64,000 nucleotides of DNA from a candidate division WOR-3 bacterium (GTDB taxonomy: Bacteria; Hydrothermota; Hydrothermia; UBA1063; CAJXJZ01). The stretch is taken from NCBI GenBank assembly GCA_026986775.1, contig JALSNX010000028.1:7609-71608 (forward strand). The letters are read 5' to 3'. Position numbers and translations under genes: made by a program. The notes beneath the pieces are model-generated. The model was given only the letters and a program-made list of their open reading frames with translations. It made no database searches and was not told the origin of the DNA. Below, one piece after another: positions 1 to 64,000 of this stretch; positions within the stretch are counted from its first letter, which is position 1, and each line of letters starts with the position of its first letter.

Positions 1-637
1 AAACAAACGAGCTTTCAATTTTCTTTGCTCTTCCTATACTACCCCCAGAAAGGGAATACAGTGTCAGGACAGGAATCTGCCCCTCAAAAGGATATTCTTT
101 AAACTCCTCAAATTTTAAAGGCCCAAAAGTGAATCTTTTTCCGCGTGAATAGACCGTGGGCAAAATTCTTTCTCTGTGAGATATAACCATTATTATAACT
201 GTTTCATGCGGTGGCTCTTCCAGCGTTTTAAGGAAACTGTTTTGTGATTCTGTGTTCAAATTTTCACCGTTTAACACAAGAACAACTCTCATGCTGGCTT
301 CAAATGTTCCCTTTTTTGAGAGTTCCTTTTCAAGTTCTCTGATTTTATCTATCCGTATATCTTTTGAAATATCAAAGTTGAGTGGCCTTATACCAACAGA
401 AATGTCTATTTCCGGGTCATCCATGGGTTGTACAAGATAAAAATCAGGACTCATAATGGGCTCTTTTTTCCCATCGTACATTATAAGACTGGCAAACGCA
501 TAAGCCATCTGTGCTTTTCCCACTCCCATGGGACCTTCAAAAATAAGAAATGGAGGAATAGAGCCATTTTCATACAGTTTCAAAAGAAGTCTTTTTTCGT
601 TTTCATGACCTATCACTGAAGAAAAAATGTTATCCAT
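1..637 (-). CDS. holB: DNA polymerase III subunit delta' (HolB-like clamp-loader subunit), N-terminal part only; gene runs off the left window edge
   Basis: Absent from the ORF track because no stop is reached. My minus-strand translation from ATG 637..635 gives [50 protein letters not shown]... with P-loop-like GPMGVGK and clamp-loader box [10 protein letters not shown]. The start overlaps the uvrA stop by 8 nt (ATGGATAA). Confidence 0.75.
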
Positions 638-3410
638 GCCTTTCAAGTTCCTCCCTTAAAAACCTGCCTGTATAAGATTTGTCACACCCGGCCACCTCCT
701 CTGGAGTTCCTTCAACAACTACACGCCCTCCCTTTTCTCCTCCTTCAGGTCCGAGGTCAATTATCCAGTCCGCTGACTTTATCACATCAAGGTTATGCTC
801 TATTACAAGAACGGTATTGCCCTTATCAACAAGTCTTTTCAATACCTTTATGAGTTTTCTCACATCCTCAAAATGCAGTCCAGTGGTTGGCTCATCAAGA
901 ATGTAAAGAGTATTTCCCTTCGGCATTCGTGAAAGTTCTCTCGCAAGTTTTATCCTCTGCGCTTCACCACCAGAAAGTGTGGTGGCTGGTTGACCTAATT
1001 TTATGTATCCAAGTCCCACATCTTTGAGTAATTTCAACTTTCTTTCAATAGATGGGATGTCTTTAAACAGTTTATAGGCATCATCCACGCTCATATCAAG
1101 CACATCTGCAATGCTATAACCTTTGTATTTCACTTCAAGTGTTTCTCTATTAAACCGTTTTCCTTTACACACATCGCAGGGTACATAAACATCCGGTAAA
1201 AACTGCATTTCTACCTTGATAAACCCCTCTCCCCTGCAGGCCTCACATCGTCCACCCTTCACATTGAACGAGAACCTGCCCGGAGCATACCCTCTCTTCT
1301 TTGCCTCAGGCAAAGATGCGAACAGTTCCCTTATAGCAGTAAAAGCAGATGTATAGGTTGCTGGATTTGAGCGGGGCGTCCTTCCAATGGGAGACTGGTC
1401 AATATTGATAACCTTACCGATAAACTCAACTCCCTCAATCTCATCGTGTTCACCGACCTGAACCTTTGCACCATAAAAACGTCTTATCAGGGCATGATAC
1501 AGGGTATCTTCAATTAGTGAAGATTTTCCAGAACCTGAAACACCCGTCACGCACACAAAAAGACCAAGCGGTATTTTGACATCTATATTTTTTAAGTTAT
1601 TATGCTTTGCACCTTTGATAGTCAGAAATCTTCCATCAGGCCTGCGTCTCTTTCTGGGCACATCAATCTTTCTTTCTCCCTTTAAGTACTTCCCGGTAAG
1701 TGAGCGCGGATGGGCTTTTATATCCTCAATAGTTCCTTCCGCAACGACTTTGCCTCCACGATAACCTGCACCAGGACCAAGGTCTATTATCCAGTCTGCA
1801 TTTTCCATTGTTTCCCGGTCATGCTCAACCACTATAACAGAGTTACCCTGGTCCCTCAACTTCTTCAAAGTATTTACAAGTCTTCGTGTATCACGGGGAT
1901 GCAGGCCTATTGTGGGCTCATCAAGGATGTACAGCACTCCAACCAGGCCAGAGCCAATCTGTGTTGCAAGTCTTACCCTCTGGTCCTCCCCTGATGAAAG
2001 GGTCTCTGTTGGTCTATCAAGTGTGAGATAGGAAAGTCCTATATCACGTAAAAAGGAAAGTCTTCTCAAAATCTCCTTTACAATCTGCCTGGCAATGATT
2101 TTCTTTCTGCCCTCAAATTTGAGATTTTCAAAAAAGTAAATGGCCTCATCAATGTTCATTTTCGTGATGTCATGTATATTCTTGCCCTCTATTTTTACAG
2201 ATAGCGCCTCTTTTCTCAGTCTTGAGCCACCACAAACAGGACATGTACGATAAACCAGATATTTTTCAAGTTCGTTTTTCATCCAGTCAGACTCTGTTTG
2301 CTTGTACCTTCTCCATACGTACTGAGCCACAGGTTCAAAGGCTATGTATCCTGCATTATCGCCGAATATAATGGCTCTCTTAAATTCTTCAGGTAGCCTT
2401 CTCCATGGTGCATTCAGGTCAACCCCAAACCTTTCAGCAAGACGCAAAAGTTCTTTTCTCAAGAACGGATTTGGCTCACCCCAGACCTTTATTGCTCCCT
2501 CCAGAATACTGAGCCCGGGGTCAGAAATTAGTGCCTCTGGTGACACCTCTATCTTAACACCCAATCCACCACAGGCAGGACATGCACCGTATGGCGAATT
2601 AAAAGAAAAGAGCCTCGGCTCTATTTCTGGCAAGGAATATCCACACACAGGGCACATGAGTTTTTCCGAATAGGTCTTCTCATTTCCATCTTCAGTGAGT
2701 ATTTTCACAAGTCCATCAGCTTCCTTCATGGCCTGTTCTACGGACTCTGCAAGACGGGACCTCGTATCTCCAAAGACCTTTAATCTATCAACTAAAATTT
2801 CTATATCATGCGCCCTGTAACGTTCAAGTTCAGGCGGCTGCTCAACATCATAAATGCTTCCATCCACGCGGACCCTTACATACCCCTTTTTCATTATTTT
2901 CTCAAAGAGCGTTCTGTATTCTCCTTTTCTTCCCCTTACTATAGGTGCAAGAACCATTATTCTTTTGCCATTCTCTTCAGAAATAATCTCGTCAACAATT
3001 TCATCAACAGTACTCTTTTTGAGTTCAATTCCACAGTTGGGGCAATACGGTGTTCCAACCCTTGCAAACAGAAGCCTGAGATAGTCGTAAATCTCGGTTG
3101 TGGTAGCAACAGTTGAACGTGGATTTTTTGAAGATTTTCTCTGCTCAATTGAAATTGCAGGGGATAGGCCATCTATATGGTCAACATCAGGTTTTTGCAA
3201 AAGCCCAAGAAATTGCCTTGCATATGCCGAGAGAGACTCAACATATCTCCTCTGCCCCTCAGCATATATAGTGTCAAAAGCTAAAGAGGACTTACCGGAG
3301 CCAGAAACTCCAGTTATAACAACAATTTTGTCCCGTGGTATTTTTACATCAATATTCTTTAAATTGTGGACTCTGGCGCCCTTTATTTCTATAAACTCTC
3401 TTTTTGCCAT
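630..3410 (-). CDS. uvrA: excinuclease ABC subunit A
   Basis: 926 aa; duplicated ABC modules ([14 protein letters not shown] and [22 protein letters not shown] twice); Zn-finger Cys pairs ([19 protein letters not shown]). Confidence 0.97.
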
Positions 3411-3416
3411 GCAAAT

Positions 3417-4604
3417 CTACTTCAAAAGTCCCAGTTCTATATGTCTCTCTTTGATTCTATCAGCCAGCTCTGTAATTTTTTCATAATCTTCTTTTCGTGG
3501 ATGTCCTTTAATCAGGAGAGGCTCAAAAACATGTGCTTTTATGTTGGATAAAAGTCCTTTAAGTTGTTCTGTCATTCTTCCTCCCCATCCATATGAGCCA
3601 ATAATACCAATGTTTTTAGTCTTGGGACGAAGGGCATTCATCAAAAAGGCTGCATAAACCGCTTTGGGATGCGCACCTGCAAGAACCTGTGGACTTGCAA
3701 GAATAACGGTGGCAGCATCAACAAGAGCCATGGCCAATTTTCCTGTATCAGTGACAGTAAGATTACAGGGTTTTACGTCAATCCCCCTTTCAACAAGCCT
3801 GTCAACAAGATAGTATACTATCCGCTCAGTGCTACCATGCATGGAAACATAAGGAATAATAACCACATTTTCAACTCTTTCAGAAATCCAGTCTTTATAA
3901 GCATTAACTATGATTTCTGGTTTTTTCCATATAGAACCATGACTTGGCGCAATTATATCTACATCATATTGCTCTATTTTCTCAATATTTCGCTTTATCT
4001 GGGCTCTGAAAGGCATCATTATCTCTGCGTAATACCTCTTGGCATCCTCTATAACTTTGGCCTCATCTCTTACAAAAACACTTGCACCTGCATAATGGGA
4101 ACCAAAGAAATCGCATGTGAACATAATTTTATCCTCTACAAGATACGTGGACATGGTTTCAGGCCAGTGAACCCACGGTGTTAAAAGAAACTTCAGAGTT
4201 TTGTCACCAAGAGAAAGGGTATCACCCTCATCCACTATTATAAATTTTTCTTCATCTACATGAAGCAGGTCTTCAAGAAACATTTTACATTTTTTATTAG
4301 TTACCACCTTCGCCATGGGAAACTTCTGTAAAACATGGGGAATGGAACCAGAGTGGTCCTGCTCAGCATGCTGAGATATTACATAGTCAATTCTTTCAAC
4401 GCCCAGACTTTCAAGGTTTTCAAAGAGAACATCCTTCTTTTGTGGATCAACGGTATCAATCAACGCAGTTTTTTCACTTCCGATGATAAGATAAGCATTA
4501 TAAGTTGTGCCATCAGGGAGAGGTATGAGTTCATCAAATAGCCTTCTATCATAATGTGCAGCACCCACTTCAAAAATTCTTTCTTTTATTTTGTGAACAC
4601 TCAT
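3417..4604 (-). CDS. flavodiiron protein (FprA-type: metallo-beta-lactamase-like diiron domain + flavodoxin domain)
   Basis: 395 aa; diiron motif HAEQDHSG (HxExDH); C-terminal flavodoxin-like segment [17 protein letters not shown]; SD GGAGGTG 5 nt upstream of ATG. Confidence 0.85.
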
Positions 4605-4627
4605 TTTTCACCTCCGGTTATACTTTA

Positions 4628-4655
4628 ATTTTAGCGTATCTCCTGCGTATGACAA
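4628..4655 (-). promoter_or_regulatory. candidate sigma70-type promoter for the flavodiiron gene (TTGTCA-N16-TAAAAT)
   Basis: Minus strand reads cgcTTTGTCAtacgcaggagatacgcTAAAATtaaagtataaccGGAGGTGaaaaATG in the 68-nt gap after the fhs stop. Confidence 0.35.
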
Positions 4656-4672
4656 AGCGATTTAAAATTATT

Positions 4673-6340
4673 CTAAAACAGCCCTTCTATGTTGCCATTT
4701 TCATCAATATCTATTTTAAGAGCGGCTGGCTCCTTTGGAAGACCCGGCATGAGCATAATATCACCTGTTACTGGAACAAGAAAACCTGCACCGCTTGATA
4801 TGTTTATACTTCTCACTGTTACAAGAAAATCTTTGGGCCTTCCAAGCAGTTTTGGATTGTCAGAAAGCGACTTCTGGGTCTTTGCTATACATACGAGCAG
4901 CTTTTCAAGTCCTAATTTTTTAATCTTTTTAAGGTCTTTTTTCGCCTGTGATGTGAAATCAACTGCTTTTGAACCGTATATTTCGGATGTTACTGTTTTA
5001 ATTTTATCCTCAATACTCATATCAAGTGAATACAGGGGTTTATAAGTGCCTTCATGATTGGACAGTTCAACAACCTTTTCTGCAAGGGTCACGGCACCCT
5101 TTGAACCCTCGGCATGAGCAGTTACAACAACAGCGCTGCTACCCTTTTCTTCAACAAAGCGTTTTATAACATCTATTTCTTCGTCTGTATCAGTTTCAAA
5201 CCTGTTAATTGCAACAACACTTGGAACATTGAATTTTGCAATATTTTCAAGATGTTTTTCAAGATTTGGAAGCCCCTTTTCCACATGTTCTGGTGATGGG
5301 ACGGTAAGTTCTTTCTTATCCATTCCCCCGTGCATCTTAAGGGCTCTTACAGTGGCAACAAGCACTACAACTTTGGGGTTCAGACCAGAAGACCTTGCAA
5401 CGATGTCAAAGAATTTTTCCGCACCGAGGTCAAATCCAAAACCTGCCTCTGTCACCACATAGTCAGCAATCTTAAGAGCCATTTTCATGGATATAACAGA
5501 GCAGGTGCCCTGAGCGATGTTTGCAAAGGGTCCTGCATGGACGAAAGCAGGTGTGTTCTCTGTTGTCTGAACGAGATTGGGTTTTAAGGCATCTCTCAAG
5601 AGTGCGGAAACTGCACCTTCAAATTTCAGGTCTTTCACATATACGGGTTCATTGTCAAAGGTAAATCCAAGAAGTATGTTCTTTATCCTCTCCTTCAGGT
5701 CCTTATAGGAAGTGGCAAGCCCCAATATTGCCATTATTTCAGAGGCAGCTGTAATATAAAATCCTGTTTCTCTCGGACATCCATTCTGCTTGCCTCCAAG
5801 CCCCACAATTATATCACGCAGGGCTCTGTCGTTCATATCAACCACACGAGGCCACACAACCGTTCTCGGGTCTATCATGGGGTCCTTACGCCTGTGTATA
5901 TGATTATCCACCATTGCAGCTATAAGATTGTGGGCAGCACTCACAGCGTGTATATCCCCTGTAAAATGCAGATTTATATCTTCCATCGGCAAAACCTGAG
6001 AATAACCTCCACCCGTGGCACCGCCCTTTATTCCAAACAGAGGGCCCATTGAGGGCTCTCTAAGGGTCACAATTGAACTCTTACCAATCCTATTAAGACC
6101 AAGAGATAAACCAATTGATACAGTGGTCTTACCCTCTCCAGCGGGAGTGGGAGTAATTGCTGAAACCAGTATTAATCTTCCGTCTTTTTCACTTTTTACT
6201 TCCTCCCAGAAGGAGAGGTTAACCTTCGCCTTATACTCACCATATTTTTCAAGGTATTTCAATGGAATATTCACTTTATCTGCCACTTTATCTATGGGCA
6301 AAAGGTCTGTTTTCCTTGCAATTTCAATATCACTTAACAT
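4673..6340 (-). CDS. fhs: formate--tetrahydrofolate ligase
   Basis: 555 aa; characteristic N-terminus MLSDIEIARK...; nucleotide loop TPTPAGEGKTT; length typical of the family. Confidence 0.95.
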   Translation of the reverse strand: MLSDIEIARKTDLLPIDKVADKVNIPLKYLEKYGEYKAKVNLSFWEEVKSEKDGRLILVSAITPTPAGEGKTTVSIGLSLGLNRIGKSSIVTLREPSMGPLFGIKGGATGGGYSQVLPMEDINLHFTGDIHAVSAAHNLIAAMVDNHIHRRKDPMIDPRTVVWPRVVDMNDRALRDIIVGLGGKQNGCPRETGFYITAASEIMAILGLATSYKDLKERIKNILLGFTFDNEPVYVKDLKFEGAVSALLRDALKPNLVQTTENTPAFVHAGPFANIAQGTCSVISMKMALKIADYVVTEAGFGFDLGAEKFFDIVARSSGLNPKVVVLVATVRALKMHGGMDKKELTVPSPEHVEKGLPNLEKHLENIAKFNVPSVVAINRFETDTDEEIDVIKRFVEEKGSSAVVVTAHAEGSKGAVTLAEKVVELSNHEGTYKPLYSLDMSIEDKIKTVTSEIYGSKAVDFTSQAKKDLKKIKKLGLEKLLVCIAKTQKSLSDNPKLLGRPKDFLVTVRSINISSGAGFLVPVTGDIMLMPGLPKEPAALKIDIDENGNIEGLF

Positions 6341-6354
6341 ACTTACCTCCTCAT

Positions 6355-7215
6355 TTAAATATCAACACCGATTATTTTCCTTGCAAGAATACCTATGGCA
6401 AAGGATAAAAGAGCGACCCCGAAACTTATGAGGAACATTTCCCAGAAAGTTTTTTTGAAGTTTGCCCCCCTCACCACAGACACAAAAAATGTGAAAAAGT
6501 ATATTACAAAGAGTGCGGCAAAGAGTGTAAAGACAAATGCCACATAGTAGTGTTTAAATAAAAAGTACGGAATCACAATCAAAAAGACGGTAAAAATATA
6601 TGCTATTCCTGTATAAAATGACCCTTTTAAGGGATTTTTGTCACCCTCGTGCCTTCTTGAGAGATACTCAGAGGCAGCCATTGACAAAGAGGCTGCAATG
6701 CCCGTAATCACCCCGGCAAGCCCCACTAACTTTGTATTCCTGAGGGCAAAGGTAAGTCCGGCTATGGTTCCAGTTATCTCAACAAGGGCATCGTTTAGCC
6801 CCAGGACCATTGAGCCTATGTATTCTAATTTTTCTTCATTAAGCATATCAATAAGAGCGTTTTCATGCGTAACCTCATCCTGAATTATATGTTCTGCCTC
6901 TTCAATATGCCCCTTTATAGCTTCGTAAGACTTCTGGGCATCCTCCTCTCCCCCTTCCATGAGTTTAACAGCAAAGGTGATACCCATGATCCGTGCTATT
7001 ATGGTGTACAGAAAAACCCTGAGTCTATCGGGTTTTACATCCACACCGGTGTATTTTTTCCATATTTCATAGTGTGCCCTCTCATCCCTTGCTATTTTTT
7101 CAAGCACCTTTCTGTTTTCACCCTTTGCCATTTTTGCAAGTTTCAGATAAAAATAATGTTCTGTAATTTCATTTTTCTGAAATTCAATTATTTTTTTTCT
7201 AAGTCTCTCATCCAT
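6355..7215 (-). CDS. ferritin-like domain fused to VIT1/CCC1-family membrane iron/manganese transporter
   Basis: N-terminal rubrerythrin/ferritin-like helices (EITEHYFYLKLAK...DERAHYEIWKKY), then VIT1-type membrane part (GSMVLGLNDALVEITGTIAGLT). The track ORF starts at 7239, but ATG 7215 has SD AAGGAG 8 nt upstream and overlaps the upstream stop as ATGGATGA, so I prefer 7215. Confidence 0.75.
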   Translation of the reverse strand: MDERLRKKIIEFQKNEITEHYFYLKLAKMAKGENRKVLEKIARDERAHYEIWKKYTGVDVKPDRLRVFLYTIIARIMGITFAVKLMEGGEEDAQKSYEAIKGHIEEAEHIIQDEVTHENALIDMLNEEKLEYIGSMVLGLNDALVEITGTIAGLTFALRNTKLVGLAGVITGIAASLSMAASEYLSRRHEGDKNPLKGSFYTGIAYIFTVFLIVIPYFLFKHYYVAFVFTLFAALFVIYFFTFFVSVVRGANFKKTFWEMFLISFGVALLSFAIGILARKIIGVDI

Positions 7216-9235
7216 GTTGTTGCTCCTTTTTATTCCCAAGTCTATAAATCACGAATCTTTTATTTTCAAAAACTTTTCTTAATAAAGCCCTGCCACTTAT
7301 TTCAGTATCATCAATCTCCCTGTTGCAGATGATTTCGCGGGGCACAATGAAATAATCAATGTGATATTTATCAGAAAGGACTTCTTCTGGAAAATTTCCT
7401 TTACCCTCAAAGTATTCATCAATTTTCCGTGCTATTTTCATTCTTTTGTACCATTCTATTGCAAACCTTCTGTTAAACACACCTTTTCCGCCGTCAGTAA
7501 ACAGGACAAATACATTTCTTAATAACCTATTTCTTAGCCATACTCCTACAAGGTTATCTCTGTTCCAGACGTAAAAAACATCATTCTCATTGGTATGATC
7601 TTTTATCCATGAGAATACCTCATTTAATAACCACCTGTTTCTGTATTCTGGTAGGTAGCTTTTAATATTAACACTCCGCAAATATGAATTAAATATCTCC
7701 GTTTCATCTCTTAATATGCGGTTTATAGTATCGTCTTTCCCTTCACTATAATTACTCAAGGCATATAGACCGGACAAAAGAATCATTGAGGCAAGTAGAG
7801 TTTTGAAAGCAAAAAGGGAGTTCCTGACACTCCACAGATATGCGAACAATACACAGGCACTCAGAGCAATAACTAAATAAATTAATACTGGGACTGGCTT
7901 TTGAAGTAGAACGAGCCAGGATGAATAAAGAAATATGACATCTCCACTTAGTAAAATAAGGGAAATAAGCCATACCGGCCAATATCTTTTTTTTGAATAT
8001 AATAATAGACCTTTACTTTTTGTAAACACAAACAGTATACCCAGTATACCCGTCAATGGTAAAACCATAAACTCATATACAATATTAAAAATAACCAAAA
8101 TAGTGAGTAACCATAGAAAAATAATATTTTTCAAAAACAAATTGTTGATTTTAAATGAAATTATATTATAAAATGAACTTAAAAAGAGTATTAATAAAAT
8201 TACTCTAAAAAAAATAGTTACTCTGAGCAGTTGTAAAGACAATAATGGCTGAACGGGAAATAGAGAAGAAATAACCCCAATAATTGCACTTAATAATGAG
8301 AATATCACTAAATAGTGTATTTTCAATACATCTTTTTTTGCTAAACTCATTCTACCAGTATATGATAACATTTTGTATAAAATAGCATAAGAAATTATAC
8401 CCACTGGAAGCAATATAAGATATATGATATTATATTGCTGATCAAAGAACAAAAAAAGATAGCCACTCCTTAAGATACTTAGCCATTCACTGTCAACGAT
8501 TTTCAGATTCAAAATATGTACAGGAGTAAAACGATAATTCACTATAAAGTACAACGTCAATAAAATTATACTCCCAGCTAATACAATCAAAAATTTTGCT
8601 CTACTATCAAATTCACAAAATCTTGTCTTATAATAATAATAAAAAACTGCACCAATAATAGGTATAGGTGTAATAACATGAAATGCAAGTGCTACAAGTA
8701 GCATTATACCTGCCAGAACATACCGTTCCTTTCTGTAAAATGATATTGCTATTAGAGAAAGTGCAAAAGATATATTACGTGGAACAAGTCCATAGGGATT
8801 AAACACTCTAATGAAAGTAAATAAATATGGAGTTACAGGAGGGAGGAAAACAAGAGGTAAAAAGAGGCTGAATATTTTTCTTTTAGAAATCCAGTAAGAA
8901 AGGTCAAAAAGTCCCCAGAAGATTATGAACTTGGTGATAATATCCAAAATATTTATTATATTTAGTAGCTTAAGTTTAAATGCCCTGTGAATACCAATTA
9001 TTATATTATCGTATATAGTAAAATTTGTTTGTAAAAAAGTAGTGGTTAAATCGTGATTTAGCAACTTAGGATCAATCTTATGTATTATCTCAGGAAGATA
9101 ATGCCAGGCAAGGTCACCATATAAAGTGTAATGTCCGGGAAGAACAAGAAAACTAAACATCGTATAAATAGCAAAAATTAGTGACAGATAAATAAACCCT
9201 GTAGTGTTTTCTTCCAATTCTCTTAACTTCAACAT
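7208..9235 (-). CDS. large polytopic membrane protein of unknown function (many predicted TM helices plus a roughly 170-aa soluble C-terminal domain); possibly GT-C/O-antigen-polymerase-like
   Basis: 675 aa dominated by hydrophobic F/I/L-rich segments; hydrophilic C-terminus (EGKDDTINRILRDETEIFNSYLR...FVIYRLGNKKEQQHG); coding DNA visibly more AT-rich than its neighbours; no family motif I can name with certainty. Confidence 0.4.
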   Translation of the reverse strand: MLKLRELEENTTGFIYLSLIFAIYTMFSFLVLPGHYTLYGDLAWHYLPEIIHKIDPKLLNHDLTTTFLQTNFTIYDNIIIGIHRAFKLKLLNIINILDIITKFIIFWGLFDLSYWISKRKIFSLFLPLVFLPPVTPYLFTFIRVFNPYGLVPRNISFALSLIAISFYRKERYVLAGIMLLVALAFHVITPIPIIGAVFYYYYKTRFCEFDSRAKFLIVLAGSIILLTLYFIVNYRFTPVHILNLKIVDSEWLSILRSGYLFLFFDQQYNIIYLILLPVGIISYAILYKMLSYTGRMSLAKKDVLKIHYLVIFSLLSAIIGVISSLFPVQPLLSLQLLRVTIFFRVILLILFLSSFYNIISFKINNLFLKNIIFLWLLTILVIFNIVYEFMVLPLTGILGILFVFTKSKGLLLYSKKRYWPVWLISLILLSGDVIFLYSSWLVLLQKPVPVLIYLVIALSACVLFAYLWSVRNSLFAFKTLLASMILLSGLYALSNYSEGKDDTINRILRDETEIFNSYLRSVNIKSYLPEYRNRWLLNEVFSWIKDHTNENDVFYVWNRDNLVGVWLRNRLLRNVFVLFTDGGKGVFNRRFAIEWYKRMKIARKIDEYFEGKGNFPEEVLSDKYHIDYFIVPREIICNREIDDTEISGRALLRKVFENKRFVIYRLGNKKEQQHG

Positions 9236-10089
9236 TATTCGTTTTTCCTATGATGCTCCACTAGATTGCTTGTGCTTTTTACTGTTCCATCACTGTCAAT
9301 ATAAAATCTCCCACCATAAGGGTCTTGAGGTATTTTTTTCATATACCCCTTTTGTTTAAGTTCATTTAAATCATACGGTAATCTGCCCTCTTTCCTTTTA
9401 AAGGCCTCCACTGCCCTCTCTATTTTAAGAACTCCAAGTAAAGCCTTTTTTCTCTTTAAAAGTTCCCTTTTCCAGTTTTCATCATCTGTATTCTTAATCT
9501 GACCGTCAAGAATATTCAGTGCTATTTCTGTTCTTCCCGAGGCGTAATAGAGTCTTGATGCAAGAGAGGCGAGAAAGGCGCTGCGTTTTAATTTTGCTGC
9601 CTCTGTCATATACTCAGCAGCAAGGTCATATTTCTTCATGAAGTAAAAATAATTAAAACTCAGAAGGAAATACCAGAACCAATCGCTTTTTCTGTATTTT
9701 ATGGCCCTTTTCAAGACCTTTTCCGCATCACTGTATCTTTTAAAATCCCACATCAGATTCAACGAAGCAATATAGTAAATGTCAAAATAATACGGATTTA
9801 AAGCACTTGCCACTCTGTAAGCCTTAAATACAACATCCCCCACCCATTCTGGAAAGTATGGATGCTGTTCAAGTATGGTCGCAAGAAATACACGTAAATC
9901 AAGAGTAACCCAGAAACTTCTTATTCCCTCATAGTCCAGGCTCATAATTTTTTCTGCCTCTGGTGAAAGGAGAAAAAGCCCTGCATTGGCCTTTTGAATC
10001 TTCCTGTATCGGGATATCTCAGGAACCATATAGGAATTTGTAGCAATCAGAAGACCTGCCAGCAAAAACCCCAAAAACACTCTCTTCAT
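9235..10089 (-). CDS. secreted/anchored TPR-like helical-repeat protein with a type II secretion pseudopilin (GspG)-like C-terminal segment
   Basis: 284 aa; N-terminal hydrophobic signal/anchor MKRVFLGFLLAGLLIATN; helical repeats; C-terminus ERAVEAFKRKEGRLPYDLNELKQKGYMKKIPQDPYGGRFYIDSDGTVKS resembles the GspG pattern (x-G-x-YP ... L ... P-x-DPWG-x-x-Y). Its stop abuts the start of the 675-aa gene. Confidence 0.45.
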   Translation of the reverse strand: MKRVFLGFLLAGLLIATNSYMVPEISRYRKIQKANAGLFLLSPEAEKIMSLDYEGIRSFWVTLDLRVFLATILEQHPYFPEWVGDVVFKAYRVASALNPYYFDIYYIASLNLMWDFKRYSDAEKVLKRAIKYRKSDWFWYFLLSFNYFYFMKKYDLAAEYMTEAAKLKRSAFLASLASRLYYASGRTEIALNILDGQIKNTDDENWKRELLKRKKALLGVLKIERAVEAFKRKEGRLPYDLNELKQKGYMKKIPQDPYGGRFYIDSDGTVKSTSNLVEHHRKNE

Positions 10090-10859
10090 TTTATCTCTTT
10101 TTTCTGAAAAAAAAGAATGCTCAAAAGGATAAGAATAAAACTGTATATAAGCCCATATAGAAGGACAAGTATGTAATGTCCCGAACCGATTGAAAGCCCA
10201 TAAGAGAGCGATATCTTCATATCAAAGAAGGAAAAATTTGGAAAAATATAATACGCCGATTTTACAAGAAATTTTGAAATTAGAGGAATGTTCTCTGCTC
10301 GTTTTGTCTGAATAAATTGTACAGCATCGTCAAGATTGACACCAATCACGTAAATAAATAGTATTATGAAGGAAATAAGAACAGGCCGTTTACTGGCATT
10401 TATAAGAAAGTAAGCAAGAGAGGTAATAAGTAGCATCATAACCCATAAAAGTGGTAACTGAAGAAAAAGAACAGTTTTGAATTCTTTAAACAACAGGGCA
10501 TTGAGAATAACAAAGCCAGATAGCATGAGCGTGCTTGTAAAAATACCTGAAAAAACTATTCCGAAAACCCTTCCAAGGATATAATCCATTCTTTTCAGAG
10601 GCAGGGACAGCAGGTACTCAATGGTCTTTTTATTGAGGTCCTCTGTCAAAAAAGAAAAAATCAGGAAGAAGACAAGAACCAGAGTCAAAAACTCGGTGAC
10701 TGAAAGGGAATAGGTAAACATTACTTTTGATGCTTCAAACATGGTAAAATCATTTACAATGAAGTAAATAAAAAGCGAAAATAAATACAGAATCAATGTA
10801 CTGTAAAATGCCCTTTCTTTAACAGCCTCTTTAAGCGTGAGATACAGCATCCGCACCAT
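10086..10859 (-). CDS. ABC-2 type transporter permease
   Basis: 257 aa, about six hydrophobic segments; sits immediately after and overlaps an ABC ATPase gene; 4-nt overlap with the next gene. Confidence 0.75.
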   Translation of the reverse strand: MVRMLYLTLKEAVKERAFYSTLILYLFSLFIYFIVNDFTMFEASKVMFTYSLSVTEFLTLVLVFFLIFSFLTEDLNKKTIEYLLSLPLKRMDYILGRVFGIVFSGIFTSTLMLSGFVILNALLFKEFKTVLFLQLPLLWVMMLLITSLAYFLINASKRPVLISFIILFIYVIGVNLDDAVQFIQTKRAENIPLISKFLVKSAYYIFPNFSFFDMKISLSYGLSIGSGHYILVLLYGLIYSFILILLSILFFQKKEIK

Positions 10860-11580
10860 TGTTCAGTGCCTCCACAAAAATATCTTCAAGGCGTTTATTT
10901 AAAAGCATGTTCCTTTCTATTTCCTTTATGATTTTACCGCGATTTAAAATGAGAATCCTGTCACACATATCCTCTATGTCTTCAAGAATGTGAGATGTAA
11001 AGAATACTGTTTTGCCTTTATTTTTATGTTCAATTATGAGTTCTTTTGCCATCTTTCTCCCCAGGGGGTCAAGCCCGGAAAGCGGCTCATCTAAAATCAC
11101 AAATTCTGGACTACCAAGGAACGCCTGTGCAAGTCCGAGCCTCTGGACCATACCTTTTGAGTATTTCCTTATGGATTTTTTTTCACTGCCCTGTAAACCC
11201 ACTCTAAAAATTAAAGATTCTATGGTGTCTTTAATTTTTTTACTGTTTACCCCTCTCAATCCTCCTACAAAACTCAAAAACTCAACTGCATTAAGATTTT
11301 CAAAAAACACAGGGTTTTCAGGAAGATATGCTATTCTTCTTTTGATTTTAACATCATGTGTATAAGATCCGAACACCCTAACATTACCCTTATCCGGAAA
11401 TAAAAGTCCGAGCATAATTTTTATAGTTGTACTCTTACCCTGCCCATTAAGCCCAACAAGACCCAGTATTTCTCCCTTCTTTACCCTGAAGGATATGCCA
11501 CTGAGTACCTTCTGCATGGGACCACCAATATCTTTTATCCTGAAGGATTTTTCCACCTCTTTAAACTCAACGATTTTCAT
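10831..11580 (-). CDS. ABC transporter ATP-binding protein
   Basis: 249 aa; Walker A GLNGQGKST, signature-like YSKGMVQRL, Walker B FVILDEP, H-loop FFTSH. Confidence 0.93.
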   Translation of the reverse strand: MKIVEFKEVEKSFRIKDIGGPMQKVLSGISFRVKKGEILGLVGLNGQGKSTTIKIMLGLLFPDKGNVRVFGSYTHDVKIKRRIAYLPENPVFFENLNAVEFLSFVGGLRGVNSKKIKDTIESLIFRVGLQGSEKKSIRKYSKGMVQRLGLAQAFLGSPEFVILDEPLSGLDPLGRKMAKELIIEHKNKGKTVFFTSHILEDIEDMCDRILILNRGKIIKEIERNMLLNKRLEDIFVEALNNGADAVSHA

Positions 11581-11615
11581 CGCATTCTAAATTATAAGTT
11601 GAAAAATGTGGATAT

Positions 11616-11644
11616 AAAAAAAAGGGGGCCAGAGCCCCCTTTTT
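11616..11644 (-). terminator. Rho-independent terminator downstream of the pilin gene (symmetric, could act in both directions)
   Basis: aaaaaaaaGGGGGCcagaGCCCCCttttt: 6-bp all-GC stem, 4-nt loop, A-run on one side and T-run on the other; 17 nt after the pilin stop. Confidence 0.8.
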
Positions 11645-11661
11645 AGCTTCTACAATATTTC

Positions 11662-12168
11662 TTACTGGAGTACCCAGTTGTTACCACTCGGACCTGCTAC
11701 ACCATTAAAGTCATCCTGCTGTGCGACAGAGGCAGGACAGTCACCATCCTGAAGTAGGACATTGACATTTCCGTCAGCCTTATCAAAGTAAATACCCTGC
11801 ACGTCAGAATCTGCACCATAATAGGTATCACCATTTACGTGTTTTGTCACCATGGTGTAACTCACATAATTAGCATCTGTATGTATGGTGATAGAAACCT
11901 TTGTAGAGAGGTTAAATGTCTCTGTATGTGTACCATCACTGATTGTTACCTGGTTAGGTGCAGAAACCACACCGCCAGTGTTGCCATAGCTCTGCCAGTC
12001 AGCAAAGAATGCTTCCTCTGTGGTTCTTGCGTTTCTCAGGTCACTCTCTGCAGAGCCATTGTATGCTCTTATTCTGTATTTTGCGAACTGCGGTATGGCT
12101 ATTGCAGCCAGGATCGCAATGATTGCGATCACGATGAGGAGTTCTATCAGTGTGAACCCTTTCCTCAT
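11662..12168 (-). CDS. type IV pilin (prepilin-type N-terminal cleavage/methylation domain)
   Basis: 168 aa; MRKG/FTLIELLIVIAIIAILAAIAIPQF with Gly-1, Phe+1, Glu+5; SD AGGAGG 7 nt upstream of ATG; no other pilus genes in the window. Confidence 0.9.
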   Translation of the reverse strand: MRKGFTLIELLIVIAIIAILAAIAIPQFAKYRIRAYNGSAESDLRNARTTEEAFFADWQSYGNTGGVVSAPNQVTISDGTHTETFNLSTKVSITIHTDANYVSYTMVTKHVNGDTYYGADSDVQGIYFDKADGNVNVLLQDGDCPASVAQQDDFNGVAGPSGNNWVLQ

Positions 12169-12214
12169 GTTAATACCTCCTGTTTGTTTTTATTTTTCAC
12201 TTCACTAATTATAT

Positions 12215-12230
12215 AGCAATCTATATGCCA
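12215..12230 (-). promoter_or_regulatory. candidate sigma54 (-24/-12) promoter for the pilin gene; an overlapping sigma70-like reading also exists
   Basis: Minus strand TTGGCATATAGATTGCT has GG-N10-GC spacing as in consensus TGGCAC-N5-TTGCW. The same stretch can also be read as TTGATT-N17-TATAAT. Confidence 0.5.
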
Positions 12231-12282
12231 AATCAAACCCTTATTTTAAAAGCAATTTTAAGGATAATTTCGCATTTTCCAC

Positions 12283-12315
12283 TTGCAGGATGCAACTCGT
12301 ATTGCATTTTGCAAT
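12283..12315 (-). promoter_or_regulatory. two TTGCA-N3-TGCAA palindromes, candidate activator (enhancer-binding protein) sites upstream of the pilin promoter
   Basis: Plus strand TTGCAggaTGCAA (12283..12295) and ATTGCAtttTGCAAT (12301..12315); centres 19 bp apart, about 60 and 80 bp upstream of the -24 GG. Confidence 0.45.
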
Positions 12316-13670
12316 CATTTAATAAGCACCCCCCTATTATAACCTATATAAACCCTGTTATTAAACTCTGCAACGGCTGTAATCCCTTTTACTTCAGGTT
12401 GACCGGGATCAAATGTCTTCCAGTTGCGATGAGCAAAATCGTACATAACAACTCTGTTTGAAGATGCGAGATACACCGAATTATCAGAAGCAACACCGCT
12501 ATGGATGGATAAAAGGTTAAAGGGACTCTTTATAAGATTAATCTTTTTATCTGAAATTATAAATAGTCCCCTCCTTGCCGGCACGTAAATGGCACTATAA
12601 CCCTGAACAATGTAATTGGTTAAAATGGGTTCGTTTTCATAATCAACCTCATTTAAAACAGTATCTTTCAGGGTATAGAGTTTTCCATTCGCAATTAGAT
12701 AAATATCATTAAAAGAGGCAGTGGCATATTTTATAGGCATGATAGAAGTAAAATAGCGCTTTACAGAACCATCATCACTAACTGTAAGTATGCAATTTCG
12801 GGTTGCTATAAAGTTATAGGTTTCGGTATTGAAAGCACAGACAGCATCACCACAGCCTCCATCAAAAGATGTGAAGAAATACGGGTCACTGAGTGTATAA
12901 AAGCCGTTTTTGTTTAAAAGTAAAACGCTTTCACCGATATATAGAAAATCAACAGGACTGAACCCATACTGAAAACAGTCTGTGGAGAGAGAATTTACAT
13001 AATCATCAGAGATCTTCGTCACTCCGGCGGCATGAAGCACGTAAAGGGTATCAAACACTACACCTAACCGATACACAGGAGGCTCTATATTTATATAGAC
13101 TCTCTTTTTCAACTTCTTCATTCTTCTGTCAAATACATATACCCCATTTGCTTTGGTACCAACATAGTCCAGATCATATCCTCCAGCATAACCTGTTGGC
13201 TCAGAAAAAACGTGACAGGGATTTTCATATGTCCTTGTTTTAAGGTACAGGGGCAGAGAACGGGGCTTTGTTAAAAACATGGTATCTATATAAATAGCGG
13301 GCGCAGGCTGGTTAAACTTTGACAGGTATCGCCTGGTACCGTTCTTGTAAAGAAGCATTATTATACCTGCTGAAAACCCCATACCTACAACGCCTCCAAC
13401 CATACCCACCTTTTTTAACGATTCAAAAAAAGGAGAATATACGTAAAGCATTCCGTCTTTTGTAACAAACGCAATCTCACCTGAACGGGAATCATAAGAG
13501 GCAAGACGAACCCATTTTGTGGCATAGGATGAAACAATACCCTCGTTGTTATCATAAACAAAAATCCCGCCATCTGTTGCAGCACAAAATCCTCTGCCTG
13601 TAAACTGCATAGAATTTACATGGGAGAAATCTGCAAGATACAACGTGGCAAATAAGAACAGTTTAATCAT
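12315..13670 (-). CDS. hypothetical secreted protein, repetitive beta-rich (beta-propeller-like)
   Basis: 451 aa; hydrophobic N-terminus MIKLFLFATLYLA; recurring short motifs of the type G(G/I)xVYD / xLYVxS / NGxYxL; no enzyme motif recognised; start overlaps nnr stop by 8 nt. Confidence 0.35.
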   Translation of the reverse strand: MIKLFLFATLYLADFSHVNSMQFTGRGFCAATDGGIFVYDNNEGIVSSYATKWVRLASYDSRSGEIAFVTKDGMLYVYSPFFESLKKVGMVGGVVGMGFSAGIIMLLYKNGTRRYLSKFNQPAPAIYIDTMFLTKPRSLPLYLKTRTYENPCHVFSEPTGYAGGYDLDYVGTKANGVYVFDRRMKKLKKRVYINIEPPVYRLGVVFDTLYVLHAAGVTKISDDYVNSLSTDCFQYGFSPVDFLYIGESVLLLNKNGFYTLSDPYFFTSFDGGCGDAVCAFNTETYNFIATRNCILTVSDDGSVKRYFTSIMPIKYATASFNDIYLIANGKLYTLKDTVLNEVDYENEPILTNYIVQGYSAIYVPARRGLFIISDKKINLIKSPFNLLSIHSGVASDNSVYLASSNRVVMYDFAHRNWKTFDPGQPEVKGITAVAEFNNRVYIGYNRGVLIK

Positions 13671-15150
13671 TCAAAACTCCCATTGCTTTATGTATGTTTT
13701 CCACAAGGTCATGTGGAACATAGTAGGGACCATTCATCTCCTCATACAGAATATCTCCTAAAAGTGCATGAATAAAGACTCCTGCAAGGAGCGCATTGGA
13801 TAAGTCATCTGTCTGAACCAGAAGTCCCCCTATTATACCTGAAAGCACATCACCACTTCCACCCTTCCCAAGCCCCTCATTTCCAAGAACATTCACGTAA
13901 TTTCCATAAGATGTTGATAAAATTGTGGGATTTCCTTTTAAAACCACTTCAAATCCTGTTCGTTCTCTAAGTTTCAATGCAAACGCAAACCTTTCTCTGT
14001 CAATATCATGTGGAGGCGATTTAACAAGAAGTGCAGCCTCACCGGGATGAGGGGTAATGGCAACCTTATCCCTTTTTTCAATATGTTTTAATTCAGAAAG
14101 AGTCCATATGCCATCAGCATCAACAATCAGGGGCAAATCTTTTTTAGCTAAAAGCATCTTTAAAATGTTTACGGTATCATCCCTTCTGCCAACACCCGGA
14201 CCAAATACCACTCCATCAGGCTCAAATTCTCCAATAAGTCTTTCTATGTCACTATAATTCTCGTATGAAACTACCACAGGGTCTATAATTTTAGCGCTAA
14301 CCTGTGTATATACCTCTTTTCGCACAGCAAGATACACCAATCCCGCACCTATTTTCTGGGCTGCATCTGCCACAAGTTGCGGTGCACCTGTATATCCCGA
14401 TGAGCCTGCAATAACCAGAAGTTTCCCGTTTTTCCCTTTATGTTCATTACCCAGTTTAAAGGGAAGATAAAACTCCTCTTCATCAAGAAGCCTGAAAGGA
14501 GGTTCAAACGGTATATTGTATGGCACACCTATGTCTATTACGTAGATTTCGCCAGCGTAAAACCTTCCCGGATACAAAAGCAATCCTCTTTTCGGAAAAG
14601 CCATTGTTCCCGTAATATCTGCCAAAACAGCGGTTTTACCGACCATGCCTGTAAGTCCATTTACACCACTCGGAATATCCACTGAGACAACACATGCATC
14701 CTGCTGGTTTATTACATCTATCAAATCTGCAATCTCCCCCTTTACCTCACCCTTAAAGCCAGTTCCAAAAATCGCATCCACAATGATATCAGCCTCTTTC
14801 AGATATGCCATGTCAAAATCATGAAGTTTTACTACTTCTCCGCCCAGTTTTTTGAAGAGTAAATAATTTTTCCTTGCCTCACCTTTAAGTTTTGAAAATT
14901 TACCCGTAAACACCACAAGAACCTTATATCCCCTGTTTAAAAGGTATCTTGCAACAACAAACCCATCTCCTCCATTATTGCCGCCACCTGCGCATACTAT
15001 TACCTTATCACCTTCACACTCCGATTCAATTATCTCCACTATACCTCTACCTGCGGATTCCATCAGAGTAAACCCTGGAATGCCAAACTCTTTTATGGTC
15101 CATCTGTCAATCTCTCTCATTTCATCCGGGGTTAAAACAAAAGTTCCCAT
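13663..15150 (-). CDS. nnr: bifunctional NAD(P)H-hydrate repair enzyme (epimerase + ADP-dependent dehydratase)
   Basis: 495 aa; YjeF_N part with GGGNNGGDG; C-terminal carbohydrate-kinase-like part with GKGGSGDVLSG. Confidence 0.92.
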   Translation of the reverse strand: MGTFVLTPDEMREIDRWTIKEFGIPGFTLMESAGRGIVEIIESECEGDKVIVCAGGGNNGGDGFVVARYLLNRGYKVLVVFTGKFSKLKGEARKNYLLFKKLGGEVVKLHDFDMAYLKEADIIVDAIFGTGFKGEVKGEIADLIDVINQQDACVVSVDIPSGVNGLTGMVGKTAVLADITGTMAFPKRGLLLYPGRFYAGEIYVIDIGVPYNIPFEPPFRLLDEEEFYLPFKLGNEHKGKNGKLLVIAGSSGYTGAPQLVADAAQKIGAGLVYLAVRKEVYTQVSAKIIDPVVVSYENYSDIERLIGEFEPDGVVFGPGVGRRDDTVNILKMLLAKKDLPLIVDADGIWTLSELKHIEKRDKVAITPHPGEAALLVKSPPHDIDRERFAFALKLRERTGFEVVLKGNPTILSTSYGNYVNVLGNEGLGKGGSGDVLSGIIGGLLVQTDDLSNALLAGVFIHALLGDILYEEMNGPYYVPHDLVENIHKAMGVLND

Positions 15151-15599
15151 ATTCCCTCCTTCTTCAACCTCTTTATCATTAAATCTATATGTGAACCTCT
15201 CCAGTAAATTTTATTGCATACTGGACAGAACTTAAACTCATTGAAGTTCTTATAAGTGAAATAGGGCACTTTACCCCTTACATTTTCATGGGGAATGTCC
15301 AAAAGAGGTGCATTACATTTTGAACATCTCGTAAGTATGCGGGGTTCTCTGATATTAAAATGCTTTATTACATCCTTTAGTTGTTCAAACAGAAAATCAC
15401 TTTCAAGCACATATACATTTTTATAAGGAAGGCGATTGAACTCTGTATTTCTCGTAAGAATAACCCTGTTTTCCGCATCAGCTATTTTTAAAAGTGCATC
15501 AGGTTCATGAAAATGCGTTGATTCTGTGTCCTGCCCGAGAAATCTCAACCATTTTGCAAGTTTGAGGACAGTAGCATCGCATAAAAACTTAAAACTCAT
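15132..15599 (-). CDS. Mut7-C RNase domain (DUF82) protein with C-terminal zinc ribbon
   Basis: 155 aa; N-terminus FLCDATVLKLAKWLRFLGQD typical of the family; CSKCN...CPVCN zinc ribbon. Confidence 0.7.
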   Translation of the reverse strand: MSFKFLCDATVLKLAKWLRFLGQDTESTHFHEPDALLKIADAENRVILTRNTEFNRLPYKNVYVLESDFLFEQLKDVIKHFNIREPRILTRCSKCNAPLLDIPHENVRGKVPYFTYKNFNEFKFCPVCNKIYWRGSHIDLMIKRLKKEGIWELLF

Positions 15600-16368
15600 G
15601 CTGAAGTTTTATGAGTATCTCCCTGAATAAAAATGCTGCCTTTGTGGCTGAATTTGTGGAGTGGTCCATAAGAGGTGAAAATTCCACTATGTCCGCTGCC
15701 ATAATGTTTTTAAGTAGCAGTATCTCATCCAAAATTTCCATTATTCCCTTTCCTCCCGGTTCTGGATTCGTAACGCCGGGAAATTCGGATGGATTGATTA
15801 CATCAAGGTCTAAAGTGAGATAAACTGGAGTTTTTATGTTCAAAAGCTCATTTCTGTAGTCTTCCCATGCGTAAAAGATATTTTTACTTTTTTCTTCGCA
15901 CGGTGCCTTTGTTCTAACTCCAACTGTAATTACATTCTCTTTGCCAATGAGTTTTTCCACGTGATACATGAAGGTTGCATGGTTATAAACCTCTTTTTCA
16001 AACTCAGGACGTCTGTCCATGTGTGCATCAAAATGCACCACCGTAAAATTAAGGTCAAGTTCTTCTTTCAAATATACGATTAGAGGGAAGGTAATAAAAT
16101 GGTCTCCCCCCAGTGCAACAAAAGGAGGAAATAGTTTTATGTCTTTTAACTTTTCTATAAGAAAATCCGCAAAATACTTTCCCTTTATATCAAGGGGCGG
16201 ATAAAAGTCTGAAAGGTCGTGGTATTCTTTAAGTTCTCTTTCCTGAATAACAGAGTAGTATTCTAAAGATGAAAGATGGTACCTTATAAAACCTGGTGCA
16301 AGTGCTGCACCTTTCTGGAAATTTTCACTGCCCTCATAGGGTATGCCAAATACACTAACCAATGGCAT
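15589..16368 (-). CDS. speB: agmatinase-family ureohydrolase (agmatine or N1-aminopropylagmatine ureohydrolase)
   Basis: 259 aa; Mn-binding ureohydrolase motifs GGDHFITFP, FDAHMD, LTLDLDVINP. Confidence 0.85.
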   Translation of the reverse strand: MPLVSVFGIPYEGSENFQKGAALAPGFIRYHLSSLEYYSVIQERELKEYHDLSDFYPPLDIKGKYFADFLIEKLKDIKLFPPFVALGGDHFITFPLIVYLKEELDLNFTVVHFDAHMDRRPEFEKEVYNHATFMYHVEKLIGKENVITVGVRTKAPCEEKSKNIFYAWEDYRNELLNIKTPVYLTLDLDVINPSEFPGVTNPEPGGKGIMEILDEILLLKNIMAADIVEFSPLMDHSTNSATKAAFLFREILIKLQHEF

Positions 16369-17173
16369 TTTTTATAAACTCCGGAAGGGCAAAGAGATGT
16401 TCCTGTATGCTTTTATTGTAGTATTTCAGTCCTTCAGGTATATAATCTCTTTTCACAACAAGTTCCGTATCCGTGGCAATGGTAAAACTCCAGAATCCCC
16501 CTGGATACGTGGGAACTGGAGCAAGATAAAGTTTTACCTCTTTAAAGAGTCTCTTAAGGTTCTTAATCTGCTCTTTTATAACACCAAGATGATACCATGG
16601 AGATTCAGATTGAAAAACTACAATGCCATCATCTTTTAAATTCTTTTTAATGCTTTTATAAAAATCAAGCGAGTAAAGGGCAACAGCCGGACCTACAGGA
16701 TCAGAAGAGTCAACAAAGAGAAGGTCAAACCTTTCATTTCTTTCATTTAAATATTTTACACCGTCCTCATAGTAAATACTGACTCTCTCATCTTTCAGAC
16801 GGGATGATGTAAACTCAAGGTATCTCTCGCTAACTTCAACCACCATCTTATCTATTTCTATGAGCAAAACAGATTCCACATCTGGATATTTAAGTATCTC
16901 TCTTACAGTGCCTCCATCCCCGCCCCCTATAACCCCAGCCTTTTTAACCTGTTCCTTAAAAGAAAAGGCAGGATGAACAAGCATTTCATGATAAACAAAT
17001 TCATCACGCTCTGTAAGCATCACAAGACCATCAAGAACCAGCATCCTGCCAAAAGTTTCTGTCTCAAAAACCTTTATTTCCTGATATGGAGACTTCGCAG
17101 AAAAGAGTTCCCTTTTTATTTTGAATATTATACCCGTTCCTTTATCGTGGAATTCTGTGAAGAACTGGTTCAT
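16355..17173 (-). CDS. speE: spermidine synthase-type aminopropyltransferase (canonical GGGDG type)
   Basis: 272 aa; VIGGGDGGTVREILK, LIEIDKMVV, VDSSDPVGPA. Confidence 0.9.
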   Translation of the reverse strand: MNQFFTEFHDKGTGIIFKIKRELFSAKSPYQEIKVFETETFGRMLVLDGLVMLTERDEFVYHEMLVHPAFSFKEQVKKAGVIGGGDGGTVREILKYPDVESVLLIEIDKMVVEVSERYLEFTSSRLKDERVSIYYEDGVKYLNERNERFDLLFVDSSDPVGPAVALYSLDFYKSIKKNLKDDGIVVFQSESPWYHLGVIKEQIKNLKRLFKEVKLYLAPVPTYPGGFWSFTIATDTELVVKRDYIPEGLKYYNKSIQEHLFALPEFIKNAIG

Positions 17174-17661
17174 TAAAAAAGCGCCACTCCTGCAAACACT
17201 GACACTATACCTTCTACTTTCCTTGATATGGTTTTCACCTTTATCTCTTTAACCTTTATACCCCTCATTTCCATGGCATCTTCAGCCATTTGAATAAGAA
17301 GTTTTTCCGCATCCTTTTCTGAGAGATACCCCGAATACTCCATTATCACACCATGCTCCATGGAATTTTCTGGAATGGCTACAGAAATGCCAGCGGTAAT
17401 GAGAGTGCCTTCCTCGGAGCTTTCAATACTTCCATAGGCAATTGGTAGCAGGCTACCTGCAGGAAGGGCTATGGAATTTTGCTCCCTTGCGCCTGGTGGT
17501 AAAATGCTGGATACTCTTATGAGATTGTATCTTGAAATACCAGCATCGTGTAATGCTGCATCAAAGGCATTAAGGTGGGTTCTGCCTCTGCCACTGCCTG
17601 ACACTATTATGAAATTTTCAGGCTTTCCAAACATAGGGCTTTTTGTCTGTAATGATAGCAC
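17173..17661 (-). CDS. pdaD: pyruvoyl-dependent arginine decarboxylase
   Basis: 162 aa; LNAFDAALHDAGISRYNLIRVSSILPP with the self-cleavage Ser-Ser site; alternative start ATG 17634 is possible. Confidence 0.9.
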   Translation of the reverse strand: MLSLQTKSPMFGKPENFIIVSGSGRGRTHLNAFDAALHDAGISRYNLIRVSSILPPGAREQNSIALPAGSLLPIAYGSIESSEEGTLITAGISVAIPENSMEHGVIMEYSGYLSEKDAEKLLIQMAEDAMEMRGIKVKEIKVKTISRKVEGIVSVFAGVALF

Positions 17662-18532
17662 CTTCTCTCATACTCTTTTTCATATATGGAGGAAGAACAG
17701 TCTTTGCAAAAAAGTATTCCGGGGTAAAGTAGTGTATCCTGTCCTTCAAAGCAGCAAATCGCTTTATCATGTCGTTTTTTCTCTCATTGAGCGCGTATTT
17801 CTTTGAAGCGATAAGAAATGCCCAGTTGAGCTGGAATGAAAATATATATTCATGATAACCGAATACAACAGGGAAAACCTCTTTCAATGTGGCACTAAGG
17901 GCTGATATAAACTCTGTGTACAGGTATTCTGCACTGCCTGCCTGCGCCACAAATACAGCATCAGGCGACATTCTGTCCTTCAGTATCTCATAAAAGTCCT
18001 TTGTGAAGAGGTATATGGCAGGTCCCTCCTCTACGGGCTCTGTAAGGTCGGATATAACCACATCAAAAGGCTCTCCACTGTATTCTTCCACAAATTTCCT
18101 TGCATCCTGAAATAAAACAATGCTTCTTTTGTCATCAAAACTACCATCATGCCACGAAGGCAGATACTCTTTGCACATTTTTACAAGTTCTTCATCAATG
18201 TCAACCATGTAAACTTTTTCAACTGGATGTTTTAAAACCTCCCTCAGGGTTGCGCCCTCTCCCCCGCCCATTATAAGGACATTTCGCGGTGCCGGATGAA
18301 GAAGCATTGCAGGATGAACAAGCATATCATGGTAAATATGCTCATCTATTTCTGCTGACTGCAATTTCCCATCAAGAAAAAGGGTTCTACCAAATGCAAA
18401 GAGATCAAGTATTTCAGCATACTGATACATTGTCTTTTTACCTGCCACATACCTCTTCACACGATACTGAAATCTTAAACCTTCAGTGTACGGCTCTTCA
18501 AACCACAAATTACTGTCCGGGTCCTTATCCAT
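17618..18532 (-). CDS. second aminopropyltransferase, GGGEG / DLTEP type (thermospermine-synthase / agmatine-triamine aminopropyltransferase-like)
   Basis: 304 aa; IMGGGEGATLREVLKH, MVDIDEELV, ISDLTEPVEEGPA. These motifs differ from the GGGDG/DSSDP paralog at 16355..17173. Confidence 0.8.
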   Translation of the reverse strand: MDKDPDSNLWFEEPYTEGLRFQYRVKRYVAGKKTMYQYAEILDLFAFGRTLFLDGKLQSAEIDEHIYHDMLVHPAMLLHPAPRNVLIMGGGEGATLREVLKHPVEKVYMVDIDEELVKMCKEYLPSWHDGSFDDKRSIVLFQDARKFVEEYSGEPFDVVISDLTEPVEEGPAIYLFTKDFYEILKDRMSPDAVFVAQAGSAEYLYTEFISALSATLKEVFPVVFGYHEYIFSFQLNWAFLIASKKYALNERKNDMIKRFAALKDRIHYFTPEYFFAKTVLPPYMKKSMREGAIITDKKPYVWKA

Positions 18533-18544
18533 ACACTTCCTACC

Positions 18545-18949
18545 TTACACGTATGCTTCTTCCTTAACTGAATCAGCATATTTGTACATGTCCTGCTCGC
18601 GGAAAACTCCACGCTTCATTTCCATTACAGTCATATGTCCCGGTCTGAAGTACTTTTCAAAGAGTTTTAAAGCCACATCTATATCAACATCATCAGAGCA
18701 GTAGAAATAATCTACAGCAGCATAACCATGTTCAGGCCATGTGTGTATTGAAAGATGGGATTCTTCTATTATAACCACACCTGAGACTCCATGTGGCTGG
18801 AACTGATGGAAGAATGAACCGAGGGCGTGGGCATTGGATTTTTTTGCTATATCAAGGAATGCTCTCTCAACCTGATCCTTATTTTTGAGGGTTTCAGGAT
18901 CACAATCATACATTTCTATTATTACATGCACCCCAAGGGCTTTTTTCAA
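18545..18949 (-). CDS. speH: S-adenosylmethionine decarboxylase proenzyme (small bacterial/archaeal class)
   Basis: 134 aa; self-processing site IIEE/SHLSIHTWPE; TTG start preceded by GGAGGTGGATAA. Confidence 0.9.
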   Translation of the reverse strand: MKKALGVHVIIEMYDCDPETLKNKDQVERAFLDIAKKSNAHALGSFFHQFQPHGVSGVVIIEESHLSIHTWPEHGYAAVDYFYCSDDVDIDVALKLFEKYFRPGHMTVMEMKRGVFREQDMYKYADSVKEEAYV

Positions 18950-19039
18950 TTATCCACCTCCTTTTTTTGTTTTACACATTCACCAGTTATCCAGATAAAG
19001 CCTGCCCAGGTACAAACAGCATCGGGCATACTCACACAT
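18950..19039 (-). promoter_or_regulatory. speH leader with two tandem mini-ORFs (19 and 9 codons) that abut each other and the speH start
   Basis: Minus strand aaaGGGAGGTGatataATG TGT GAG TAT GCC CGA TGC TGT TTG TAC CTG GGC AGG CTT TAT CTG GAT AAC TGG TGA ATG TGT AAA ACA AAA AAA GGA GGT GGA TAA TTG(speH). uORF1 is 19039..18980, uORF2 is 18979..18950. Confidence 0.35.
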
Positions 19040-19070
19040 TATATCACCTCCCTTTCTTTGTGAGTATTTT

Positions 19071-19099
19071 ATTATAGAAAACCATGCCTGCACGGTCAA
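19071..19099 (-). promoter_or_regulatory. sigma70-type promoter for the polyamine operon (TTGACC-N17-TATAAT)
   Basis: Minus strand ccTTGACCgtgcaggcatggttttcTATAATaaaatac: near-consensus hexamers with a 17-nt spacer, about 120 nt upstream of speH. Confidence 0.65.
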
Positions 19100-19150
19100 G
19101 GAAACTCTGAAAATACACGTTGTTTAGATCTCAAAAATGGATGTGCGAAT

Positions 19151-20116
19151 TTATTTCGGAAGGCTAACTTTTATACGTTCATGGGTGTAATCCAACTCGC
19201 ACACAGAACATCGCGAAATCAAATGAGAAAGAAGTGTAGAGTCTTTCCCGAGACCTGTTGCAAAGCCTGTCTCTATGGGGTCTACATTTAAAGGATATAT
19301 GCTGTAATGCACTGAGTCTGAGTCAATTTCAACACTGATAAAAGCCCCATTTACACTCCTTGAGTAAGAACCGAATATGAAATTACCAAGAGAATATGCT
19401 ATGAGTTTTCCCTTATATACCTCAACGGGCTGCACTCTATGGGGATGATGGCCATATACAAGGTCTGCACCGTTATCTATACATTTTCGTGCCATTTCTA
19501 TCTGATATTCCTTTGGCGTATCCATTTTCTCTGCACCAAAATGGAATGCTACTATGAGGAAATCAACCTTTTTTCTCATCTTTCGCACCATGGGAAGGAC
19601 ATTGCCGGGATAGCCGGGTGCAATACCGGGCTTTCTCTTTTCAGCATAAAACTCAAGTGGGAAGGTCATGGCAAAATTCAGAATACCTATTTTGAACCCG
19701 TTTTTTTCAAGCACTACTCCTTTTGAGGCATCTTTGAGATTTGCTCCTGCCCCCGCGTAAAAAAGCCCATGGGCTTTTATTGCCCTTATAGTTGAGAACA
19801 TTCCATCTATACCGTAATCAAGCATATGATTATTGGCAAGAAGGAAAACATTCAAACCATGCTTTTTGAACACCTTCATGAACGCTGGAGGGAATTTGTA
19901 AATGTATTTTTTGTTCGGGAATGGAATACCTGTATCCGTTGCAGGTGATTCAAGATTTACCACATTATAATCAGCCTGATTAAGTACACTATCAATATTG
20001 ACAAAAATTGAATCTGGATTTTTTAAAAGTACGTCCGTCACCCAGTTTGCAGGCATGAAATCACCGAAAAGGTTTATCCTTACCAGAGATGCAATAAGCA
20101 GGAAGGCAAAAATCAT
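19151..20116 (-). CDS. CapA/PGA-capsule-family metallophosphoesterase-like protein
   Basis: 321 aa; N-terminal anchor; motifs NLESP, LANNHMLDYG, GHHPHRVQP typical of the CapA (PGA_cap) family. Confidence 0.8.
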   Translation of the reverse strand: MIFAFLLIASLVRINLFGDFMPANWVTDVLLKNPDSIFVNIDSVLNQADYNVVNLESPATDTGIPFPNKKYIYKFPPAFMKVFKKHGLNVFLLANNHMLDYGIDGMFSTIRAIKAHGLFYAGAGANLKDASKGVVLEKNGFKIGILNFAMTFPLEFYAEKRKPGIAPGYPGNVLPMVRKMRKKVDFLIVAFHFGAEKMDTPKEYQIEMARKCIDNGADLVYGHHPHRVQPVEVYKGKLIAYSLGNFIFGSYSRSVNGAFISVEIDSDSVHYSIYPLNVDPIETGFATGLGKDSTLLSHLISRCSVCELDYTHERIKVSLPK

Positions 20117-22197
20117 TTTTTCTCTATTTCTTCAGGTTTAAACGTTTTCTTACATTTCGGGCATCTAAAGTAAACACCTTTTTTGCCTTTTACTTTCTCA
20201 AGAACAGGGTATCCACATGATGGGCATTTAATTGCCACAGGCTCATGACTCAGTGTGAAACGACACTCAGGATAATTGCTACAGGCGTAAAAGGTCTGAC
20301 CTTTCCTGTTTTTTCTTTTTATAAGTTCGCCTCCACAGACGGGACATTTTACACCCGTTTTTTCTGGTTCGTTTAAGGGACGTGTATACTTACACTCTGG
20401 ATAATTGGAACATGCAATGAACTTCCCGTATCTACCCCACTTCACAACTAAAGGTGCACCACACACCGGACACCTTTCATCTATCTCCTTCGTGGCATCC
20501 TCATCCTTAATCTTCTTTATATTTGCTTTAAACTCCTCAAGTTTTACCTTGAGTTTTTCGTAAAACTCCCTTACAATAGACTTCCAGTCAGCCCTGCCGT
20601 TTTCTATCTCATCCAGTTGTTCCTCCATCTTTGCGGTAAAATTTACATCAAACAGGTCAGGAAATCTCGGCACCACCACTTTCTTCACAAGCATACCTAA
20701 TTCTGTGGGATACAGGGTCTTTTTTCTCCTGATAACATACTTCCTCTCTATGAGAGTGGAAATCGTTGGGGCGTAAGTGGATGGTCTTCCCACACCGAGC
20801 TGCTCAAGGGTTTTTATAAGTGTTGCATCGGTGTATCTCGGCGGTGGTTCTGTATGTTTTTCAACTATACTGAGGCTTACTTTATCAACAACATCCCCTT
20901 TCTTCATATCTGGTAAAATAACATCTTCCGGTGTTTTTTTGAGTATACGATAAAATCCATCAAATAATAACCTTGTTCCTTTGCCCTGAAACTTTATATC
21001 ATCATGTCCATGAGGCACTATACTGAAGGTGGTTTCCTGAATTTTCGCACTCTTTGCCTGCGATGCCACTGCCCTGTTCCATATGAGAGTATAGAGTTTT
21101 AAAAGGTCATTGTCTATTTTCCCTGCAAGTTGTTCTGGAGTAAGAAAGATGTCGGTGGGTCGTATGGCCTCGTGTGCACCCTGAACGTTTCTGGACTTAT
21201 CTTTAAACTCCCTTGCAGTTTTCGGAACGTAATCACTTCCATAAATGGACTTTAAAAATGACCTTATTTTTTTCAGTGCTTTCTCTGAGAGCCTCAGTGA
21301 GTCTGTTCTCATATAGGTAATAAGTCCCTTACTCTTCCCATCTATCTCAACGCCTTCATAAAGTCTCTGGGCAAGTTGCATGGTCCTCTTGGGAGAAAAA
21401 CCAAGCAACCTTGATGCATCCTGCTGAAGTGTGGAAGTCTTGTATGGTGGGGGGGGAGCAACATATTTTTCCTTCTCAGTATACTCAGCAACGATGAACT
21501 TGCTATCTTTTATTGCTCTGAGAATCTTTTCAATCTCCTCTTTTGATTCTATCCTCTTCTTTGGCTGATAAACAGCTTCAAATCTGGTTCCATCCTTCTC
21601 AAACACGCCATGAATAACATAGTAAGTTACCTTCTGAAAGGCATTTATTTTTTCTTCTCTCTCGCATATAAGGCGTAATGCCACAGTCTGAACCCTTCCT
21701 GCAGAAAGGCCTTTGGCAATGGCTTTCCATAAAAGTGGACTTATTGTGTAGCCCACGATTCTGTCAAGCGTTCGTCTCGCTTTTTGAGCATTTACAAGGT
21801 TTATGTTTATATCGGTGGGGCTTAGTATGGCGTTTTTTACCTCCTCGGGTGTAATTTCATAGAAAAGTACCCTTTTTATGGGAACATTTTTTACTTTCTT
21901 TTCTATTTCCTCTTTTATATGTTGTGCTATGGCTTCTCCCTCTCTATCGGGGTCACTTCCCAGATAAATCACACTTGCACGGCTTGCCTCTTCCTGTATC
22001 TTTTTTACCACCGGTCTTTTATCTCTCAGCAATATATAATGCGGCTCAAAATCACCATCAAGGTCTATACCCATTTTACTCTTTGGAAGGTCCTTTATAT
22101 GTCCTTTAGACGCAAGTACACTGAAACCGCGCCCAAGATAACCTTTAAGCGTCCTTGCTTTGGTAGGTGACTCTACTATTAAAAGTTTCTTTGCCAT
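20113..22197 (-). CDS. topA: DNA topoisomerase I
   Basis: 694 aa; TOPRIM N-terminus LLIVESPTKA...GSDPDREGE; C-terminal Cys4 zinc ribbons (CPVCGAPL...CSNYPEC, CPVCGGEL...CSNYPEC, CPSCGYPV...CPKC). Confidence 0.96.
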   Translation of the reverse strand: MAKKLLIVESPTKARTLKGYLGRGFSVLASKGHIKDLPKSKMGIDLDGDFEPHYILLRDKRPVVKKIQEEASRASVIYLGSDPDREGEAIAQHIKEEIEKKVKNVPIKRVLFYEITPEEVKNAILSPTDININLVNAQKARRTLDRIVGYTISPLLWKAIAKGLSAGRVQTVALRLICEREEKINAFQKVTYYVIHGVFEKDGTRFEAVYQPKKRIESKEEIEKILRAIKDSKFIVAEYTEKEKYVAPPPPYKTSTLQQDASRLLGFSPKRTMQLAQRLYEGVEIDGKSKGLITYMRTDSLRLSEKALKKIRSFLKSIYGSDYVPKTAREFKDKSRNVQGAHEAIRPTDIFLTPEQLAGKIDNDLLKLYTLIWNRAVASQAKSAKIQETTFSIVPHGHDDIKFQGKGTRLLFDGFYRILKKTPEDVILPDMKKGDVVDKVSLSIVEKHTEPPPRYTDATLIKTLEQLGVGRPSTYAPTISTLIERKYVIRRKKTLYPTELGMLVKKVVVPRFPDLFDVNFTAKMEEQLDEIENGRADWKSIVREFYEKLKVKLEEFKANIKKIKDEDATKEIDERCPVCGAPLVVKWGRYGKFIACSNYPECKYTRPLNEPEKTGVKCPVCGGELIKRKNRKGQTFYACSNYPECRFTLSHEPVAIKCPSCGYPVLEKVKGKKGVYFRCPKCKKTFKPEEIEKK

Positions 22198-23238
22198 TTA
22201 AAAATCCACATCCACTTCTCGTAAATACCTGGCAGCCTCTTCTGGAATGGTGGGGTTGATATGAAGTCCGGAACCCCACTCAAAGCCTGCTATTTTTGTG
22301 ATCCTTGGGACCAATTCTATATGCCAGTGGTAGTCATACTCTATTGTTGACCAGTAATGCGGTCTTCCAGGACGTTCATGGGTGGAAGGTGCTGTATGCA
22401 AAATCATGTTAAATGGCGGGTCATTGAGAACGACCTTTATTCTGTAAAGCATCTGCTTCAGCGCATAGGCTACATGGTAAAGCTCATCATCATTTAAAAG
22501 TGCAAAATCGTGTAAATGCTTTTTGGGAATAAGCCATGTTTCAAAGGGAAAGGAGGAGGCATATGGTTCCCAGATTACAAAGTGTTCGTTTTCCCATACT
22601 ATCCTTTCTCCCAACATTAGTTCCTGAGCCAGTATATCACACATGAGACACCTTTCTTTTCTCTTAAAGTGTTCCTGAGAGGCGGTAAGCTCTGTTGTTA
22701 CCACGGTTGGCACCATGGGAGTTGCTATTAACTGAGAATGGGGATGTTCAAGAGATGCACCTGCTTCTCTGCCATGATTTTTAAAAACAAGAATGTATCT
22801 GAATCTGATGTCCTTTCTCAAATCACGTATCCTTTCCCTGTATGCAACAAGAACATCTTTTATTTCTTCAACACTCCTGTCAGCCATGTGTGAATCATGC
22901 TTGGGTGTCTCTATTATTACCTCATGAGCACCTATACCACTTACCTTGTCAAAAAGTCCTACTCCCTCTCTTTTAAACTCACCTTCTATTCTCAGTGCAG
23001 GGAATTTATTTGGCACAACTCTTACCTTCCAGCCTGAGGTATTGGGTTCTCTATCATTTTTGTCTGTTATCACAAAGATTTCTGGTGGGGTTTTGTCTTC
23101 ATGACCATAGCAAAAAGGGCATAAAGCTCCCTTTTTCTTCTCTTCTTTAGGTATTTTGAAATCATGAGGCCTTCTACCTCTTTCCGTGGCTATAATAGTC
23201 CACCTTATCCTTAAAGGATCATATCTTATTTCTGGCAT
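22198..23238 (-). CDS. galT: galactose-1-phosphate uridylyltransferase-family (HIT-type) nucleotidyltransferase
   Basis: 346 aa; Zn site CPFCYGHE; active-site HPHSQL; physiological substrate not decidable from sequence. Confidence 0.8.
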   Translation of the reverse strand: MPEIRYDPLRIRWTIIATERGRRPHDFKIPKEEKKKGALCPFCYGHEDKTPPEIFVITDKNDREPNTSGWKVRVVPNKFPALRIEGEFKREGVGLFDKVSGIGAHEVIIETPKHDSHMADRSVEEIKDVLVAYRERIRDLRKDIRFRYILVFKNHGREAGASLEHPHSQLIATPMVPTVVTTELTASQEHFKRKERCLMCDILAQELMLGERIVWENEHFVIWEPYASSFPFETWLIPKKHLHDFALLNDDELYHVAYALKQMLYRIKVVLNDPPFNMILHTAPSTHERPGRPHYWSTIEYDYHWHIELVPRITKIAGFEWGSGLHINPTIPEEAARYLREVDVDF

Positions 23239-23239
23239 A

Positions 23240-25279
23240 CTATTCCTCCATTTTCAAACTCACGTTAAATATCTTGTGTTTAAGCGGATAGGTGAATATA
23301 ATACTGCTTCCCTGATACACCATATCCATTCCAGACTCTGACTGGGAAAGAGTGTAAACAGGGTAAACCCATATTCCACATTCCTCTGAACACACAAATT
23401 CTAATTTAATACCAAAATACTCATCTTCTATAACAAGCATATCACCTTTTCCTTCAAACATCTCCGCATTACCATGGTACTCTGCATCTTTTAGCCTGAA
23501 TACAGGTTTTACAAAATGGAGATTGAACTCAACCCCTGAAAGTAAAGTGAATGGTACCCTGCCTTTTGTATTAAGGGTAAAACTCACTGTATTTCCATCA
23601 AGTACAACTTTCTTGGCAACCTCAAATGGATAATTTCCGTTCTCTGTATATATTCCTCCATTTCTGTGAAGATAGATGGTTCTCTTTGCTCTGTCTGTTC
23701 TCAGGTTATACGGCATGTTAACAAAATCTCCCAGTTCTCTGAATTTCATATATCTCAGCATAGAAACGGTAGTATCAGGTGGTAATATATGGAAAAGCAG
23801 GGACCTTCGCTCATACCAGTCATAAACCATTTCCTTTTTGACACGAGAAGACACATACCGTTTAATCTCATGGATTGATTTTGCCTCATCCTGTTTTCCT
23901 TCTTCTTTTACTTCAACATCCTTGTGGTAGTGTTCAAATCTACGCGTAAGTGTGTCCTGAAAATTGATGCCCTTTTCCATGGAGGAAAGTTCATAAATAC
24001 TTCCATCTTTTGCTGTAATGCCTACAGAAAGCTTGCTATTTTTCATATAAACCTCATCATAGCCATCTGCATCCATGTCATCACGCACAAAAATGTCACG
24101 AGAGACCATCTTTTCCGCTGTAAGGAGATTTGAATACACTGCCCTGCGAAGATGTGGAAGGTAAAGCCCACCAAAGACACCATGCCAGTAAGCATCGTTG
24201 GCCTGTCCCCTCATAAGATGCAAAAGTGCCCTGCCCTTTTTGCTTCCCTCATATGAGTTGACCAGATTGGAAACAAAAATCATCTTTTTGTGCATTATGT
24301 TTGCTTCTGTATATTTTACCAGAAAATTCTTCCAGATTCCACCCTTTATAAACATCCTGTTGGCTTCAAACATCCTGTTTTTTCTCAGATAGTCCACAAA
24401 ATCAGTGAATTTAACGGCCACATCTGATGGTAACGACCATTCTCCCATCTCAAAATACGACGACGAGGGAAGATACACCCTGCCCAATGGTTTTCTTTTT
24501 TTCATATATCCTGAATACGTATCCGTCTCTACAAAGTCTGATGCCAGAACCAGCTCAATAAACTCCTTTAACCATCCTTTTTCATAAACCCACTCAAATG
24601 TGCCAGGCCATACGCCAAACTTTTCACCATCATCAAAAATGCATGCAGCATCAGAGGGGGCATTATCCCTTACCCATTTAAGATAATCCATAATTTCCTC
24701 TGGCTTTTTAAAGGGAATGAGATACCTGAGAGTCTGATTAATGGGAAATACTCCTATCTTTTTACCTTCAGACTCCGTATAGTAGTAGCCGAATAGATTC
24801 CTGTCTGATATACCTGCCTGAAGGAAATGGTAATCATCCACAACAACATAGGAAAGCCCTATATCAACAAGCGTCTTCAAAACATCACTTTCAAAAACCC
24901 TTTCCGTAAGCCAGAGTCCTGAAGGTCTTGTTCCAAATTTCTTTTTTATGTATGAAAGTGATTTTTTTATTTGATGACGTCTATCCATCTCCGGAATGGC
25001 AGCAAGAACTGGCTCATAAAACCCGCTTATTACAATCTCAATCTGATTTTTTGCCAGCATTTCTCCAATTATATCCATAAACTCTGGATGCTTGTCCTCA
25101 AAAAACTCCCACAGAGCTCCTGTAAAATGAACGGTGAATTTAAAATCAGGATATTTTCCGGCCACTTCCATGAACGGAAGGTAACTCTTCCTGTAGGCTT
25201 CTTCAAAAACAAAATCAAAATTGCCTACTGGCTGATGGGAATGAAGCCCAAGAAGAAGCGTGACCTTTTTATTCTTCAT
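23240..25279 (-). CDS. GH57 family glycoside hydrolase, 4-alpha-glucanotransferase/alpha-amylase-like
   Basis: 679 aa; GH57 regions LHSHQPVGNF, QIEIVISGFYEP, GLWLTERVFE (nucleophile Glu), IFDDGEKFGVWPG (acid/base Asp). Confidence 0.85.
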   Translation of the reverse strand: MKNKKVTLLLGLHSHQPVGNFDFVFEEAYRKSYLPFMEVAGKYPDFKFTVHFTGALWEFFEDKHPEFMDIIGEMLAKNQIEIVISGFYEPVLAAIPEMDRRHQIKKSLSYIKKKFGTRPSGLWLTERVFESDVLKTLVDIGLSYVVVDDYHFLQAGISDRNLFGYYYTESEGKKIGVFPINQTLRYLIPFKKPEEIMDYLKWVRDNAPSDAACIFDDGEKFGVWPGTFEWVYEKGWLKEFIELVLASDFVETDTYSGYMKKRKPLGRVYLPSSSYFEMGEWSLPSDVAVKFTDFVDYLRKNRMFEANRMFIKGGIWKNFLVKYTEANIMHKKMIFVSNLVNSYEGSKKGRALLHLMRGQANDAYWHGVFGGLYLPHLRRAVYSNLLTAEKMVSRDIFVRDDMDADGYDEVYMKNSKLSVGITAKDGSIYELSSMEKGINFQDTLTRRFEHYHKDVEVKEEGKQDEAKSIHEIKRYVSSRVKKEMVYDWYERRSLLFHILPPDTTVSMLRYMKFRELGDFVNMPYNLRTDRAKRTIYLHRNGGIYTENGNYPFEVAKKVVLDGNTVSFTLNTKGRVPFTLLSGVEFNLHFVKPVFRLKDAEYHGNAEMFEGKGDMLVIEDEYFGIKLEFVCSEECGIWVYPVYTLSQSESGMDMVYQGSSIIFTYPLKHKIFNVSLKMEE

Positions 25280-25291
25280 ATCTTACCTCCT

Positions 25292-27355
25292 TCAGACAAT
25301 CCAGTTTTCCTCAACATCCTCCCGGGATATTAGTCGCAAAATATAGAACCCGCTTGCGGGAAATCTCTCCTGAACAATCTCTTTTACAATAATTTTTATA
25401 GCAAGTGCTACAGTTGTATCATCAAGCATAACCTTGCCAAGTGGGACAGAGCACTCAAATACTTTACCCTTCACACAATCTCCGTATTTTCCTTCAACAA
25501 TTTCAAATATTTTGTGCCCCTCAATATCAAAAAACTCTATTCCAATAATACTTTCCATACTTTCAAGAGATTTTTCGCCTTCCACCCTCAGATAAAGATT
25601 ATTCTCATCTCTTCCAAAGAAGAGTCTTGTAAGCGAGGATTTACCCCTTTGCATTACTCCACCCTGTCCGCTTTCAAGGTCAATAACACCAGCACCCAGC
25701 CATTCAAAGAAGTTGGTTACTTTACCATCAAGAGTAGGAGAAATAAAATCACTCTCCTCCTCTATTACATATGTTCTCTTTCTTGTCACGCGTACTGGTA
25801 CATCAAGAAATCCCGGTACATTTCTGCCCAATTTTCTGTAAATCTCTTTTAGATGCTCTCTAAATAGTACATCAAATGTCTCAGCATAAAACGTGGGATT
25901 GTCATCTCCATACCACCAGAACCAGTCCGAACCTTCAGCATATATAAGCTCCATCTCTGCATGACTTTGCTCTTTTAAACTATCTTTGACTTCGTTCTTT
26001 ACGCGAACCAGGTATTCCCATGCTTTGTTTTTTTCAGGATGTCCTATCCATGTGGTGAAATCTGACCTTATCCATGACCCCGGGTGTAACCTCACAAGTT
26101 TTTTACTTTCATGGTTCAGTAAATCTTCTCCCGTCACAAACTCAACCATACCTGAAGCTTCAAGTGTTGAAAATAGTTTCTTCAAAAAGGGTACTCCACC
26201 GTCTTTATAGTTTTCCCAGGGGTTTTCTCCATCAAGAATAATACTTACAACCTCTCCGCCATGCAACACAATGTTTCTTATCCTGTCCATAAAATAAGAA
26301 ATTGCTTTTTCCTTACTCAATCTGTATAAATCAAAGCCTATGCTATCAGACAGTTCCCTATCTCTAAATAAAATCCTGACACCATTAAACTCATATATTT
26401 TGTAAATTTCTGAGGGAAAGTCTCCATTGCGGATTACGTATCCCAGAGATTTTTCCAGTATACCCTCATCAGTACCCACCCACTTTACATCATGCACCCG
26501 GGCAAGATTAATAAATTTTTCAGAAACACCACCCTCAGCAGGCCACATCCCTGAAGGTCTTTTTTTGAATACGGACTCTATGTAATCCATACCAAGTAAA
26601 AGTTGCCTCTCTGCATTTTTCGGGAACCTCCACCTTGTTTCAGGGAGACGAGTATATGGATTTGAAACTTCTGCACAGGATGAGTCTATAAGTAAAGGTG
26701 AGATCGGATGCGCATAGGGTGTAAATGTTATTTCTATCTTGCCTTCTTCCTGCAATTTTCTATAAAGAGGCACAATACGAGAAAGTAAAGTTTTATGCAC
26801 TTCTAAAACCACAGTCTTGTCTTCCTCGCTGTATCCGTAATCTTTTCTTTTTAACTCACCAAGCTCTGGAAACTCTTTTATTGCATAAACAGAGGTGTTA
26901 TAAAGATAAAACAGAATCTGAAGGTCCCTTATCTCACTCGTGGTAAACCTGCTAACCTTTTTTTCTATATCATAGGGACTACCCCTCTTGTCCAGAAGAT
27001 ACAAATAACGCTTTGAGTTTTTGAGCTTCGTGTTGTAATTTAAAGAAAAGAAGTTTTTCAGAATAAATACTCTCTCTTCAAAAGAAAGTGATTCAGCATC
27101 CTTTTTGAAATGTTGTAGAAACACATCCTCAAAATCGTTATTTATATAATCGTTGAGCTGTTCAATGAGGCTCGGAACAAAATTAATGGTGAGCTTTATG
27201 TTATCAATGTCTTCTATCACACGTGCCACATCGTAATATTCTCTTATTCCGTGCATATAAACCCATGGCATGAGATAAACATTCTTTCCGTCCTTTCTTA
27301 TACGATAAACGGGCTGGTGCATATGAAACAAAAACAGAATCTTTACTTTATCCAT
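25292..27355 (-). CDS. GH57 family glycoside hydrolase, amylopullulanase/alpha-amylase-like (not the branching-enzyme motif set)
   Basis: 687 aa; FHMHQPVYR, GMWPAEGGVSE, ILDGENPWE. Confidence 0.8.
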   Translation of the reverse strand: MDKVKILFLFHMHQPVYRIRKDGKNVYLMPWVYMHGIREYYDVARVIEDIDNIKLTINFVPSLIEQLNDYINNDFEDVFLQHFKKDAESLSFEERVFILKNFFSLNYNTKLKNSKRYLYLLDKRGSPYDIEKKVSRFTTSEIRDLQILFYLYNTSVYAIKEFPELGELKRKDYGYSEEDKTVVLEVHKTLLSRIVPLYRKLQEEGKIEITFTPYAHPISPLLIDSSCAEVSNPYTRLPETRWRFPKNAERQLLLGMDYIESVFKKRPSGMWPAEGGVSEKFINLARVHDVKWVGTDEGILEKSLGYVIRNGDFPSEIYKIYEFNGVRILFRDRELSDSIGFDLYRLSKEKAISYFMDRIRNIVLHGGEVVSIILDGENPWENYKDGGVPFLKKLFSTLEASGMVEFVTGEDLLNHESKKLVRLHPGSWIRSDFTTWIGHPEKNKAWEYLVRVKNEVKDSLKEQSHAEMELIYAEGSDWFWWYGDDNPTFYAETFDVLFREHLKEIYRKLGRNVPGFLDVPVRVTRKRTYVIEEESDFISPTLDGKVTNFFEWLGAGVIDLESGQGGVMQRGKSSLTRLFFGRDENNLYLRVEGEKSLESMESIIGIEFFDIEGHKIFEIVEGKYGDCVKGKVFECSVPLGKVMLDDTTVALAIKIIVKEIVQERFPASGFYILRLISREDVEENWIV

Positions 27356-29844
27356 TGCTTTATTCTTTTCACATACTCCCTGTGAAGTTTCTCAGCCTCA
27401 TCTCTGTTCAGTGCTTCCACGAACACATGAAAGTAAGGCTCAAATTCATCTGGATGAATCATCACCCACGAATCTTTATACACTATTTTGATACCATCAA
27501 GGAATGAGGCTTCCTCTCCATGAGCAAGTTCACTCATCTTTCTCATAACAGTTCCTTTTCTATCCCACGGACAGGCGACCTTTTCATGTATAAAATATGG
27601 CCTCTTTAAATCACTGTAAAAGCCATTGATATCCTTTCCAACTCCTGCAAGCATTTCCAGTATTTTACCGATTGCAAACATACCATCTTCTGCTATCTGA
27701 AACTCCGGAAAAATAAAGGCGCCATTCCCCGATGCTACAAGTTTCATATCCGGTGTCTTTGCCTCCTGCGCCATAACTCTTGGATTTGTTGCAATAGGTC
27801 TTACTTCAAAGCCCATTCTCTCGCCTTCTTCAAACACAATTTTAGGAGTATAGGGTGGCACTGCAATGACACCATGTTCGCCATAGGAAAGGGTAAGCAT
27901 GGAGACAAAAACCAGAAGGTCAATACCCTCTATAACATTGCCTCTGTTATCCACAACAATAATCTTCTCGCCATTGGGATAAAGATAAAATCCGACGTCA
28001 AATTTGAGAGATTTTACTATCTTCCCAAGTTCTATGAGCCTCTTTTTGATAACCTCTTCACTCTTAGAAATCTTCCTGTAATCACTGTAAGAATTGAGTG
28101 TAACTACATCCTCAACAAGCTCCTCTATCATGTACAAAAATCTTGGGGCGGTTGTTCCATTTGAGAGGTCAAGAACAATTCTAAACTTCCGTTGCCTTAT
28201 TAGCTCTGTGTTAAGAGCCTTTTTAAATCCCTCCTCATAAAAATCCCAGAGCCTTGTTTCAAAGCTAATACTTCCCACCTCATAATGATGGGCACGCCTG
28301 AAGTCTTCCCTGTAATAAATTCTTTCTATGGATTTGGCTTCAGAACCTGATATATCAACACCATTAGAGTCATAGAAATAGATTTCTGTGGATTCAGGCT
28401 CAGTGGGAGACTGTTTGAAGTAAACGCCTCCCATCTCACCAAAAGTTTGAAGTTTATATCTTAAAACAGGTATTGGAATGTTCTGTGCGTCCTTTACCTG
28501 CACTCCCGTGGACGCAAGTCCACCCATAAATGACCTTCTAAGCATTCTTGAGGCAGGATGTGCATCCCTTCCCAGTAAGATGGTTGCATTTCTCGGTAAC
28601 ACTGTTCCGTATGCAGAACCAAGTTTGGTGGTCATTTCAGGCGTAAGCTCAATATTTGTAAGCCCCTTTATAAATGAACCCTGAAACAGTGCCTTTTTCC
28701 ATTTCTCACCCCATACAAGGTTAAAAGATACAACTGAACCCTGCTCTATCTTCTTACTCGGCCATATTTTTATCCCCTCTTTAACAACAGACTCCCTTCC
28801 TATTCTGCACTCATCCCCTATAACCGCACCCTCCTGAATATGAACATTCTCCTCAACATAGACTCCATTCATTAAAACTGCTTTCTCAATTTTTGTGGCC
28901 TTTTTGAGATAAACATTATCCCAGAGTATTGCACCATCAAGAACAACATCGTCCTCTATTACACAATTATTGCCTATAACCGAGAGCCTTATCTTGGAGT
29001 TTTTGCCGATCCTGGTATTATTACCTATGATAATGGTACCCTGAAAGTTTACATTCTTTCCCAAAACCACATCCTCCCCGATACGAACATCCCTTCCTAC
29101 AAGGTCAAGCTTCTTTCCCGGCACTTCAACGTTAACCATACCATTTAAAATATCGTAATTTGCCAGTCTGTATGAATCAGGGTCTCCTATATCCCTCCAG
29201 TACCCTTCTGATATAAAACCAAACAACCTTTTCTTTTCATTCAGAAGTGCTGGGTAGAGATTCTTTGAAAAATCATATTCCTCATCCTGTGGTATCCTTT
29301 CAATCATCTCGTCGGTAAGAAGGTAAATACCGGTATTTATGGTATCAGAAAATACCTCTCCCCATGTGGGCTTTTCCAGAAACTTAATTATTCTACCCTC
29401 TTCATCTGTAATAACTATACCAAATTGAAGTGGATTATCCACTCTGGTAAGACCGATGGTAACATCAGCAGATTTTTTGTTGTGAAAATCAAGCATTTCT
29501 GAAAGTTCAAAGTCAGTGAGAAGGTCACCACTTATGATAAGATAAAGGTCATCAGGAAATCTATCCCTTGCAAACCTTACAGCACCAGCGGTTCCAAGGT
29601 CTTTATTTGGTATAACATAGTTTATCCTCACTCCGAAATCACTTCCATCGCCGAAAAAGTTCTTGATATATTCTGGGTGATAATAAAGGAGCATAACGAT
29701 ATCAGTTATACCATGTCTTCTAAGAAGTTTCACTATATGCTCCAGGACAGGACGATTTACAAGAGGAAGCATGGGTTTTGGAATATTTACGGTAAGGGGC
29801 CTTATTCTGGTCCCGAACCCACCTGCCATTACAAAGGCTTTCAT
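27343..29844 (-). CDS. sugar-1-phosphate nucleotidylyltransferase (with left-handed beta-helix) fused to a phosphohexomutase-like domain
   Basis: 833 aa; N-terminus MKAFVMAGGFGTRIRPLTVNIPKPMLP; hexapeptide repeats around residues 240-360; C-terminal half aligns by eye to PGM/PMM, but canonical active-site loops are not evident (see finding). Confidence 0.8.
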   Translation of the reverse strand: MKAFVMAGGFGTRIRPLTVNIPKPMLPLVNRPVLEHIVKLLRRHGITDIVMLLYYHPEYIKNFFGDGSDFGVRINYVIPNKDLGTAGAVRFARDRFPDDLYLIISGDLLTDFELSEMLDFHNKKSADVTIGLTRVDNPLQFGIVITDEEGRIIKFLEKPTWGEVFSDTINTGIYLLTDEMIERIPQDEEYDFSKNLYPALLNEKKRLFGFISEGYWRDIGDPDSYRLANYDILNGMVNVEVPGKKLDLVGRDVRIGEDVVLGKNVNFQGTIIIGNNTRIGKNSKIRLSVIGNNCVIEDDVVLDGAILWDNVYLKKATKIEKAVLMNGVYVEENVHIQEGAVIGDECRIGRESVVKEGIKIWPSKKIEQGSVVSFNLVWGEKWKKALFQGSFIKGLTNIELTPEMTTKLGSAYGTVLPRNATILLGRDAHPASRMLRRSFMGGLASTGVQVKDAQNIPIPVLRYKLQTFGEMGGVYFKQSPTEPESTEIYFYDSNGVDISGSEAKSIERIYYREDFRRAHHYEVGSISFETRLWDFYEEGFKKALNTELIRQRKFRIVLDLSNGTTAPRFLYMIEELVEDVVTLNSYSDYRKISKSEEVIKKRLIELGKIVKSLKFDVGFYLYPNGEKIIVVDNRGNVIEGIDLLVFVSMLTLSYGEHGVIAVPPYTPKIVFEEGERMGFEVRPIATNPRVMAQEAKTPDMKLVASGNGAFIFPEFQIAEDGMFAIGKILEMLAGVGKDINGFYSDLKRPYFIHEKVACPWDRKGTVMRKMSELAHGEEASFLDGIKIVYKDSWVMIHPDEFEPYFHVFVEALNRDEAEKLHREYVKRIKQWIK

Positions 29845-30215
29845 TTTTTTCTCTCCGAAAGAAGCCTTTTAATTTCGTTTTTAAGCTCTGTGAGATCTGC
29901 CTGTTTAACCACGTAGGCATCAGCAAACCAGGACATATAATCTTCCTGATAGGAAACATAAGCAGTACTCAGAATAACAGGTATCTTGAGTTCTTCCTTC
30001 ACAATTTTCTGAAGGGCATCAAGTCCTGACATACCTTTCATCTTTATATCAAGAACTATCAGGTCTATATCCCTATCCTTTTGAAGTATCTCTAAAGCTT
30101 CTTCTCCACTTGATGCAAGCAGTACCTCATACCCTTCTTTGGTAAATGTTGTTTTGTAGAGCAATCTTATGTTGTCTTCGTCGTCCACAAACAAAATCCG
30201 AGGCTTCTTATCCAT
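29841..30215 (-). CDS. stand-alone response-regulator receiver (CheY-like)
   Basis: 124 aa; ILFVDDEDN, phospho-acceptor context DLIVLDIKMKGMSG, ILSTAY, conserved Lys in AYVVKQ; ATGA overlap with the downstream gene. Confidence 0.9.
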   Translation of the reverse strand: MDKKPRILFVDDEDNIRLLYKTTFTKEGYEVLLASSGEEALEILQKDRDIDLIVLDIKMKGMSGLDALQKIVKEELKIPVILSTAYVSYQEDYMSWFADAYVVKQADLTELKNEIKRLLSERKK

Positions 30216-30279
30216 TTTATTCCTCCCGTTAGGTGTTTTTATGTTAAAGGAAAACAGGTGTTTTTTAAATCTATGAACC

Positions 30280-31854
30280 TTATAAAAGTCCTTTTCTCAA
30301 AGCTTTAAATCTATACATTTCACTATCGGCCTCTTTAATGAGCTTTGTAAGTTTTTTGCCATGCTCTGGATAAATGGCAACCCCATAGGAAAAGGAATGG
30401 GGCTTTTCAGTTTCCCCACCTATCTTTTCAAGGCTTTCCTTTTCAAATATTTCCTTTATCCTTTCTATGGTGCTTACTGCCTCCTCTCTATCAGAACCCC
30501 ACAGTATAACTATAAATTCATCGCCTCCGTACCGCACAATAAAATCGGACTTTCTGAGGTTCCTTTTAAACACTTCCACAAGTAATGTTAGAAGTCTGTC
30601 ACCATAGAGGTGACCCATGGTATCATTTACCCTCTTTAAGGAATCAAGGTCAATAAAGACAAGTGCAAATTTTCTTCGGTCTCTATCTGCTGTTGAAATA
30701 AGCCTTTCAAACTCGTTTTCAAGATAAGCATATGTGTATGCTCCTGTCAAACTATCAATAAAAGCAAGCTCCTTAAGACGCAGCATAACCTCTGCTGCCT
30801 GAAGAACAGGCGCTATCGTACCTGCAACGGCCTCTATGAACTGTCTGTCATACATTGAGAAGGAATCTTTTTCTTTGGATTCTATGTCAATCACACCCAC
30901 CACCTTATTTCTTATGATTACGGGTATGGCAATCTCTGACTTTACATCTTCCCCGGGAGTGGGATAAAATCTCAAATCTCTGGAAACGTCGTTGGAAATA
31001 ACAGGCACCCTGTGTTTAAAAGCGTAAGTGGAAAGCCCCTTATCAGTCGGCATCCTTAAACCAACAACATTTTCGTTTGCTCCAACCTGTGCCACCACCT
31101 TCAGACTATTTCCTTCTGGCACAAGAAGAAAATACTTACCCTCTATCTTCAAAACATCTTTTATAATGAGAAGTACCCTTCTGAAGAAATTCTCAACATC
31201 GGAGAGATTCTTTATTTCCTCACCAATGCGGTAAATCGCCTGCAATCTGAGGATAGGAGCGTACAGTCTCTTTTCCCTTTTAATAATATCTTCATAATCG
31301 GTTGTATCAAATTTAATGGGTTTTAATACCCTGCAGGCAACCTCCACCACATCCGCATCCCACCTTGAACCAACGGACTTTTTAAGTTCAGCCTTGGCTT
31401 CCTTTGAGGTAAAAGCTTTACGATAAGGACGATCTTCTGTAAGGGCAGCATAAGCATTGCACACAGCCAGAATCCGAACTTCAAGTGGTAATGAGAGAGA
31501 TGGAATACCATCAGGATACCCCTTTCCATTGACATACTCATGGTGCCATCTTGCCCACTGCGCATAACTTTTAAGTGCATCTATTTTTCCAATAAGCTTT
31601 TCACTGTAAACCGGGTGTTCTTTCATAATAGCAATCTCTTCAGTCTCAAGATTACGTGTCTTGGTAAGCACCATCTCTGGAATTATAATCTTTCCTATAT
31701 CATGCAGAAAGGCTACATAGTATAGCTCATCGCTGTAAACACCCATGGCCTGAGCAACTTTCTTTGTGTACTCCGCTACCCTGTAGCCATGACCGAGAAG
31801 ATTCGGATGTCTCAGCTCTGGTAAAATTGACAAAAGTTCAACCCATTTTCTCAT
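30280..31854 (-). CDS. HD-GYP phosphodiesterase domain + GAF domain + GGDEF diguanylate cyclase domain protein
   Basis: 524 aa; FLHDIGK and HHEYVNGKGYPDG (HD-GYP); central GAF-like region; RKSDFIVRYGGDEF (intact GGDEF with an RxxD I-site at canonical spacing). Confidence 0.85.
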   Translation of the reverse strand: MRKWVELLSILPELRHPNLLGHGYRVAEYTKKVAQAMGVYSDELYYVAFLHDIGKIIIPEMVLTKTRNLETEEIAIMKEHPVYSEKLIGKIDALKSYAQWARWHHEYVNGKGYPDGIPSLSLPLEVRILAVCNAYAALTEDRPYRKAFTSKEAKAELKKSVGSRWDADVVEVACRVLKPIKFDTTDYEDIIKREKRLYAPILRLQAIYRIGEEIKNLSDVENFFRRVLLIIKDVLKIEGKYFLLVPEGNSLKVVAQVGANENVVGLRMPTDKGLSTYAFKHRVPVISNDVSRDLRFYPTPGEDVKSEIAIPVIIRNKVVGVIDIESKEKDSFSMYDRQFIEAVAGTIAPVLQAAEVMLRLKELAFIDSLTGAYTYAYLENEFERLISTADRDRRKFALVFIDLDSLKRVNDTMGHLYGDRLLTLLVEVFKRNLRKSDFIVRYGGDEFIVILWGSDREEAVSTIERIKEIFEKESLEKIGGETEKPHSFSYGVAIYPEHGKKLTKLIKEADSEMYRFKALRKGLL

Positions 31855-31863
31855 AGTTACATC

Positions 31864-31892
31864 ATAATAATCCTACCCCTTTGACCAGTCAA
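31864..31892 (-). promoter_or_regulatory. candidate promoter for the HD-GYP/GGDEF gene (TTGACT-N17-TATTAT), -10 only 9 nt from the ATG
   Basis: Minus strand TTGACTggtcaaaggggtaggatTATTATgatgtaactATG; no SD between the -10 and the start. Confidence 0.4.
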
Positions 31893-31909
31893 GAATTTAC
31901 TTTTAGAAT
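31881..31909 (+). promoter_or_regulatory. candidate promoter for the DAK2-DegV gene (TTGACC-N17-TAGAAT), -10 ends 6 nt before the ATG (leaderless candidate)
   Basis: Plus strand TTGACCagtcaagaatttactttTAGAATatacttATG; no SD. Its -35 overlaps the -35 of the divergent promoter within the palindrome TTGAC-CA-GTCAA. Confidence 0.5.
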
Positions 31910-31915
31910 ATACTT

Positions 31916-33706
31916 ATGACTGAGAAGAAAAAAATACTAAAAGGACCGGACTTTGCAAAGGGTATACTTACTGCAATTGCAAACCTTTTGAAAAGAAGGG
32001 AATTTTTGAACTCAATCAATGTGTTCCCGGTACCTGATGGAGATACCGGTTCTAACCTTTCACATACCCTGAAGGGAGCAGCACCCATACTCATAGAAGC
32101 AGGTGAACAGCTCAAACTGTGTGAAGTTGTCAAAAGATTTTCAGAATCTCTTGTTTTGGAGGCAAAAGGTAACTCCGGAGTTATTCTATCTCAATTTTTC
32201 ATAGAGTTTCAGGAGGCTATAAAAGGAAAAGAATCACTGACTGGAAAGGAGTTTGCAAAAGCCCTGAAACAGGCTGTTGATAATACCTACAGGGCAATAG
32301 AAAATCCTGTAGAGGGAACCATTTTGAGCGTTATGCGGGATTCTGCCAATGCGGCTTTAAAATCCGCTAAAAGACACGATACATTTGTTGATGTTCTTGA
32401 AGACGTATATCACGAGACTTTGAAATCACTTGAAAAGACAAAAAAGGCCATGCTCAGGCTGAAAGGTAAAGAGGTAATTGACGCAGGTGCCTTTGGCTAT
32501 TTTCTATTAATTGAAGGGCTTTACAGATATTTTAAAGACGGACATTATGAAATACCGGATATAGACTTTGAAGACGAGCAAAAGAAAAGCGATTATATAG
32601 AGCAGGAAGAAATTAAAGAGAGATACTGCACCGAAGCTGTTATTGAAGGCGAAAACCTTTCTCAGAAAAAATTAAAAATACTTCTGGCCGCCCTTGGAAG
32701 TTCTCTTATTGTAATGGGAGCAGGGAAACTGTTTCACATTCACGTTCATACCAACTGGCCGGATAAAGTGTTTGATGTTCTGAAAAAAGAAGGACGAATA
32801 ATAAAGAAGAAAATAGACGACATGATTCAGATGAATCAGGAGGCTCAGAAAAAGGAACTGGGAATAGTTGTGGACTCTGCCTCTGACATGCCCATAGACA
32901 CAGCTCAGGAAAAGGACATTTACATAGTGCCACTTACCGTATTTATTGATGGAACGCCATACAGGGAAGGCGTTGACATAACGAGGGAAGAGATTACAAA
33001 AATAATTCTTGAAGGAAAACACGAAATTAAAACCTCACAACCCTCACCCAATGATTTCAAACAGGCTATTGATAGGGCATTTGAGAAATACAGAAACGTT
33101 TTGATAATCACACTTTCGTCCAGTCTTTCAGGTACATTTGGAGCTGCCCAGCTTGCCCAGAAATCTTATAAAGATAAGAGTGAAAGCATATTCGTATTTG
33201 ACTCAAGAATGGCATCCTTAGGTGAGACTCTTCTGGCAATAAGAGCAAGAGAAAAAGCAGAGGAAGGATACTCTCCACGAGAAATAGTTTCATACCTCAA
33301 TAAACTGGTTTCCTACTCAAAGTATCTCCTCGTGGTGGGCGATCTGAAATCCCTTATAAAGCGTGGAAAAATAGGTAAAATAAGCGGCGCCATTGGAACC
33401 TACCTCAAAATAAAACCTATATTAACCTTTGATGAGCAGGGAGCATTATACGCCCAGGAGAAAATCATGGGTCTGGACAGGGCAATTAGAAAAATGGGAG
33501 AAATGCTTGAGGAATCTTTAAGGAAAACCTGGACATATGACTTTGGATTTACTCACTTTGCTTTTGAAGAGGGAATGAAAAAACTTGAAGAATTCGTCAT
33601 AAGCAGATTCTCAGCACATACTGTTTTCAGAACATGGGCTTCACCGGTAATAGGAGCCTATACAGGTCCTGATTCTGTGGGAGTTGTTGCCATACCAAGG
33701 ATATAA
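31916..33706 (+). CDS. DAK2-domain (FakA/YloV-like kinase N-domain + middle domain) fused to a complete DegV (FakB-like fatty-acid-binding) domain
   Basis: 596 aa; NVFPVPDGDTGSNL (DAK2); middle ERYCTEAVIEG...HIHVHTNWP; from about residue 314 a DegV domain: GIVVDSASDMP, TSQPSP, ITLSSSLSGTFGAAQ, LKIKPILTF. Confidence 0.85.
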   Translation: MTEKKKILKGPDFAKGILTAIANLLKRREFLNSINVFPVPDGDTGSNLSHTLKGAAPILIEAGEQLKLCEVVKRFSESLVLEAKGNSGVILSQFFIEFQEAIKGKESLTGKEFAKALKQAVDNTYRAIENPVEGTILSVMRDSANAALKSAKRHDTFVDVLEDVYHETLKSLEKTKKAMLRLKGKEVIDAGAFGYFLLIEGLYRYFKDGHYEIPDIDFEDEQKKSDYIEQEEIKERYCTEAVIEGENLSQKKLKILLAALGSSLIVMGAGKLFHIHVHTNWPDKVFDVLKKEGRIIKKKIDDMIQMNQEAQKKELGIVVDSASDMPIDTAQEKDIYIVPLTVFIDGTPYREGVDITREEITKIILEGKHEIKTSQPSPNDFKQAIDRAFEKYRNVLIITLSSSLSGTFGAAQLAQKSYKDKSESIFVFDSRMASLGETLLAIRAREKAEEGYSPREIVSYLNKLVSYSKYLLVVGDLKSLIKRGKIGKISGAIGTYLKIKPILTFDEQGALYAQEKIMGLDRAIRKMGEMLEESLRKTWTYDFGFTHFAFEEGMKKLEEFVISRFSAHTVFRTWASPVIGAYTGPDSVGVVAIPRI

Positions 33707-33717
33707 AAGAAAGAGTA

Positions 33718-34899
33718 TCAGAAATGTCTATTTTTTACTCCAGCACGTGCTCTGAAAAGCTCAATCATCTCTTTTAAACTTCTTAATGACGCATCGGGGT
33801 CTTTTAGAGCAAGTTTTGTATGATTTAGAACCCTTAAAACCCAGAGTTTAAAAAGAAGCTTTCTCCATTCTTCAATGGTAGGGTCAAAATGTTTCATAAA
33901 TATCTCATAGGACTCATACCATAGTGTCGGATTCATAAAATCGTAATCTCCATCAGAAATTGCTTTTGATACCCTTTCTCTTATATGGGAGGGGAAGTAC
34001 TCTAAAAGCAATGACTTCATCTTCTCGGTCCACCCCTCTTTAAACTCTCTTATAGTACCATCTATATCAAAGGCTATACGGGTCTTGTATTCCTGTGGAA
34101 CCTCCACTGTATTGTCTTTATGGTAAACCATTCTATCCGTATCTATCCTGAGGTTTTTATTTTCCCGTATAAAATCAAAGCACTCCACAGTCATGGTTTC
34201 AAGGTCACTGAGTTTGCCATAGAGTTTATGGTGCTTTCCCTCTTTAATATAAACCTCATACAGTTTAACCCCATATCTTGCAAAAGATATAGTCAAAGCT
34301 GTATCTATGGACCAGTCACTCGCCTCTAAAACAATTTTATCTTTTGCCAGTCGTTCTGCAACTTCTCGTGTAAACCCCAGTTCTCCTCCAAGTGGCTGCT
34401 CTATATCGGGAAGAATTGTATGTGGCCACACATACGCAAAGCCGGTTCTCGTAATATTCCATGTAACCATTGCATCTGTATAGGCTCTCGGGAAAAAGCA
34501 TCTTGATACATGGTATCCTTCATCAAGCCTAAGCTGTACCCTATCAATCCATGTTCTGGAAAAGGACTTTATATCAGCATCGTAAAAGTGCAGAAATTTC
34601 TCTTTTCCTCTCTCAACAAAATATTGAATTGCAGTATTCATCCCATCACCCTTACCCGCTCGTCTTTTTGTTCCAAGTCTCTTCTGTATTATAAGTGATA
34701 TTCTGCTTTTTTCCTCTGCTTTAAGCGTGCTTATAAAATCAGATATACCTCTGTAAGTCTCATTTTCATTATAACCTACCAGAATTACATGCCCCACTCT
34801 TTCATGAGAAAGAGCCTCTTTTATATTATTTTTGAAATCTTCCACGTTTTCTTTTTTGAAGGGAAAACAAACGGCAATGTCTTTTTGCCCCTTTTCCAT
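33718..34899 (-). CDS. GT-A fold glycosyltransferase, glucosyl-/mannosyl-3-phosphoglycerate synthase-like
   Basis: 393 aa; AGKGDGMNTA (compare GKGE(A/G) in GpgS/MpgS), HFYDADIKSF (DxD), QPLGGELGFTRE (compare PLSGEYA in GpgS). The specific sugar and acceptor are not decidable. Confidence 0.5.
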   Translation of the reverse strand: MEKGQKDIAVCFPFKKENVEDFKNNIKEALSHERVGHVILVGYNENETYRGISDFISTLKAEEKSRISLIIQKRLGTKRRAGKGDGMNTAIQYFVERGKEKFLHFYDADIKSFSRTWIDRVQLRLDEGYHVSRCFFPRAYTDAMVTWNITRTGFAYVWPHTILPDIEQPLGGELGFTREVAERLAKDKIVLEASDWSIDTALTISFARYGVKLYEVYIKEGKHHKLYGKLSDLETMTVECFDFIRENKNLRIDTDRMVYHKDNTVEVPQEYKTRIAFDIDGTIREFKEGWTEKMKSLLLEYFPSHIRERVSKAISDGDYDFMNPTLWYESYEIFMKHFDPTIEEWRKLLFKLWVLRVLNHTKLALKDPDASLRSLKEMIELFRARAGVKNRHF

Positions 34900-34919
34900 G
34901 CCTCTCCTCCATTTTCAAA

Positions 34920-37166
34920 TTAAAACTGAGTGCCGAACTGAATATGGGGAACCCACTTGCCTCCATTGTTATTAAACCCATAGGCAAGGTCAAATCCAAC
35001 AATGCCCAGCATGGGCATTTCCATTCTTATTCCAATACCTGCACCTTTTTTTAGAACAAAAGGACGCATGTAAGATGAGTTTTTCCATGCATTTCCGGCA
35101 TCAAAAAACAAAAGTCCATAGGTACTTTCACTGAATCTATACCTCAATTCCATTGTACCAATCAGAAAAACCCGTCCACCTACGTTCACACCATTTTCAT
35201 GGGGGCCAACACTTCTGAGCTCATATCCTCGCAATCCAAACGCTCCAACATCTCCAAGGAAAAACCTTTCATTGAATGGCACGTCTTCAGCCGCATAAAG
35301 TCCAACCACACTGCCTGTAAATCCACGCAGAGCAAGTATTATTTTCCTCCTGTAGTTAAAGAGCTGTGACCTTTCAACAGTAAGCTTTCCAAAATTGGCA
35401 TCCCCCATGAGTGGACCGCCTGCAAGTTTGGTTGTTACAACAGTTCTTTCTCCATTCATTGCATTAAAAGACCTGTCCCGTGTATCTCTTGTGAATGTCA
35501 GTGTAATGGCAGAGGTTAGAACAGGCTTTTCCTGTGTCCACTCCTCAAATTCGGGCAATGATTTTAACTCGTCAGGAATATCCTTGAGAGTAACCCTTTC
35601 AAGGGTGTAGCCATAACCAAGATAATTGAAGTCACTTATGATTCTCTGACGATACCCCAGAGAGAACCCTTCCTTTTGTTCAGTATAGGAAGGTAAATAT
35701 CTCGTTGTATAATACACTGCTCCAGAGAAAGACCGTCTCTTTCCTCCAATCCACGGAATCGTGTAATTCAGAGATACATTTCGTCTCTGAGCGCCATATT
35801 CAACAATACCACCTACAGTCTGGCCTCTTCCAAGGAAATTTGGCTCCTGAATCTGAAAATAAAAAGATAATCCATCTATTTCAGAATATGTTGCTCCAAG
35901 TCCAAGCTGGCCTGTTGATTTTTCCTCCACTTTGAATGTCACGTCTATTTGAGAAGAATCTGACGTCTCTGAAAAATCCATTGAGACATTACTGAAATAA
36001 TTGAGGTAATAGAGGTTCCGCTGAGACCTTATGGCCATCTTTCTTGAAAAATACTCACCGGGGAAAAGATACAGCTCTCTTCTTATAACTTCATCAAAGG
36101 TCTTTGTATTACCTTTGATATTGACTTTCCTGACTCTGACCCTAACCCCCTCATTGATATAAACGATGAAATCAACCGTATCGCCCCGTACACTATCACG
36201 CGGATATACAGTTGCATAGATATACCCGGAATCAGCATAAAGTGACTGAATATTCTCAAGACTCTTTTCTAATTTCTTCTGAGAATATACCGCTTTTGGC
36301 CGTAGAACCCATAAGAGGTTCAAAAGTCTGCTCTTAAACAATTTGTTACCTTCAAATCTCACCTTACCGGCATAATACTTCTTTCCCTCTGTAATATATA
36401 TCCTTATATAGATGTCCTTTCCTTTTCTATCCACCTTAAACGAATCAACACGGGCATTCATATATCCACGATTTCTATAATACTCCTCTATTTTCTTCAT
36501 ATCATTCTGAAGTTCTTCTCTTTTAAGTTTGCCCGACCTCAAAAAGCCACGTGGCTTATTCTTCATCTTTGCAATCAGCTTTTTATCTTTAAATACGGTG
36601 TTACCAAAGATTTCAACCTTTTTTATGCGCGCTTTAGGACCTTCGTTAATCTCAAAAACCACATCCGTGAGACATCCTTTTCTGTTTCTATAAGAATAAC
36701 TTATCTCTGCATAGGGATAGCCTTTCTCTGTATAAATATCTTTTATGTACGCTACTGTTTCTTCAAGAAGAGCATCGGAAACTGGGTCACCCCTGTGAAG
36801 GGGAAAACGCTTTATAACCTTTTCCTCTGTATTTTCACCAGTGCCAACCTCTTTAGTACGGTCTTTTGTAAGTTCCGAAGTTTTGACCTTCCTGTTGCCC
36901 TTGAATATGATACTATCCACTCTGGGATTCTCAGTAATATATAGATAGATATCAAGGGAGTCTCCATTTCTTACCGCTCTCACTCTCACCTGCTCTGCAA
37001 AGTTATGCTTTATAAGGTCTTTTATCGCTTTATCAATTTCCGGATAGGATATATCAACGTCCTCTCTTAGTCCTGTAAATGTACGGTAAAAATCGGTGCG
37101 GTTGCACATTGCACCTGAAAAACTCACGGTTCTTATTACGAAGGAAACAAGAAAGGCTATCAACAT
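34920..37166 (-). CDS. bamA: outer membrane protein assembly factor BamA (POTRA repeats + Omp85 barrel)
   Basis: 748 aa; repeated POTRA-like units (..I.FKGN.KV....L..), C-terminal barrel ending ...HIQFGTQF. Confidence 0.9.
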   Translation of the reverse strand: MLIAFLVSFVIRTVSFSGAMCNRTDFYRTFTGLREDVDISYPEIDKAIKDLIKHNFAEQVRVRAVRNGDSLDIYLYITENPRVDSIIFKGNRKVKTSELTKDRTKEVGTGENTEEKVIKRFPLHRGDPVSDALLEETVAYIKDIYTEKGYPYAEISYSYRNRKGCLTDVVFEINEGPKARIKKVEIFGNTVFKDKKLIAKMKNKPRGFLRSGKLKREELQNDMKKIEEYYRNRGYMNARVDSFKVDRKGKDIYIRIYITEGKKYYAGKVRFEGNKLFKSRLLNLLWVLRPKAVYSQKKLEKSLENIQSLYADSGYIYATVYPRDSVRGDTVDFIVYINEGVRVRVRKVNIKGNTKTFDEVIRRELYLFPGEYFSRKMAIRSQRNLYYLNYFSNVSMDFSETSDSSQIDVTFKVEEKSTGQLGLGATYSEIDGLSFYFQIQEPNFLGRGQTVGGIVEYGAQRRNVSLNYTIPWIGGKRRSFSGAVYYTTRYLPSYTEQKEGFSLGYRQRIISDFNYLGYGYTLERVTLKDIPDELKSLPEFEEWTQEKPVLTSAITLTFTRDTRDRSFNAMNGERTVVTTKLAGGPLMGDANFGKLTVERSQLFNYRRKIILALRGFTGSVVGLYAAEDVPFNERFFLGDVGAFGLRGYELRSVGPHENGVNVGGRVFLIGTMELRYRFSESTYGLLFFDAGNAWKNSSYMRPFVLKKGAGIGIRMEMPMLGIVGFDLAYGFNNNGGKWVPHIQFGTQF

Positions 37167-37172
37167 AACTAT

Positions 37173-39611
37173 TTATTCCCTGTGAAGCGTCTCTATCTTT
37201 CTTTCAGGTTCAAACACTATGGCATCACCTTTAACTTTTGCCACAACGTTGCTACCCTCTTTTATCTTGCCCCTCAATATAGCTTCTGAAAGCGGTTCTT
37301 CAATATACTTCCTTATTACTCTTCTGAGCGGTCTTGCACCATACTCTTCATCATAACCCTTTTCTACAAGAAAATCCCTAACCTCATCAGTTAAATCAAA
37401 CCCAATCTTCCTATCTTTGAGTCTTCTCCTCAAATCATTAAGAAGGATGTCAATTATTTTCTTCAAGGATTCTCTGGAAAGTGATCTGAATATTATAACC
37501 TCATCAATTCTATTTAAAAACTCAGGTGGAGCAGTCTTCTTAAGTTCGGAAAGCAAATAGTCCCTTGTAAACCTGTCTTTAACTTCAAGTTTCTGTTCCT
37601 TAAAGCCAAGTTGCGTTTGCCTTCTTAAAAATTTCGTGCCAATATTGGAGGTAAATATGATTACAGTATTTCTAAAACTTACCTTTCTACCGTAGTTATC
37701 CGTTAAAACACCCTCTTCAAGCACCTGCAGAAGTAAATGAAACACATCAGGATGGGCTTTTTCTATTTCATCAAATAGTACCACTGAATATGGCTTCCTC
37801 CTGACTTTTTCAGTAAGCTGTCCGCCCTCATCATATCCAACATACCCCGGAGGTGCACCTATCAGCTTTGACACATTGAATTTTTCCATGTATTCCGACA
37901 TATCAACCTCAATAAGAGCATCTCTATCTCCGAATAAAAACTCAGCAAGCGCCTTGGCTGTTTCGGTTTTTCCAACCCCCGTGGGACCGAGGAAAATAAA
38001 TGAACCTATGGGACGTCTCGGGTCCTTTATTCCCGCTCTTGCTCTTCTTATGGCACGAGCAAGGGCGTTAATTGCCTCATCCTGTCCCACAACACGCTTT
38101 TTAAGCTCTTCTTCCATGTGAAGGAGTCTTTCCTGCTCGGTCTGGGAGAGCCTGCTCACAGGAATACCGGTCCACAGAGATATGATTTCTGCTATATGCT
38201 CTCTCTTAACAACAGGTGCCTTTCCCTCTCTATGGAGCTTTCTCTTTCTCTCTGCAATGAGTACCTTAAGCTCTTTTTCTCTATCTCTGTAATGCGCTGC
38301 TAATTCATACTCCTGATTCTTAACCGCTCTTTCTTTATATCTCCTTACTGTTTCAAGCTCCTTTTTCCACTCTTCAAGTTTTTCATCTGACGCTACAGAA
38401 CTTAACTTCAACTTTGCACCGGCTTCATCAAGAACATCTATTGCTTTATCAGGCAGGAATCTACCCACAATGTATCTGTCAGATAAGCGTGCAGCAGCCT
38501 CAATGGCTTCATCAGAATACACTACCCCATGAAACTGCTCGTATTTTTCTTTAAGACCTCTGAGTATTTCAATGGTTTCCTCAACTGTAGGTGGGTCAAC
38601 AATTATCGGCTGGAATCTTCTCTCAAGTGCCCCATCCTTTTCAATGTATTTTCTGTAATCCTCAAGGGTAGTGGCGCCAATTACCTGAAGAAGACCTCTT
38701 GCGAGAGCAGGTTTAAGTATATTGGATGCGTCAAGTGCACCCTCAGCTGCTCCAGCGCCTGATAGGGTATGAATCTCATCAATGAAAAGAATAACCTCTT
38801 TAGCCTGTGTGGCTTCATTAACAATAGCCTTCAGTCTTTCCTCAAACTGCCCTCTGTACTTTGTCCCTGCCACCACTGCAGCAAGATCAAGTGCAAGAAT
38901 TCTCTTGTCCAGCAAAGCATCTGGCACTTCACCCCTCGCAATCTTTTGGGCAATACCTTCCACAATTGCCGTTTTCCCAACACCCGGTTCGCCAATTAAA
39001 ACAGGATTGTTCTTCTTTCTTCTTGCAAGTATCTGTAAAACACGCTCTATTTCCTTCTCTCTGCCTATCACAGGGTCAAGTTTTCCTTCTCTTGCAAGGT
39101 GAGTAAGGTCAAGGGAGAATGCCTCAAGATTCTTGAGCTTTCTGGGCTTCTCCCGTTGAGAACCGTCAGCAAAATCCTCACTGCTTATAAGCTGCTCCAT
39201 CACACTCTCGTAACTTATGTCAAAGCCTGAGAGTATTCTGCTGGTAAATGTATCCTTTTCTCTCAATATTCCAAGAAGTATGTGCTCCGTGCCTATGTAG
39301 CTTTTCCCCAATTTCCTTGCTTCCTCCTCTGCGTTTGTAATTGCCTTTGCCGCCTCCTTGTTGAGAGGTAGAGGGTCTTGCAACGCAAGAGGTGGAAACA
39401 CGTGAGTGGATGAAAGTTCTTTCTGTACCAGCTTCCTTACCTTTTCAAGCGTGACATTGTGAGAGGTCAGGATGCTGTAAGCAATCCCATCTTCAACCCG
39501 TAGTAAGCCCAGAAGTAGATGCTCTGTCCCAACATACGTATGAAGCAGTTTTTCTGCTTCTTTTCTTGCAAAATCTATAGCCTTTCTGGCTCCCTGAGTA
39601 AACCTATCCAT
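37173..39611 (-). CDS. clpC: ATP-dependent Clp protease ATP-binding subunit ClpC-type
   Basis: 812 aa; double Clp_N repeat, AAA+ modules GEPGVGKTA and GPTGVGKTE, UVR-like motif EYELAAHYRDREKEL; short middle domain fits ClpC rather than ClpB. Confidence 0.92.
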   Translation of the reverse strand: MDRFTQGARKAIDFARKEAEKLLHTYVGTEHLLLGLLRVEDGIAYSILTSHNVTLEKVRKLVQKELSSTHVFPPLALQDPLPLNKEAAKAITNAEEEARKLGKSYIGTEHILLGILREKDTFTSRILSGFDISYESVMEQLISSEDFADGSQREKPRKLKNLEAFSLDLTHLAREGKLDPVIGREKEIERVLQILARRKKNNPVLIGEPGVGKTAIVEGIAQKIARGEVPDALLDKRILALDLAAVVAGTKYRGQFEERLKAIVNEATQAKEVILFIDEIHTLSGAGAAEGALDASNILKPALARGLLQVIGATTLEDYRKYIEKDGALERRFQPIIVDPPTVEETIEILRGLKEKYEQFHGVVYSDEAIEAAARLSDRYIVGRFLPDKAIDVLDEAGAKLKLSSVASDEKLEEWKKELETVRRYKERAVKNQEYELAAHYRDREKELKVLIAERKRKLHREGKAPVVKREHIAEIISLWTGIPVSRLSQTEQERLLHMEEELKKRVVGQDEAINALARAIRRARAGIKDPRRPIGSFIFLGPTGVGKTETAKALAEFLFGDRDALIEVDMSEYMEKFNVSKLIGAPPGYVGYDEGGQLTEKVRRKPYSVVLFDEIEKAHPDVFHLLLQVLEEGVLTDNYGRKVSFRNTVIIFTSNIGTKFLRRQTQLGFKEQKLEVKDRFTRDYLLSELKKTAPPEFLNRIDEVIIFRSLSRESLKKIIDILLNDLRRRLKDRKIGFDLTDEVRDFLVEKGYDEEYGARPLRRVIRKYIEEPLSEAILRGKIKEGSNVVAKVKGDAIVFEPERKIETLHRE

Positions 39612-39612
39612 A

Positions 39613-40329
39613 CTATCCCTTCTTAACCTCCATTAAATTTTTCAATACTTTCATTTCTTCATCAATATCTCCCGGAGTTCCAAGGTTAAACTCTGGAAAC
39701 TCCTCTTTAATCTTCTTCAAAATGACATATGCTTCCTCATACTTCTTCTCAGACTCTTTAAGCTTTGCTGCCCTGTAAAGATAATAAGCCTTTAATGTTT
39801 TAAGTGGGGCCTTCTTAGATGCCTCAACAAGATATGTATATCCTTTTTCCAGGTCTCCTTTTGCTATACTTATGCTTCCGAGGTATGCAAGACTTGATGC
39901 CTGAAGAAGTGGGTCTTTCACTCCACGTGAAAGGAAACTATTGAAATACTGCTCTGCACTATCAAGATTGTTCATCTTAAAATAATAAAGTCCTGTATAG
40001 TACAGTGCCCTCTTGGCCGAAACTGTGCCGTTGTATCTGGTAGTTATTTCATTCAAAAGCCTCAATACCTGAGTGGAATTTGTATCCTGAGGTGAGACAC
40101 TGCTCAGGCTGCTCATCACCTGAATTAACATGAGCTGAGCCTGAGAATTGTACCTTGGCTTTGTTGAATAATAATAGACACCCAGAAGAACGAGTATCAG
40201 TAAGACTATACCGCCTATTTTCTTCTGCCTGTCAGTTGGTCTGAAATGCAATATGTCATTAAAAAACTTCTCTATCGCCTCAGCAACCGGATCATGTCTT
40301 AATTCTTCCTTTGTAAGCTTTTTACTCAT
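39613..40329 (-). CDS. membrane-anchored TPR-like protein (YfgM-like)
   Basis: 238 aa; cytoplasmic N-tail, one TM (IGGIVLLILVLLGVYYY), TPR-like periplasmic helices. Confidence 0.5.
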   Translation of the reverse strand: MSKKLTKEELRHDPVAEAIEKFFNDILHFRPTDRQKKIGGIVLLILVLLGVYYYSTKPRYNSQAQLMLIQVMSSLSSVSPQDTNSTQVLRLLNEITTRYNGTVSAKRALYYTGLYYFKMNNLDSAEQYFNSFLSRGVKDPLLQASSLAYLGSISIAKGDLEKGYTYLVEASKKAPLKTLKAYYLYRAAKLKESEKKYEEAYVILKKIKEEFPEFNLGTPGDIDEEMKVLKNLMEVKKG

Positions 40330-40371
40330 GCCTCTTAACCTCCTATTTTATACACATTTTTAAACGAATTG

Positions 40372-41637
40372 TCAATGTTTTCTTTTACGTTTAAGCTCGA
40401 GATTGATTATTTTTGCTGCTCTTTTGAGAGCTTTATCTACAGGCAACACACCTCTAAGGGCATATTCAAGTCCTTCTGTTGAAAGATACCGTCTTCCTGT
40501 AAACCATGCAGGATTATTTGGCTCAAAATCACAGTAGGCCACCTGTTTCATGGCTTCCTCCATTCCGGGCACTTCTTCAAAGAATTTTTTCATCTCAGGT
40601 TGCTCAAAAGCACTCTTTGTCAGGGGAAGGTATCCTGTATGAACTGACCAGTAAGCTTGATTTTCCGGCCTCAAAAAATACTTTATGAACTCTATGGCAT
40701 TTCTTCTCTGCCAGTCCGGAACATCTCTATAAAGCGTTACATTTGTGCCTGATACAATAACTGTACTGTCTTTGGTTACTGCATCCATGGGAATCCTTGC
40801 AACACCAAGGTCAAAGTCTATCTTATCTTTCATAAAGCTGTAAGACACTATTGTACCCCATACCATGGCCACCTTTCCAGCAGCAAAATCATCCTGATGC
40901 TTATATCCTGTCGTTATGTAGGCACAGCTGTCCTTATACACAAGGTCATAGAGAAACTGCAAAGCCTCTACACCGGCTTTTGAATCAAAAACAGCTGAAT
41001 CATTAACTATGAGCCGACCACCCTTCTGGTAAAGCAACGTTGCAAACATCCAGACATCTATTACAAAAGCAGTACCATAGATGTCAGGTTTTCCATCTCC
41101 ATCTTTATCAATAGTAAGTTTCTTTGCTACTTCTCTGAATTCCTGCCATGTTCTTGGAAAAGAATCTATTCCGTATTCCCTGAAAAGGTCTTTGTTATAG
41201 TAATAAACAGGCACGCTTTTATTAAAAGGGAATGTAACAAGTTTACCATTCCATGTATTGTCCTTTATTAAAGGTGGAAATATATCTTCCAGCAAACTAT
41301 CTGGTATCATGTCCTTATACTCTTCCACTGGCACTATTTTCCCGGCATCCATTAATTCAGATGTCCACGACTCATATACCTGTGAAAATGTGGGGGGTCT
41401 TGAAGAGGCCACAGCCCCCATAATTTTTTGGGATAAAGTTGAATAATTACCAAGGTTAACCTGAACTATTTTCAAAGAATCCGGCACCTGTGCGTTATAG
41501 TTATTAACTATATTCAAAAGCGCCTCCCCGAGGGGACCTCCCATAGCATGCCAGAATACAGTCCTATTTGTATTTTTTGAAACGCAGCCAGCAAACAGCA
41601 GAATAACAAGAAGGATACTACTTCTTGCTTTTTTCAT
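40372..41637 (-). CDS. ABC transporter extracellular solute-binding lipoprotein (family 1, carbohydrate-type); no cognate permease or ATPase adjacent
   Basis: Lipobox LLFAGC. I prefer ATG 41637 (SD GAGGAG upstream) over the track start 41664. Typical SBP_bac_1-like length and pattern. Confidence 0.8.
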   Translation of the reverse strand: MKKARSSILLVILLFAGCVSKNTNRTVFWHAMGGPLGEALLNIVNNYNAQVPDSLKIVQVNLGNYSTLSQKIMGAVASSRPPTFSQVYESWTSELMDAGKIVPVEEYKDMIPDSLLEDIFPPLIKDNTWNGKLVTFPFNKSVPVYYYNKDLFREYGIDSFPRTWQEFREVAKKLTIDKDGDGKPDIYGTAFVIDVWMFATLLYQKGGRLIVNDSAVFDSKAGVEALQFLYDLVYKDSCAYITTGYKHQDDFAAGKVAMVWGTIVSYSFMKDKIDFDLGVARIPMDAVTKDSTVIVSGTNVTLYRDVPDWQRRNAIEFIKYFLRPENQAYWSVHTGYLPLTKSAFEQPEMKKFFEEVPGMEEAMKQVAYCDFEPNNPAWFTGRRYLSTEGLEYALRGVLPVDKALKRAAKIINLELKRKRKH

Positions 41638-42715
41638 TCCTTTTCTCCTCTTTTTTAGGTCCAAGAGGCATTGAATAAGTTAAGGCATATCTTAGATTAG
41701 CACCATTATTATTGAAACTATATATTTTACTGTCATCTGAAACATCAAGTCTGAAATTGCCAATATGGAACCCTACGCCATAGGTTATTCCTTTCCTTGC
41801 ACCTTCTTCGTCCCAAAAATACCCAAATCTAAAACTCAAAAGGTTATAAAAGGTGTATTCCAGTCCACCATGTTTCCATGCCTCGTTTAACACATATCCA
41901 AAACCCTTGTCTTCATAATCCTTAGAGATACCGACCAGTATTTTGTTTATATCCATAGATACTGTAAAACTGTGATAGGGCATACTCATTTTCAAAGCCA
42001 AACCATTTCTCATAAGATAAGGCAATGGGTCTTTTTCATCTGCTGACGATGAATACTTTATTCCCGGGCCGAAATTATCCAGTTGCAGGCCATAGGTGAC
42101 TTTCATTTTAAACCAGCTGGTTTTTGAATGAATCCACTCTTTCTCAAGAACTGTATAAAGCAGAGAGCCTCCAATTGCAAAAGATGCTCCCTTTCCACCA
42201 CCCTCTATGCCAGTGGCTTTTCGCAGAATTTCTGCCGGAGCAAGGAAGGAATAGATAAACTTGATATTAGTTCCCACACTGAGGCGTTTATTTACATCGT
42301 ACGCGTATGCGAGATTTGCAGCCACATCATAGGGGCGCCATTCTCCGTAGTACTCTCCATCAGGCCCATGCCCCTCAAACAATCCATAAGTGGCATATGT
42401 GATAGAAAGTCCTAAAGCTCCCACAGGAAGTGGTCTGGTCAAACCAATAAATTCATAATACATGTCAGGTGCAAGCCCCCTGAGCCATGGGGAATGCATT
42501 AACGTGATTTCAAAGTCTTTTTTAAATGCAATGGCAGAAGGATTATAGTATAGTGCGGTTGCATCATCCGCCACAGCGCAAAAAGCACCACCTAAAGAAG
42601 TGGCTTTGGCTCCGGGATATATTAACAAAAACACTGCACCTGCCTCAAAAGCAGACGCCTGAAGCAGTGTAACAAGGAATAATACTCCCATTATTTTTTT
42701 CACAAATCTATTCAT
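41618..42715 (-). CDS. outer-membrane beta-barrel, PorV / FadL / UPF0164-like
   Basis: 365 aa; signal peptide; N-terminal motif AVFLLIYPGAKATSLGGAFCAVADDATALYYNPSAIAF resembles (from memory) the PorV-family signature; alternating beta-strand pattern throughout. Confidence 0.5.
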   Translation of the reverse strand: MNRFVKKIMGVLFLVTLLQASAFEAGAVFLLIYPGAKATSLGGAFCAVADDATALYYNPSAIAFKKDFEITLMHSPWLRGLAPDMYYEFIGLTRPLPVGALGLSITYATYGLFEGHGPDGEYYGEWRPYDVAANLAYAYDVNKRLSVGTNIKFIYSFLAPAEILRKATGIEGGGKGASFAIGGSLLYTVLEKEWIHSKTSWFKMKVTYGLQLDNFGPGIKYSSSADEKDPLPYLMRNGLALKMSMPYHSFTVSMDINKILVGISKDYEDKGFGYVLNEAWKHGGLEYTFYNLLSFRFGYFWDEEGARKGITYGVGFHIGNFRLDVSDDSKIYSFNNNGANLRYALTYSMPLGPKKEEKRNEKSKK

Positions 42716-42865
42716 TATATCAACCCCCTTAATTGATACTGTAATAAGTAAAGTCTAACGGATAACTTACAGATGTTCAAATAAAAAGCCCTTATAAATT
42801 AAATGTATACCAAAGGATTTTCTATATTCCATCATTGATGAATTCAAGCTTTTAATCACTTTCCA

Positions 42866-45283
42866 TCACATCCTTCGGGCCCTTCTTAATTTTTCTTCAA
42901 GTTCTTCTATTGTGTCCACTAAAAGCTTTCTGGGTTTTGAACCATCAGGCGGACCGACAATTTCAAGCTGCTCAAGCTGGTCTATTATCCTTGCAGCCCG
43001 TGCAAATCCAATCTTCAGTTTCCTCTGAAGAAGAGTTGCAGATGCTTTTCCATCATAGTAAACTGTTTTAGCCGCGTCCTCAAGCATATCATCAAACTCG
43101 CCTTCCACCTCCTCCACAATATTTTCAGAGGATGAAATCTCCATAGGCAACTGCAGCATTTCCTCTATTGGCGTATAGTAACCTTCACGAATCTCCCTTA
43201 TAATATTCATGGCTTCATTATATTCTGTGCCAATTTCAGCTTCAATATACTCAGCCACCCTCACTGCAAGCTCCTCAAGCCCCGGCTCGTCAAGTCTTAC
43301 AAATGGCATCACAAGACCGTTATCAACTACCCAGTTCGCTATAGAAGAGGCCCTGTTTCCAAAGTACTCAGAAAGTTTAACAGTAAGATATCTTTTACTT
43401 AACGTTCTCGCTATCTTCTGGGTTTCCTCCTCCGAGATAAATGGACCATGAAGTCTTACCGGTGTAGAAGAACCGGGTGGTATAAAGAGCATATCTCCTT
43501 TTCCAAGAAGTTTCTCAGCACCTATTTCATCAAGAATGGTTCTTGAGTCTATTCTTGATGCCACCTTAAAGGCAATTCTCACAGGGAAATTTGCCTTAAT
43601 TGTGCCGGTTATTACATCAACAGAAGGCCTCTGGGTTGCAACAACTAAATGTATTCCTACAGCCCTCGCCATCTGAGCAAGCCTTGCAAGAGGCTCCTCT
43701 ATTTGCTTGCCAAGCGTGAGCATCAAATCAGCAAACTCGTCAATTATAATAACAATATAAGGTAATGTGGGTTCACCCTTTGCTTTTGCTTTCCTGTTAT
43801 GGCTTTCTATGTCTTTTACTCCATCCCTTGCAAAATGTCTGTATCTATAATCCATCCAGTCAACAGCACGTTTTAATACTTCACCTGCTATTTTCCTATC
43901 CTTAACAACAGGCAGGAGCAGGTGAGGAATGCCATCGTAAAAGGAAAGCTCAATTCTCTTTGGGTCAATCATAAGAAAGCGAACATCGTCAGGTGACGCG
44001 CGAAAGAGAATGCTTGTGATAATTGTATTTATGGACACAGACTTACCACTTCCTGTAGCACCTGCAATGAGAAGATGTGGCATCTTTGACAAATCTGCAT
44101 AAAAAGCATATCCTGCTGTATCAACTCCGAGTGCAAAGGCCAATCTGGATTTTAATTTTTTAAATTCATCCGTGGAAACCAATTCCGAAAGATAGACAGT
44201 TCTCCTTCTTCTATTGGGAACCTCTATGCCTATCAGTCCTTTTCCGGGAAGAGGCGCTACTATCCTTATCTTTTCCACCTTCATTCTGAGAGCAAGATCA
44301 TCAGAAAGGGCTACAACCCTTGATAATTTTATACCTGGTGCCGGCTCAAATTCATATCTTGTAACAACGGGACCCGGATAATAATCCACCACCCTGCCTC
44401 TCACTTTAAACTCTGCAAGCTTTTCCTCTATGAGCCTCGCTTTCTCCTCAAGTTCCTTTCTGTCAACCTCTGTATCAAGAAGAGGAGGCCTGTTCAATAG
44501 ACCAAGAAGCGCCTCATGCGATACCTCAAAGCCCGGCGGTGGCAAGTTCCTGTCCTTTTCCTCTTCTTCACTCTTTTCTTTTTCCCTTTCTTTTATCTCA
44601 CTCTGAGGTTCTACATTTTCACGGAGAGAACTATTCTTCTTCTGGAAGGTTTTTCTTTCCCTCTTTCTCCTGTTCTCGGGAACTGGTGTTATATCATACT
44701 GGAATCCATCTTCACCTGCATGTTCATGAGAATCCATGCTACTCTGGACGGGATTTTCTTTCTTCCTCTTAAAAATGTCTATAAGTATATCATGAAAGCC
44801 GGGATACAATGACAGGGCTGCAAATATCACAGAAAAAGTATAGAGCCCACCTGTGCCGAACCATCTTATCAAAAAATTGGCAAGCTCGTGGGATATGTTT
44901 CCCTTTGAAGTTTCAGGAAAAAAGAGACTTATAAAGAAGATGAACATAAAAAGTGAACCAAGTTTAAATAGCCAGTTCTTTCTTATTTTCCAGAATAGCA
45001 TTGAAGAGAGTACAAGGATAAAGGAAACCACAAAAAAGTATGTGAGCACAGGTCCAAGTGAAACAAGAAGAAGTTTTGCCACCCTGTATCCTATAACCCC
45101 CCCCAAATTCATTTCCGGTTGTGAGGTGGAAAAGGTTAAAAGTGAGAGAAATGTTATCATAAAAACTCCAAGTGAGAACCCCACCCCTAACTTAAAGAAG
45201 AACCTCTGGTTCTCAATCTCAGAGAGATAACCTAAAAGTATAAGAAGCAAAACTGAAAATAGGAATAGAAAAGCACCTATCAT
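42866..45283 (-). CDS. ftsK: DNA translocase FtsK/SpoIIIE
   Basis: 805 aa; N-terminal TM helices, acidic/basic linker, motor with AGATGSGKS and IIIDEFADL, C-terminal gamma winged helix (ATLLQRKLKIGFARAARIIDQLE). Confidence 0.95.
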   Translation of the reverse strand: MIGAFLFLFSVLLLILLGYLSEIENQRFFFKLGVGFSLGVFMITFLSLLTFSTSQPEMNLGGVIGYRVAKLLLVSLGPVLTYFFVVSFILVLSSMLFWKIRKNWLFKLGSLFMFIFFISLFFPETSKGNISHELANFLIRWFGTGGLYTFSVIFAALSLYPGFHDILIDIFKRKKENPVQSSMDSHEHAGEDGFQYDITPVPENRRKRERKTFQKKNSSLRENVEPQSEIKEREKEKSEEEEKDRNLPPPGFEVSHEALLGLLNRPPLLDTEVDRKELEEKARLIEEKLAEFKVRGRVVDYYPGPVVTRYEFEPAPGIKLSRVVALSDDLALRMKVEKIRIVAPLPGKGLIGIEVPNRRRRTVYLSELVSTDEFKKLKSRLAFALGVDTAGYAFYADLSKMPHLLIAGATGSGKSVSINTIITSILFRASPDDVRFLMIDPKRIELSFYDGIPHLLLPVVKDRKIAGEVLKRAVDWMDYRYRHFARDGVKDIESHNRKAKAKGEPTLPYIVIIIDEFADLMLTLGKQIEEPLARLAQMARAVGIHLVVATQRPSVDVITGTIKANFPVRIAFKVASRIDSRTILDEIGAEKLLGKGDMLFIPPGSSTPVRLHGPFISEEETQKIARTLSKRYLTVKLSEYFGNRASSIANWVVDNGLVMPFVRLDEPGLEELAVRVAEYIEAEIGTEYNEAMNIIREIREGYYTPIEEMLQLPMEISSSENIVEEVEGEFDDMLEDAAKTVYYDGKASATLLQRKLKIGFARAARIIDQLEQLEIVGPPDGSKPRKLLVDTIEELEEKLRRARRM

Positions 45284-45298
45284 AAAATTATTTTAACA

Positions 45299-46204
45299 CT
45301 ATACAGACAGCCTATCAAGAAACTGTCTGTCTTTTCTCCACCTTTCATGTACTTTGACCCATAGCTCAAGGAACACTTTTCTTCCCAAAAACGCTTCAAT
45401 TTCCTTTCTCGCGTAAGTCCCCAGTTTCTTTATTTTCAGACCACCTTTTCCAATAATAATGGGCTTCTGGCTTTCTTTTTCCACATAAATTATCGCCCTT
45501 ATATAATCCACACCACCGTGTCTTTCATCTTTTTCTATGAATTCGTCAACTTTTACTGCAGCAGCATAAGGTATCTCCTCGCCATACAGATTATAGAGTT
45601 TCTCTCTTATTATTTCTTCAACCATGAATCTTTCGTTTCTGTCAGTTGTAGTATCTTCAGGATAATAAAACTCGCCTTCAGGAAGATATTTGACTATGCT
45701 ATCAAGGAGTTCATCAACATTGATGTTCATCGTCACGCTCATGGGAAAAATCTCTTTAAATGGATAGAGCCTGTTATAAGTTTCTATTAAAGGCAGGAGC
45801 CTTGTTTTCTCAACCATATCAACCTTGTTAATAGCACATATTACCGGCTTCTCATGTTTTTTAAGAAGTTCAATGGTATACATATCAAGCTCATCAGGTC
45901 CAAAGGGATCTGTTATAAACAACACCACATCTGCCTCTTCAAGAGATTCCACGGCATTTTTTATCATCCTCTTATGCAATTCATGTTTTGGCTTTGATAT
46001 TATGCCTGGAGTATCCAGAAAGAGAATCTGAGCGTTATCAAGCGTGAGTATCCCCAATATCCTATGTCTTGTTGTTTGTGGTTTTCTGGACATTGCTGCA
46101 ATTTTCACCCCGATGAGTCTATTGAGCAACGTTGACTTACCCACATTGGGCTTGCCAACTATACCCACATAACCTGATTTTTTAGAAACTGTATTTTGTT
46201 CCAA
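45299..46204 (-). CDS. era: GTPase Era
   Basis: G1 GKPNVGKST, G3 DTPG, G4 NKVD, C-terminal KH domain. I place the start at TTG 46204..46202 (SD GGAGG 7 nt upstream) rather than the track ATG at 46360, which would overlap the upstream gene by 179 nt. Confidence 0.92.
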   Translation of the reverse strand: MEQNTVSKKSGYVGIVGKPNVGKSTLLNRLIGVKIAAMSRKPQTTRHRILGILTLDNAQILFLDTPGIISKPKHELHKRMIKNAVESLEEADVVLFITDPFGPDELDMYTIELLKKHEKPVICAINKVDMVEKTRLLPLIETYNRLYPFKEIFPMSVTMNINVDELLDSIVKYLPEGEFYYPEDTTTDRNERFMVEEIIREKLYNLYGEEIPYAAAVKVDEFIEKDERHGGVDYIRAIIYVEKESQKPIIIGKGGLKIKKLGTYARKEIEAFLGRKVFLELWVKVHERWRKDRQFLDRLSV

Positions 46205-47396
46205 TTTTAAACCTCCTTTCCTTAAAAAATTGCAATTTATCCTGTGTGGTGGGGTCAGTTTCTTCAATTGTTCCGCGGGTGAACAGATGGTGTTCCCAGA
46301 AAAACTGAAACCTTCCCCTCTGATATTCCAGCCTTCCTCCGGCATTGTAAACCCTGCCACTTTTATCCTGAACCTGATATATGCATAAAATAGGGCTATA
46401 TACGAGTTTTCCCCACATCGGTATATGAGCTACTGCCTTTAACTTAGACAATGCTCTATTGGTAACTCCGTATACCGTCAGGAAATTCTCATAATTTCCC
46501 AACAATTTAAAGTATTCTCCCTGAATATCCAGATATTTACCCTTAAACGCAAATTCAACGTCCAGACTTTTCTTAAAAACAGAATCGGGTACTCTATAGT
46601 TAAGGTTGAGTAAAACCGGCTTTTTGTCTATAAGTATACTGAGTCTTCTTTCCATGATAGCCATAATAGAATCCCCTGTAATACCGTCTGGATAGAGATA
46701 TGAGAACAAATGAGGGGTTTTAATATCATACCCGTAATGGAGGTCAAGATATGCTCCTCCTGTTATCAAAACCTTTAAATTAAATTCAGGAATAAGCTTA
46801 CTGGTAAGTCCAAGTGACACAAATTTCCTGTTGCCCATTATACCGACACCAGCTCTGTAAATATCCTCATATCCTCGCCTGGATAGCATATCCGTGCGCT
46901 CAATTCCTGAATAAGTCAACACACCTTCTGTACCTGAATAAACAATGGAGAATGCAATGGGTAAATTGAATACAGCATGAGCTGTACTATCTTTTCTAAA
47001 ATAATGCAGTCCGGGAAGCAACGTAATGTTAGGAATAATTCTACCCCATGAGAAATATAAATCCACTGTATCTCTGAGTATAATAGAATACTGTGACCTA
47101 TTCCTCAAAAGACCATATACTCCATGACTTATGCTAAAGAAGCGCGTCGCTATAAAGTATCTGTTTTCTAATGAGGTAAATGGCTCATAGTCATAGCGTT
47201 CTTCCGCAGCAAAATAAAAGCTCTTAAACTTAATTCTAAAATCAGTATGATACCCTGCTTTTAAATAATCCTTTTCCTGGTTGTAATACACAAATTCCCA
47301 TCTTGGAGGATTAATTTCAAGAGCATTTGTGGGCAGAAATATAGAATCAGGTATATTCAACTTCAAAGATACAAGAATAACCGTCAAAACATTCAT
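46182..47396 (-). CDS. hypothetical outer-membrane beta-barrel candidate
   Basis: 404 aa; hydrophobic N-terminus; aromatic-rich alternating pattern; C-terminal ...KIGTKYSF (terminal Phe typical of OMP beta-signals); start abuts the stop of the LptF/G-family gene. Confidence 0.4.
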   Translation of the reverse strand: MNVLTVILVSLKLNIPDSIFLPTNALEINPPRWEFVYYNQEKDYLKAGYHTDFRIKFKSFYFAAEERYDYEPFTSLENRYFIATRFFSISHGVYGLLRNRSQYSIILRDTVDLYFSWGRIIPNITLLPGLHYFRKDSTAHAVFNLPIAFSIVYSGTEGVLTYSGIERTDMLSRRGYEDIYRAGVGIMGNRKFVSLGLTSKLIPEFNLKVLITGGAYLDLHYGYDIKTPHLFSYLYPDGITGDSIMAIMERRLSILIDKKPVLLNLNYRVPDSVFKKSLDVEFAFKGKYLDIQGEYFKLLGNYENFLTVYGVTNRALSKLKAVAHIPMWGKLVYSPILCIYQVQDKSGRVYNAGGRLEYQRGRFQFFWEHHLFTRGTIEETDPTTQDKLQFFKERRFKIGTKYSF

Positions 47397-48535
47397 TATT
47401 CACACCTCCTGGCAAGAAAAACGCTTAAAATTCCAAAAAGAACGTTCGGAAACCACATAGCAAGAGCAGGGGAAATGTATCCCCTTCTTGCAAGTTCCTC
47501 ACCACCTATAAGAAAAATATAGTATACCGTAAATACAAGGAACGAAAAACCAAAAGCAGCACCATACCCACCCTTCTTTGTAAGCGTTGCAATTGCCGCA
47601 CCAAGAACAATAAATATAATACCTGCAAAAGGCAGCGAAAACTTCTTGTGTATCTCTATAAAATATCTGTCTTTGATTTTTTTAAGAATGCGTAAACGTA
47701 TGGTGTCTCTGGGGTCCGTTTTCTCTATTTCCTTATCCTTTTCCTTTATGGCTGAAAGAAGCATCGCTACAGTCATTTCCCTCTCACTTCTATACTTTCT
47801 TTCCTTCTCTGTAAGTTTGGTGTCGATCGGTATCCTGATAATCTGCCTTTTAAAACTTATTTCGCGAAAATCTTCATTCTTCTCGCCAGCGCTTTCATAA
47901 ATGCTCCCCTGTTTAAGAACAAGTACAATCAACGTATCACCTTCCGAATTAAGCAGGCCTCTTTTTGCCACTATTGTCCTTACACCACTGTTCTCAGGTA
48001 ACTTTTCTATTATCTTAATATTTTTCAGTTCCCCAGTCCTCTCATTCTTCTTATCAGCATAAATAAGATAATCTCCAACCTTACTGAATACCCCCTCCTG
48101 TATACTCACTGCCGGTTTTTTTGCATGAATACTGAATATCAAATTTTTCACCCGGTGGTTTGCTTCTGGCAAAATCCTGTCATTAAACCAGCACATGAAA
48201 AGAAAAACAAAGAACGCAAAAACAAGCGGCCCAAAGAGTGTTCTCTTAAAACTTATACCAAGAGACTTAAAGGCCATCATTTCAAAATCCTGCGATAATC
48301 GGCCATAAGCTACAAGTGAAGAAATGAGCAGAGCCATGGAGACTGTCATGGCAAGTATAAATGGCAGAGAATACAGAAAAACCTTGAACACCACCAACAC
48401 AGGAACTCCCTTTCTGATAATAAGGTCCATAAGCTGATACACCCGATTTAAGAGTAATAAGATTGTAAACGTAAAAAGACCTCCTGCGAAAGGTGACAGG
48501 TGTTCCCTTATGAGATAAAGGTCAATTTTTCTCAT
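47396..48535 (-). CDS. LptF/LptG-family (YjgP/YjgQ) LPS export permease
   Basis: 379 aa; MRKIDLYLIREHLSPFAGGLFTFTILLLLNR... family N-terminus; 3 TM + periplasmic beta-jellyroll-sized insert + 3 TM layout. Confidence 0.85.
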   Translation of the reverse strand: MRKIDLYLIREHLSPFAGGLFTFTILLLLNRVYQLMDLIIRKGVPVLVVFKVFLYSLPFILAMTVSMALLISSLVAYGRLSQDFEMMAFKSLGISFKRTLFGPLVFAFFVFLFMCWFNDRILPEANHRVKNLIFSIHAKKPAVSIQEGVFSKVGDYLIYADKKNERTGELKNIKIIEKLPENSGVRTIVAKRGLLNSEGDTLIVLVLKQGSIYESAGEKNEDFREISFKRQIIRIPIDTKLTEKERKYRSEREMTVAMLLSAIKEKDKEIEKTDPRDTIRLRILKKIKDRYFIEIHKKFSLPFAGIIFIVLGAAIATLTKKGGYGAAFGFSFLVFTVYYIFLIGGEELARRGYISPALAMWFPNVLFGILSVFLARRCE

Positions 48536-48747
48536 TTAGACCTTAAAATGAGTGACAAAAGGAGAGTGAGTATTATTGATATCAAAATACTCGTTCCAAT
48601 AGGAAAATAAAACACAAAATTTTTTCCTCTGATTACTATATCAAATGGCAGTTTAAAGCCTGTGCTGCCTATAAGATAAAAGACTCCACCTGCCAGAAGG
48701 AATATCAACCCTGTTACAATAAGAATTGTTCCAATTTCTTTTAACAT
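48532..48747 (-). CDS. small membrane protein, DUF2905-like
   Basis: 71 aa, two hydrophobic helices flanking FKLPFDIVIRGKNFVFYFPIGTS. Confidence 0.65.
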   Translation of the reverse strand: MLKEIGTILIVTGLIFLLAGGVFYLIGSTGFKLPFDIVIRGKNFVFYFPIGTSILISIILTLLLSLILRSK

Positions 48748-48780
48748 AATTAAATTTTACGGGTATTTCTGGATAAATCA

Positions 48781-48808
48781 AAGAAAAAAGGGGGCACTCT
48801 GGCCCCCT
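48781..48808 (-). terminator. Rho-independent terminator after the C25 prodomain-like gene
   Basis: Minus strand GGGGGCcagagtGCCCCCttttttctt, 10 nt after the stop at 48818; same GGGGGC/GCCCCC stem as the pilin terminator. Confidence 0.8.
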
Positions 48809-48817
48809 ATGTATTGA

Positions 48818-49456
48818 TCAGTTCCTCAGTGGTGGCGCAAAAGCATCTATATCCTCAGGATTTACAACAAAGCCCTTTAGCTGTCCACGAATAAGGTTAA
48901 GTTGATTTATGGTAATTGGATTTACACTTCTGGCTCCTTCCTGATACTTCACTTTTAGAACGAGACTGGTAATAACCCTCAATTCACCACTTACGGGATT
49001 ATATATAACAGGATACACGATGAAAGAAGCAAGAGAGAATCCTCCCATGTTCCCAACTTTGCCAAACTTTACCGGAATTTCTGGATAAAAAGCATCCTTT
49101 TCGTATATCTTTTTATCCGGCCCAATAAATTTCTCGGGAACCTTGAAGGAAATTGGAACCGGTTTCTGCTGTGGTATAACTTTATAGCCTGTACCAATGT
49201 ACTTCGTCTCCATACTCACAATTTCAAAGCCATTGAAACTACTTCCTGCTGGTATAAGCACGGCAACACCACGAGAAGGAAGCATAGGAGCACCAAAAGG
49301 ATTGGTGTAGCCAAAATCTTCATATGTAACCGTAACATATCCCTTTTCCGATCCCAATTTAACTTTAGCAGGGTCAAAAGAGAATTTTATTATTTTTTCT
49401 CCTGCCTGCAGAATCGTAAAGGAAAGAAGCATTATAAAAAGTGTCTTTTTAAGCAT
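48818..49456 (-). CDS. stand-alone secreted protein homologous to the gingipain (peptidase C25) N-terminal prodomain
   Basis: 212 aa; signal peptide MLKKTLFIMLLSFTILQA; GAPMLPSRGVAVLIP, YEKDAFYPE and VIYNPVSGELRVITSLVLKVKY line up with RgpB prodomain segments GTPILPILSRSLAV, YNEDKFFPGE and LQYNPVTKTLRIYTEIVVAV (recalled). Confidence 0.7.
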   Translation of the reverse strand: MLKKTLFIMLLSFTILQAGEKIIKFSFDPAKVKLGSEKGYVTVTYEDFGYTNPFGAPMLPSRGVAVLIPAGSSFNGFEIVSMETKYIGTGYKVIPQQKPVPISFKVPEKFIGPDKKIYEKDAFYPEIPVKFGKVGNMGGFSLASFIVYPVIYNPVSGELRVITSLVLKVKYQEGARSVNPITINQLNLIRGQLKGFVVNPEDIDAFAPPLRN

Positions 49457-49466
49457 AACCCACCTC

Positions 49467-52385
49467 CTACCTTGTCTTCAAAATCTTTTCAATTTTCTTA
49501 TAATCCCGGGCGTTTATATTCACGAAGTAAACTCCAGGCCTTACTGTGGATAAATTAACAGAATGAACACCGATGTTACTGTTCACTGTAAATTCTTCAG
49601 ATTTCACAAGACGGCCATCAACACCGTACACCACCACATCAACTTTTGTGTTTACAGGAGCTTCATAGGCAATGGAAAGATAACCACTTATTATATTATT
49701 TCTGAGAGCAAATCTAATTTTCCTTCCTCTTTCCTGCTCACCTACACCTGTTGTTGGAACAACATAAACGGTATCCTGAGCATAAATGTAGTTATGCTTC
49801 GTGGAGGTAATTACTATATCATTGGTTTCTGCGGCATTGACAGAAAAACTCACAGTTCCTGAAGCGTCTGTGGTATCAACGAGATAAATATCGTAACTAT
49901 CTCCTGAAAACTTCTGAAGCAGCGTAACAACAGCATCGGATACTGCAGCCTTACTCTTAGCATCAGATACAGTTACTGTAATGACCGTGTCCTGTCCCTG
50001 AAGTATGGTATCAGTATTAACAGTCATAACTAAATTCACCGGTACCTCTGTCCATATCTCAAGCGTCGGGTCACCAAGGAGATTTCTTTCATAAAGACAC
50101 CACCTGAAATAATTGTCATTCTGGGCATCAGGCACCATTGAACTCTGCATATTTGCCCAGACCTGACCAAGAATGTATAGTCCATTTTGATGAATGGCTC
50201 TGAAGAAGTACTTACTCTGTTCTCCTGATGGCCCAAGTGCACCTTCAGGTGACGAATAGCCCCAGCCATACCTTGAATTAAACAAAGACGCCACTGTTCC
50301 ACCGTTTGTAGCATTTACAAGATGCTCTGCAAAACAGTCTCCATTTGATACCTCATCCATTGCACCAGCGAAACAGGCTATTGATGTGGTAATTGAGAGT
50401 TTGTCAAAACCGTTGGAAAGGTTGTCTGCATCTGTATTGTTCATCATTGTGCTTGAACCGTTATTATAATAAACTCCATACTCATTACCATGACCTACAA
50501 AGTGCACCAATTGATAACCGTTATTAAATTCACTGTTAACTGAAGACTCCGATACGCCCTCCACATCTTCCCTCATAAATGTATGCGTCCAGTCGGCAGG
50601 GTCAAACTGAACCATGGTATCAGGCATACTGGTACCATGATTGGTATCCCAGAGATTACCCTGAGGGTGGAAGCTTGATTTTATATATGATGCATCCTGA
50701 TAAGGACTCCTCTCAAAATAGAGTAACTTGTTAACAAAGTTCTGGACCTGAGACGTGTTCTTTACAGGTGCTCTCCCAACATAAACATCGGGGTACATAT
50801 CCACATTATCACTCGTTTCTCCATAGGTTCCGTCACCATCACCATCCCACGTTCCATCCAGGTCAGCAAAATACAGATCTGTTATAATGGTATCCTCATC
50901 TGTATAATAACCGGCATTGGACTGGAACACAAAGGCATTTCTCCTTGGCACTATCTCCTCGCCGTTTTCATAGTCACACTGCCCACCAAGAAGGAAATAC
51001 ATGGTTCCATAATTTGCATTCATGTCCTTGATGAAATTCCTTATTTTTTCTGCATTATCATTGCCCGTGTAATTCGCATAAATAGTGTCAAGGGAAACTA
51101 TTCTGGTTCTTATTCCTTTCTGGTTTTTCCAGTCTGCAAGAGGTTCAAAATACGGTGCAAATGAAGAGGATGTGATTATAACAAAATCTGCAGGGCCTAT
51201 GGAGCCTGAGCCACCTCCTCCACCACCACCTGTGCCCCAGGTGTAGGTTTCAGAATGAGAATTATCAGATTCATTGGTTTCTGGTATAGTATTATCTGGG
51301 TCAGCAGTAATCTGGTAGGTGTAGGATCCATCTGTGCTTTCATGTATTTTGTAATTCTTTACATAGACATAATAGCCCGATTGTAAACCCTGTGAATACC
51401 ATCCTGCTATTGCCTGTCCTTCTCTATAAAGATAGTAATATATAGTGTCTGTAGAGGGAATGTCATCAGGTCCTTCATTTATAACCGCCCAGTGCACATA
51501 CTGAGAATCGCCGGGGTTTGTACTGTAATTTCCAGGAGGCGCTGCCGTTGTATCCGAGGAATCAGCAGAAATTACGAGGGATGAATACCATCCTGTAGGG
51601 GTATAAGGTTTTAGATTGGCAGAATAACCAGAACCTCCTCCTGAGGTCTCTATATAAGCAGTAATAAGCCAGTCTATATGAGTACCCGCACCACCGTAAT
51701 CTGCCCACCAACTATCAGTCTGTTCCCAACTGCCGTTGTACATATCATAACAACGATCAGGAGCAATACCAGATGTATCATAAATAAGCCCAAGAGTATC
51801 CACACCAGAAAGTAAAGAATAACCTATATAAAAATCACCGTTTCCCACATTTATACCTAATGATGAAAGGTCAACATATGTACCATGACCGTCGGTATAA
51901 ATATTACTCGTAGATATATCCATATAACCGAGTTCTGTTCCCGGTCCTCCACCATTATCATTCCAAACATGTATTCTTATATTACCACTCCCCACCAGAT
52001 GATAAAACCAGAAAGCAACTCCAACTAGCTGTCCCGACTGTGAAGGAGTAAATTTCACCGAGTAAAGAGAATCATCATAACTATCAGGCTGGTTCCAGTA
52101 AAAATAAGCAGCACTGGAACTTGTATCCCAGTAAAAAACTTTAAGCGTATCACCCTTAGTATACATATCATCAATTACAGGTTTAATTCTAACCAGATCA
52201 CCGTAAGTTCCTTTTTTTGAGCAAATTTTCTTATTGTTTGTTACCGGAAGACTTTTCCCCGTTTTATTCCATTTATCAGCCTTCGCCACTTGAGCCCTGC
52301 CCACTATGGGCACGCCCTTGAGGGGATGTGTCGTTACCACAAGCCCCCCATACATTATCAGGATGGACATTACTATACCATACAT
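49467..52385 (-). CDS. secreted multidomain cysteine peptidase, family C25 (gingipain-like), with T9SS-type C-terminal sorting domain
   Basis: 972 aa; catalytic-domain start FVIITSSSFAPYFEPLADWKNQKGIRT, His in VHFVGHGNEYG, Cys in ITTSIACFAGAMD; CARDB-like module ending DPDNTIPETNESDN; Gly7-Ser linker; C-terminus ...RPGVYFVNINARDYKKIEKILKTR. Confidence 0.85.
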   Translation of the reverse strand: MYGIVMSILIMYGGLVVTTHPLKGVPIVGRAQVAKADKWNKTGKSLPVTNNKKICSKKGTYGDLVRIKPVIDDMYTKGDTLKVFYWDTSSSAAYFYWNQPDSYDDSLYSVKFTPSQSGQLVGVAFWFYHLVGSGNIRIHVWNDNGGGPGTELGYMDISTSNIYTDGHGTYVDLSSLGINVGNGDFYIGYSLLSGVDTLGLIYDTSGIAPDRCYDMYNGSWEQTDSWWADYGGAGTHIDWLITAYIETSGGGSGYSANLKPYTPTGWYSSLVISADSSDTTAAPPGNYSTNPGDSQYVHWAVINEGPDDIPSTDTIYYYLYREGQAIAGWYSQGLQSGYYVYVKNYKIHESTDGSYTYQITADPDNTIPETNESDNSHSETYTWGTGGGGGGGSGSIGPADFVIITSSSFAPYFEPLADWKNQKGIRTRIVSLDTIYANYTGNDNAEKIRNFIKDMNANYGTMYFLLGGQCDYENGEEIVPRRNAFVFQSNAGYYTDEDTIITDLYFADLDGTWDGDGDGTYGETSDNVDMYPDVYVGRAPVKNTSQVQNFVNKLLYFERSPYQDASYIKSSFHPQGNLWDTNHGTSMPDTMVQFDPADWTHTFMREDVEGVSESSVNSEFNNGYQLVHFVGHGNEYGVYYNNGSSTMMNNTDADNLSNGFDKLSITTSIACFAGAMDEVSNGDCFAEHLVNATNGGTVASLFNSRYGWGYSSPEGALGPSGEQSKYFFRAIHQNGLYILGQVWANMQSSMVPDAQNDNYFRWCLYERNLLGDPTLEIWTEVPVNLVMTVNTDTILQGQDTVITVTVSDAKSKAAVSDAVVTLLQKFSGDSYDIYLVDTTDASGTVSFSVNAAETNDIVITSTKHNYIYAQDTVYVVPTTGVGEQERGRKIRFALRNNIISGYLSIAYEAPVNTKVDVVVYGVDGRLVKSEEFTVNSNIGVHSVNLSTVRPGVYFVNINARDYKKIEKILKTR

Positions 52386-52486
52386 ACAAACCTCCCCTTT
52401 TTGCCAAATTTATAAAATTCAATTTTCATAATATTATCCTGAAGCCAAATTAATATTCATTTTTAAACTGTTTCATATACGAACTA

Positions 52487-52514
52487 ATTATACACCTTTA
52501 TCCAGAAAAGTCAA
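52487..52514 (-). promoter_or_regulatory. sigma70-type promoter with extended -10 for the C25 protease operon (TTGACT-N16-TATAAT, the last two spacer bases being TG)
   Basis: Minus strand gtTTGACTtttctggataaaggTGTATAATtag, about 95 nt upstream of ATG 52385, which has SD GGGGAGG. Confidence 0.55.
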
Positions 52515-52538
52515 ACTCATGTTCAAAAATCATGTTTA

Positions 52539-53363
52539 TTACTTTATTAACCTGAGAAGTTGGAGCATTTCAAGTGGGTATTGCATGTGTTTTATATTTT
52601 CCTTTCTACATCCATCACGCTGATCCTCATCATAATTATCACAATTCTCTGTCTCAACTACAAATGAAAAAACTATGTCTCCTATGTTTTGCGGTATAAA
52701 ATAAAGATAATGATAGAGATGACCGGCCGCACCTTCTGTTCCCCCTTTTATGAAACAGAATCTAATGGAATTATGTTTCAGAGTAATTATTTTGCTCTCT
52801 ATCTCCTTGTTTTCAGATGGAAAAAAGTCATGGATGAATTTGAGAGATGGACAGGAATCTTTATTTTGTATTATAGAGGAATCCACCTTGTTTACGCTCA
52901 ATCTAACAAAACCAGAAGGCTCAATTTTGCTGAGTATAACAAGACCTGAATTCTTTAAAATATAGACCTTAGAAGTATCTTTAATTTCTGATTTGCGAAT
53001 TACTGCATTTTTGTAAGTCTGCTTTAACGATACAACTCTACATCCTTCGGCACGACACCTCAAAATAGATATTTCATCAATTATTCCAACACTTTCCCAT
53101 TCTTTAAATCCCTCCTTCAAGCTGGCATAAACTCTATAGAGAGAACTGTCAATTTTTTCAACACCTTTTATTGTAAATCCCGTGTATCTAAAGTCACCAC
53201 TTTCTATTAAGGAATACTCAGGATTTAGTGTGTCAGAGGTTGCATCCTTTATAAATCCGCTGTCACACTCTACCCTTGCTCTGTAGAACTTTTCAGCAAA
53301 CCTACGAACATAATTGGAAGGAGAAACTGCAAGTACTAATATGCAAAAGAGTATAGCCGTCAT
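52539..53363 (-). CDS. hypothetical exported protein, Cys-rich, no recognisable family
   Basis: 274 aa; N-terminal hydrophobic segment MTAILFCILVLAV; AT-rich coding DNA; no motif recognised. Confidence 0.3.
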   Translation of the reverse strand: MTAILFCILVLAVSPSNYVRRFAEKFYRARVECDSGFIKDATSDTLNPEYSLIESGDFRYTGFTIKGVEKIDSSLYRVYASLKEGFKEWESVGIIDEISILRCRAEGCRVVSLKQTYKNAVIRKSEIKDTSKVYILKNSGLVILSKIEPSGFVRLSVNKVDSSIIQNKDSCPSLKFIHDFFPSENKEIESKIITLKHNSIRFCFIKGGTEGAAGHLYHYLYFIPQNIGDIVFSFVVETENCDNYDEDQRDGCRKENIKHMQYPLEMLQLLRLIK

Positions 53364-53365
53364 TT

Positions 53366-53650
53366 TTATTCCTCACATATGCATGGTATTCTCCCACACT
53401 TTGGACAACCTTTTTCATACTTTTTTATCGCATCATCAAGGTTAATGTCAAGTAAATTTGCAAGAGAAAATGTCCAGGCAAGGACATCGGCAAACTCTTC
53501 CTCAAGGTTTTTCCTATCTTTTTTTCTTATGGCCTTTGCAAGCTCACCCACTTCCTCACACAGCCATCTGAAGGTGCCCTCCACGCCACGGGCAGAATCC
53601 TTCTTATAGTAAATATCTCCTATCAGTTTCTGAAACTCTTTCATCTCCAT
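53366..53650 (-). CDS. small MazG-like nucleotide pyrophosphohydrolase
   Basis: 94 aa; EEVGELAKAI...EEFADVLAWTFSLANLLDINL (EExxE/D metal motifs) plus a C-terminal CPKCG..CIC cluster. Confidence 0.75.
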   Translation of the reverse strand: MEMKEFQKLIGDIYYKKDSARGVEGTFRWLCEEVGELAKAIRKKDRKNLEEEFADVLAWTFSLANLLDINLDDAIKKYEKGCPKCGRIPCICEE

Positions 53651-54897
53651 CAGAGCCTTTCCCTTATATATTCATTCAGTTCTTTCTTAACATCTTCATC
53701 AATACTCCGTTCAAAGGGTAACATGTCAGCATTACCTACAAATTCAATCAATTTACGGGATGCCTCAAAGTGTTTTAATAATCCTTCATACCTGTAATAA
53801 TAGCCTCTATCGTTTTCCGTGTGTATGTGGACTGTGGCACGTCCCTTAACTCTTGCAAGGTTAATAAAAGGTACACCATTTTTCGCAAAGGGTATGCTGT
53901 CACTTGAATATATGCCTTTCTTTAAGTCAACAAAAATTCCCGCTTCTTTCAGCACAGAAGATGCCATATTCAAAAGTCCCTGTGAGCCTGTAACACGGCC
54001 TGTAAGTATACCTATCGGGTCTCCTCCAACATCAAGATTAAGACCCATCACAACATTTTTTATGAAATCAGCATGTTTTTCAGCATAAGCAAGGGAACCT
54101 GTAAGCCCCCACTCTTCTCCAGAGAAGAAAACAAACCTCAGGTTGCGACATACAGGATGGTCCTTAAAATATTTCAAAAGAGCAAACATGGTTGCAACTC
54201 CTGCTCCATTATCAGAAAACCCCGGCGAATATGGGACGGTATCATAATGCCCCGTAATCAAAATGGTCTCCTCTGTATCAGCGATCCCGTGAATACTAAC
54301 CTCAATATTATGCCCTTTTGTCTTAAATGTCTTTCCTTCTCCCTTCATAACAACCGTTTTCCCCACAAAGTTAAGAAGATAAACTGCATCGTCATATTTT
54401 ATGGAACAGGCGGGCAATACATTATTTTCCTTAATGGCCTTCTGCCTCAAATGAAGCGAAGGAAGTTCCTTATCGGGTAACTGGACCACAATAAAACCTC
54501 TGCAACCCCGCTTTTTCAGTGAAACTGTATGTCCGTATTTTGGGGATACTGCAAACATGCAGATACTGTCTTCGAGATTATTTTTTACGGAAAGTGCTTC
54601 TTCAGGATGGTCAAAGTACAAAAGCGTTCCCTCAATTTCATAGGGTACACTCAGCCCAAAAGGCCTTATCTCCATTTCCTTATCGCCTGCCCTTATCTTC
54701 CCTCTGAGCCCTGTGGAAATATAGAGTTCAAACTCCTCTTTTTTAAATGATACACCTATTTTTTCAAGATACTTTCTAAATACAAGAACCGCCCTTTCCT
54801 CTGTTTCTGTCCCTGCAATACGCTCACCTTCAAGTTCCCTGAGAAGGGAAAGGGCGGTCTCTATATAGTCTTTATTTTGCTTTTTTTCCGTACTCAA
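53650..54897 (-). CDS. M28-family metallopeptidase (aminopeptidase-like) with inserted PA-type domain
   Basis: 415 aa; GHYDTVPYSPGFSDNGAGVA and FFSGEEWGLTGS zinc-ligand motifs. Confidence 0.8.
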   Translation of the reverse strand: MSTEKKQNKDYIETALSLLRELEGERIAGTETEERAVLVFRKYLEKIGVSFKKEEFELYISTGLRGKIRAGDKEMEIRPFGLSVPYEIEGTLLYFDHPEEALSVKNNLEDSICMFAVSPKYGHTVSLKKRGCRGFIVVQLPDKELPSLHLRQKAIKENNVLPACSIKYDDAVYLLNFVGKTVVMKGEGKTFKTKGHNIEVSIHGIADTEETILITGHYDTVPYSPGFSDNGAGVATMFALLKYFKDHPVCRNLRFVFFSGEEWGLTGSLAYAEKHADFIKNVVMGLNLDVGGDPIGILTGRVTGSQGLLNMASSVLKEAGIFVDLKKGIYSSDSIPFAKNGVPFINLARVKGRATVHIHTENDRGYYYRYEGLLKHFEASRKLIEFVGNADMLPFERSIDEDVKKELNEYIRERL

Positions 54898-55402
54898 AGA
54901 GGCAACCTGCTTTCAGAATTTCAACCTGTACCATGGACGGTTTCTTACACTGAAGTTCTGCACCGTCTTCCTTTCTGATAATGCCATTTTCAAAATCAAG
55001 TTCCACGATTTCACCATGACTGAGTTTGCCTTCCTTTATATAGTCCTCAATAAGGGGACATTCTACAATGGGAAATGCAGAATTTATCGCATTTCTCTTG
55101 AAAATTGCTCCAAATGACGGTGCAATTATGCACCCTGTGCCGAGAGCGCGGAAACAGTCAACCGCATGCTGTCTTGAGGAGCCTGCACCAAAATTGTGTC
55201 CTGCTATTATTATATCGTTTTTCTGAGCAAGTTGTGGATAATTTTCGTATCCTTCAAGATTCCCAAGACAGTATTTGCCCATTTCCTTTATGTCAGTTAT
55301 GTGAAGATACATGTTGTGATAAATCTGGTCAGTGTCAATATCTTTAATCAGATTGCCCTCTTTATCTTTAAGAATAAATACTCTGCCCTTTATTTTCATC
55401 AC
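54872..55402 (-). CDS. leuD: 3-isopropylmalate/homoaconitate dehydratase small subunit (LeuD-type), copy 1
   Basis: 176 aa; DIDTDQI..., AGHNFGAGSSRQHA; 4-nt overlap with leuC. Confidence 0.85.
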   Translation of the reverse strand: MMKIKGRVFILKDKEGNLIKDIDTDQIYHNMYLHITDIKEMGKYCLGNLEGYENYPQLAQKNDIIIAGHNFGAGSSRQHAVDCFRALGTGCIIAPSFGAIFKRNAINSAFPIVECPLIEDYIKEGKLSHGEIVELDFENGIIRKEDGAELQCKKPSMVQVEILKAGCLFEYGKKAK

Positions 55403-56652
55403 AAAACCTCCCTTGGGTCGGTTATTCTTCCTGTTATGGCAGATGCTGCAGCAACCTCAGGGCTAACAAGGTATGTCTCACCTTTTCCCTGTTTTCCGGG
55501 GAAGTTCCTGTTGGAGGTATTCAGTGAAACCTCACCCTCTCCTGTCATTCCGGGATGTCCCTGTGCACAACCAGCACATGAGGGGTTTGTGATAATGGCA
55601 CCCATGTCAAATAAATCCTGAAGAATCCCTTTCTCCATGAGTTTTTTATAGGCCCTTCTTGTTGCAGGTGTAATGGATAAAATCACTCCGTCCTTTATCT
55701 TCTTTCCTTTAAGTATTTTCCATGCGCTTTCAATGTCCTCCTCACGACCATTTGTGCAGGAACCTATGTAAATCATATCCACCTTAACATCTTTTAACTC
55801 GGACACAGGAAAAACATTATGCGGATGTGGAGGCGCCGCCACCTGGCTCTCAAGTCCGCTCACATCAATCTCTATTTCTTTTTCATACTCTGCATCTGTG
55901 TCCGCATAGAATACCTCAAAGTCATCCCTGCCTGTAAATGCTTTAACTTCTTCAACGGTTTTTTCTGTAAAAGGCACATATCCTATTATCCCACCCATCT
56001 CCGTTACCATGGATAAAAGGGTAATCCTTCCATAAAGTGGAAGGCTTTCAACTGCATCTCCGTAAAATTCTATCGCCCTTCCGAGTGCAAATTCTGTTTT
56101 TATGTGCTTCAGTATGTAAAGCGTCAGGTCTTTTGCGGTTGTAGGGTATTCAAAAGACCCCTTTATATTGATTTTAACCGTCTTAGGCACCTCAAACCAT
56201 GTTTTACCTGTCTTAAAGACAAATGTTATATCTACATCTCCCATGCCCTGACCGAAAGCACCAATAGCACCCACTATGTTATAGTGGCTGTCCGTTCCAA
56301 CTGCTGTTTTCCCCGGCAGAATATGGCCTTCTTCCATAAGGACATGGGTTCCTATACCGTATCCAACATCATATACCTTTATTCCCTGCTCCCTGGCAAA
56401 CCTGCGGCATAAGGATTGATTTATTGCATACTTTATGGTCTTTGCAGGTGCAACGAGGTCAAATGTAAAGAATGTCTTTTTGGGATTATCTACGGGCTCT
56501 GAATCGTAGTGTTCTTTATAGTGTTTTACGACATTGGGGCCGCCAAAGTCTCTCGCACTTCTCACATCAATATCAAGCCATATAATATTGCCCGGCTTGA
56601 CCTCATCTTTTGAATGTGAAGAAAGTATCTTCTCTACAATGGTCTTACCCAT
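55399..56652 (-). CDS. leuC: 3-isopropylmalate/homoaconitate dehydratase large subunit (short, archaeal-type LeuC)
   Basis: 417 aa; aconitase-family motifs GTDSHY, IGSCTNGR, NPSCAGCAQGH (Fe-S Cys ligands). Confidence 0.9.
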   Translation of the reverse strand: MGKTIVEKILSSHSKDEVKPGNIIWLDIDVRSARDFGGPNVVKHYKEHYDSEPVDNPKKTFFTFDLVAPAKTIKYAINQSLCRRFAREQGIKVYDVGYGIGTHVLMEEGHILPGKTAVGTDSHYNIVGAIGAFGQGMGDVDITFVFKTGKTWFEVPKTVKINIKGSFEYPTTAKDLTLYILKHIKTEFALGRAIEFYGDAVESLPLYGRITLLSMVTEMGGIIGYVPFTEKTVEEVKAFTGRDDFEVFYADTDAEYEKEIEIDVSGLESQVAAPPHPHNVFPVSELKDVKVDMIYIGSCTNGREEDIESAWKILKGKKIKDGVILSITPATRRAYKKLMEKGILQDLFDMGAIITNPSCAGCAQGHPGMTGEGEVSLNTSNRNFPGKQGKGETYLVSPEVAAASAITGRITDPREVL

Positions 56653-56653
56653 C

Positions 56654-57772
56654 TTACAACCTCTCGGCTATGGCCTTTGCCACATCAAGGGTTGAGGCAT
56701 CACCACCCATATCATAGGTTCTGACCTTACCCTCTTTTATAACTTCCGCCACAGCATTTTCGAGCCTCTTTGCCATATCAAGTTCACCAAGGTAATCAAG
56801 CATTAGTTTAGTGGCAAGAATCATTGCAATGGGATTAACCTTATATTGACCTGCATATTTCGGCGCTGAACCATGAGTGGGCTCAAAAAGACCAAAATTA
56901 TCACCTATGTTACCCGCTGCTGCAAATCCAAGGCCTCCAATAAGTTGTGACGAAAGGTCGCTTATAATATCTCCAAATAGGTTTTCAGCTACAAGAACAT
57001 CATACTCTGTGGGCTTCTTTACAAGCCACATGGCCATTGCATCAACATTCGCCTCTTCATACTCAATATCAGGATACTCCTTTGCTATTTCCCTTGCTAT
57101 CCTTACTGTAAGTCCACCTGTTTCACGCAACACATTGGGTTTTTCAACGAGTGTGACCTTCTTTCTTCCGTGTTTTTTTGCATACTCAAAGGCAGCCTTT
57201 ATTATTCTATACATGCCCTTCTTTGTTGTAATCCTTGTGGACACTGCTATTTCGTCTGCCGGGATATCTTTAAACCTTTCCATATTCTTATTGTGTTTCA
57301 AAAATGCCTCCCTTACCTCATCGGGAAGCGGATAGAACTCCACACCAGCATACATGCCTTCTGTGTTTTCCCTGAAAATCACAAGGTCAATACCCTCTTT
57401 TATTACAAGGGGATTGCCCTCATAGGCCTTTGCAGGCCTTAAGTTTATGTAAAGGTCAAATAGTTGTCTTAATTTAACGATGGGAGAGAAATATACATAG
57501 CCCTTTCCCTGAAGTTCAGGCGAAAGTTCCTTTTGTGCATCGTCTTTGGGCTTTGATGTTATCGCACCAAAAAGGCACGCATCGGATTTTTTGAGTAGTT
57601 CAACCGTTCTGTCGGGCAGGGGATTTCCCTCTTTCTTCCAGAACTCCCATCCGACATCTCCGTAAGTATATTCTGCATCAAGATTTAATTTATCAAGGAC
57701 AATCATTGCAGCATCCATCACATCCTTTCCAATGCCATCTCCGGGCAAAACTGCAATCCTGTATTTTGCCAT
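56654..57772 (-). CDS. leuB: isopropylmalate/homoisocitrate/isocitrate dehydrogenase-family beta-decarboxylating dehydrogenase
   Basis: 372 aa; IAVLPGDGIGKDV, NLFGDIISDL, HGSAPKYAG. Confidence 0.85.
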   Translation of the reverse strand: MAKYRIAVLPGDGIGKDVMDAAMIVLDKLNLDAEYTYGDVGWEFWKKEGNPLPDRTVELLKKSDACLFGAITSKPKDDAQKELSPELQGKGYVYFSPIVKLRQLFDLYINLRPAKAYEGNPLVIKEGIDLVIFRENTEGMYAGVEFYPLPDEVREAFLKHNKNMERFKDIPADEIAVSTRITTKKGMYRIIKAAFEYAKKHGRKKVTLVEKPNVLRETGGLTVRIAREIAKEYPDIEYEEANVDAMAMWLVKKPTEYDVLVAENLFGDIISDLSSQLIGGLGFAAAGNIGDNFGLFEPTHGSAPKYAGQYKVNPIAMILATKLMLDYLGELDMAKRLENAVAEVIKEGKVRTYDMGGDASTLDVAKAIAERL

Positions 57773-57773
57773 T

Positions 57774-58283
57774 TTATGCCTCCCTTTTAATTTTTTCCTT
57801 TACATAGTTTATGAGTCCGCCTGCTTCAACTATTTTTAAAACCTCTTCGGGTAAAGGCGGAAATGTAAATGTCTTTCCTCTCACCCTTATCTCGTTTTTT
57901 TCTGTATCTATCTCCACCTCGTCATTATCTTCTATAAAATCTGCCGCTTCCTTTTGCTCAATAACGAGAAGACCATTGTTTATGGCATTTCTAAAATAAA
58001 TCCTTGCAAAGGATTTTGCTATGACCGCCTTTATACCCGCATATACAAGGCTCGTTACAGCCTGTTCACGGGAAGACCCCATACCAAAGTTTCTACCTGC
58101 AACAATGATTTTCCTCTCTTTCACCTTATTCTGAAATTCTGGGTCAATGTCTTCCATGGCGTGCTTCGCCATCTCATCAGGTTCCATAATTGCGTAGGTG
58201 TATCTTCCCGGAAATATTACATCTGTATTAACTCCATCACCGTATTTTATAACCCTGCTCTTTATTATTTTCTCCATATACAA
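57774..58283 (-). CDS. 3-isopropylmalate/homoaconitate dehydratase small subunit (LeuD-type), copy 2
   Basis: 169 aa; GVNTDVIFPGRYTYAI, AGRNFGMGSSREQA; clearly diverged from copy 1. Confidence 0.85.
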   Translation of the reverse strand: MYMEKIIKSRVIKYGDGVNTDVIFPGRYTYAIMEPDEMAKHAMEDIDPEFQNKVKERKIIVAGRNFGMGSSREQAVTSLVYAGIKAVIAKSFARIYFRNAINNGLLVIEQKEAADFIEDNDEVEIDTEKNEIRVRGKTFTFPPLPEEVLKIVEAGGLINYVKEKIKREA

Positions 58284-58330
58284 ACTCCTTTTTTGACAGA
58301 TTAAGTATAAAGTTTCTACTGTGAACCCGC

Positions 58331-58999
58331 TTATACATCATTTTTTTCCATATTTTTGACACATATTTTTGGACAATAATCCCTTAGGGGACATATGTCA
58401 CACTTTGGTCTTATTGGTCTGCAAATGGTCTGGCCAAGGGATACAAGCATATCGTTGTATTCTATCCACCATTTTTTGGGCAAAATCTTTCTGAGTTCCA
58501 TCTCTGTTTCAAACGGCGTCTTTGTCTTCACAATACCAAGTCTATTGGAAATTCTATGTACGTGAGTATCAACGCATATGCCTAATTTTCCATATCCCAG
58601 TGTTATTACAAGGTTTGCTGTTTTCCTGCCAACACCGGGAAGTTTTAAGAGTTCGTCAAGGTCATCTGGAACTCTGCCGTTGTATTCTTTTAACAAAATC
58701 TCCGAAATTTTCTTTATGTTCTTTGCCTTTGTCCTGTAAAATCCCACGGGATAAATGAGTTTCTCTATTTCTTTTTCTGATAACCTTACCATTTTCTGTG
58801 GTGTGTCCGCCACCTTAAAGAGCCTTTCTGCTGCCTTATGCGTTGTTTTATCCTGTGTCCTCAGGCTCAAAACAGTTGATATTAATATTTTATACGGGTC
58901 ATTTGTGCGCTCTTTGATGAGCGTTACAACGGGGGCATTCCATTTTTTGTATTCTCTTTGAAGTATACTGAGAACCTTTTCAAGTGTATCTAAATCCAT
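58331..58999 (-). CDS. nth: endonuclease III
   Basis: 222 aa; Hh[16 protein letters not shown], catalytic region VDTHVHR, 4Fe-4[18 protein letters not shown]. Confidence 0.93.
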
Positions 59000-60609
59000 T
59001 AACCTTCTCTTGATGCAGGAATCTTCAAAATCTGGCCTGGCTTTATCCTTGTTGTCACAAGGTTGTTGACCCTTTTAAGTGCTCTTACAGATACTCCAAC
59101 CTTTCTGGCTATTTTCCAGAGAGTATCCCCCCTTTTTACCCTGTAAAACATACCATTCGCCCTTTTACGGCCTTTCCTTTTTGCATATTTCTGTGATTTC
59201 GTTCCATGCGGAACTTTTAAAACCTGTCCCATCTTTATCCTTGAAGTTCTAAGACCATTCAATCTCTTGAGAGTTCTTACAGTAGTATTGTACTGTTTTG
59301 CTATACTCCAGAGAGTTTCCCCTTCTCTTACAACATGATATCCTTTACCTCTTTTAACTTTATCAGAAGACTTTCTTGCATACCTCGCCCTGGTTCCGGA
59401 ACCTACAGGTATTACAAGTATCTGTCCTGGCCTTAAGTACCTTGCATTTCTGATACGATTTGCTTTTTTCAGGGCATAAACGCTCACTCCATACTTCCTT
59501 GCTATCTTCCACAGACTCTCACCGCGTCTTACCCTGTGAGCAAGCGCTCTATACCACTTCTTTCTGGGTGTCCTCTTCATTCTCGCATAGAATACTTTTT
59601 TCCGCCCTTTTGGAACCCTTACAGCAAAGTTCTTGAGATATGGAGGAGTCGCCCATCTTATAAAAGATGGATTAAGTTTTTTAAATTCCCTCACTGATAT
59701 ACCGGCCCACTTTGCAAGCAATGAAATATTCACCTGTCTTGGAACATAAACTGTGTCAAATAAAGGAGCATATTTCTCGTCTGGCATAACAATATTTGTA
59801 TTAAATTTCTCGGGATTGTTTATTACGAGAGCAAGAGCCAGAAATTTGGGGACATATTCCCGGGTTTCCCTTCTAAGATACCTCTTAAGGTCAAAAAAGT
59901 CATCACCGCCAGAACGTCTTAGAGCACGAAGAACTCTACCCTCTCCTGCGTTATACGCTGCAAGTGCAAGGTCCCAGCTTCCAAACATACTGTAAAGGTC
60001 TTTAAGGTACCTGATGGCTGCGTCAGTTGACTTATAAGGGTCAAGACGCTCATCTATCCACCAGTCAACACGCAGGCCATATTTCCTTGCCGTACTCCTC
60101 ATAAACTGCCATATGCCCCTTGCTCTCATTCTTGAAAGTGCATTGTGCCTGAAAGCACTTTCAATAATTGGCAAATAGGCAATTGCCTCGGGCATACCCT
60201 CCTCTCTCAACCTCCTCTTGATATAAGGAAGATAGGGCGCCCCCCTTTTGAGTCTCGCGTTTATTTTCACATTGGCATGTCTTGCAAAATAAAGAGCCCA
60301 TTTCATTACCTCTCTTCGGGTATATGCATCTTCAGGTAAACCAAGTTCCAGAAGTTCCTTTTTATACTGTTCCCTTACATGTTCGTAAACAGAATCCACA
60401 TACTGAGTTGCAAATTCTTCTTTTACGGCATCGTAGCTTTCAAAAAGCCCATCGTAGAGGTCTTCTATATAAAATTCCGGAGCCTGTGGCTTTTTTAGCG
60501 GTTTTACTGCATAGTATAAGTTTTTAGGAGATGTGTATATGGCACATGAATTTATGAGCAGGAAGACGCTAAACAGCAGGATGCGAATATAATTTTTAGA
60601 ATTCTTCAT
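58999..60609 (-). CDS. lytic murein transglycosylase (SLT domain, MltD-like) with three C-terminal LysM repeats
   Basis: 536 aa; [23 protein letters not shown] (SLT catalytic Glu-Ser); LysM units [18 protein letters not shown]..., [18 protein letters not shown]..., [18 protein letters not shown]... Confidence 0.88.
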
Positions 60610-60612
60610 TGA

Positions 60613-61095
60613 TTAAAACTTATAGCCTATCTTTCTCAGAAACTCTTTTCTCTTTTCTGTATCCTCCTTACCTTCAACACCAAGGGGCATCTGGCCATCA
60701 ACTACACCTAAAACTGCTCTGCCCAATTCTGTTTCAGCCACTATTACCTCCATGGGATTTGCAGATGCAGCAAAGATCCTTACAACTTCATCTACATCCT
60801 TTATTTTACGGAGCACGTTAATGGGATAGGCATTCTCAAGAATTATGACAAATAGATGTCCTGCTCCGATATTCTTCGCATTTTCTATTGCAAGAGTTTC
60901 AAGTTTCTCATCTGTTCCAGAATGCCTTACAAGCCTCGGACCTGATGCTTCACAGAAGGCAAGACCAAACTTTATACCCGGCACTGTGGTTACAAGTGCC
61001 TCATGAATATCCTCCACGGTCTTTATAAAATGGCTTTGACCTATAATTACATTATGTTCGGGTTCCTTTTTTACTTCAATGACCTTTATTTCCAT
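60613..61095 (-). CDS. adenosine-specific kinase family (PF04008-like) protein
   Basis: 160 aa; N-terminus ...NVIIGQSHFIKTVEDIHEALV... and overall size match my recollection of this small family; function is weakly established. Confidence 0.6.
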   Translation of the reverse strand: MEIKVIEVKKEPEHNVIIGQSHFIKTVEDIHEALVTTVPGIKFGLAFCEASGPRLVRHSGTDEKLETLAIENAKNIGAGHLFVIILENAYPINVLRKIKDVDEVVRIFAASANPMEVIVAETELGRAVLGVVDGQMPLGVEGKEDTEKRKEFLRKIGYKF

Positions 61096-61136
61096 CCCAA
61101 ACCTCCCTTTTATATCATTATAAAGTTTCCATTATT

Positions 61137-61152
61137 TTGACCGTTCGGTCAA
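61137..61152. repeat. perfect palindrome TTGACCG-TT-CGGTCAA between the DMT transporter stop and the next gene
   Basis: 7-bp arms, 2-nt centre, 3 nt after the stop at 61156; no convincing U-tract follows on the minus strand. Confidence 0.6.
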
Positions 61153-61155
61153 GCA

Positions 61156-62043
61156 TTACACCCGCTTTTGCTTATCAGTCAACGACGTATGGAGTTGAGA
61201 TACTATCATCCCGACAACCATAAGGACCCCACCAGTAATTTCACGCCCTGTAAACCGCTCAGATAGCATAACATAACCAGCCAGAGCAGCAAAAACACTT
61301 TCAAGACTTAAAATAATTGCGGCATGGGAGTGATGTGTAAACTTCTGGGCCACAACCTGTAGAGTGTATGCCACACCAGAGGAAAGAACGCCTGCATAAA
61401 GCACATATACCATGGCGTTTTTTATATTTGAAAGTCCTGTATGTTCAAACACAAAGACAAGTGGAAGACTTAAAAGAGATGTGGTAAGAAATTGAATAAG
61501 AGACAGGCTGAATGGGTCTCCATGGGTGGTATAACTGTCTATAAGAAGAACGTGGACTGTCCAGCAAAGGGAGCCAAGAAACACTAAAAAATCACCTTTT
61601 TCCATATTGAAGTCGGCTTTTATGGAAAGTAAATACAATCCCACAAGTGCCAGCAAAGCACCTGCAAAATGCCCTGCCACAGATTTTTTACCGACAAACA
61701 TACCTGCAATGGGCACGAAAACAACATAGAGACCCGTAATAAACCCCGCCTTTCCTGCGGTCGTGTATACAAGCCCCCACTGCTGGAAGGTTATGGCAGT
61801 AAACAGCGCAAGCCCCATAAAAAAGCCGCCTGTTATATGAGCTTTGTTAAAAACAAATCCATCTTTTCTATAAAACACCCCCTTAAACAGAAGCACAACA
61901 AAGGCTCCCATTAAAAACCTCAGTGCATTGAATGCAAACGGCCCTATATAATTCATCCCAATACGCTGGGCTACGAATGTGGTACCCCATATAAAGGCCG
62001 CAAGAAGCATCATAAGATCACCATGGGTACTTCTGGATTTCAT
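61156..62043 (-). CDS. DMT-superfamily (EamA-type) transporter
   Basis: 295 aa, ten hydrophobic segments in two EamA-like halves. Confidence 0.85.
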   Translation of the reverse strand: MKSRSTHGDLMMLLAAFIWGTTFVAQRIGMNYIGPFAFNALRFLMGAFVVLLFKGVFYRKDGFVFNKAHITGGFFMGLALFTAITFQQWGLVYTTAGKAGFITGLYVVFVPIAGMFVGKKSVAGHFAGALLALVGLYLLSIKADFNMEKGDFLVFLGSLCWTVHVLLIDSYTTHGDPFSLSLIQFLTTSLLSLPLVFVFEHTGLSNIKNAMVYVLYAGVLSSGVAYTLQVVAQKFTHHSHAAIILSLESVFAALAGYVMLSERFTGREITGGVLMVVGMIVSQLHTSLTDKQKRV

Positions 62044-63306
62044 TTAAATGGGTTCTCCTACTGGCGTTGCACCTATAACATCCACAATTTTGACTTCAAG
62101 AATTTCACCTTCAGGGATATTTTTATTGACAACAACGGTTATATTACCCCTTGTCTTTCCCCTTGAAAGGTCAGGATTCTTTTTAGAATGCCCGTCAATC
62201 ATAATTTCGTATGTCCTGCCAATCATCTTTTTTCTTTTTTCTGTCACTATCCTCTGAACGGTATCAACCAGCAATCTGTGTCTTTTTACTGCTATATCCC
62301 TTGGAATCTGAGTTTTATATCTATAATAAGCAGAAGACGGCTTCCTTGGAGAATAGATAAACATATATGCATAGTCAAACTGAACTTCTTTTACTATTCT
62401 CAGCGTATCCTCAAAATCTTCTTCTGTCTCTGTGGGATATGCAACCATGATATCTGTTGAAATTACTATATCAGGCACCATTTTCCTTGCCGTATTAACA
62501 ATGTATAAATACTCTTCAGTGGTATATCCTCGCCGCATTTCCTTTAAAAGCCGCGTGGACCCGGTTTGCAGAGGAAGATGTAACCACGGCATAATATTTT
62601 CATAACGGGCCATAACATCAAATACAGCGGGCGATATATCCCGGGGGTGCGAAGTGGTAAATCTTATCCTCCTTACACCCAGACGTGCCACTTTATCAAG
62701 CAGGTCTTTAAAATCAACCCCTTCATGAAAATAGGAATTTACATTCTGTCCTATTAGCGTTATCTCAATGGTTCCCCTTTTTGTAAGGTTCTCTACTTCC
62801 TCCAGAATATCTTTTGCAGAGCGGGACTTTTCCCTACCCCTTGTAAATGGCACAACACAGTAAGAACAGAAGTTGTCACATCCTGTCATTATAGTAACAT
62901 ACTCCGAGAAAGATACTTCCATTCTATCTTTTGCATACCTGTAGAATCTATCCCTGTGCTTTGAATAATCCGTGAATGCACCATGTTTTCCAATAAGGGT
63001 TCCAATATCATCGTAATCCATGGGACCTATTACAAGGTCACTGAATGCTAAAAGTGCATCTTTATCCTTCTGTGCAAGGCATCCCGCCGCTATAACAAAC
63101 TTTCCTCTGTGCTTATAGTATTTCAAAAGTTCTATCTCTTTATTCTCAGGCTTCTCTCTGACAACACAACCATTTATTATCACTATATCTGCTTTTTCAG
63201 GTGAATCAGTTAACAAAAAACCCTCCTTCTGCAACATATTCCTGATTATAAGGGAATCATATTCATTCATCTGGCAACCAAAGGTTATAATATGGAAAGT
63301 CTTCAT
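62044..63306 (-). CDS. miaB: tRNA methylthiotransferase, MiaB-type radical SAM enzyme
   Basis: 420 aa; MKTFHIITFGCQMNEYDS, radical-SAM CDNFCSYC, C-terminal TRAM-like segment. Confidence 0.88.
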   Translation of the reverse strand: MKTFHIITFGCQMNEYDSLIIRNMLQKEGFLLTDSPEKADIVIINGCVVREKPENKEIELLKYYKHRGKFVIAAGCLAQKDKDALLAFSDLVIGPMDYDDIGTLIGKHGAFTDYSKHRDRFYRYAKDRMEVSFSEYVTIMTGCDNFCSYCVVPFTRGREKSRSAKDILEEVENLTKRGTIEITLIGQNVNSYFHEGVDFKDLLDKVARLGVRRIRFTTSHPRDISPAVFDVMARYENIMPWLHLPLQTGSTRLLKEMRRGYTTEEYLYIVNTARKMVPDIVISTDIMVAYPTETEEDFEDTLRIVKEVQFDYAYMFIYSPRKPSSAYYRYKTQIPRDIAVKRHRLLVDTVQRIVTEKRKKMIGRTYEIMIDGHSKKNPDLSRGKTRGNITVVVNKNIPEGEILEVKIVDVIGATPVGEPI

Positions 63307-63314
63307 TTAAAAAA

Positions 63315-64000
63315 TTACAGGCTATAAAGGGGTATACTGGTGTTTATCTGCAAAGCTTTTATTATTTCTTTAGCCTGCCTCATTGCTTTTTCAGCCCCTT
63401 TAAGGTCTCCTTTACTCTTCAATGCTTTCGCATAATCCCTTAAAAACATTGCTTTAATCTTTGAATTTTCAGGCAGAACCCGAAGGACACGGTTATAAAC
63501 CCTTTTTACATGCTTTTTATCTCCTGATACAGCCTCAACCAGCACTCTCAATTTGTAGTACACGGTATAAAATGGTATGATTTCTGTTATCTCACCATCA
63601 ATATTTTCAAGCTGTTCCATCTCCTTTACTATGGTCTTAAATCTATTTAGATTTCTGAGTTTTATAAAGTGAACCATCATCTTCAGGACTTCAAACCTCT
63701 TATCCTTATACTGTGATTTTACATCTATTTTCTTTTTAGGCATGAGGTAATTAATATAGAAATAATCTCTCAATATCCTGGCATACTCTTCAAGTTCAGG
63801 TGCCTCCTCCATGGCAATGGTTACAATACGCTCTACGAAACGCTGACCCTCTTCCACATCAACATTTTCCGCATTAATCAGGGCAAGTCCAAACATGGAA
63901 TTTATTATCGTGAAATGGTCCCTGATTATTTTTGCATATTGCCATGTACTCTTGAAGTAAAGCTCTGCCTTGGCATGGTCTCCAAGAAGGTAAGCAATCC
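63315..64000 (-). CDS. helical-repeat (TPR-like) hypothetical protein, C-terminal part; reading frame stays open to the right window edge
   Basis: The track starts it at ATG 63896, but my translation upstream stays open (...IAYLLGDHAKAELYFKSTWQYAKIIRDHFTIINS-MFGLALI...), so the gene probably begins beyond 64000. Confidence 0.45.
   Translation of the reverse strand, partial: IAYLLGDHAKAELYFKSTWQYAKIIRDHFTIINSMFGLALINAENVDVEEGQRFVERIVTIAMEEAPELEEYARILRDYFYINYLMPKKKIDVKSQYKDKRFEVLKMMVHFIKLRNLNRFKTIVKEMEQLENIDGEITEIIPFYTVYYKLRVLVEAVSGDKKHVKRVYNRVLRVLPENSKIKAMFLRDYAKALKSKGDLKGAEKAMRQAKEIIKALQINTSIPLYSL

Follow-up and report, generated by a model that had tools for sequence, protein, structure and literature searches.

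A pilin gene with a conserved ABC transporter trio and a lineage-specific DUF6798-family protein in a candidate division WOR-3 bacterium

Organisation of the locus

What do the genes behind a solitary type IV pilin gene do, and do they all belong to it? We addressed this question in a 64-kb stretch of DNA from a candidate division WOR-3 bacterium (the window), in which a pilin gene and four tightly overlapped downstream genes had been read as a candidate pilin export/modification module (the original prediction). Our check of the open reading frames bore out all five genes, with their coordinates, minus-strand orientation and tight overlaps, and identified a further overlapping gene, of VIT1 type, which makes five where the prediction had described a four-gene cassette. 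The genes are:

11662–12168, minus strand: pilin gene (168 aa), type IVa major-pilin-like
10831–11580, minus strand: ABC ATPase gene (249 aa), PilH/XapD-like by position
10086–10859, minus strand: gene for an ABC-2 type permease (257 aa) with six transmembrane (TM) helices, PilI-like by position
9235–10089, minus strand: gene for a bitopic TPR-tail accessory protein (284 aa)
7208–9235, minus strand: gene for a 675-aa polytopic DUF6798-family protein
6355–7215, minus strand: gene for a VIT1/rubrerythrin-type (MbfA-like) iron transporter, overlapping the 3' end of the 675-aa gene

The ATPase and permease genes overlap by 29 nt and the permease and TPR genes by 4 nt, and the stop codon of the TPR gene shares 1 nt with the start codon of the 675-aa gene (TAATG); no terminator or promoter was found between the latter two. 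Based on the gene call in a close relative (L001), the VIT1 gene starts with the ATG at 7215 and overlaps the 675-aa gene by 8 nt. Its product matches VIT1 (E=6e-14) and Rubrerythrin (E=1e-4), and its function is probably unrelated to the pilin cassette. The precomputed Pfam hits, covering genes from position 630 to ~62400, included no second pilus gene, and HMMs of PilT, PilC, PilS and PilR had no match in the 64-kb window, in agreement with the prediction of a lone pilin.

The pilin gene and its expression signals

The pilin shows an N_methyl match (E=1e-8), and its N-terminal 62 residues match the Myxococcus PilA model NF041775 (E=6.6e-15). It has a 4-residue leader (MRKG, preceding FTLIE), a mature N-terminus reading FTLIELL, and one Cys. 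The globular part is hypervariable: it shares 47% identity with the pilin of a syntenic sister genome (L070), versus 74–91% for the flanking proteins. Four elements surround the gene:

12240–12312, minus strand: repeated TGCAA/TTGCA motifs including an ATGCAAT-N5-TTGCAT palindrome, in a conserved upstream region
12215–12230, minus strand: sigma-54 type -24/-12 promoter TGGCATATAGATTGCT, matching the consensus with correct spacing
11619–11644, minus strand: intrinsic terminator 3' of the pilin gene (11-bp stem with 6 GC pairs, T-run)
11591–11618, minus strand: sigma-70-like promoter candidate for the ABC operon (TTTATA-16-TATAAT, 10/12 consensus match)

The sigma-54 type promoter lies 47 nt 5' of the pilin ATG and is the single match to TGGCAY-N5-TTGCW in the 64-kb window, where 0.17 would be expected. 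The motif is invariant in L001 and L070, and equivalent motifs precede the pilin in 13 of the 30 related loci in which a pilin gene was found upstream (see below). The upstream region, promoter and TGCAA repeats together, is 91% identical in nucleotide sequence to that of the sister genome, and the TGCAA/TTGCA motifs are kept there despite the diverged pilin coding region. These repeats may be where a sigma-54 activator of the PilR type binds. The promoter match and the strong terminator bear out the promoter and terminator that had been proposed for the pilin gene. The sigma-70-like candidate overlaps the T-tract of the terminator, and the ABC operon may be expressed from it or, alternatively, by terminator read-through.

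The C-terminal half of the pilin is indeed rich in Ser, Thr, Asp and Gly (37%), but this richness does not serve as the hint of glycosylation it was taken for: the pilin of the sister genome, which lacks the 675-aa gene, reaches 35%, and the composition is therefore uninformative on modification.

The ABC transporter and the TPR-tail protein

The ATPase was readily recognised by ABC_tran (E=1.3e-27); its best NCBIfam matches were GldA and DrrA, all far under the cut-offs. The permease matched ABC2_membrane_3 and ABC2_membrane_2 weakly, its homologue in L005 carries PF12679 ABC2_membrane_2, and the HMM of the permease family scored related loci at 100–400 bits.

The TPR-tail protein belongs to a family of 83 proteins. 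It is anchored by an N-terminal membrane helix, places its TPR domain in the periplasm and ends in a GspG-like helix and hairpin with an invariant DPYGG motif. In its AlphaFold model (pLDDT 92.5) a TM helix leads into the TPR domain, which is followed by a long helix and then a beta hairpin, and TPR folds were recovered with this model by Foldseek. The tail matched Pfam T2SSG (E=0.015), and in comparisons with the PDB GspG was matched by the single sequence (E=0.014) and gave the top hits of the family profile (E=1.3e-3, residues 211–270, including DPYGG). These matches and the model agree on the pseudopilin-like tail of the original prediction, in a borderline likeness that spans only ~60 residues at E ~1e-3. 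The GspG helix and the loop and strands that follow align with the C-terminal ~75 residues of the TPR protein, and the DPWG-type motif of GspG resembles DPYGG. Unlike GspG, the TPR protein has no prepilin leader or GFTLxE motif, it starts with an ordinary membrane anchor that leads into the TPR domain, and its tail has two short strands only. The relationship is a domain resemblance, not membership.

Our synteny set comprised 64 loci with a TPR-tail gene, from WOR-3, Nitrospirota, Nitrospinota, Desulfuromonadales/Geobacter, Desulfobacterales and Aquificota. As in the window, this gene adjoins those of the ABC ATPase and permease in 53 loci, in the order ATPase-permease-TPR (A-P-T) or P-T-A; ten of the remaining 11 are interrupted by contig ends, and in one a VapBC-like toxin-antitoxin pair replaces the permease. 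Among the 36 loci with >3 kb of upstream sequence, 30 carry a pilin gene on the same strand at most 4 kb upstream, and no pilin was recognisable upstream in the other six. The genes pilB/T/C/S/R lie directly upstream in WOR-3, metagenome contig, Geobacter and Desulfuromonadales loci. Pilin, ATPase, permease and TPR-tail genes form a conserved cassette found in at least six bacterial lineages, and the predicted link of the ABC pair and TPR protein with the pilin extends well beyond the window.

The 675-aa protein

A full HMMER scan placed the 675-aa protein in a family of 113 representatives. DUF6798 was matched by 38 of the 43 aligned members at E <=5 and by 35 at E <=0.01; the window protein itself scored 14 bits against a cut-off of 26.9. 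Three of the 43 matched EpsG, which we take to be a GT-C clan member in Pfam, over the TM domain (best E=1.9e-8). One of the three, P0089, matched below the Pfam cut-off (E=0.0034), over residues 20–309, the stretch that is homologous to the window protein.

The predicted topology features ~15 TM helices with the N-terminus inside and a ~180-aa C-terminal periplasmic domain; in this 15-TM model the short loops contain 23 Lys and Arg residues on the cytoplasmic side versus 7 on the periplasmic side. Residues D41, Y46, D62, R153, H186, W251, Q335 and R338, all periplasmic, are each conserved in 38–42 of 43 members, and W543, R568 and R598 of the C-terminal domain are invariant. In the best distant relative, a GtrA-family gene (E=6e-19) overlaps upstream and a sugar epimerase gene is next downstream. 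With a pLDDT of 44.6 the structure model was unusable; its top Foldseek match was the GT-C enzyme DPY19 (E=0.057, TM-score 0.15). No significant match to a solved structure or curated family was identified; a TfpO (Wzy_C) homologue was rejected by sequence, with no Pfam or PDB match. Based on its topology, the conserved residues, the EpsG matches of relatives and the GtrA neighbour, the protein is probably a GT-C/EpsG-like glycosyltransferase, and to this extent the earlier guess of glycosyl transfer fits.

Relationship of the 675-aa gene to the pilin cassette

The 675-aa gene was not found after the trio in any other lineage sampled. It accompanies the pilin allele of the window, also in L001 and L002, and is missing from the sister genome L070, which has a different pilin allele and retains a 15-codon remnant of the VIT1 gene. 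Four other genomic contexts of the family contain neither a pilin nor ABC genes. The gene is a lineage-specific addition outside the conserved core, and its product cannot be kept as an integral member of the proposed module. The neighbourhood check that the original prediction had set beforehand, on conservation in relatives, thus came out in two parts: the trio keeps company with the pilin and the 675-aa gene does not.

We see a little under an even chance that the 675-aa protein and the iron transporter are functionally unrelated passengers, the former an envelope-glycan transferase or polymerase that lies behind the pilin cassette by chance. Besides its distribution, the 675-aa gene has the lowest GC3 (0.271) among 11 neighbouring genes, its relatives adjoin GtrA/epimerase genes, a generic TPR protein or unrelated genes, and an iron-transporter gene follows and overlaps it. 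However, the start of the 675-aa gene overlaps the TPR stop so tightly as to imply co-translation with the pilin cassette, neither a terminator nor a promoter lies between the two genes, and a glycan-enzyme slot recurs behind the trio in other lineages.

It appears unlikely that the four downstream genes constitute one pilin export/modification module, with the 675-aa protein as a TfpO/TfpW-like pilin glycosyltransferase fed or assisted by the ABC and TPR proteins. The overlap with the TPR gene and the resemblance to a periplasm-facing lipid-linked-sugar transferase are consistent with such a module, and presence with the window allele, but not with the unrelated pilin globular domain of the sister, is the pattern of an allele-specific accessory. 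The slot after the trio is also occupied in Nitrospirota by a decaprenyl-phosphate phosphoribosyltransferase-like UbiA protein (above the NCBIfam cut-off), in Desulfobacterales by polytopic proteins of 576–626 aa that have C-terminal TPRs and, in their first loop, an invariant DD, and in Geobacter by UbiA and GT2. The allele correlation nevertheless comes from only two alleles, and the sister genome has lost most of the VIT1 gene as well, so the region has simply eroded there. The contexts of the family without pilin or ABC genes and the equally Ser/Thr-rich sister pilin likewise speak against this module, as does the 675-aa protein itself, which carries no Wzy_C or other pilin-glycosyltransferase signature and has no GT2 or flippase gene adjoining its own in the window. 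Pilin glycosylation by this protein is possible but unsupported.

In the Geobacter literature, xapD is read as an exopolysaccharide exporter, and its mutants make ~50% less exopolysaccharide. That the trio exports a polysaccharide or lipid-linked glycan (Geobacter 'Xap'), with pilA linkage reflecting co-regulation and pilin loss in mutants being indirect, would suit the closeness of the ATPase to GldA/DrrA/NodI-type ABC-2 exporters, the glycan-lipid genes (UbiA, GT2, Wzm/Wzt) after the trio in Geobacter and Nitrospirota and the GT-C-like 675-aa gene after it in the window, but we find it quite improbable: a separate downstream Wzm/Wzt pair can explain Geobacter polysaccharide export, the trio follows pilA without nearby glycan genes in the WOR-3 loci L004, L071 and L006 and is still beside it in the window after separation from everything else, and the accessory protein has a pilin-like tail and no polysaccharide co-polymerase or OPX-type domain.

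We favour, as the probable explanation, a locus of two layers, in which a detached pilA plus ABC trio cassette is joined by a lineage-specific GT-C/EpsG-like DUF6798 enzyme. The first layer (11580–12230 and 9235–11580) would be a detached pilA-plus-trio copy from a Myxococcus/Geobacter-type type IVa pilus cluster, with a sigma-54-driven, terminator-bounded major pilin gene followed by the genes of the ATPase, the permease and a periplasmic TPR protein anchored in the membrane. The trio proteins would form one inner-membrane complex acting on the pilin pool, which may influence how stable the pilin is, how it is handled in the membrane or how it reaches the assembly machine. On the periplasmic side of this complex, the TPR domain and pilin-like tail would recognise pilin or the assembly platform. 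The trio is kept with pilA even here, away from pilB/T/C/S/R, which argues that its partner is the pilin and not the machine. The second layer (7208–9235) is most likely a DUF6798 enzyme using a polyprenyl-phosphate-linked sugar at the periplasmic face; only in this lineage is its gene coupled in translation to that of the TPR protein. The pilin is one candidate for its acceptor, and an envelope glycan is at least as likely.

Comparison with known systems

The window trio is apparently of the PilGHI/XapD kind, to which we liken it by gene position. To our knowledge, no transported substrate of PilGHI-type transporters has been shown by experiment. In M. xanthus, pilA-pilG-pilH-pilI form a single operon, deletions abolish pili, and PilG bears the annotation 'ABC transporter accessory factor' (PMC3546991, PMC3724824, PMC3924187). 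As in the window, PilG-PilH-PilI (MXAN_5782–5780; TCDB 3.A.1.144.5) are encoded directly 3' of a sigma-54/PilR-dependent pilA and are made up of a single ABC ATPase, a single ABC-2 permease (~250 aa) and a single accessory protein outside the cytoplasm, PilG, whose equivalent would be the TPR-tail protein. The pilB-pilT-pilC-pilS-pilR-pilA cluster type is also found in loci related to the window (PMC3546991, PMC3924187). Given this shared position, the original comparison with pilGHI was apt, and the statement that no described pilin accessory set matches fails for three of the four genes, which hold the PilGHI/GSU1499–1501 position. Unlike the operon reported for Myxococcus, the window has a strong terminator between pilA and the ABC genes, and its cassette is detached from pilus machinery genes. 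Published tables for Anaeromyxobacter and Vulgatibacter contain 'PilG' plus a separate TPR protein adjoining PilI, which speaks against equating the TPR-tail protein with PilG.

In G. sulfurreducens, the genes behind pilA are, in order, two small ones and those of an ABC-2 permease, a 'PilG' without recognised domains, an ABC ATPase and UbiA (PMC6060248 supplement), and this P-T-A-UbiA order matches the Nitrospirota loci L011 and L017. From gene order we infer that the ATPase, GSU1501, is xapD; PilA was not detectable in a xapD mutant (bioRxiv 10.1101/114900). GSU1499–GSU1501 (permease, no-domain protein, ATPase) follow pilA in a pilB-T-C-S-R-A cluster, the Geobacter and Desulfuromonadales genomes of our synteny set carry the TPR-tail trio in this position, and by gene order GSU1499–GSU1501 would be the counterparts of the window trio. 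The Geobacter genes differ in order (P-T-A versus A-P-T) and in what comes next, with glycan genes (UbiA, GT2, Wzm/Wzt) versus the DUF6798 protein in the window. With G-H-I in Myxococcus, H-I-accessory in the window and I-'G'-H in G. sulfurreducens, the three orders are cyclic permutations.

TfpO/PilO (Wzy_C type) and TfpW (GT-C) of P. aeruginosa are large polytopic proteins encoded downstream of the pilin gene, and their presence varies among close relatives with different pilin alleles. The 675-aa protein shares these three properties, but a terminator and three genes separate its gene from pilA, its sequence shows no detectable relationship to known pilin transferases, Wzy_C included, and its family is not generally pilin-linked. 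Gtr systems (GtrA flippase, GtrB, GT-C transferase) resemble it in that the gene of its best distant relative comes directly behind one of the GtrA family, the Pfam EpsG family in the matches of three relatives, and both in a topology with conserved Asp residues in the first periplasmic loop. Unlike in Gtr systems, no GtrA or GtrB gene adjoins the 675-aa gene in the window, and unlike EpsG proteins, the window protein reaches no Pfam threshold. Because the pilin-trio cassette recurs in at least six lineages and the 675-aa protein is lineage-specific, the locus is a new example of a known, unexplained pilus accessory system.

Organisation of the pilin locus

The gene set studied here lies on the minus strand of the window and consists of a pilin gene, a group of overlapping genes downstream of it, and the associated regulatory elements.

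Features of the pilin locus
47 nt 5' of the pilin ATG, minus strand: sigma-54 -24/-12 element TGGCATATAGATTGCT, with correct spacing
11662-12168, minus strand: type IVa pilin, 168 aa, with leader MRKG followed by FTLIELL and an N_methyl match
11619-11644, minus strand: strong terminator directly after the pilin gene
10831-11580, minus strand: ABC ATPase, 249 aa, ABC_tran match at E=1.3e-27
10086-10859, minus strand: ABC-2 permease, 257 aa, weak ABC2_membrane_3 and ABC2_membrane_2 matches
9235-10089, minus strand: TPR protein, 284 aa, with a TPR domain and a GspG-like tail
7208-9235, minus strand: polytopic protein, 675 aa, of the DUF6798 family by homology
6355-7215, minus strand: VIT1/rubrerythrin-type iron transporter gene, the sixth gene, overlapping the end of the 675-aa gene

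The ATPase, permease, TPR and 675-aa genes overlap successively by 29, 4 and 1 nt. The pilin has a 4-residue leader, and the Myxococcus PilA model matches its N-terminal part. The sigma-54 promoter 5' of pilA contains the sole match to such an element in the 64 kb (0.17 expected), and the gap between pilA and the ATPase gene holds, besides the strong terminator, a sigma-70-like site. Further pilus genes were absent from the window, as judged by Pfam matches for nearly all of its genes and by our own HMMs for PilT, PilC, PilS and PilR. The original prediction had described a pilin gene followed by an overlapping cassette, with its own promoter and terminator and no other pilus gene within 64 kb; that description was a careful one and our analysis confirmed it. 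No Rfam family reached its gathering threshold anywhere in window positions 1-64000.

Directly 5' of the pilin promoter lies a 451-aa ORF (12315-13670) that has no Pfam or NCBIfam match and is 58% identical to its counterpart in a syntenic sister genome, having diverged beyond most of its neighbours. Elsewhere in the window, a homologue of PorV and a C25-family peptidase that carries a Por_Secre_tail (41618-42715 and 49467-52385) are markers of type IX secretion, which fits an organism of the FCB group or one resembling WOR-3. A polyamine cluster at 15589-18949 contains an agmatinase-like gene, two spermidine-synthase genes, a pyruvoyl arginine decarboxylase and an AdoMet decarboxylase. Such clusters are typical of thermophiles with long or branched polyamines. 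The source organism is probably a WOR-3-like FCB bacterium.

Conservation of the trio beside pilin genes

A search of the word-indexed database with the TPR protein gave 83 relatives, and the closest named ones belong to candidate division WOR-3. Their gene neighbourhoods were sampled by exact look-up and by scanning a single genome of each species (57 loci), and HMMs made from the genes of the window served to annotate all loci. The ATPase, the permease and the TPR-tail gene, referred to here as the trio, occur together in 53 of 64 loci, and 10 of the 11 loci without the full trio end at a contig edge where the missing gene is expected. In the one remaining locus (L024, Nitrospinota), a VapBC-like pair replaces the permease; antitoxin-like and PIN-domain-like genes, called by eye, occupy positions 377-1110, directly 5' of the TPR-tail gene and in the permease position.

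Among loci with more than 3 kb of upstream flank, 30 of 36 have, no more than 4 kb upstream and on the same strand, a gene that encodes a prepilin leader; in 13 of those 30 this gene is preceded by a sigma-54 motif. The pilin gene of the window is likewise located directly upstream of the ATPase gene (starting at 11580). Two arrangements of the trio were found: the order ATPase-permease-TPR in the window and most lineages, and the order permease-TPR-ATPase in the Nitrospirota and Nitrospinota loci. The permease homologue in the Desulfobacterales locus L005 carries PF12679 (ABC2_membrane_2). The lineages with the trio are WOR-3, Nitrospirota, Nitrospinota, Desulfuromonadales/Geobacter, Desulfobacterales and Aquificota. 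A complete pilB-pilT-pilC-pilS-pilR-pilA-trio order is present in two WOR-3 loci (L004, L012), two further contigs (L006, L071), Geobacter (L030) and four Desulfuromonadales loci (L038, L041, L042, L044). Synteny across these loci therefore marks the trio as a conserved companion of the pilin gene within a single, widespread type of cluster, and the proposed co-occurrence with pilins is borne out for the trio by the 30 of 36 loci with enough flank. In the window the trio is kept with pilA though the rest of the pilus cluster is absent from the 64 kb.

Structure of the TPR-tail accessory protein

In the AlphaFold model of the TPR-tail protein (pLDDT 92.5), a membrane helix at the N-terminus is followed by a TPR domain, a helix of 30 residues and then a short hairpin. 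A Foldseek search with the whole model returned generic TPR folds only. When the family profile was compared with PDB sequences, GspG pseudopilins were the two best matches (E=1.3e-3), covering about 60 residues (211-270), with further GspG/EpsG chains lower in the same list. The aligned segment takes in the helix of GspG as well as its DPWG motif, whose counterpart in the TPR-tail family is an invariant DPYGG. The T2SSG match of the TPR protein, at E=0.015, fell under the cut-off. The N-terminus of the protein, MKRVFLGFLLAGLLIATNSY, contains no prepilin leader (G-F-T-L-x-E, the N-methylation site) and gave no N_methyl match; because this leader is missing, a true pseudopilin of the GspG type is ruled out. 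The protein is best described as a pilin-like module on a periplasmic TPR scaffold, with borderline GspG statistics. At that same borderline level (E=1.3e-3), the profile match supports the earlier description of the tail as mimicking a pseudopilin globular domain. A generic TPR protein encoded 5' of a DUF6798 gene in another locus (L007) is unrelated to the TPR-tail protein of the window.

Family and predicted activity of the 675-aa protein

The word-indexed search with the 675-aa protein yielded one relative with 92% identity, a family profile added three more, and a full HMMER scan identified 113 representatives at 23-29% identity. Homology to family members extends over the full length, with E-values down to 1.7e-20. 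DUF6798 (PF20604) is matched by 35 of 43 aligned members at E ≤ 0.01 and by 38 at E ≤ 5; the window protein itself scores 14 bits against a cut-off of 26.9, below threshold. The domain is C-terminal, following the polytopic region, and predicted to be periplasmic, and its residues W543, R568 and R598 are invariant. EpsG is matched by three of the 43 relatives (best E=1.9e-8). One relative, P0089, matches EpsG over residues 20-309, which is where it is homologous to the window protein, but its score of 17 bits is below the cut-off of 30.1.

A manual topology model of the 675-aa protein predicts 15 helices with the N-terminus inside, and by the positive-inside rule it places 23 lysine and arginine residues in short cytoplasmic loops versus 7 in periplasmic ones. 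The near-invariant residues D41, Y46, D62, R153, H186, W251, Q335 and R338 are all periplasmic in this model, and D41 (42 of 43 members) and D62 (41 of 43) are localised to the 55-residue first outer loop. In the best distant relative, P0085, a GtrA-family gene (E=6e-19) overlaps the upstream end of the gene for this protein, and a sugar epimerase is encoded directly after it. Neither the single sequence nor the family profile matched any PDB entry, and in Pfam the window protein reached no curated family threshold and matched no GT-C family. The structure model built from a 5-sequence alignment was unusable (pLDDT 44.6); the top Foldseek matches to it were the GT-C enzymes DPY19 and ALG6, which were non-significant (E=0.057 and above, TM-score 0.15). 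Taken together, the EpsG matches, the topology, the conserved periplasmic residues and the GtrA and epimerase neighbours point to a GT-C/EpsG-type transferase that would use a polyprenyl-phosphate sugar. This provides a first functional lead for DUF6798, as a GT-C-like family with a predicted active site facing the periplasm.

A TfpO/PilO-type pilin O-oligosaccharyltransferase was rejected for this protein: it has no Wzy_C match, and its gene is separated from pilA, 2.4 kb upstream, by the terminator and three other genes. In the metagenome contig L008, a DUF6798-family gene is preceded by two large proteins of 704 and 657 aa (1532-5619), one with a weak DUF6541 match, which may represent a run of paralogous membrane enzymes.

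Genes following the trio in other lineages and in a sister genome

No DUF6798 gene follows the trio in any other lineage sampled. In Desulfuromonadales this slot is occupied by a polytopic gene of 257-283 aa, confirmed as a prepilin peptidase in L038. The Nitrospirota slot (L017 10668-11501; L011 8835-9671) contains a UbiA-family gene for a polyprenyl-phosphate glycosyltransferase, above the NCBIfam cut-off for decaprenyl-phosphate phosphoribosyltransferase, the type of enzyme with which the mycobacterial arabinose-donor pathway begins. The Desulfobacterales slot encodes a polytopic protein of 576-626 aa whose first loop carries an invariant DD and which has TPRs at its C-terminus.

Desulfobacterales polytopic protein, directly after the trio
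L005, 8889-10661
L040, 9758-11512
L045, 9804-11684
L060, 9754-11484

The membrane part of this protein has no Pfam match, and it looks like a PMT/TMTC-type enzyme. A relationship to DUF6798 was rejected, with a profile-profile probability of 0.7% and a negative BLASTP search of the L005 protein.

The sister genome (L070) is syntenic with the window over at least 18 kb, and the flanking proteins are 74-91% identical. Its TPR gene is directly followed by a formate-tetrahydrofolate ligase gene, without the 675-aa gene. Just 5' of that ligase gene (L070 9927-9974, corresponding to window 6355-6400), the VIT1/rubrerythrin gene is reduced to its last 15 codons, FYLGIIARKISGIDI*. This remnant is a deletion scar, and the deletion therefore took place in L070. 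No remnant of the 675-aa gene was detectable there; the gene may have been lost together with VIT1, or it may have been inserted in the lineage of the window. Among eleven neighbouring genes it has the lowest GC3 (0.271), by a small margin. In addition, four other contexts of the DUF6798 family contained no pilin or ABC genes. The 675-aa gene does not belong to the conserved cassette, and its proposed status as an integral member did not hold, given its absence after the trio in other lineages and in L070 and the four family contexts without pilin or ABC genes. A serious contender is that this protein is a passenger with no functional relation to the cassette; we give this reading slightly less than an even chance, and it is compatible with our main explanation of the locus.

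An integrated pilin glycosylation module, as another alternative, is kept alive, unproven, by the recurrence of lipid-linked-sugar enzymes beside the trio. It also draws on the pilins themselves. The window and L070 pilins, compared together with their promoter regions (11662-12330; L070 6756-7429), share 47% identity overall and 48 of their first 59 residues, and their globular parts are essentially unrelated, hypervariable between the sister genomes. The non-coding pilin promoter region is 91% identical and the sigma-54 element invariant. The 675-aa gene is present with one pilin allele and absent with the other, which is the pattern of an allele-specific pilin accessory gene; however, only two alleles are compared, and the region was eroded in any case. 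We consider such a module unlikely.

Proposed function of the trio

We regard the identity of the cassette, pilA with a trio of the PilGHI/XapD kind, as probable, and are less confident of the mechanism. The ATPase, the permease and the TPR-tail protein would form one inner-membrane complex needed for the pilin pool, and the periplasmic TPR/pilin-like part would contact the pilin or the assembly platform; the presence of a GspG-like module on a periplasmic TPR subunit suggests such direct recognition. The 675-aa enzyme would be a recent add-on moving sugar to some acceptor.

A further alternative is that the trio exports a glycan and is linked to the pilin indirectly. The Geobacter sulfurreducens ATPase is by gene numbering GSU1501, or xapD. 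This gene is usually described as an exopolysaccharide exporter; PilA is reported to be undetectable in a xapD mutant (preprint 10.1101/114900), and the role of the gene has been in dispute between exopolysaccharide export and a pilin factor. For the trio we judge indirect linkage through glycan export to be improbable. The most far-reaching proposal, which we offer as a long shot, is that the ABC-2 transporter and its TPR/pseudopilin-tail partner constitute a dedicated pilin-handling machine (an inner-membrane extractor, chaperone or quality-control system) that recognises pilin via a pilin-mimicking domain. Such a machine would serve this type IVa pilin class as its universal partner in at least six lineages, and in the lineage of the window it would also have enlisted a member of DUF6798, an uncharacterised enzyme family, as a novel type of pilin glycosyltransferase.

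In WOR-3, Nitrospirota, Nitrospinota, Aquificota and two orders of deltaproteobacteria, the trio comes after the pilin gene, and it stays with pilA even where the pilus machinery genes are elsewhere. Based on the pilin linkage, the GspG-like accessory tail and the recurring sugar-enzyme slot, the pilin-handling and glycan-export models are separable by experiment. For specialists, the comparative result consists of a multi-lineage pilin-linked trio, a pseudopilin-like tail on its accessory subunit and the DUF6798 lead.

Relation to PilGHI and XapD

PilGHI was reportedly shown in 1998 to be necessary for Myxococcus pili. In M. xanthus, pilA-G-H-I is reported as a single operon, with PilH as ATPase, PilI as permease and PilG as "accessory factor", and deletions abolish pili (PMC3546991, PMC3724824, PMC3924187). 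The trio of the window is similarly located directly downstream of a type IVa major pilin gene and includes an ABC ATPase comparable to PilH and an ABC-2 permease of about 250 aa with six transmembrane helices comparable to PilI, which is itself listed with ABC2_membrane_2 (PMC6060248 supplement). In the window, a sigma-54 promoter precedes pilA, and a terminator and a sigma-70-like site separate pilA from the ATPase gene. For M. xanthus PilG, we found the labels "accessory factor" and "extracytoplasmic receptor" in the literature and no fuller description.

The corresponding G. sulfurreducens order is pilA, two small genes, an ABC-2 permease ("PilI"), a protein with no domain ("PilG"), an ABC ATPase ("PilH"), UbiA, GT2 and Wzm/Wzt (PMC6060248 supplement). 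"PilG" is thus located between the permease and the ATPase, the exact slot of the TPR-tail gene in loci with the permease-TPR-ATPase order, and the Nitrospirota loci L011 and L017 share the whole permease-TPR-ATPase-UbiA order. The three arrangements of the trio can be converted into each other by cyclic permutation: ATPase-permease-accessory in the window, accessory-ATPase-permease in Myxococcus and permease-accessory-ATPase in G. sulfurreducens and Nitrospirota. Based on gene position, the TPR-tail protein is probably equivalent to PilG, although published tables for Anaeromyxobacter list "PilG" and a TPR protein separately, side by side, which is a counter-hint. The position and gene order shared with PilGHI and GSU1499-GSU1501 therefore lead us to favour placing the trio with the PilGHI/XapD kind. 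The original prediction had taken the genes for an undescribed pilin accessory set; by this placement, the core appears instead to be a new instance of the pilus accessory system in the PilGHI/XapD position, which is already known, though poorly understood.

Follow-up and report, generated by a model that had tools for sequence, protein, structure and literature searches.

The gene speH, which encodes a pyruvoyl AdoMet decarboxylase of 134 residues (PF02675, E = 7.5e-40), occupies positions 18545..18949 of the window, the 64-kb stretch of DNA analysed here. It lies on the minus strand, as do all of the features described below, and it begins with a TTG codon at 18949. speH is the first gene of a polyamine operon extending from 18949 down to 15589, in which it is followed by genes for an aminopropyltransferase, a pyruvoyl arginine decarboxylase and a spermidine synthase and by an agmatinase-like gene; the Pfam domains found in the operon are PF02675, PF01564, PF01862 and PF00491. 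Upstream of speH is a sigma-70-type promoter, TTGACC-N17-TATAAT (19071..19099), with 11 of 12 matches, whose -10 hexamer ends 31 nt 5' of the ATG of a short upstream open reading frame, uORF1 (18980..19039). This frame, MCEYARCCLYLGRLYLDNW followed by TGA, is a candidate leader peptide of speH. Its Shine–Dalgarno (SD) sequence, GGGAGGTGA (19044..19052), lies 4 nt 5' of the ATG, and an A-rich spacer of 18 nt (18962..18979) leads from its stop codon to the SD sequence of speH, GGAGGTGGA (18953..18961), which carries GGAGG. Every feature named in a preliminary description of this DNA was found in the window on this strand, but only some of them are conserved.

Conservation was assessed across WOR-3-like bacteria of 14 lineages, with pairwise SpeH identities of 47–96%, the closest relatives having SpeH proteins that are 88–96% identical. 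The lineages are represented by uncultivated MAGs and make up a small sample, covering a single candidate phylum with its relatives. Wherever a relative has an intergenic leader before speH, a homologue of uORF1 stands immediately 5' of the gene; this is so in 14 lineages. The homologues share a strong SD sequence and an ATG start, and their 16–21 codons encode peptides whose N-terminal half is variable and unalignable. At the C-terminus, the sequence G-x-[L/I]-[Y/F]-[L/I/W]-D-N-W-stop is found in 13 of the 14 lineages. The exception is the divergent lineage L033, in which the peptide ends FFIDDL-stop, so D-N-W itself is not obligatory. In the window, the conserved octapeptide G-R-L-Y-L-D-N-W, the presumed arrest module, is encoded at 18983..19006. 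Four residues, Gly(-8), Asp(-3), Asn(-2) and Trp(-1), do not vary across 16 distinct sequences. The motif GAYAAYTGGTRR is present once per locus, always in the same position, and once in the whole window. This invariant D-N-W-stop terminus, the informative feature of the locus, was overlooked in the preliminary description.

The pattern of nucleotide substitution bears on the level at which this conservation operates. Over the last eight codons, the summed entropies at codon positions 1, 2 and 3 are 3.44, 2.00 and 8.61, respectively, and synonymous exchanges are seen for Gly (GGC/GGG/GGA), Leu (CTT/TTA/CTC/TTG), Tyr (TAT/TAC), Asp (GAT/GAC) and Asn (AAC/AAT). TGA, TAA and TAG each serve as the uORF1 stop codon in one lineage or another. 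Third-position variation, the use of three stop codons and the varying length of the frame together point to selection on the peptide up to the stop codon, and peptide-level selection that reaches the stop codon is the signature of a nascent-peptide element acting by termination arrest. From these comparisons we conclude that uORF1 is very probably a conserved, translated regulatory leader peptide, the frame being retained in all 14 lineages. One sequence departs from the pattern: in L017, a single MAG, TAA replaces the Tyr codon and the nucleotides after it are kept. The assembly may be wrong here, the uORF may have been lost recently, or the RNA itself may be under some constraint.

A search for RNA structure revealed a hairpin inside uORF1 (GCCCGA ... 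CTGGGC, 19004..19027), the 3' arm of which overlaps the invariant Gly codon and which ends some 18 nt 5' of the Trp codon. A comparable hairpin is present in 12 of 14 variants, with individual p values of 0.001–0.2 against shuffled 5' parts and a combined Fisher p of 4e-5 over seven lineage groups, a figure derived from per-sequence shuffle tests only; it is weak in L021 and absent from L023. RNAalifold returned a consensus structure of 0 pairs for the uORFs because the hairpin sits in differing alignment registers, and the CCGA of its 5' arm occupies two reading frames, depending on the lineage. The recurrence of the hairpin, the two frames of its 5' arm and the nucleotides kept beyond the nonsense codon of L017 speak for a riboswitch, a pause or terminator hairpin or a protein-binding site in which the ORF is incidental. 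We consider such an RNA element highly unlikely, since the 24 conserved nucleotides vary periodically at third positions, with six-fold switching among Leu codons, the hairpin is missing from L023, the SD sequence and ATG are conserved, and neither a consensus structure nor a match in Rfam was found (Rfam 15, gathering score, for the window and ten loci). Searched against Rfam at E ≤ 10, the leader gave nothing beyond snoRNA noise at E ≥ 1. There is no terminator-like site in 18400..19700, and no terminator/antiterminator pair or other alternative structure was found consistently across lineages. Masking of the speH SD sequence, relieved by a ribosome at the uORF1 stop codon, is predicted for L004, L006 and L018 only and is inconsistent elsewhere, and it was rejected as a general mechanism; in the predicted folds of these three, the speH SD sequence would be freed by ribosome stalling, which suggests activation. 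Readthrough or a +1 frameshift at UGG-UGA was ruled out by inspection, as the downstream frames are unconserved and TAA and TAG stops occur.

In the variable part of the peptide, in-frame Cys codons are enriched, accounting for 12 of 68 codons where 2.9 are expected; the other two frames give 1 and 7. This enrichment, and the position of the hairpin followed by the U-rich tract encoding LYL just 3' of the Cys codons, could be read as a sensor of cysteine or sulphur status. Scarce Cys-tRNA would cause a pause at the Cys codons, the stop codon would go unreached and speH expression would be lowered or raised. Cys-responsive short ORFs provide a precedent (bioRxiv 10.1101/834739). Such a device, which would tie consumption of SAM to the supply of sulphur in the manner of the mycobacterial polycysteine uORF attenuators, is nevertheless improbable. 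Each uORF1 contains zero to three Cys codons, scattered and never in runs, and there are none in L023 and L033; the missing terminator or antiterminator counts against it as well, and the invariant D-N-W-stop would be left unexplained.

The initiation signals around uORF1 and their spacing are also conserved. The near-consensus promoter noted in the preliminary description has a counterpart in independent lineages: a promoter scoring 11–12 of 12 lies 22–66 nt 5' of the uORF ATG in 12 of the 14 lineages examined, and a separate analysis of L033 identified TTGACT-17-TATAAT. The uORF SD sequence is GGAGGTG in 12 of 14 lineages and the weaker GAGGT or AGGAGGG in the other two. In all lineages, the uORF stop codon is separated from the speH SD sequence by 11–20 nt of A-rich, C-poor sequence, usually AACAAAAA before GGAGG, well short of the long rut-site spacer of SpeFL/TnaC-type Rho control; GGAGG is 11–14 nt 5' of the speH start codon; and the distance from uORF stop to speH start is 23–33 nt. 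In each of the 13 lineages with D-N-W, speH begins with TTG or GTG. uORF1, its SD sequence, the promoter and the short A-rich spacer between stop codon and speH SD sequence recur beyond chance in independent lineages. Initiation signals of its own (SD sequence, ATG and promoter) and a site immediately upstream of speH, with which it would be co-transcribed, are traits that uORF1 shares with leader ORFs of the termination-arrest class.

The same arrangement might serve constitutive translational coupling, with uORF1 loading ribosomes for the weak speH start or keeping its ribosome binding site unfolded and no sensing involved. A strong SD sequence and ATG on the uORF, set before a non-ATG start on speH, and a spacing that is short and constrained across an A-rich, unstructured spacer are all in keeping with this. 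So is the situation in L029 and L030. Neither has the uORF, and speH has been relocated to a site after a long ORF that ends before the speH SD sequence and TTG start at a spacing similar to that of uORF1. This exchange also counts in favour of uORF1 as a leader peptide acting in cis. We regard simple coupling as unlikely, because it has no need of an octapeptide that is invariant across lineages whose SpeH proteins are only about 50% identical, and it does not account for the enrichment of in-frame Cys codons. A version in which the C-terminus is conserved so as to tune a fixed efficiency of termination or reinitiation seems similarly unlikely.

The preliminary description had proposed a more elaborate device, in which a 5' stem-loop gates uORF1 and a relay of three ORFs in one frame feeds speH. 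All of its elements occur in the window. The ATG of uORF2 (MCKTKKGGG followed by TAA, 18950..18979) directly follows the uORF1 TGA, the last codons of uORF2 double as the speH SD sequence, and uORF1, uORF2 and speH share a reading frame; the TGA-ATG and TAA-TTG junctions are plausible sites of reinitiation. The stem (19029..19066) consists of 8 bp formed by TACTCACA (19066..19059) and TGTGAGTA (19036..19029), with the uORF1 SD sequence in the loop. Of the elements of this device, only uORF1 persists beyond this genome. The position of the uORF2 ATG is occupied by ATA in L001 and L003 and by ATG-TAA in L002, and no ATG immediately follows the uORF1 stop codon in the more distant lineages; the stop-start-stop-start geometry is thus lost even where SpeH is 88–96% identical, and the overlap of uORF2 with the speH SD sequence does not extend past this genome or its closest relatives. 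The common frame is not kept either, the distance from the Trp codon to the speH start (29–39 nt) falling into all three frame classes. The 5' stem occurs in this genome only and is broken in L001, L002 and L003, with no compensating changes (its arms read ACCTGC and TGTGAC in L001 and L002), and the leader as a whole is no more stable than shuffled sequences (z = 0.30). Comparison of the loci shows uORF2 to be specific to this genome and probably fortuitous, representing at most a local termination-reinitiation relay, and the full device is very improbable. The broader proposal, that a translated uORF controls a bacterial AdoMet decarboxylase in a manner akin to the eukaryotic uORFs, is strongly supported by the conservation of the uORF1 peptide; it is the particular tandem-and-stem arrangement that falls away.

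Database searches returned no relative of the peptide. There was no match to uORF1 in Pfam or NCBIfam at E ≤ 10, and a profile search of the PDB gave chance matches only (E = 1.1), so that the family is unrelated to the SpeFL and TnaC sequence families. None of ten versions of the peptide or extended ORF was present in an exact look-up against a collection numbering 15 billion, which implies that uORF1 has never been called as an ORF. In the literature searched, which takes in subscription papers in part, there is no report of a leader peptide for bacterial speH or speD, and an earlier description is possible. The conserved, operon-linked and cysteine-containing peptide could in principle be a free micro-protein acting in trans, for example as a modulator of SpeH or of the aminopropyltransferases. 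This is scarcely credible given that only the last eight residues, adjoining the stop codon, are conserved and that the N-terminal half is unalignable and the length varies, a pattern typical of nascent peptides that act in the ribosomal tunnel.

Overall, the observations are probably best explained if uORF1 is translated to give a leader peptide that acts in cis and represents a new family, with control of speH exerted by a ribosome held at the uORF1 stop codon. In TnaC, SpeFL, PepNL and MsrDL, release is slowed by the nascent peptide at the stop codon, and for uORF1 too the balance tips slightly towards an action through slowed termination. The ribosome would then stand at the uORF1 stop codon with peptidyl-tRNA(Trp) in its P site. 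The C-terminal octapeptide, lying in the peptidyl-transferase centre and upper tunnel, would slow the hydrolysis catalysed by the release factor, and the cysteines, 9–14 residues back, would be near the tunnel constriction. As Rho could not load on so short a spacer and there is no conserved hairpin masking the speH SD sequence, the parked ribosome itself would set the rate of speH initiation. After quick termination, the strong SD sequence and weak start codon close by would receive the ribosome, or just its 30S subunit, and the site would stay free; prolonged arrest would block this hand-over and crowd the standby region, repressing speH and the operon translationally linked to it. If stalling does take place, repression of speH seems a somewhat likelier outcome than activation. 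The two P sites, at the uORF1 Trp codon and the speH start, are 29–39 nt apart, which is about one ribosome width by the spacing of collided disomes, and steric occlusion of the speH SD sequence is therefore not guaranteed.

As the effector of such an arrest, an end product (spermidine or a polyamine of greater length) would be most likely, with dcSAM or SAM as the alternative. Such sensing would make this a case of feedback control convergent with that of the eukaryotic AdoMet decarboxylase uORFs. A polyamine ligand is a possibility that we put forward with reserve. Still more speculatively, uORF1 might be the first bacterial arrest peptide to sense a polyamine, dcSAM or SAM inside the ribosome, repressing a biosynthetic operon from a ribosome parked one ribosome-width 5' of the next start codon. 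On that doubtful reading, it could be a convergent bacterial counterpart of the AdoMet decarboxylase uORFs of animals and plants, with a new arrest motif G-x-Φ-Y/F-Φ-D-N-W-stop (Φ = Leu, Ile or Trp) operating with any release factor.

In animals and plants, spermidine-dependent stalling at termination on the AdoMet decarboxylase uORFs blocks translation of the main ORF (PMC2811004, PMC7038982). Like the MAGDIS uORF of AMD1 and the plant small uORF, uORF1 is a short ORF preceding an AdoMet decarboxylase, and its conservation is located where control resides in the eukaryotic peptides, next to the stop codon. There is, however, no sequence homology, Asp at -3 being the only residue shared by MAGDIS and G-x-L-Y-L-D-N-W, and the enzymes belong to different AdoMet decarboxylase classes; the likeness would be one of analogy, not homology. 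Initiation also differs, depending on cap scanning in eukaryotes and on an SD sequence for bacterial uORF1, so that in bacteria there is no scanning for a stalled ribosome to block, and any effect has to be exerted locally, on the ribosome binding site next to it.

Among bacterial leaders, SpeFL likewise belongs to polyamine metabolism and has an mRNA hairpin overlapping the leader ORF; it arrests at its stop codon, which may be any of the three, depending on the species (10.1101/604074). SpeFL, however, is 34 residues long, combines an HIRRXXH sensor with an aromatic effector domain, and is unrelated to the peptides of 16–21 residues in the uORF1 family. It senses ornithine upstream of speF in gamma-proteobacteria and works by way of Rho, using a rut site and a 257-nt spacer, inducing a catabolic or inducible gene, whereas uORF1 closely precedes a biosynthetic operon. 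Termination-arrest peptides block accommodation of the GGQ motif, and their penultimate residue is important (PMC11890864). TnaC, PepNL and MsrDL are also short upstream ORFs in which the few residues nearest the stop codon are the critical ones, though their sequences differ from that of uORF1. TnaC acts through Rho, and arrest on the 14-residue PepNL is UGA/RF2-dependent and relieved by Trp-tRNA readthrough, whereas the uORF1 family also uses TAA and TAG. In the ermC, cat and cmlA leaders and in SecM, MifM and VemP, arrest of leader-peptide elongation controls the next gene in cis. These systems activate by melting an SD-masking hairpin, of which uORF1 has no conserved equivalent, and its conservation points to termination rather than elongation. 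As in trpL, hisL and the mycobacterial polycysteine uORFs, a short leader ORF, here enriched in Cys codons, stands before a metabolic operon; unlike these attenuation leaders, uORF1 has neither runs of regulatory codons nor a terminator/antiterminator pair, and its conserved part is the C-terminal peptide.

AdoMet decarboxylase is the textbook eukaryotic case of control by a uORF peptide. To our knowledge, sensing of metabolites by nascent peptides has been described for only a handful of bacterial systems, none of which controls this enzyme. If the interpretation offered here is correct, the same regulatory logic would have arisen independently in bacteria at the committed step in the synthesis of higher polyamines, and a short new arrest motif of eight conserved residues, compatible with any stop codon, would become available for structural and synthetic-biology work. 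It would also mean that comparative analysis alone can read regulation from the genomes of an uncultivated phylum. The feedback regulation of speH and speD in bacteria, a long-standing gap, would become directly testable with a 100-nt leader and in vitro translation.

The elements of the speH leader all lie on the minus strand of the window, and the promoter, the two short upstream ORFs, the ribosome-binding sites and the 5′ stem were found there as the preliminary description had set them out. A promoter-like TTGACC-N17-TATAAT sequence (19099..19071; 11 of 12 matches), the sole such minus-strand site within 18400..19700, is followed by the 5′ stem arm TACTCACA (19066..19059), the Shine–Dalgarno (SD) sequence GGGAGGTGA of uORF1 (19052..19044), uORF1 itself, reading MCEYARCCLYLGRLYLDNW-TGA (19039..18980), and uORF2, MCKTKKGGG-TAA (18979..18950), which abuts the uORF1 stop codon. 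The uORF2 codons GGA GGT GGA (18961..18953) form the SD of speH, which starts with TTG at 18949 and extends to 18545 (PF02675 AdoMet decarboxylase, E = 7.5e-40). It is the first gene of an operon whose next members encode, in this order, an aminopropyltransferase, a pyruvoyl arginine decarboxylase, a spermidine synthase and an agmatinase-like protein. The GTG-start ORF of the arginine decarboxylase shares 44 nt (17618-17661, minus strand) with the aminopropyltransferase gene ahead of it, and the overlap is 29 nt in relatives; translation may in reality begin further downstream, or the pair may be tightly coupled. A second perfect TATAAT, at 19038-19043 (minus strand), overlaps the uORF1 start codon (GATATAATG); a promoter role is improbable, because it lacks a good −35 element (TACTCA) and is not kept in relatives, which have GATAAT or none.

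The nearest SpeH proteins are encoded in metagenome-assembled genomes that carry the label candidate division WOR-3. Upstream regions from 36 speH loci (L001–L036), gathered by a genome scan, a metagenome scan and exact-protein look-ups, yielded 14 distinct lineages with an intergenic leader, among which pairwise SpeH identity is 47–96%. In every one of these, a uORF1 homologue lies immediately 5′ of speH. The encoded peptides are MCEYARCCLYLGRLYLDNW in the window, MCDYARCSLYLGRLYLDNW in L001 and L002, MCEYARCSLYQGMLYLDNW in L003, L011 and L012, MCECARCSLYQGRLYLDNW in L013, MRDGEADKRICVDGLLYLDNW in L004, MRDGEADKRICFCGLLYLDNW in L006, MRDSEADKRICFCGLLYLDNW in L018, MLESDRCVKCIGLLYWDNW in L020 (TAA stop), MCIEDLCVGRVGILYWDNW in L021, MESESEKIVGILYIDNW in L023, MVDGDRCTKICVGLLFIDNW in L027, MSSDRLCVGKIYIDNW in L031 (TAG stop) and, in the divergent L033, VNKYNGSVLFFIDDL (GTG start, TAA stop). 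Stop-anchored alignment of 16 distinct nucleotide versions shows Gly(−8), Asp(−3), Asn(−2) and Trp(−1), counted back from the stop codon, to be invariant, and Leu/Ile(−6), Tyr/Phe(−5) and Leu/Ile/Trp(−4) to be nearly so. The conserved residues are specified by synonymous codons (GGC/GGG/GGA, CTT/TTA/CTC/TTG, TAT/TAC, GAT/GAC and AAC/AAT), and column entropy, summed across the last eight codons, amounts to 3.44, 2.00 and 8.61 at codon positions 1, 2 and 3, respectively. This periodicity is not seen in the four preceding codons, and the N-terminal half is variable in length and unalignable across lineages. Each of 27 loci has the 12-nt motif GAYAAYTGGTRR exactly one time, always in uORF1, and the whole 64-kb window likewise contains it once. 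Selection at the peptide level is thus limited to the residues adjoining the stop codon and is independent of that codon's identity. Set against the divergence of SpeH, these features indicate that the leader peptide module is better conserved than the enzyme encoded next to it.

The L033 leader ORF, V/M-NKYNGSVLFFIDDL-TAA (L033:2400-2500; also L034–L036), comes with an SD of its own and with a TTGACT-17-TATAAT promoter, and its stop codon lies 12 nt ahead of the speH SD; speH here starts with ATG. Because this peptide keeps Asp(−3) and the hydrophobic run but not Asn-Trp, the family is wider than the Asp-Asn-Trp motif. In L017 (L017:2400-2500; GCA_054002775.1), TAA replaces the Tyr(−5) codon (MRDGEADKRICFCGLL), and the leader is intact from CTTGATAATTGGTGA onward; the change may stem from misassembly or from recent inactivation, or may hint at constraint at the nucleotide level.

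The layout around the peptide is also conserved. A GGAGG-type SD precedes the uORF start across lineages, and in 12 of the 14 lineages examined, with L033 analysed separately, a promoter of 11–12 of 12 matches precedes the uORF ATG by 22–66 nt; the L031 leader sits after rpmB. An A-rich spacer of 11–20 nt separates the uORF stop codon from the speH GGAGG, the Trp codon is 29–39 nt from the speH start, and this start is TTG or GTG in all 13 lineages with the Asp-Asn-Trp ending. speH is therefore preceded by a short, conserved ORF that carries initiation signals of its own and whose stop codon is held at a constrained, very short distance from a strong SD and a weak start.

The remaining parts of the proposed switch are not conserved. 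Right behind the uORF1 stop, L001 and L003 have ATA and L002 has ATG-TAA, and more distant lineages have no ATG directly behind the stop codon, L027 having only an out-of-frame ATG that overlaps it (TGATG). The distances from the Trp codon to the speH start span all three frame classes. The 8-bp stem TACTCACA/TGTGAGTA comes first among the helices in the minimum-free-energy fold of the window leader and holds the uORF1 SD in its loop; its arms are ACCTGC and TGTGAC, uncompensated, in L001 and L002, whose SpeH is 96% identical. Folding of the whole leader gave no extra stability over shuffled sequences (z = 0.30), and the accessibility of the region from the uORF SD to the ATG ranges from 0.10 to 0.93 among lineages. 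The preliminary interpretation was right in spirit as regards uORF1 and wrong on uORF2, the shared frame and the 5′ stem.

Six loci (L004, L006, L017, L018, L020 and L027) carry an out-of-frame ATG within 14 nt before the speH start, opening a mini-ORF of 2–3 codons (ATG ATG AAG TGA, ATG AAG TGA or ATG AAT TGA) whose stop overlaps the speH GTG or TTG; this SD-to-start mini-ORF recurs in three diverged lineages. L029 and L030 belong to the clade by SpeH identity (65% to L023), yet have no uORF, speH having been relocated directly behind a long ORF, where it heads a different gene set. The long ORF (L029:2440-2510, and L030) encodes 441–442 acidic-protein residues, its TGA is 9 nt ahead of the speH GGAGG, and a gene for a protein of >1300 aa replaces speE after speH. 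Because the spacing from stop codon to speH SD and TTG start resembles that in the uORF lineages, coupling of speH to an upstream ORF is suggested to be general in this clade.

Of 14 variants, 12 have a hairpin within the uORF, whose 3′ arm spans codons −10 to −6 and so takes in the invariant Gly codon; it is weak in L021 and absent in L023. Its duplex energy against shuffled 5′ halves gave p = 0.001–0.2 per sequence (Fisher p = 4e-5 over seven lineage groups). Since the CCGA core of the 5′ arm falls in two different reading frames depending on lineage, the hairpin is an RNA-level feature; RNAalifold found nothing because the hairpin does not keep to a single alignment register. Its 3′ end, ~18 nt 5′ of the Trp codon, would fall immediately behind the rear edge of a ribosome occupying the stop codon. 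Speculatively, it could act as a transcription pause/synchronisation hairpin like that described for speFL (10.1101/604074) or could limit further uORF loading while a ribosome is parked. Cys codons are enriched about four-fold in the variable half in the uORF frame (12/68 versus 2.9 expected from shuffling; 0/5000 shuffles reached 12, and the other two frames gave 1 and 7). They lie mostly 9–14 residues before the C-terminus (18983-19036, minus strand, and homologous uORFs), where the nascent chain would meet the uL4/uL22 constriction, and are absent from the L023 and L033 uORFs. Two Myxococcales-like loci (L005:2900-3003 and L009:243-346) share a ~90-nt GC-rich block (...GAGGGAYGCGTGTTGNCTGGGT...GTTGGGCACNAGCCCCCTTT...) directly upstream of speH; it is more suggestive of an RNA or DNA element than of a peptide, because a 2-nt indel shifts the frame while the nucleotides stay conserved, and it gave no Rfam match and no folding above shuffles.

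The uORF1 pattern is the one seen in peptides that cause ribosome arrest at termination. With TnaC, SpeFL, PepNL and MsrDL alike, the GGQ loop of the release factor is kept from accommodating, the penultimate residue being important (PMC11890864), and SpeFL works with any stop codon (10.1101/604074), a freedom shared by the uORF1 family. The C-terminal octapeptide would similarly slow peptide release. No terminator-like site was found at the speH leader (18400..19700), the leader matched no Rfam family, and folding across lineages revealed no consistent structure masking the speH SD and opened by a stop-codon ribosome, such masking being confined to the L004, L006 and L018 lineages. The 23–33 nt from uORF stop to speH start offer too little length and too little C for Rho to act, and conserved masking hairpins are lacking; speH initiation would therefore have to be set directly by the ribosome at the uORF stop. 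Most likely, rapid termination would hand ribosomes over to the speH start, and prolonged arrest would block hand-over and crowd the standby region, repressing the operon. The P-site-to-P-site gap of 29–39 nt is about one ribosome width, judging by general disome spacing, so that strict occlusion of the speH start is not assured; arrest may instead activate speH, through an open ribosome-binding site or mRNA stabilisation. The likeliest effector would be an end product (spermidine or else a longer polyamine), the analogy being with mammalian MAGDIS and the small uORF of plant AdoMetDC, where stalling at termination depends on spermidine (PMC2811004, PMC7038982).

Functionally, the closest counterparts of the element would be arrest peptides of the termination type and the AdoMetDC uORFs of eukaryotes. 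TnaC and SpeFL differ from it in spacer length, and it operates without Rho logic and would control a biosynthetic operon; unlike in erm, cat, SecM and MifM, its leader has no conserved SD-masking hairpin and the evidence points to termination, not elongation. Pfam and NCBIfam searches with the uORF1 peptide gave no match, no PDB chain is similar to it, 15 billion predicted proteins include no exact copy of it or of the extended ORFs, and a full-text literature search turned up no description of a leader peptide for bacterial speH or speD. By sequence, the peptide belongs to no known family, and we classify the element as a regulatory nascent leader peptide. With its conserved ending G-x-Φ-Y/F-Φ-D-N-W-stop (Φ = Leu, Ile or Trp), it is a strong candidate for a new family of arrest peptides that control bacterial AdoMet decarboxylase.

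Follow-up and report, generated by a model that had tools for sequence, protein, structure and literature searches.

The literature that we searched portrays fatty acid kinase as a two-protein system of Gram-positive bacteria. The closest described examples are the FakA/FakB pairs of Staphylococcus aureus and Streptococcus suis (PDB 7W7H, 7RM7, 6W6B, 4X9X), all from Firmicute hosts, in which FakB is a stand-alone protein of ~280 aa that shuttles between the membrane and FakA. The nucleotide and Mg residues of S. aureus FakA (SaFakA) are N32, D38, D40, T41, N82 and D185 (PMC9136124), and the middle domain of FakA is its dimerisation domain (PMC9136124, PMC10848957). FakA_C, the domain at the C-terminus, has a DegV-like fold that has lost the lipid-tunnel inserts and docks FakB (PMC9136124). 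On the FakB side, FakA_C is contacted by an Arg (R205 in FakB1, R202 in FakB2; PMC9136124). A different Arg of FakB, equivalent to R170 of FakB2, is essential: the R172A form of SsFakB1 and the R174A form of SsFakB3 are inactive (PMC10848957). A comparable division of labour is seen in dihydroxyacetone kinases (E. coli DhaK/DhaL), and in this case a single-chain enzyme is known, the domain-swapped dimer of Citrobacter freundii DhaK (CfDhaK; PMC10848957). Where the Fak papers that we searched speak of 'fusion', they mean laboratory constructs or the domains of FakA itself, and not a natural FakA-FakB single chain.

Here, we analysed one gene in a 64,000-nucleotide stretch of DNA (the window) from a candidate division WOR-3 bacterium. 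The host is uncultivated and, in contrast to the Firmicutes above, of diderm type, with BamA, PorV and T9SS cargo present. The original prediction was that this gene joins a FakA-like kinase module to a complete FakB-like DegV domain in a single chain (Table 1). The domain anatomy bears this out. All of the motifs quoted in its support (NVFPVPDGDTGSNL, RYCTEAVIEG, HVHTNWP, VVDSASDMP, TSQPSP, LSSSLSGT and KIKPIL) are found in the translation, and a Pfam search returned Dak2, FakA-like_M and full-length DegV, in that order. The usual YloV C-terminal domain is indeed missing, as PF13684 gave no match at E<=0.1 whereas canonical FakA relatives match it at 1e-72 to 1e-87. The C-terminal ~280 aa belong instead to DegV, scoring 236.8 bits on PF02645 (cutoff 27, profile positions 2-279 of 280 covered) and 245 bits on the TIGR00762 DegV model (cutoff 99.7). 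The YloV model TIGR03599, whose cutoff is 396 bits, gave 280 and aligned only over profile positions 2-370 of 530. Scores likewise fell below the cutoffs for FakA_VfrB (NF038248, 199 bits against 975) and the FakB1 equivalog (NF038249, 120.6 bits against 350). Dak1 was not matched in the protein, and the DhaL and Dak models stayed far under their cutoffs (TIGR02365, 37 bits where 138 are required; TIGR02361, 22 against 575).

Table 1. Coordinates of the fused gene, its encoded domains and a candidate promoter, in window positions.
Feature	Position	Strand	Basis
Complete gene, 596-aa Dak2–FakA_M–DegV protein, stop codon included	31916..33706	+	ORF listing; single uninterrupted ORF, ATG start
Dak2/DhaL-type ATP-Mg binding domain, residues 38-203	32027..32524	+	PF02734, E 3.8e-34
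Flexible acidic linker, Dak2 to middle domain, residues 209-235	32540..32620	+	AF2 pLDDT, DSSP
FakA-like middle domain, residues 236-306	32621..32833	+	PF21645, E 8.4e-17
Full-length DegV (FakB-type) predicted fatty-acid-binding domain, residues 315-594	32858..33697	+	PF02645, E 3.9e-70
Sigma-70-like promoter match TTGACC-17-TAGAAT	31881..31909	+	Consensus scan, 10/12 matches; sequence reading

The kinase half closely resembles that of FakA. A FakA_N-like fold spans about residues 8-208, and the Dak2 part superposes on the S. aureus FakA_N structures 8vit, 8viq and 8vip with a TM score of 0.90 and an rmsd of 2.0 Å. Residues N35, D41, D43, T44, N86 and D189 correspond, in this order, to the six SaFakA nucleotide/Mg residues and are invariant across 77 aligned family members. 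The same is true of a Cys-His-His cluster in the middle domain (C238, H276 and H278), which is equivalent to SaFakA C240, H282 and H284 and to the zinc-finger ligands of the S. suis protein. The two domains are separated by a linker whose sequence and length vary throughout the family; its AF2 pLDDT falls below 50 at residues 219-229 and DSSP assigns no secondary structure at 209-236. The AF2 model leaves only ~2 residues between the middle domain and DegV.

Overall, the AF2 model has a mean pLDDT of 88 with confidently predicted domains, and at the junction (residues 303-320) it passes from helix to strand without a break. In Foldseek comparisons the DegV half matched fatty-acid-loaded DegV/FakB structures (2dt8, 4x9x, 6mh9, 1vpv and others) with TM scores of 0.85-0.91 and rmsd values of 2.4-2.7 Å across about 285 columns, and the two-subdomain fold is kept. 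The relative placement of the domains is another matter: the model is a monomer with a pTM of 0.59, lying 21.8 Å rmsd from the FakA chain of 7W7H, and we therefore rejected it as a guide to cis versus trans geometry.

The carboxylate site of SaFakB2 is formed by residues that we take to be T61, S93, R170 and H266, reportedly the ones named by Broussard et al. in 2016. On alignment with 4X9X these become T373, S405, K485 and Y582 in the window protein. D320, S405 and T407 are invariant in the 77 family members, of which 66 carry Thr and 11 carry Ser at the T373 position. The remaining two positions are more variable, with 70 Arg and 7 Lys at position 485 and, at 582, 53 His, 14 Tyr, 5 Asn and 5 Ser. 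Lys485 and Tyr582 occur together in the window protein and in the six relatives closest to it. Lys485 stands where FakB has its essential Arg, so that in this clade the FakB carboxylate site is altered at two of its four residues. The Arg position that contacts FakA_C in FakB varies among the fused proteins (Phe 34, Arg 30, Leu 7, Met 5), as would be expected if docking to FakA_C were no longer needed.

The gene had been put forward as a rare architecture, a view that its relatives overturn. All 120 homologs listed have the Dak2–FakA_M–DegV order, as do 89 of the 133 closest 50%-identity representatives of the kinase half, and all three domains are present in each of the 77 aligned members, with chains of ~580-625 aa. 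Full-length copies occur in more than 75 species-representative genomes from more than 10 phyla. To a large extent this is the common annotated form: the family is named in NCBI, UniProt and JGI as 'DegV family (EDD domain-containing) protein', 'DAK2 domain-containing protein' or 'DAK2 domain fusion protein YloV', with members such as UniRef100_A0A7V3KMM8 ('DegV family protein', candidate division WOR-3) and MCK6600995.1 ('DegV family EDD domain-containing protein', Bacteroidota). Dak2-DegV fusions had also been noted before, as a 2021 preprint cites Erni et al. 2006 for them (bioRxiv 10.1101/2021.02.16.431466). The literature searched contains no biochemistry on any Dak2–FakA_M–DegV member. 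Since this large, old and database-annotated family spans many phyla, the fused protein is not a new invention; the window gene is an ordinary member of it, and the locus itself is not special. Window protein and database family share domain order, length, invariant residues and kinase-half clade at 30-86% identity, but Arg and His are the usual residues of the family at positions 485 and 582.

PlsY consumes acyl-phosphate, the expected product of a fatty acid kinase. In 14 of 80 related loci, plsY (PF02660, E 4e-52) lies directly downstream on the same strand, and these loci come from at least four phyla (Marinimicrobia/Fidelibacterota, Calditrichota, Bacteroidota and Spirochaetota). This linkage lends support to the proposed function. 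A separate DegV or Dak2 gene was not found within ±6 kb of any of the 80 loci. At the window gene itself, the place of plsY is taken by a convergent glycosyltransferase gene.

How the fused form relates to canonical FakA was addressed with a neighbour-joining tree of 127 kinase-half sequences. One branch parts 88 fused sequences, the window protein included, from 38 canonical sequences and a single fused one, and architecture requires 2 Fitch changes on this tree compared with 28-36 after label shuffling. This near-perfect split marks the fused form as an old sister family to canonical FakA and not as a recent fusion. In addition, the DegV half is matched to FakA_C by hhalign at 91.5%, and 32 of the 77 family members also match PF13684. 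These profile comparisons show FakA_C to be a homologous but degenerate counterpart of the DegV half, and DegV occupies the FakA_C slot. The original picture of a FakA and a FakB fused with loss of the C-domain thus gives way to a single deep split in which the homologous third domain was present on both sides. Given this split and the homology of DegV to FakA_C, the fused protein and FakA are best regarded as full-length homologs that differ in whether the lipid pocket of the third domain was kept. A literal end-to-end FakA+FakB fusion does exist, but it is a different protein: P0301 (829 aa, seen as a two-member cluster) also combines both on one chain, yet it keeps FakA_C and has a complete DegV domain after it (Dak2–FakA_M–FakA_C–DegV).

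Taken together, we think it reasonably likely that the gene encodes a fatty acid kinase on one polypeptide, whose catalysis, ligand, dimerisation and cis or trans action are predicted from its homologs; such an enzyme would probably be self-contained. The DegV tunnel would hold a free fatty acid with its carboxylate exposed at the Thr373/Ser405 site, and the Dak2 domain would bind ATP together with two Mg2+. Dimerisation, as in FakA, may be brought about by the middle domain, which carries the Cys-His-His metal cluster. Because Dak2 is attached through ~28 flexible residues and DegV comes almost straight after the middle domain, it is Dak2 that would swing onto the DegV domain of its own or its partner's chain (compare the domain-swapped FakA dimer) and transfer the gamma-phosphate to the carboxylate. 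The resulting acyl-phosphate would be the PlsY substrate for phospholipid synthesis. With the lipid carrier tethered, a FakB-docking domain would be unneeded.

The predicted enzyme thus shares with FakA/FakB the Dak2/DhaL ATP-2Mg ligand residues, the Cys-His-His cluster, the DegV carrier fold, the Thr/Ser carboxylate site and, by analogy, an expected chemistry in which ATP and fatty acid give acyl-phosphate for PlsY (or PlsX). It differs in that a covalently fused, pocket-bearing DegV domain, on a very short link, stands where FakA has its PF13684 docking domain. With dihydroxyacetone kinases it shares a DhaL-type nucleotide domain that would phosphorylate a substrate on an EDD-fold domain; however, CfDhaK has the order K-L whereas the window protein has L-M-DegV and lacks Dak1, and a hemiaminal-bound triose would be replaced by a non-covalently held lipid. 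Domain identity, catalytic-residue conservation, fold, family size and the plsY linkage of relatives make up the observed part of the one-polypeptide reading, and Lys485/Tyr582, the pTM of 0.59 and the lack of lipid genes in the annotated ~3.6-62 kb of the window were counted against it.

The homology of the third domains also allows for a protein that behaves as an ordinary FakA, its DegV-type domain serving mainly to dock a separate FakB/DegV and its own pocket being minor or regulatory. The DegV half sits in the same position as FakA_C, which uses its DegV-like fold for this docking (PMC9136124), both the hhalign and the PF13684 matches underline the relationship, and K485/Y582 could mean that constraint on the fused pocket has relaxed in the window clade. 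Nevertheless, we consider this unlikely. The DegV half keeps the full-length profile with the lipid-tunnel inserts that FakA_C lacks, and its positions D320, S405, T407 and T373 are kept as described above. Moreover, the DegV side has not conserved the Glu/Arg docking pair, and none of the 80 loci offers a free DegV gene within ±6 kb as a partner.

The same Arg-to-Lys and His-to-Tyr replacements could instead mean that the protein, in the window's clade if not beyond it, phosphorylates or merely senses some ligand that is not a long-chain fatty acid, in a pathway unrelated to PlsY. The window gene has no lipid-gene context, its divergent partner is a GGDEF/HD-GYP/GAF signalling gene, and DegV proteins without an assigned role exist, such as a S. 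pyogenes DegV described as altering membrane lipid content (PMC10138225). All solved DegV structures that match the model bind fatty acid, however, and Lys and Tyr are conservative replacements that could presumably serve the same charge and hydrogen-bond roles. The plsY linkage elsewhere in the family indicates acyl-phosphate, and the GGDEF neighbour is probably incidental, since gene context is not conserved across clades. This makes a different ligand quite improbable. An artefact in which a sequencing or assembly error joined two neighbouring genes is effectively refuted, with nothing in its favour. An independent ENA contig of 72 kb (k141_609559) encodes an identical 596-aa protein, and a 98% relative occurs both in an NCBI MAG (a contig of GCA_054027995.1) and on a Logan contig with unchanged neighbours; JGI assemblies likewise give the product uninterrupted. 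The architecture and length recur in more than 100 protein clusters, and the modelled junction runs unbroken through residues 303-320.

Returning to the one-polypeptide kinase, a further-reaching scenario is conceivable, although we hold it only tentatively and think it rather unlikely. The fused Dak2–M–DegV protein may be the original self-sufficient fatty acid kinase and the main route from fatty acid through acyl-phosphate to PlsY in many diderm phyla, with Firmicute FakA/FakB derived from it by DegV duplication and decay of the tethered copy to the pocket-less FakA_C. The diderm phyla named for this scenario are the FCB group (WOR-3 and Marinimicrobia among them), Gemmatimonadota, Acidobacteriota and some Proteobacteria, in which the Fak pathway is not currently considered. 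If active, the tethered enzyme would bring acyl-phosphate-based fatty acid recycling to many diderm lineages that are uncultivated. As a simple acyl-phosphate generator encoded by one gene it would be useful for lipid synthesis in vitro, and it would serve as a natural experiment on why FakA has a pocket-less DegV-like domain. The value lies at the family level: in how deeply the family is split from FakA, in its plsY operons and in the clade with the Lys/Tyr variant.

Several smaller observations concern the locus. As predicted, the gene is the only plus-strand gene in the window: of the 51 ORFs that reach 150 aa, the others lie on the minus strand save for three short ones nested within longer minus-strand genes, and GC skew is positive in the 32-34 kb bin only. 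Horizontal acquisition was rejected as the cause of this lone orientation, as GC, GC3 and codon usage are native, within the range of the neighbours. The convergent downstream neighbour is a mannosylglycerate-synthase-like glycosyltransferase and BamA is also nearby; the neighbouring genes are unrelated to lipids, and a lipid gene context was rejected because the annotated ~3.6-62 kb hold no plsX, plsY or fab genes. Searching with tblastn found no second copy of the fused gene in the window, and P0031 (36% identity) was ruled out as a same-genome paralog of P0001, as its MAG and its gene context both differ. On direct reading, no Shine-Dalgarno sequence precedes the 31916 ATG. The 61-bp divergent intergenic region does contain the sigma-70-like match, which ends 7 nt before this ATG and which, as a pattern match alone that says nothing of function, is a candidate promoter.

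The 596-aa window protein is encoded by a single uninterrupted open reading frame, and its Pfam domains are collected in the table below. The DegV match spans profile positions 2-279 of 280, and no match to FakA-like_C (PF13684), the third domain of canonical FakA, was found in the chain even at E<=0.1. The NCBIfam results agree with this assignment: the protein scores well above cutoff for the DegV domain model TIGR00762, falls below cutoff for YloV (TIGR03599), with a match confined to the first 370 of 530 profile positions, and lies far under the cutoffs of the FakA and FakB1 equivalog models. The originally predicted anatomy, Dak2 and a FakA-type middle domain joined to a complete DegV domain without FakA_C, is therefore borne out, and every motif quoted in its favor is found in the translation. 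Among solved structures, residues 8-208 matched S. aureus FakA_N, residues 17-398 S. suis FakA (7W7H chain A), and residues 317-593 S. aureus FakB2 (4X9X) and some 25 other DegV/FakB entries. The gene is native to the window in composition. A 72-kb ENA contig carries an identical 596-aa protein, and an NCBI MAG and a Logan assembly both contain a 98% relative whose neighbors are the same, which establishes a real protein and rules out an assembly artefact as the source of the fusion.

Coordinates of the fusion gene, its protein domains, other window features and DUF502 genes in related loci
Feature	Location	Strand	Evidence or content
Fusion gene, 596 aa	window 31916..33706	+	ORF listing
Dak2	residues 38-203		Pfam E 3.8e-34
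FakA-like_M	residues 236-306		Pfam E 8.4e-17
DegV	residues 315-594		Pfam E 3.9e-70
Low-GC stretch	window 7208-10859	-	GC 0.31-0.32 vs ~0.40 elsewhere
Polyamine biosynthesis cluster	window 15589-18949	-	agmatinase/arginase family, two spermidine/spermine synthase genes, pyruvoyl-dependent arginine decarboxylase, AdoMet decarboxylase
Sugar/compatible-solute set	window 22198-29844 and 33718-34899	-	MGS_GT/MGS_C glycosyltransferase, two GH57 enzymes, one GalT, bifunctional NTP-transferase/phosphomannomutase-type protein
T9SS signature	window 41618-42715 and 49467-52385	-	PorV; 972-aa C25 peptidase with CARDB and Por_Secre_tail domains
DUF502 membrane protein	locus L047 4270-4860		PF04367
DUF502 membrane protein	locus L004 18270-18965		PF04367

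In S. aureus FakA, residues N32, D38, D40, T41, N82 and D185 are reported to bind ADP and two Mg2+, and the middle domain carries a Cys240/His282/His284 cluster (PMC9136124). The aligned counterparts in the window protein are N35, D41, D43, T44, N86 and D189, and C238, H276 and H278, respectively; all nine are invariant among 77 aligned proteins of the same architecture. For FakB2 we take the carboxylate site to be Thr61, Ser93, Arg170 and His266 (the numbering presumably that of Broussard et al. 2016), and residue identities agree at those positions of the alignment to 4X9X. In the window protein, T373 and S405 fall at the first two of these positions, while the Arg and His positions are occupied by Lys485 and Tyr582. 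Across the fused family position 485 is Arg in 70/77 and position 582 is His in 53/77, and the Lys-Tyr pair, found only in the window protein and the six sequences nearest to it, is the sole peculiarity of this copy within its family. Lys485 is noteworthy because alanine at the equivalent Arg abolishes activity of S. suis FakB1 and FakB3 (PMC10848957). Lys485 and Tyr582 might plausibly take over the roles of the FakB Arg and His.

The Dak2–FakA_M–DegV architecture is very common. A search of 5.8 billion proteins listed 120 homologs, all with the same three Pfam domains and about 580-625 aa long except for one 401-aa entry annotated as partial. These already carry names such as 'DegV family EDD domain-containing protein', 'DAK2 domain-containing protein', 'DegV family protein with EDD domain' and 'DAK2 domain fusion protein YloV'. 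Scanning one genome per GTDB species gave at least 80 loci, and the best 80, nearly all full-length matches, come from WOR-3, Gemmatimonadota, Marinimicrobia/Fidelibacterota, Krumholzibacteriota, Eisenbacteria, Acidobacteriota, Bacteroidota, Chlorobiota, Calditrichota, Spirochaetota, Desulfobacterota-type lineages, Nitrospinota, Gammaproteobacteria (including a Legionella isolate), Izemoplasmatales, Clostridia and Fusobacteriota. When the kinase half (residues 1-312) was searched against 1.84 billion 50%-identity representatives, 1,276 matches were obtained at E<=1e-30; among the 133 non-fragment sequences of the best 150, the DegV half was complete in 89, partial in four and absent from 40, and all ten sampled from the last group carried FakA-like_C. 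UniProt holds at least one member (UniRef100_A0A7V3KMM8, WOR-3). These counts do not support the rarity implied by the original prediction: on sequence, the window gene belongs to an abundant family that databases already annotate. A 2021 preprint (bioRxiv 10.1101/2021.02.16.431466) refers to Erni et al. 2006 for Dak2-DegV fusions, and in the literature searched we found no paper on purification or assay of a Dak2–FakA_M–DegV protein.

The architecture had been read as a fusion event, in which FakA lost its C-domain and gained a FakB. The Dak2 and middle regions of 127 sequences (304 columns) were placed in a neighbor-joining tree, an unrooted distance tree that does not set the ancestral state; the architectures separate almost completely, one branch having 38 canonical FakA and a single fused protein (P0242) on one side and 88 fused proteins on the other. 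Only two architecture changes are needed (1-5 in 30 bootstrap resamples), compared with 28-36 when labels are shuffled. Named canonical sequences among the close kinase-half matches are from Bacillota and Actinomycetota. In profile-profile comparison, the fused DegV half matched the FakA_C half of 37 canonical proteins (91.5% probability, E 8.5e-7, 172 columns), with TSQPS aligned to GQTMNPS and the SGT serine motif missing from FakA_C; PF13684 is also scored by 32/77 fused proteins. Both results agree with the crystallographic view of FakA_C as a FakB-like fold without the three inserts roofing the lipid tunnel (PMC9136124). The tree split and this homology thus argue against a FakA that swapped its C-domain for FakB, and the window protein instead belongs to an old sister family, homologous to FakA from end to end, whose third domain retains the pocket.

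Other architectures were seen among the kinase-half matches listed. P0301 (829 aa) has Dak2, FakA_M, FakA_C and a complete DegV, and P0220 (731 aa, incomplete) is of the same four-domain type, which turned up only as a two-member cluster. By its domain order this type is the literal end-to-end FakA-FakB fusion, distinct from the three-domain type of the window. P0125 (780 aa) is a canonical FakA with about 250 extra N-terminal residues carrying a second Dak2 match, a possible tandem Dak2 domain.

The strongest new functional evidence for the fused family is its plsY neighborhood. When all ORFs in the 80 loci were clustered, the commonest neighbor was a ~215-aa membrane protein, which Pfam assigns to PlsY (PF02660, E 4e-52), the acyl-phosphate:glycerol-3-phosphate acyltransferase that consumes the Fak product. 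In 14/80 loci (L008, L028, L035, L037, L038, L047, L052, L054, L062, L063, L072, L076, L079 and L082) plsY lies directly downstream on the same strand, apparently in an operon, with spacing from a 71-bp overlap to a 142-bp gap by approximate ORF calls. These loci span at least four phyla (Marinimicrobia/Fidelibacterota, Caldithrix, Cytophagia, Sediminispirochaeta and several unclassified MAGs). As PlsY uses the Fak product, this arrangement links the fused proteins as a family with acyl-phosphate production. No second Dak2 or DegV gene was found within ±6 kb in any of the 80 loci. A DUF502 membrane protein lies near the fused gene in 8/80 loci from several lineages.

AlphaFold2, run with the alignment of 77 sequences, gave a model with high within-domain confidence (mean pLDDT 88) and a pTM of only 0.59; residues 219-229 of the Dak2-M linker are disordered, and nearly no linker separates the middle domain from DegV. 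By Foldseek, the C-terminal half resembles fatty-acid-loaded DegV/FakB structures (TM 0.85-0.91) and the N-terminal half FakA_N (TM 0.90). Over the whole chain the rmsd to FakA of 7W7H is 21.8 Å, so the domains are those of FakA and the model leaves their arrangement unfixed. Canonical FakA dimerizes via its middle domain, and each nucleotide domain acts together with the C-domain of the partner chain (PMC10848957). By analogy, the fused protein would dimerize through its middle domain, and the flexibly tethered Dak2 would phosphorylate, in cis or in trans, a fatty acid bound by a DegV domain. We consider it reasonably probable that the window protein is the self-contained fatty acid kinase originally predicted.

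The window's own gene context gives no support for a lipid role: its annotated part (~3.6-62 kb) lacks plsX, plsY and fab genes. The fusion gene neighbors encode a GGDEF/HD/GAF signaling protein, a response regulator, a mannosylglycerate-synthase-like glycosyltransferase (directly convergent with the kinase gene), BamA and ClpB; the context of a 36%-identical relative differs. The gene was correctly described as the only one on the plus strand: strand bias is extreme, and this gene is the sole interruption in about 47 consecutive real minus-strand genes over 64 kb, and GC skew is negative in all 2-kb bins but 32-34 kb. This strand layout recurs in the 98% relative.

The closest named relatives among the matches listed are WOR-3 and Hydrothermae proteins (43-51% identity), and the host is probably an uncultivated WOR-3-related bacterium, likely thermophilic. 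Host-relevant window genes include T9SS components, whose PorV and C25 peptidase are consistent with an FCB-superphylum (WOR-3-like) host, compatible-solute genes, and polyamine genes that suggest polyamines of the long-chain or branched kind found in thermophiles. The low-GC stretch, with the most deviant codon usage of the window, encodes a 675-aa protein and two others, all without Pfam match; flanked by genes for an ABC ATPase and for a prepilin-type N_methyl protein, it is a possible acquired island.
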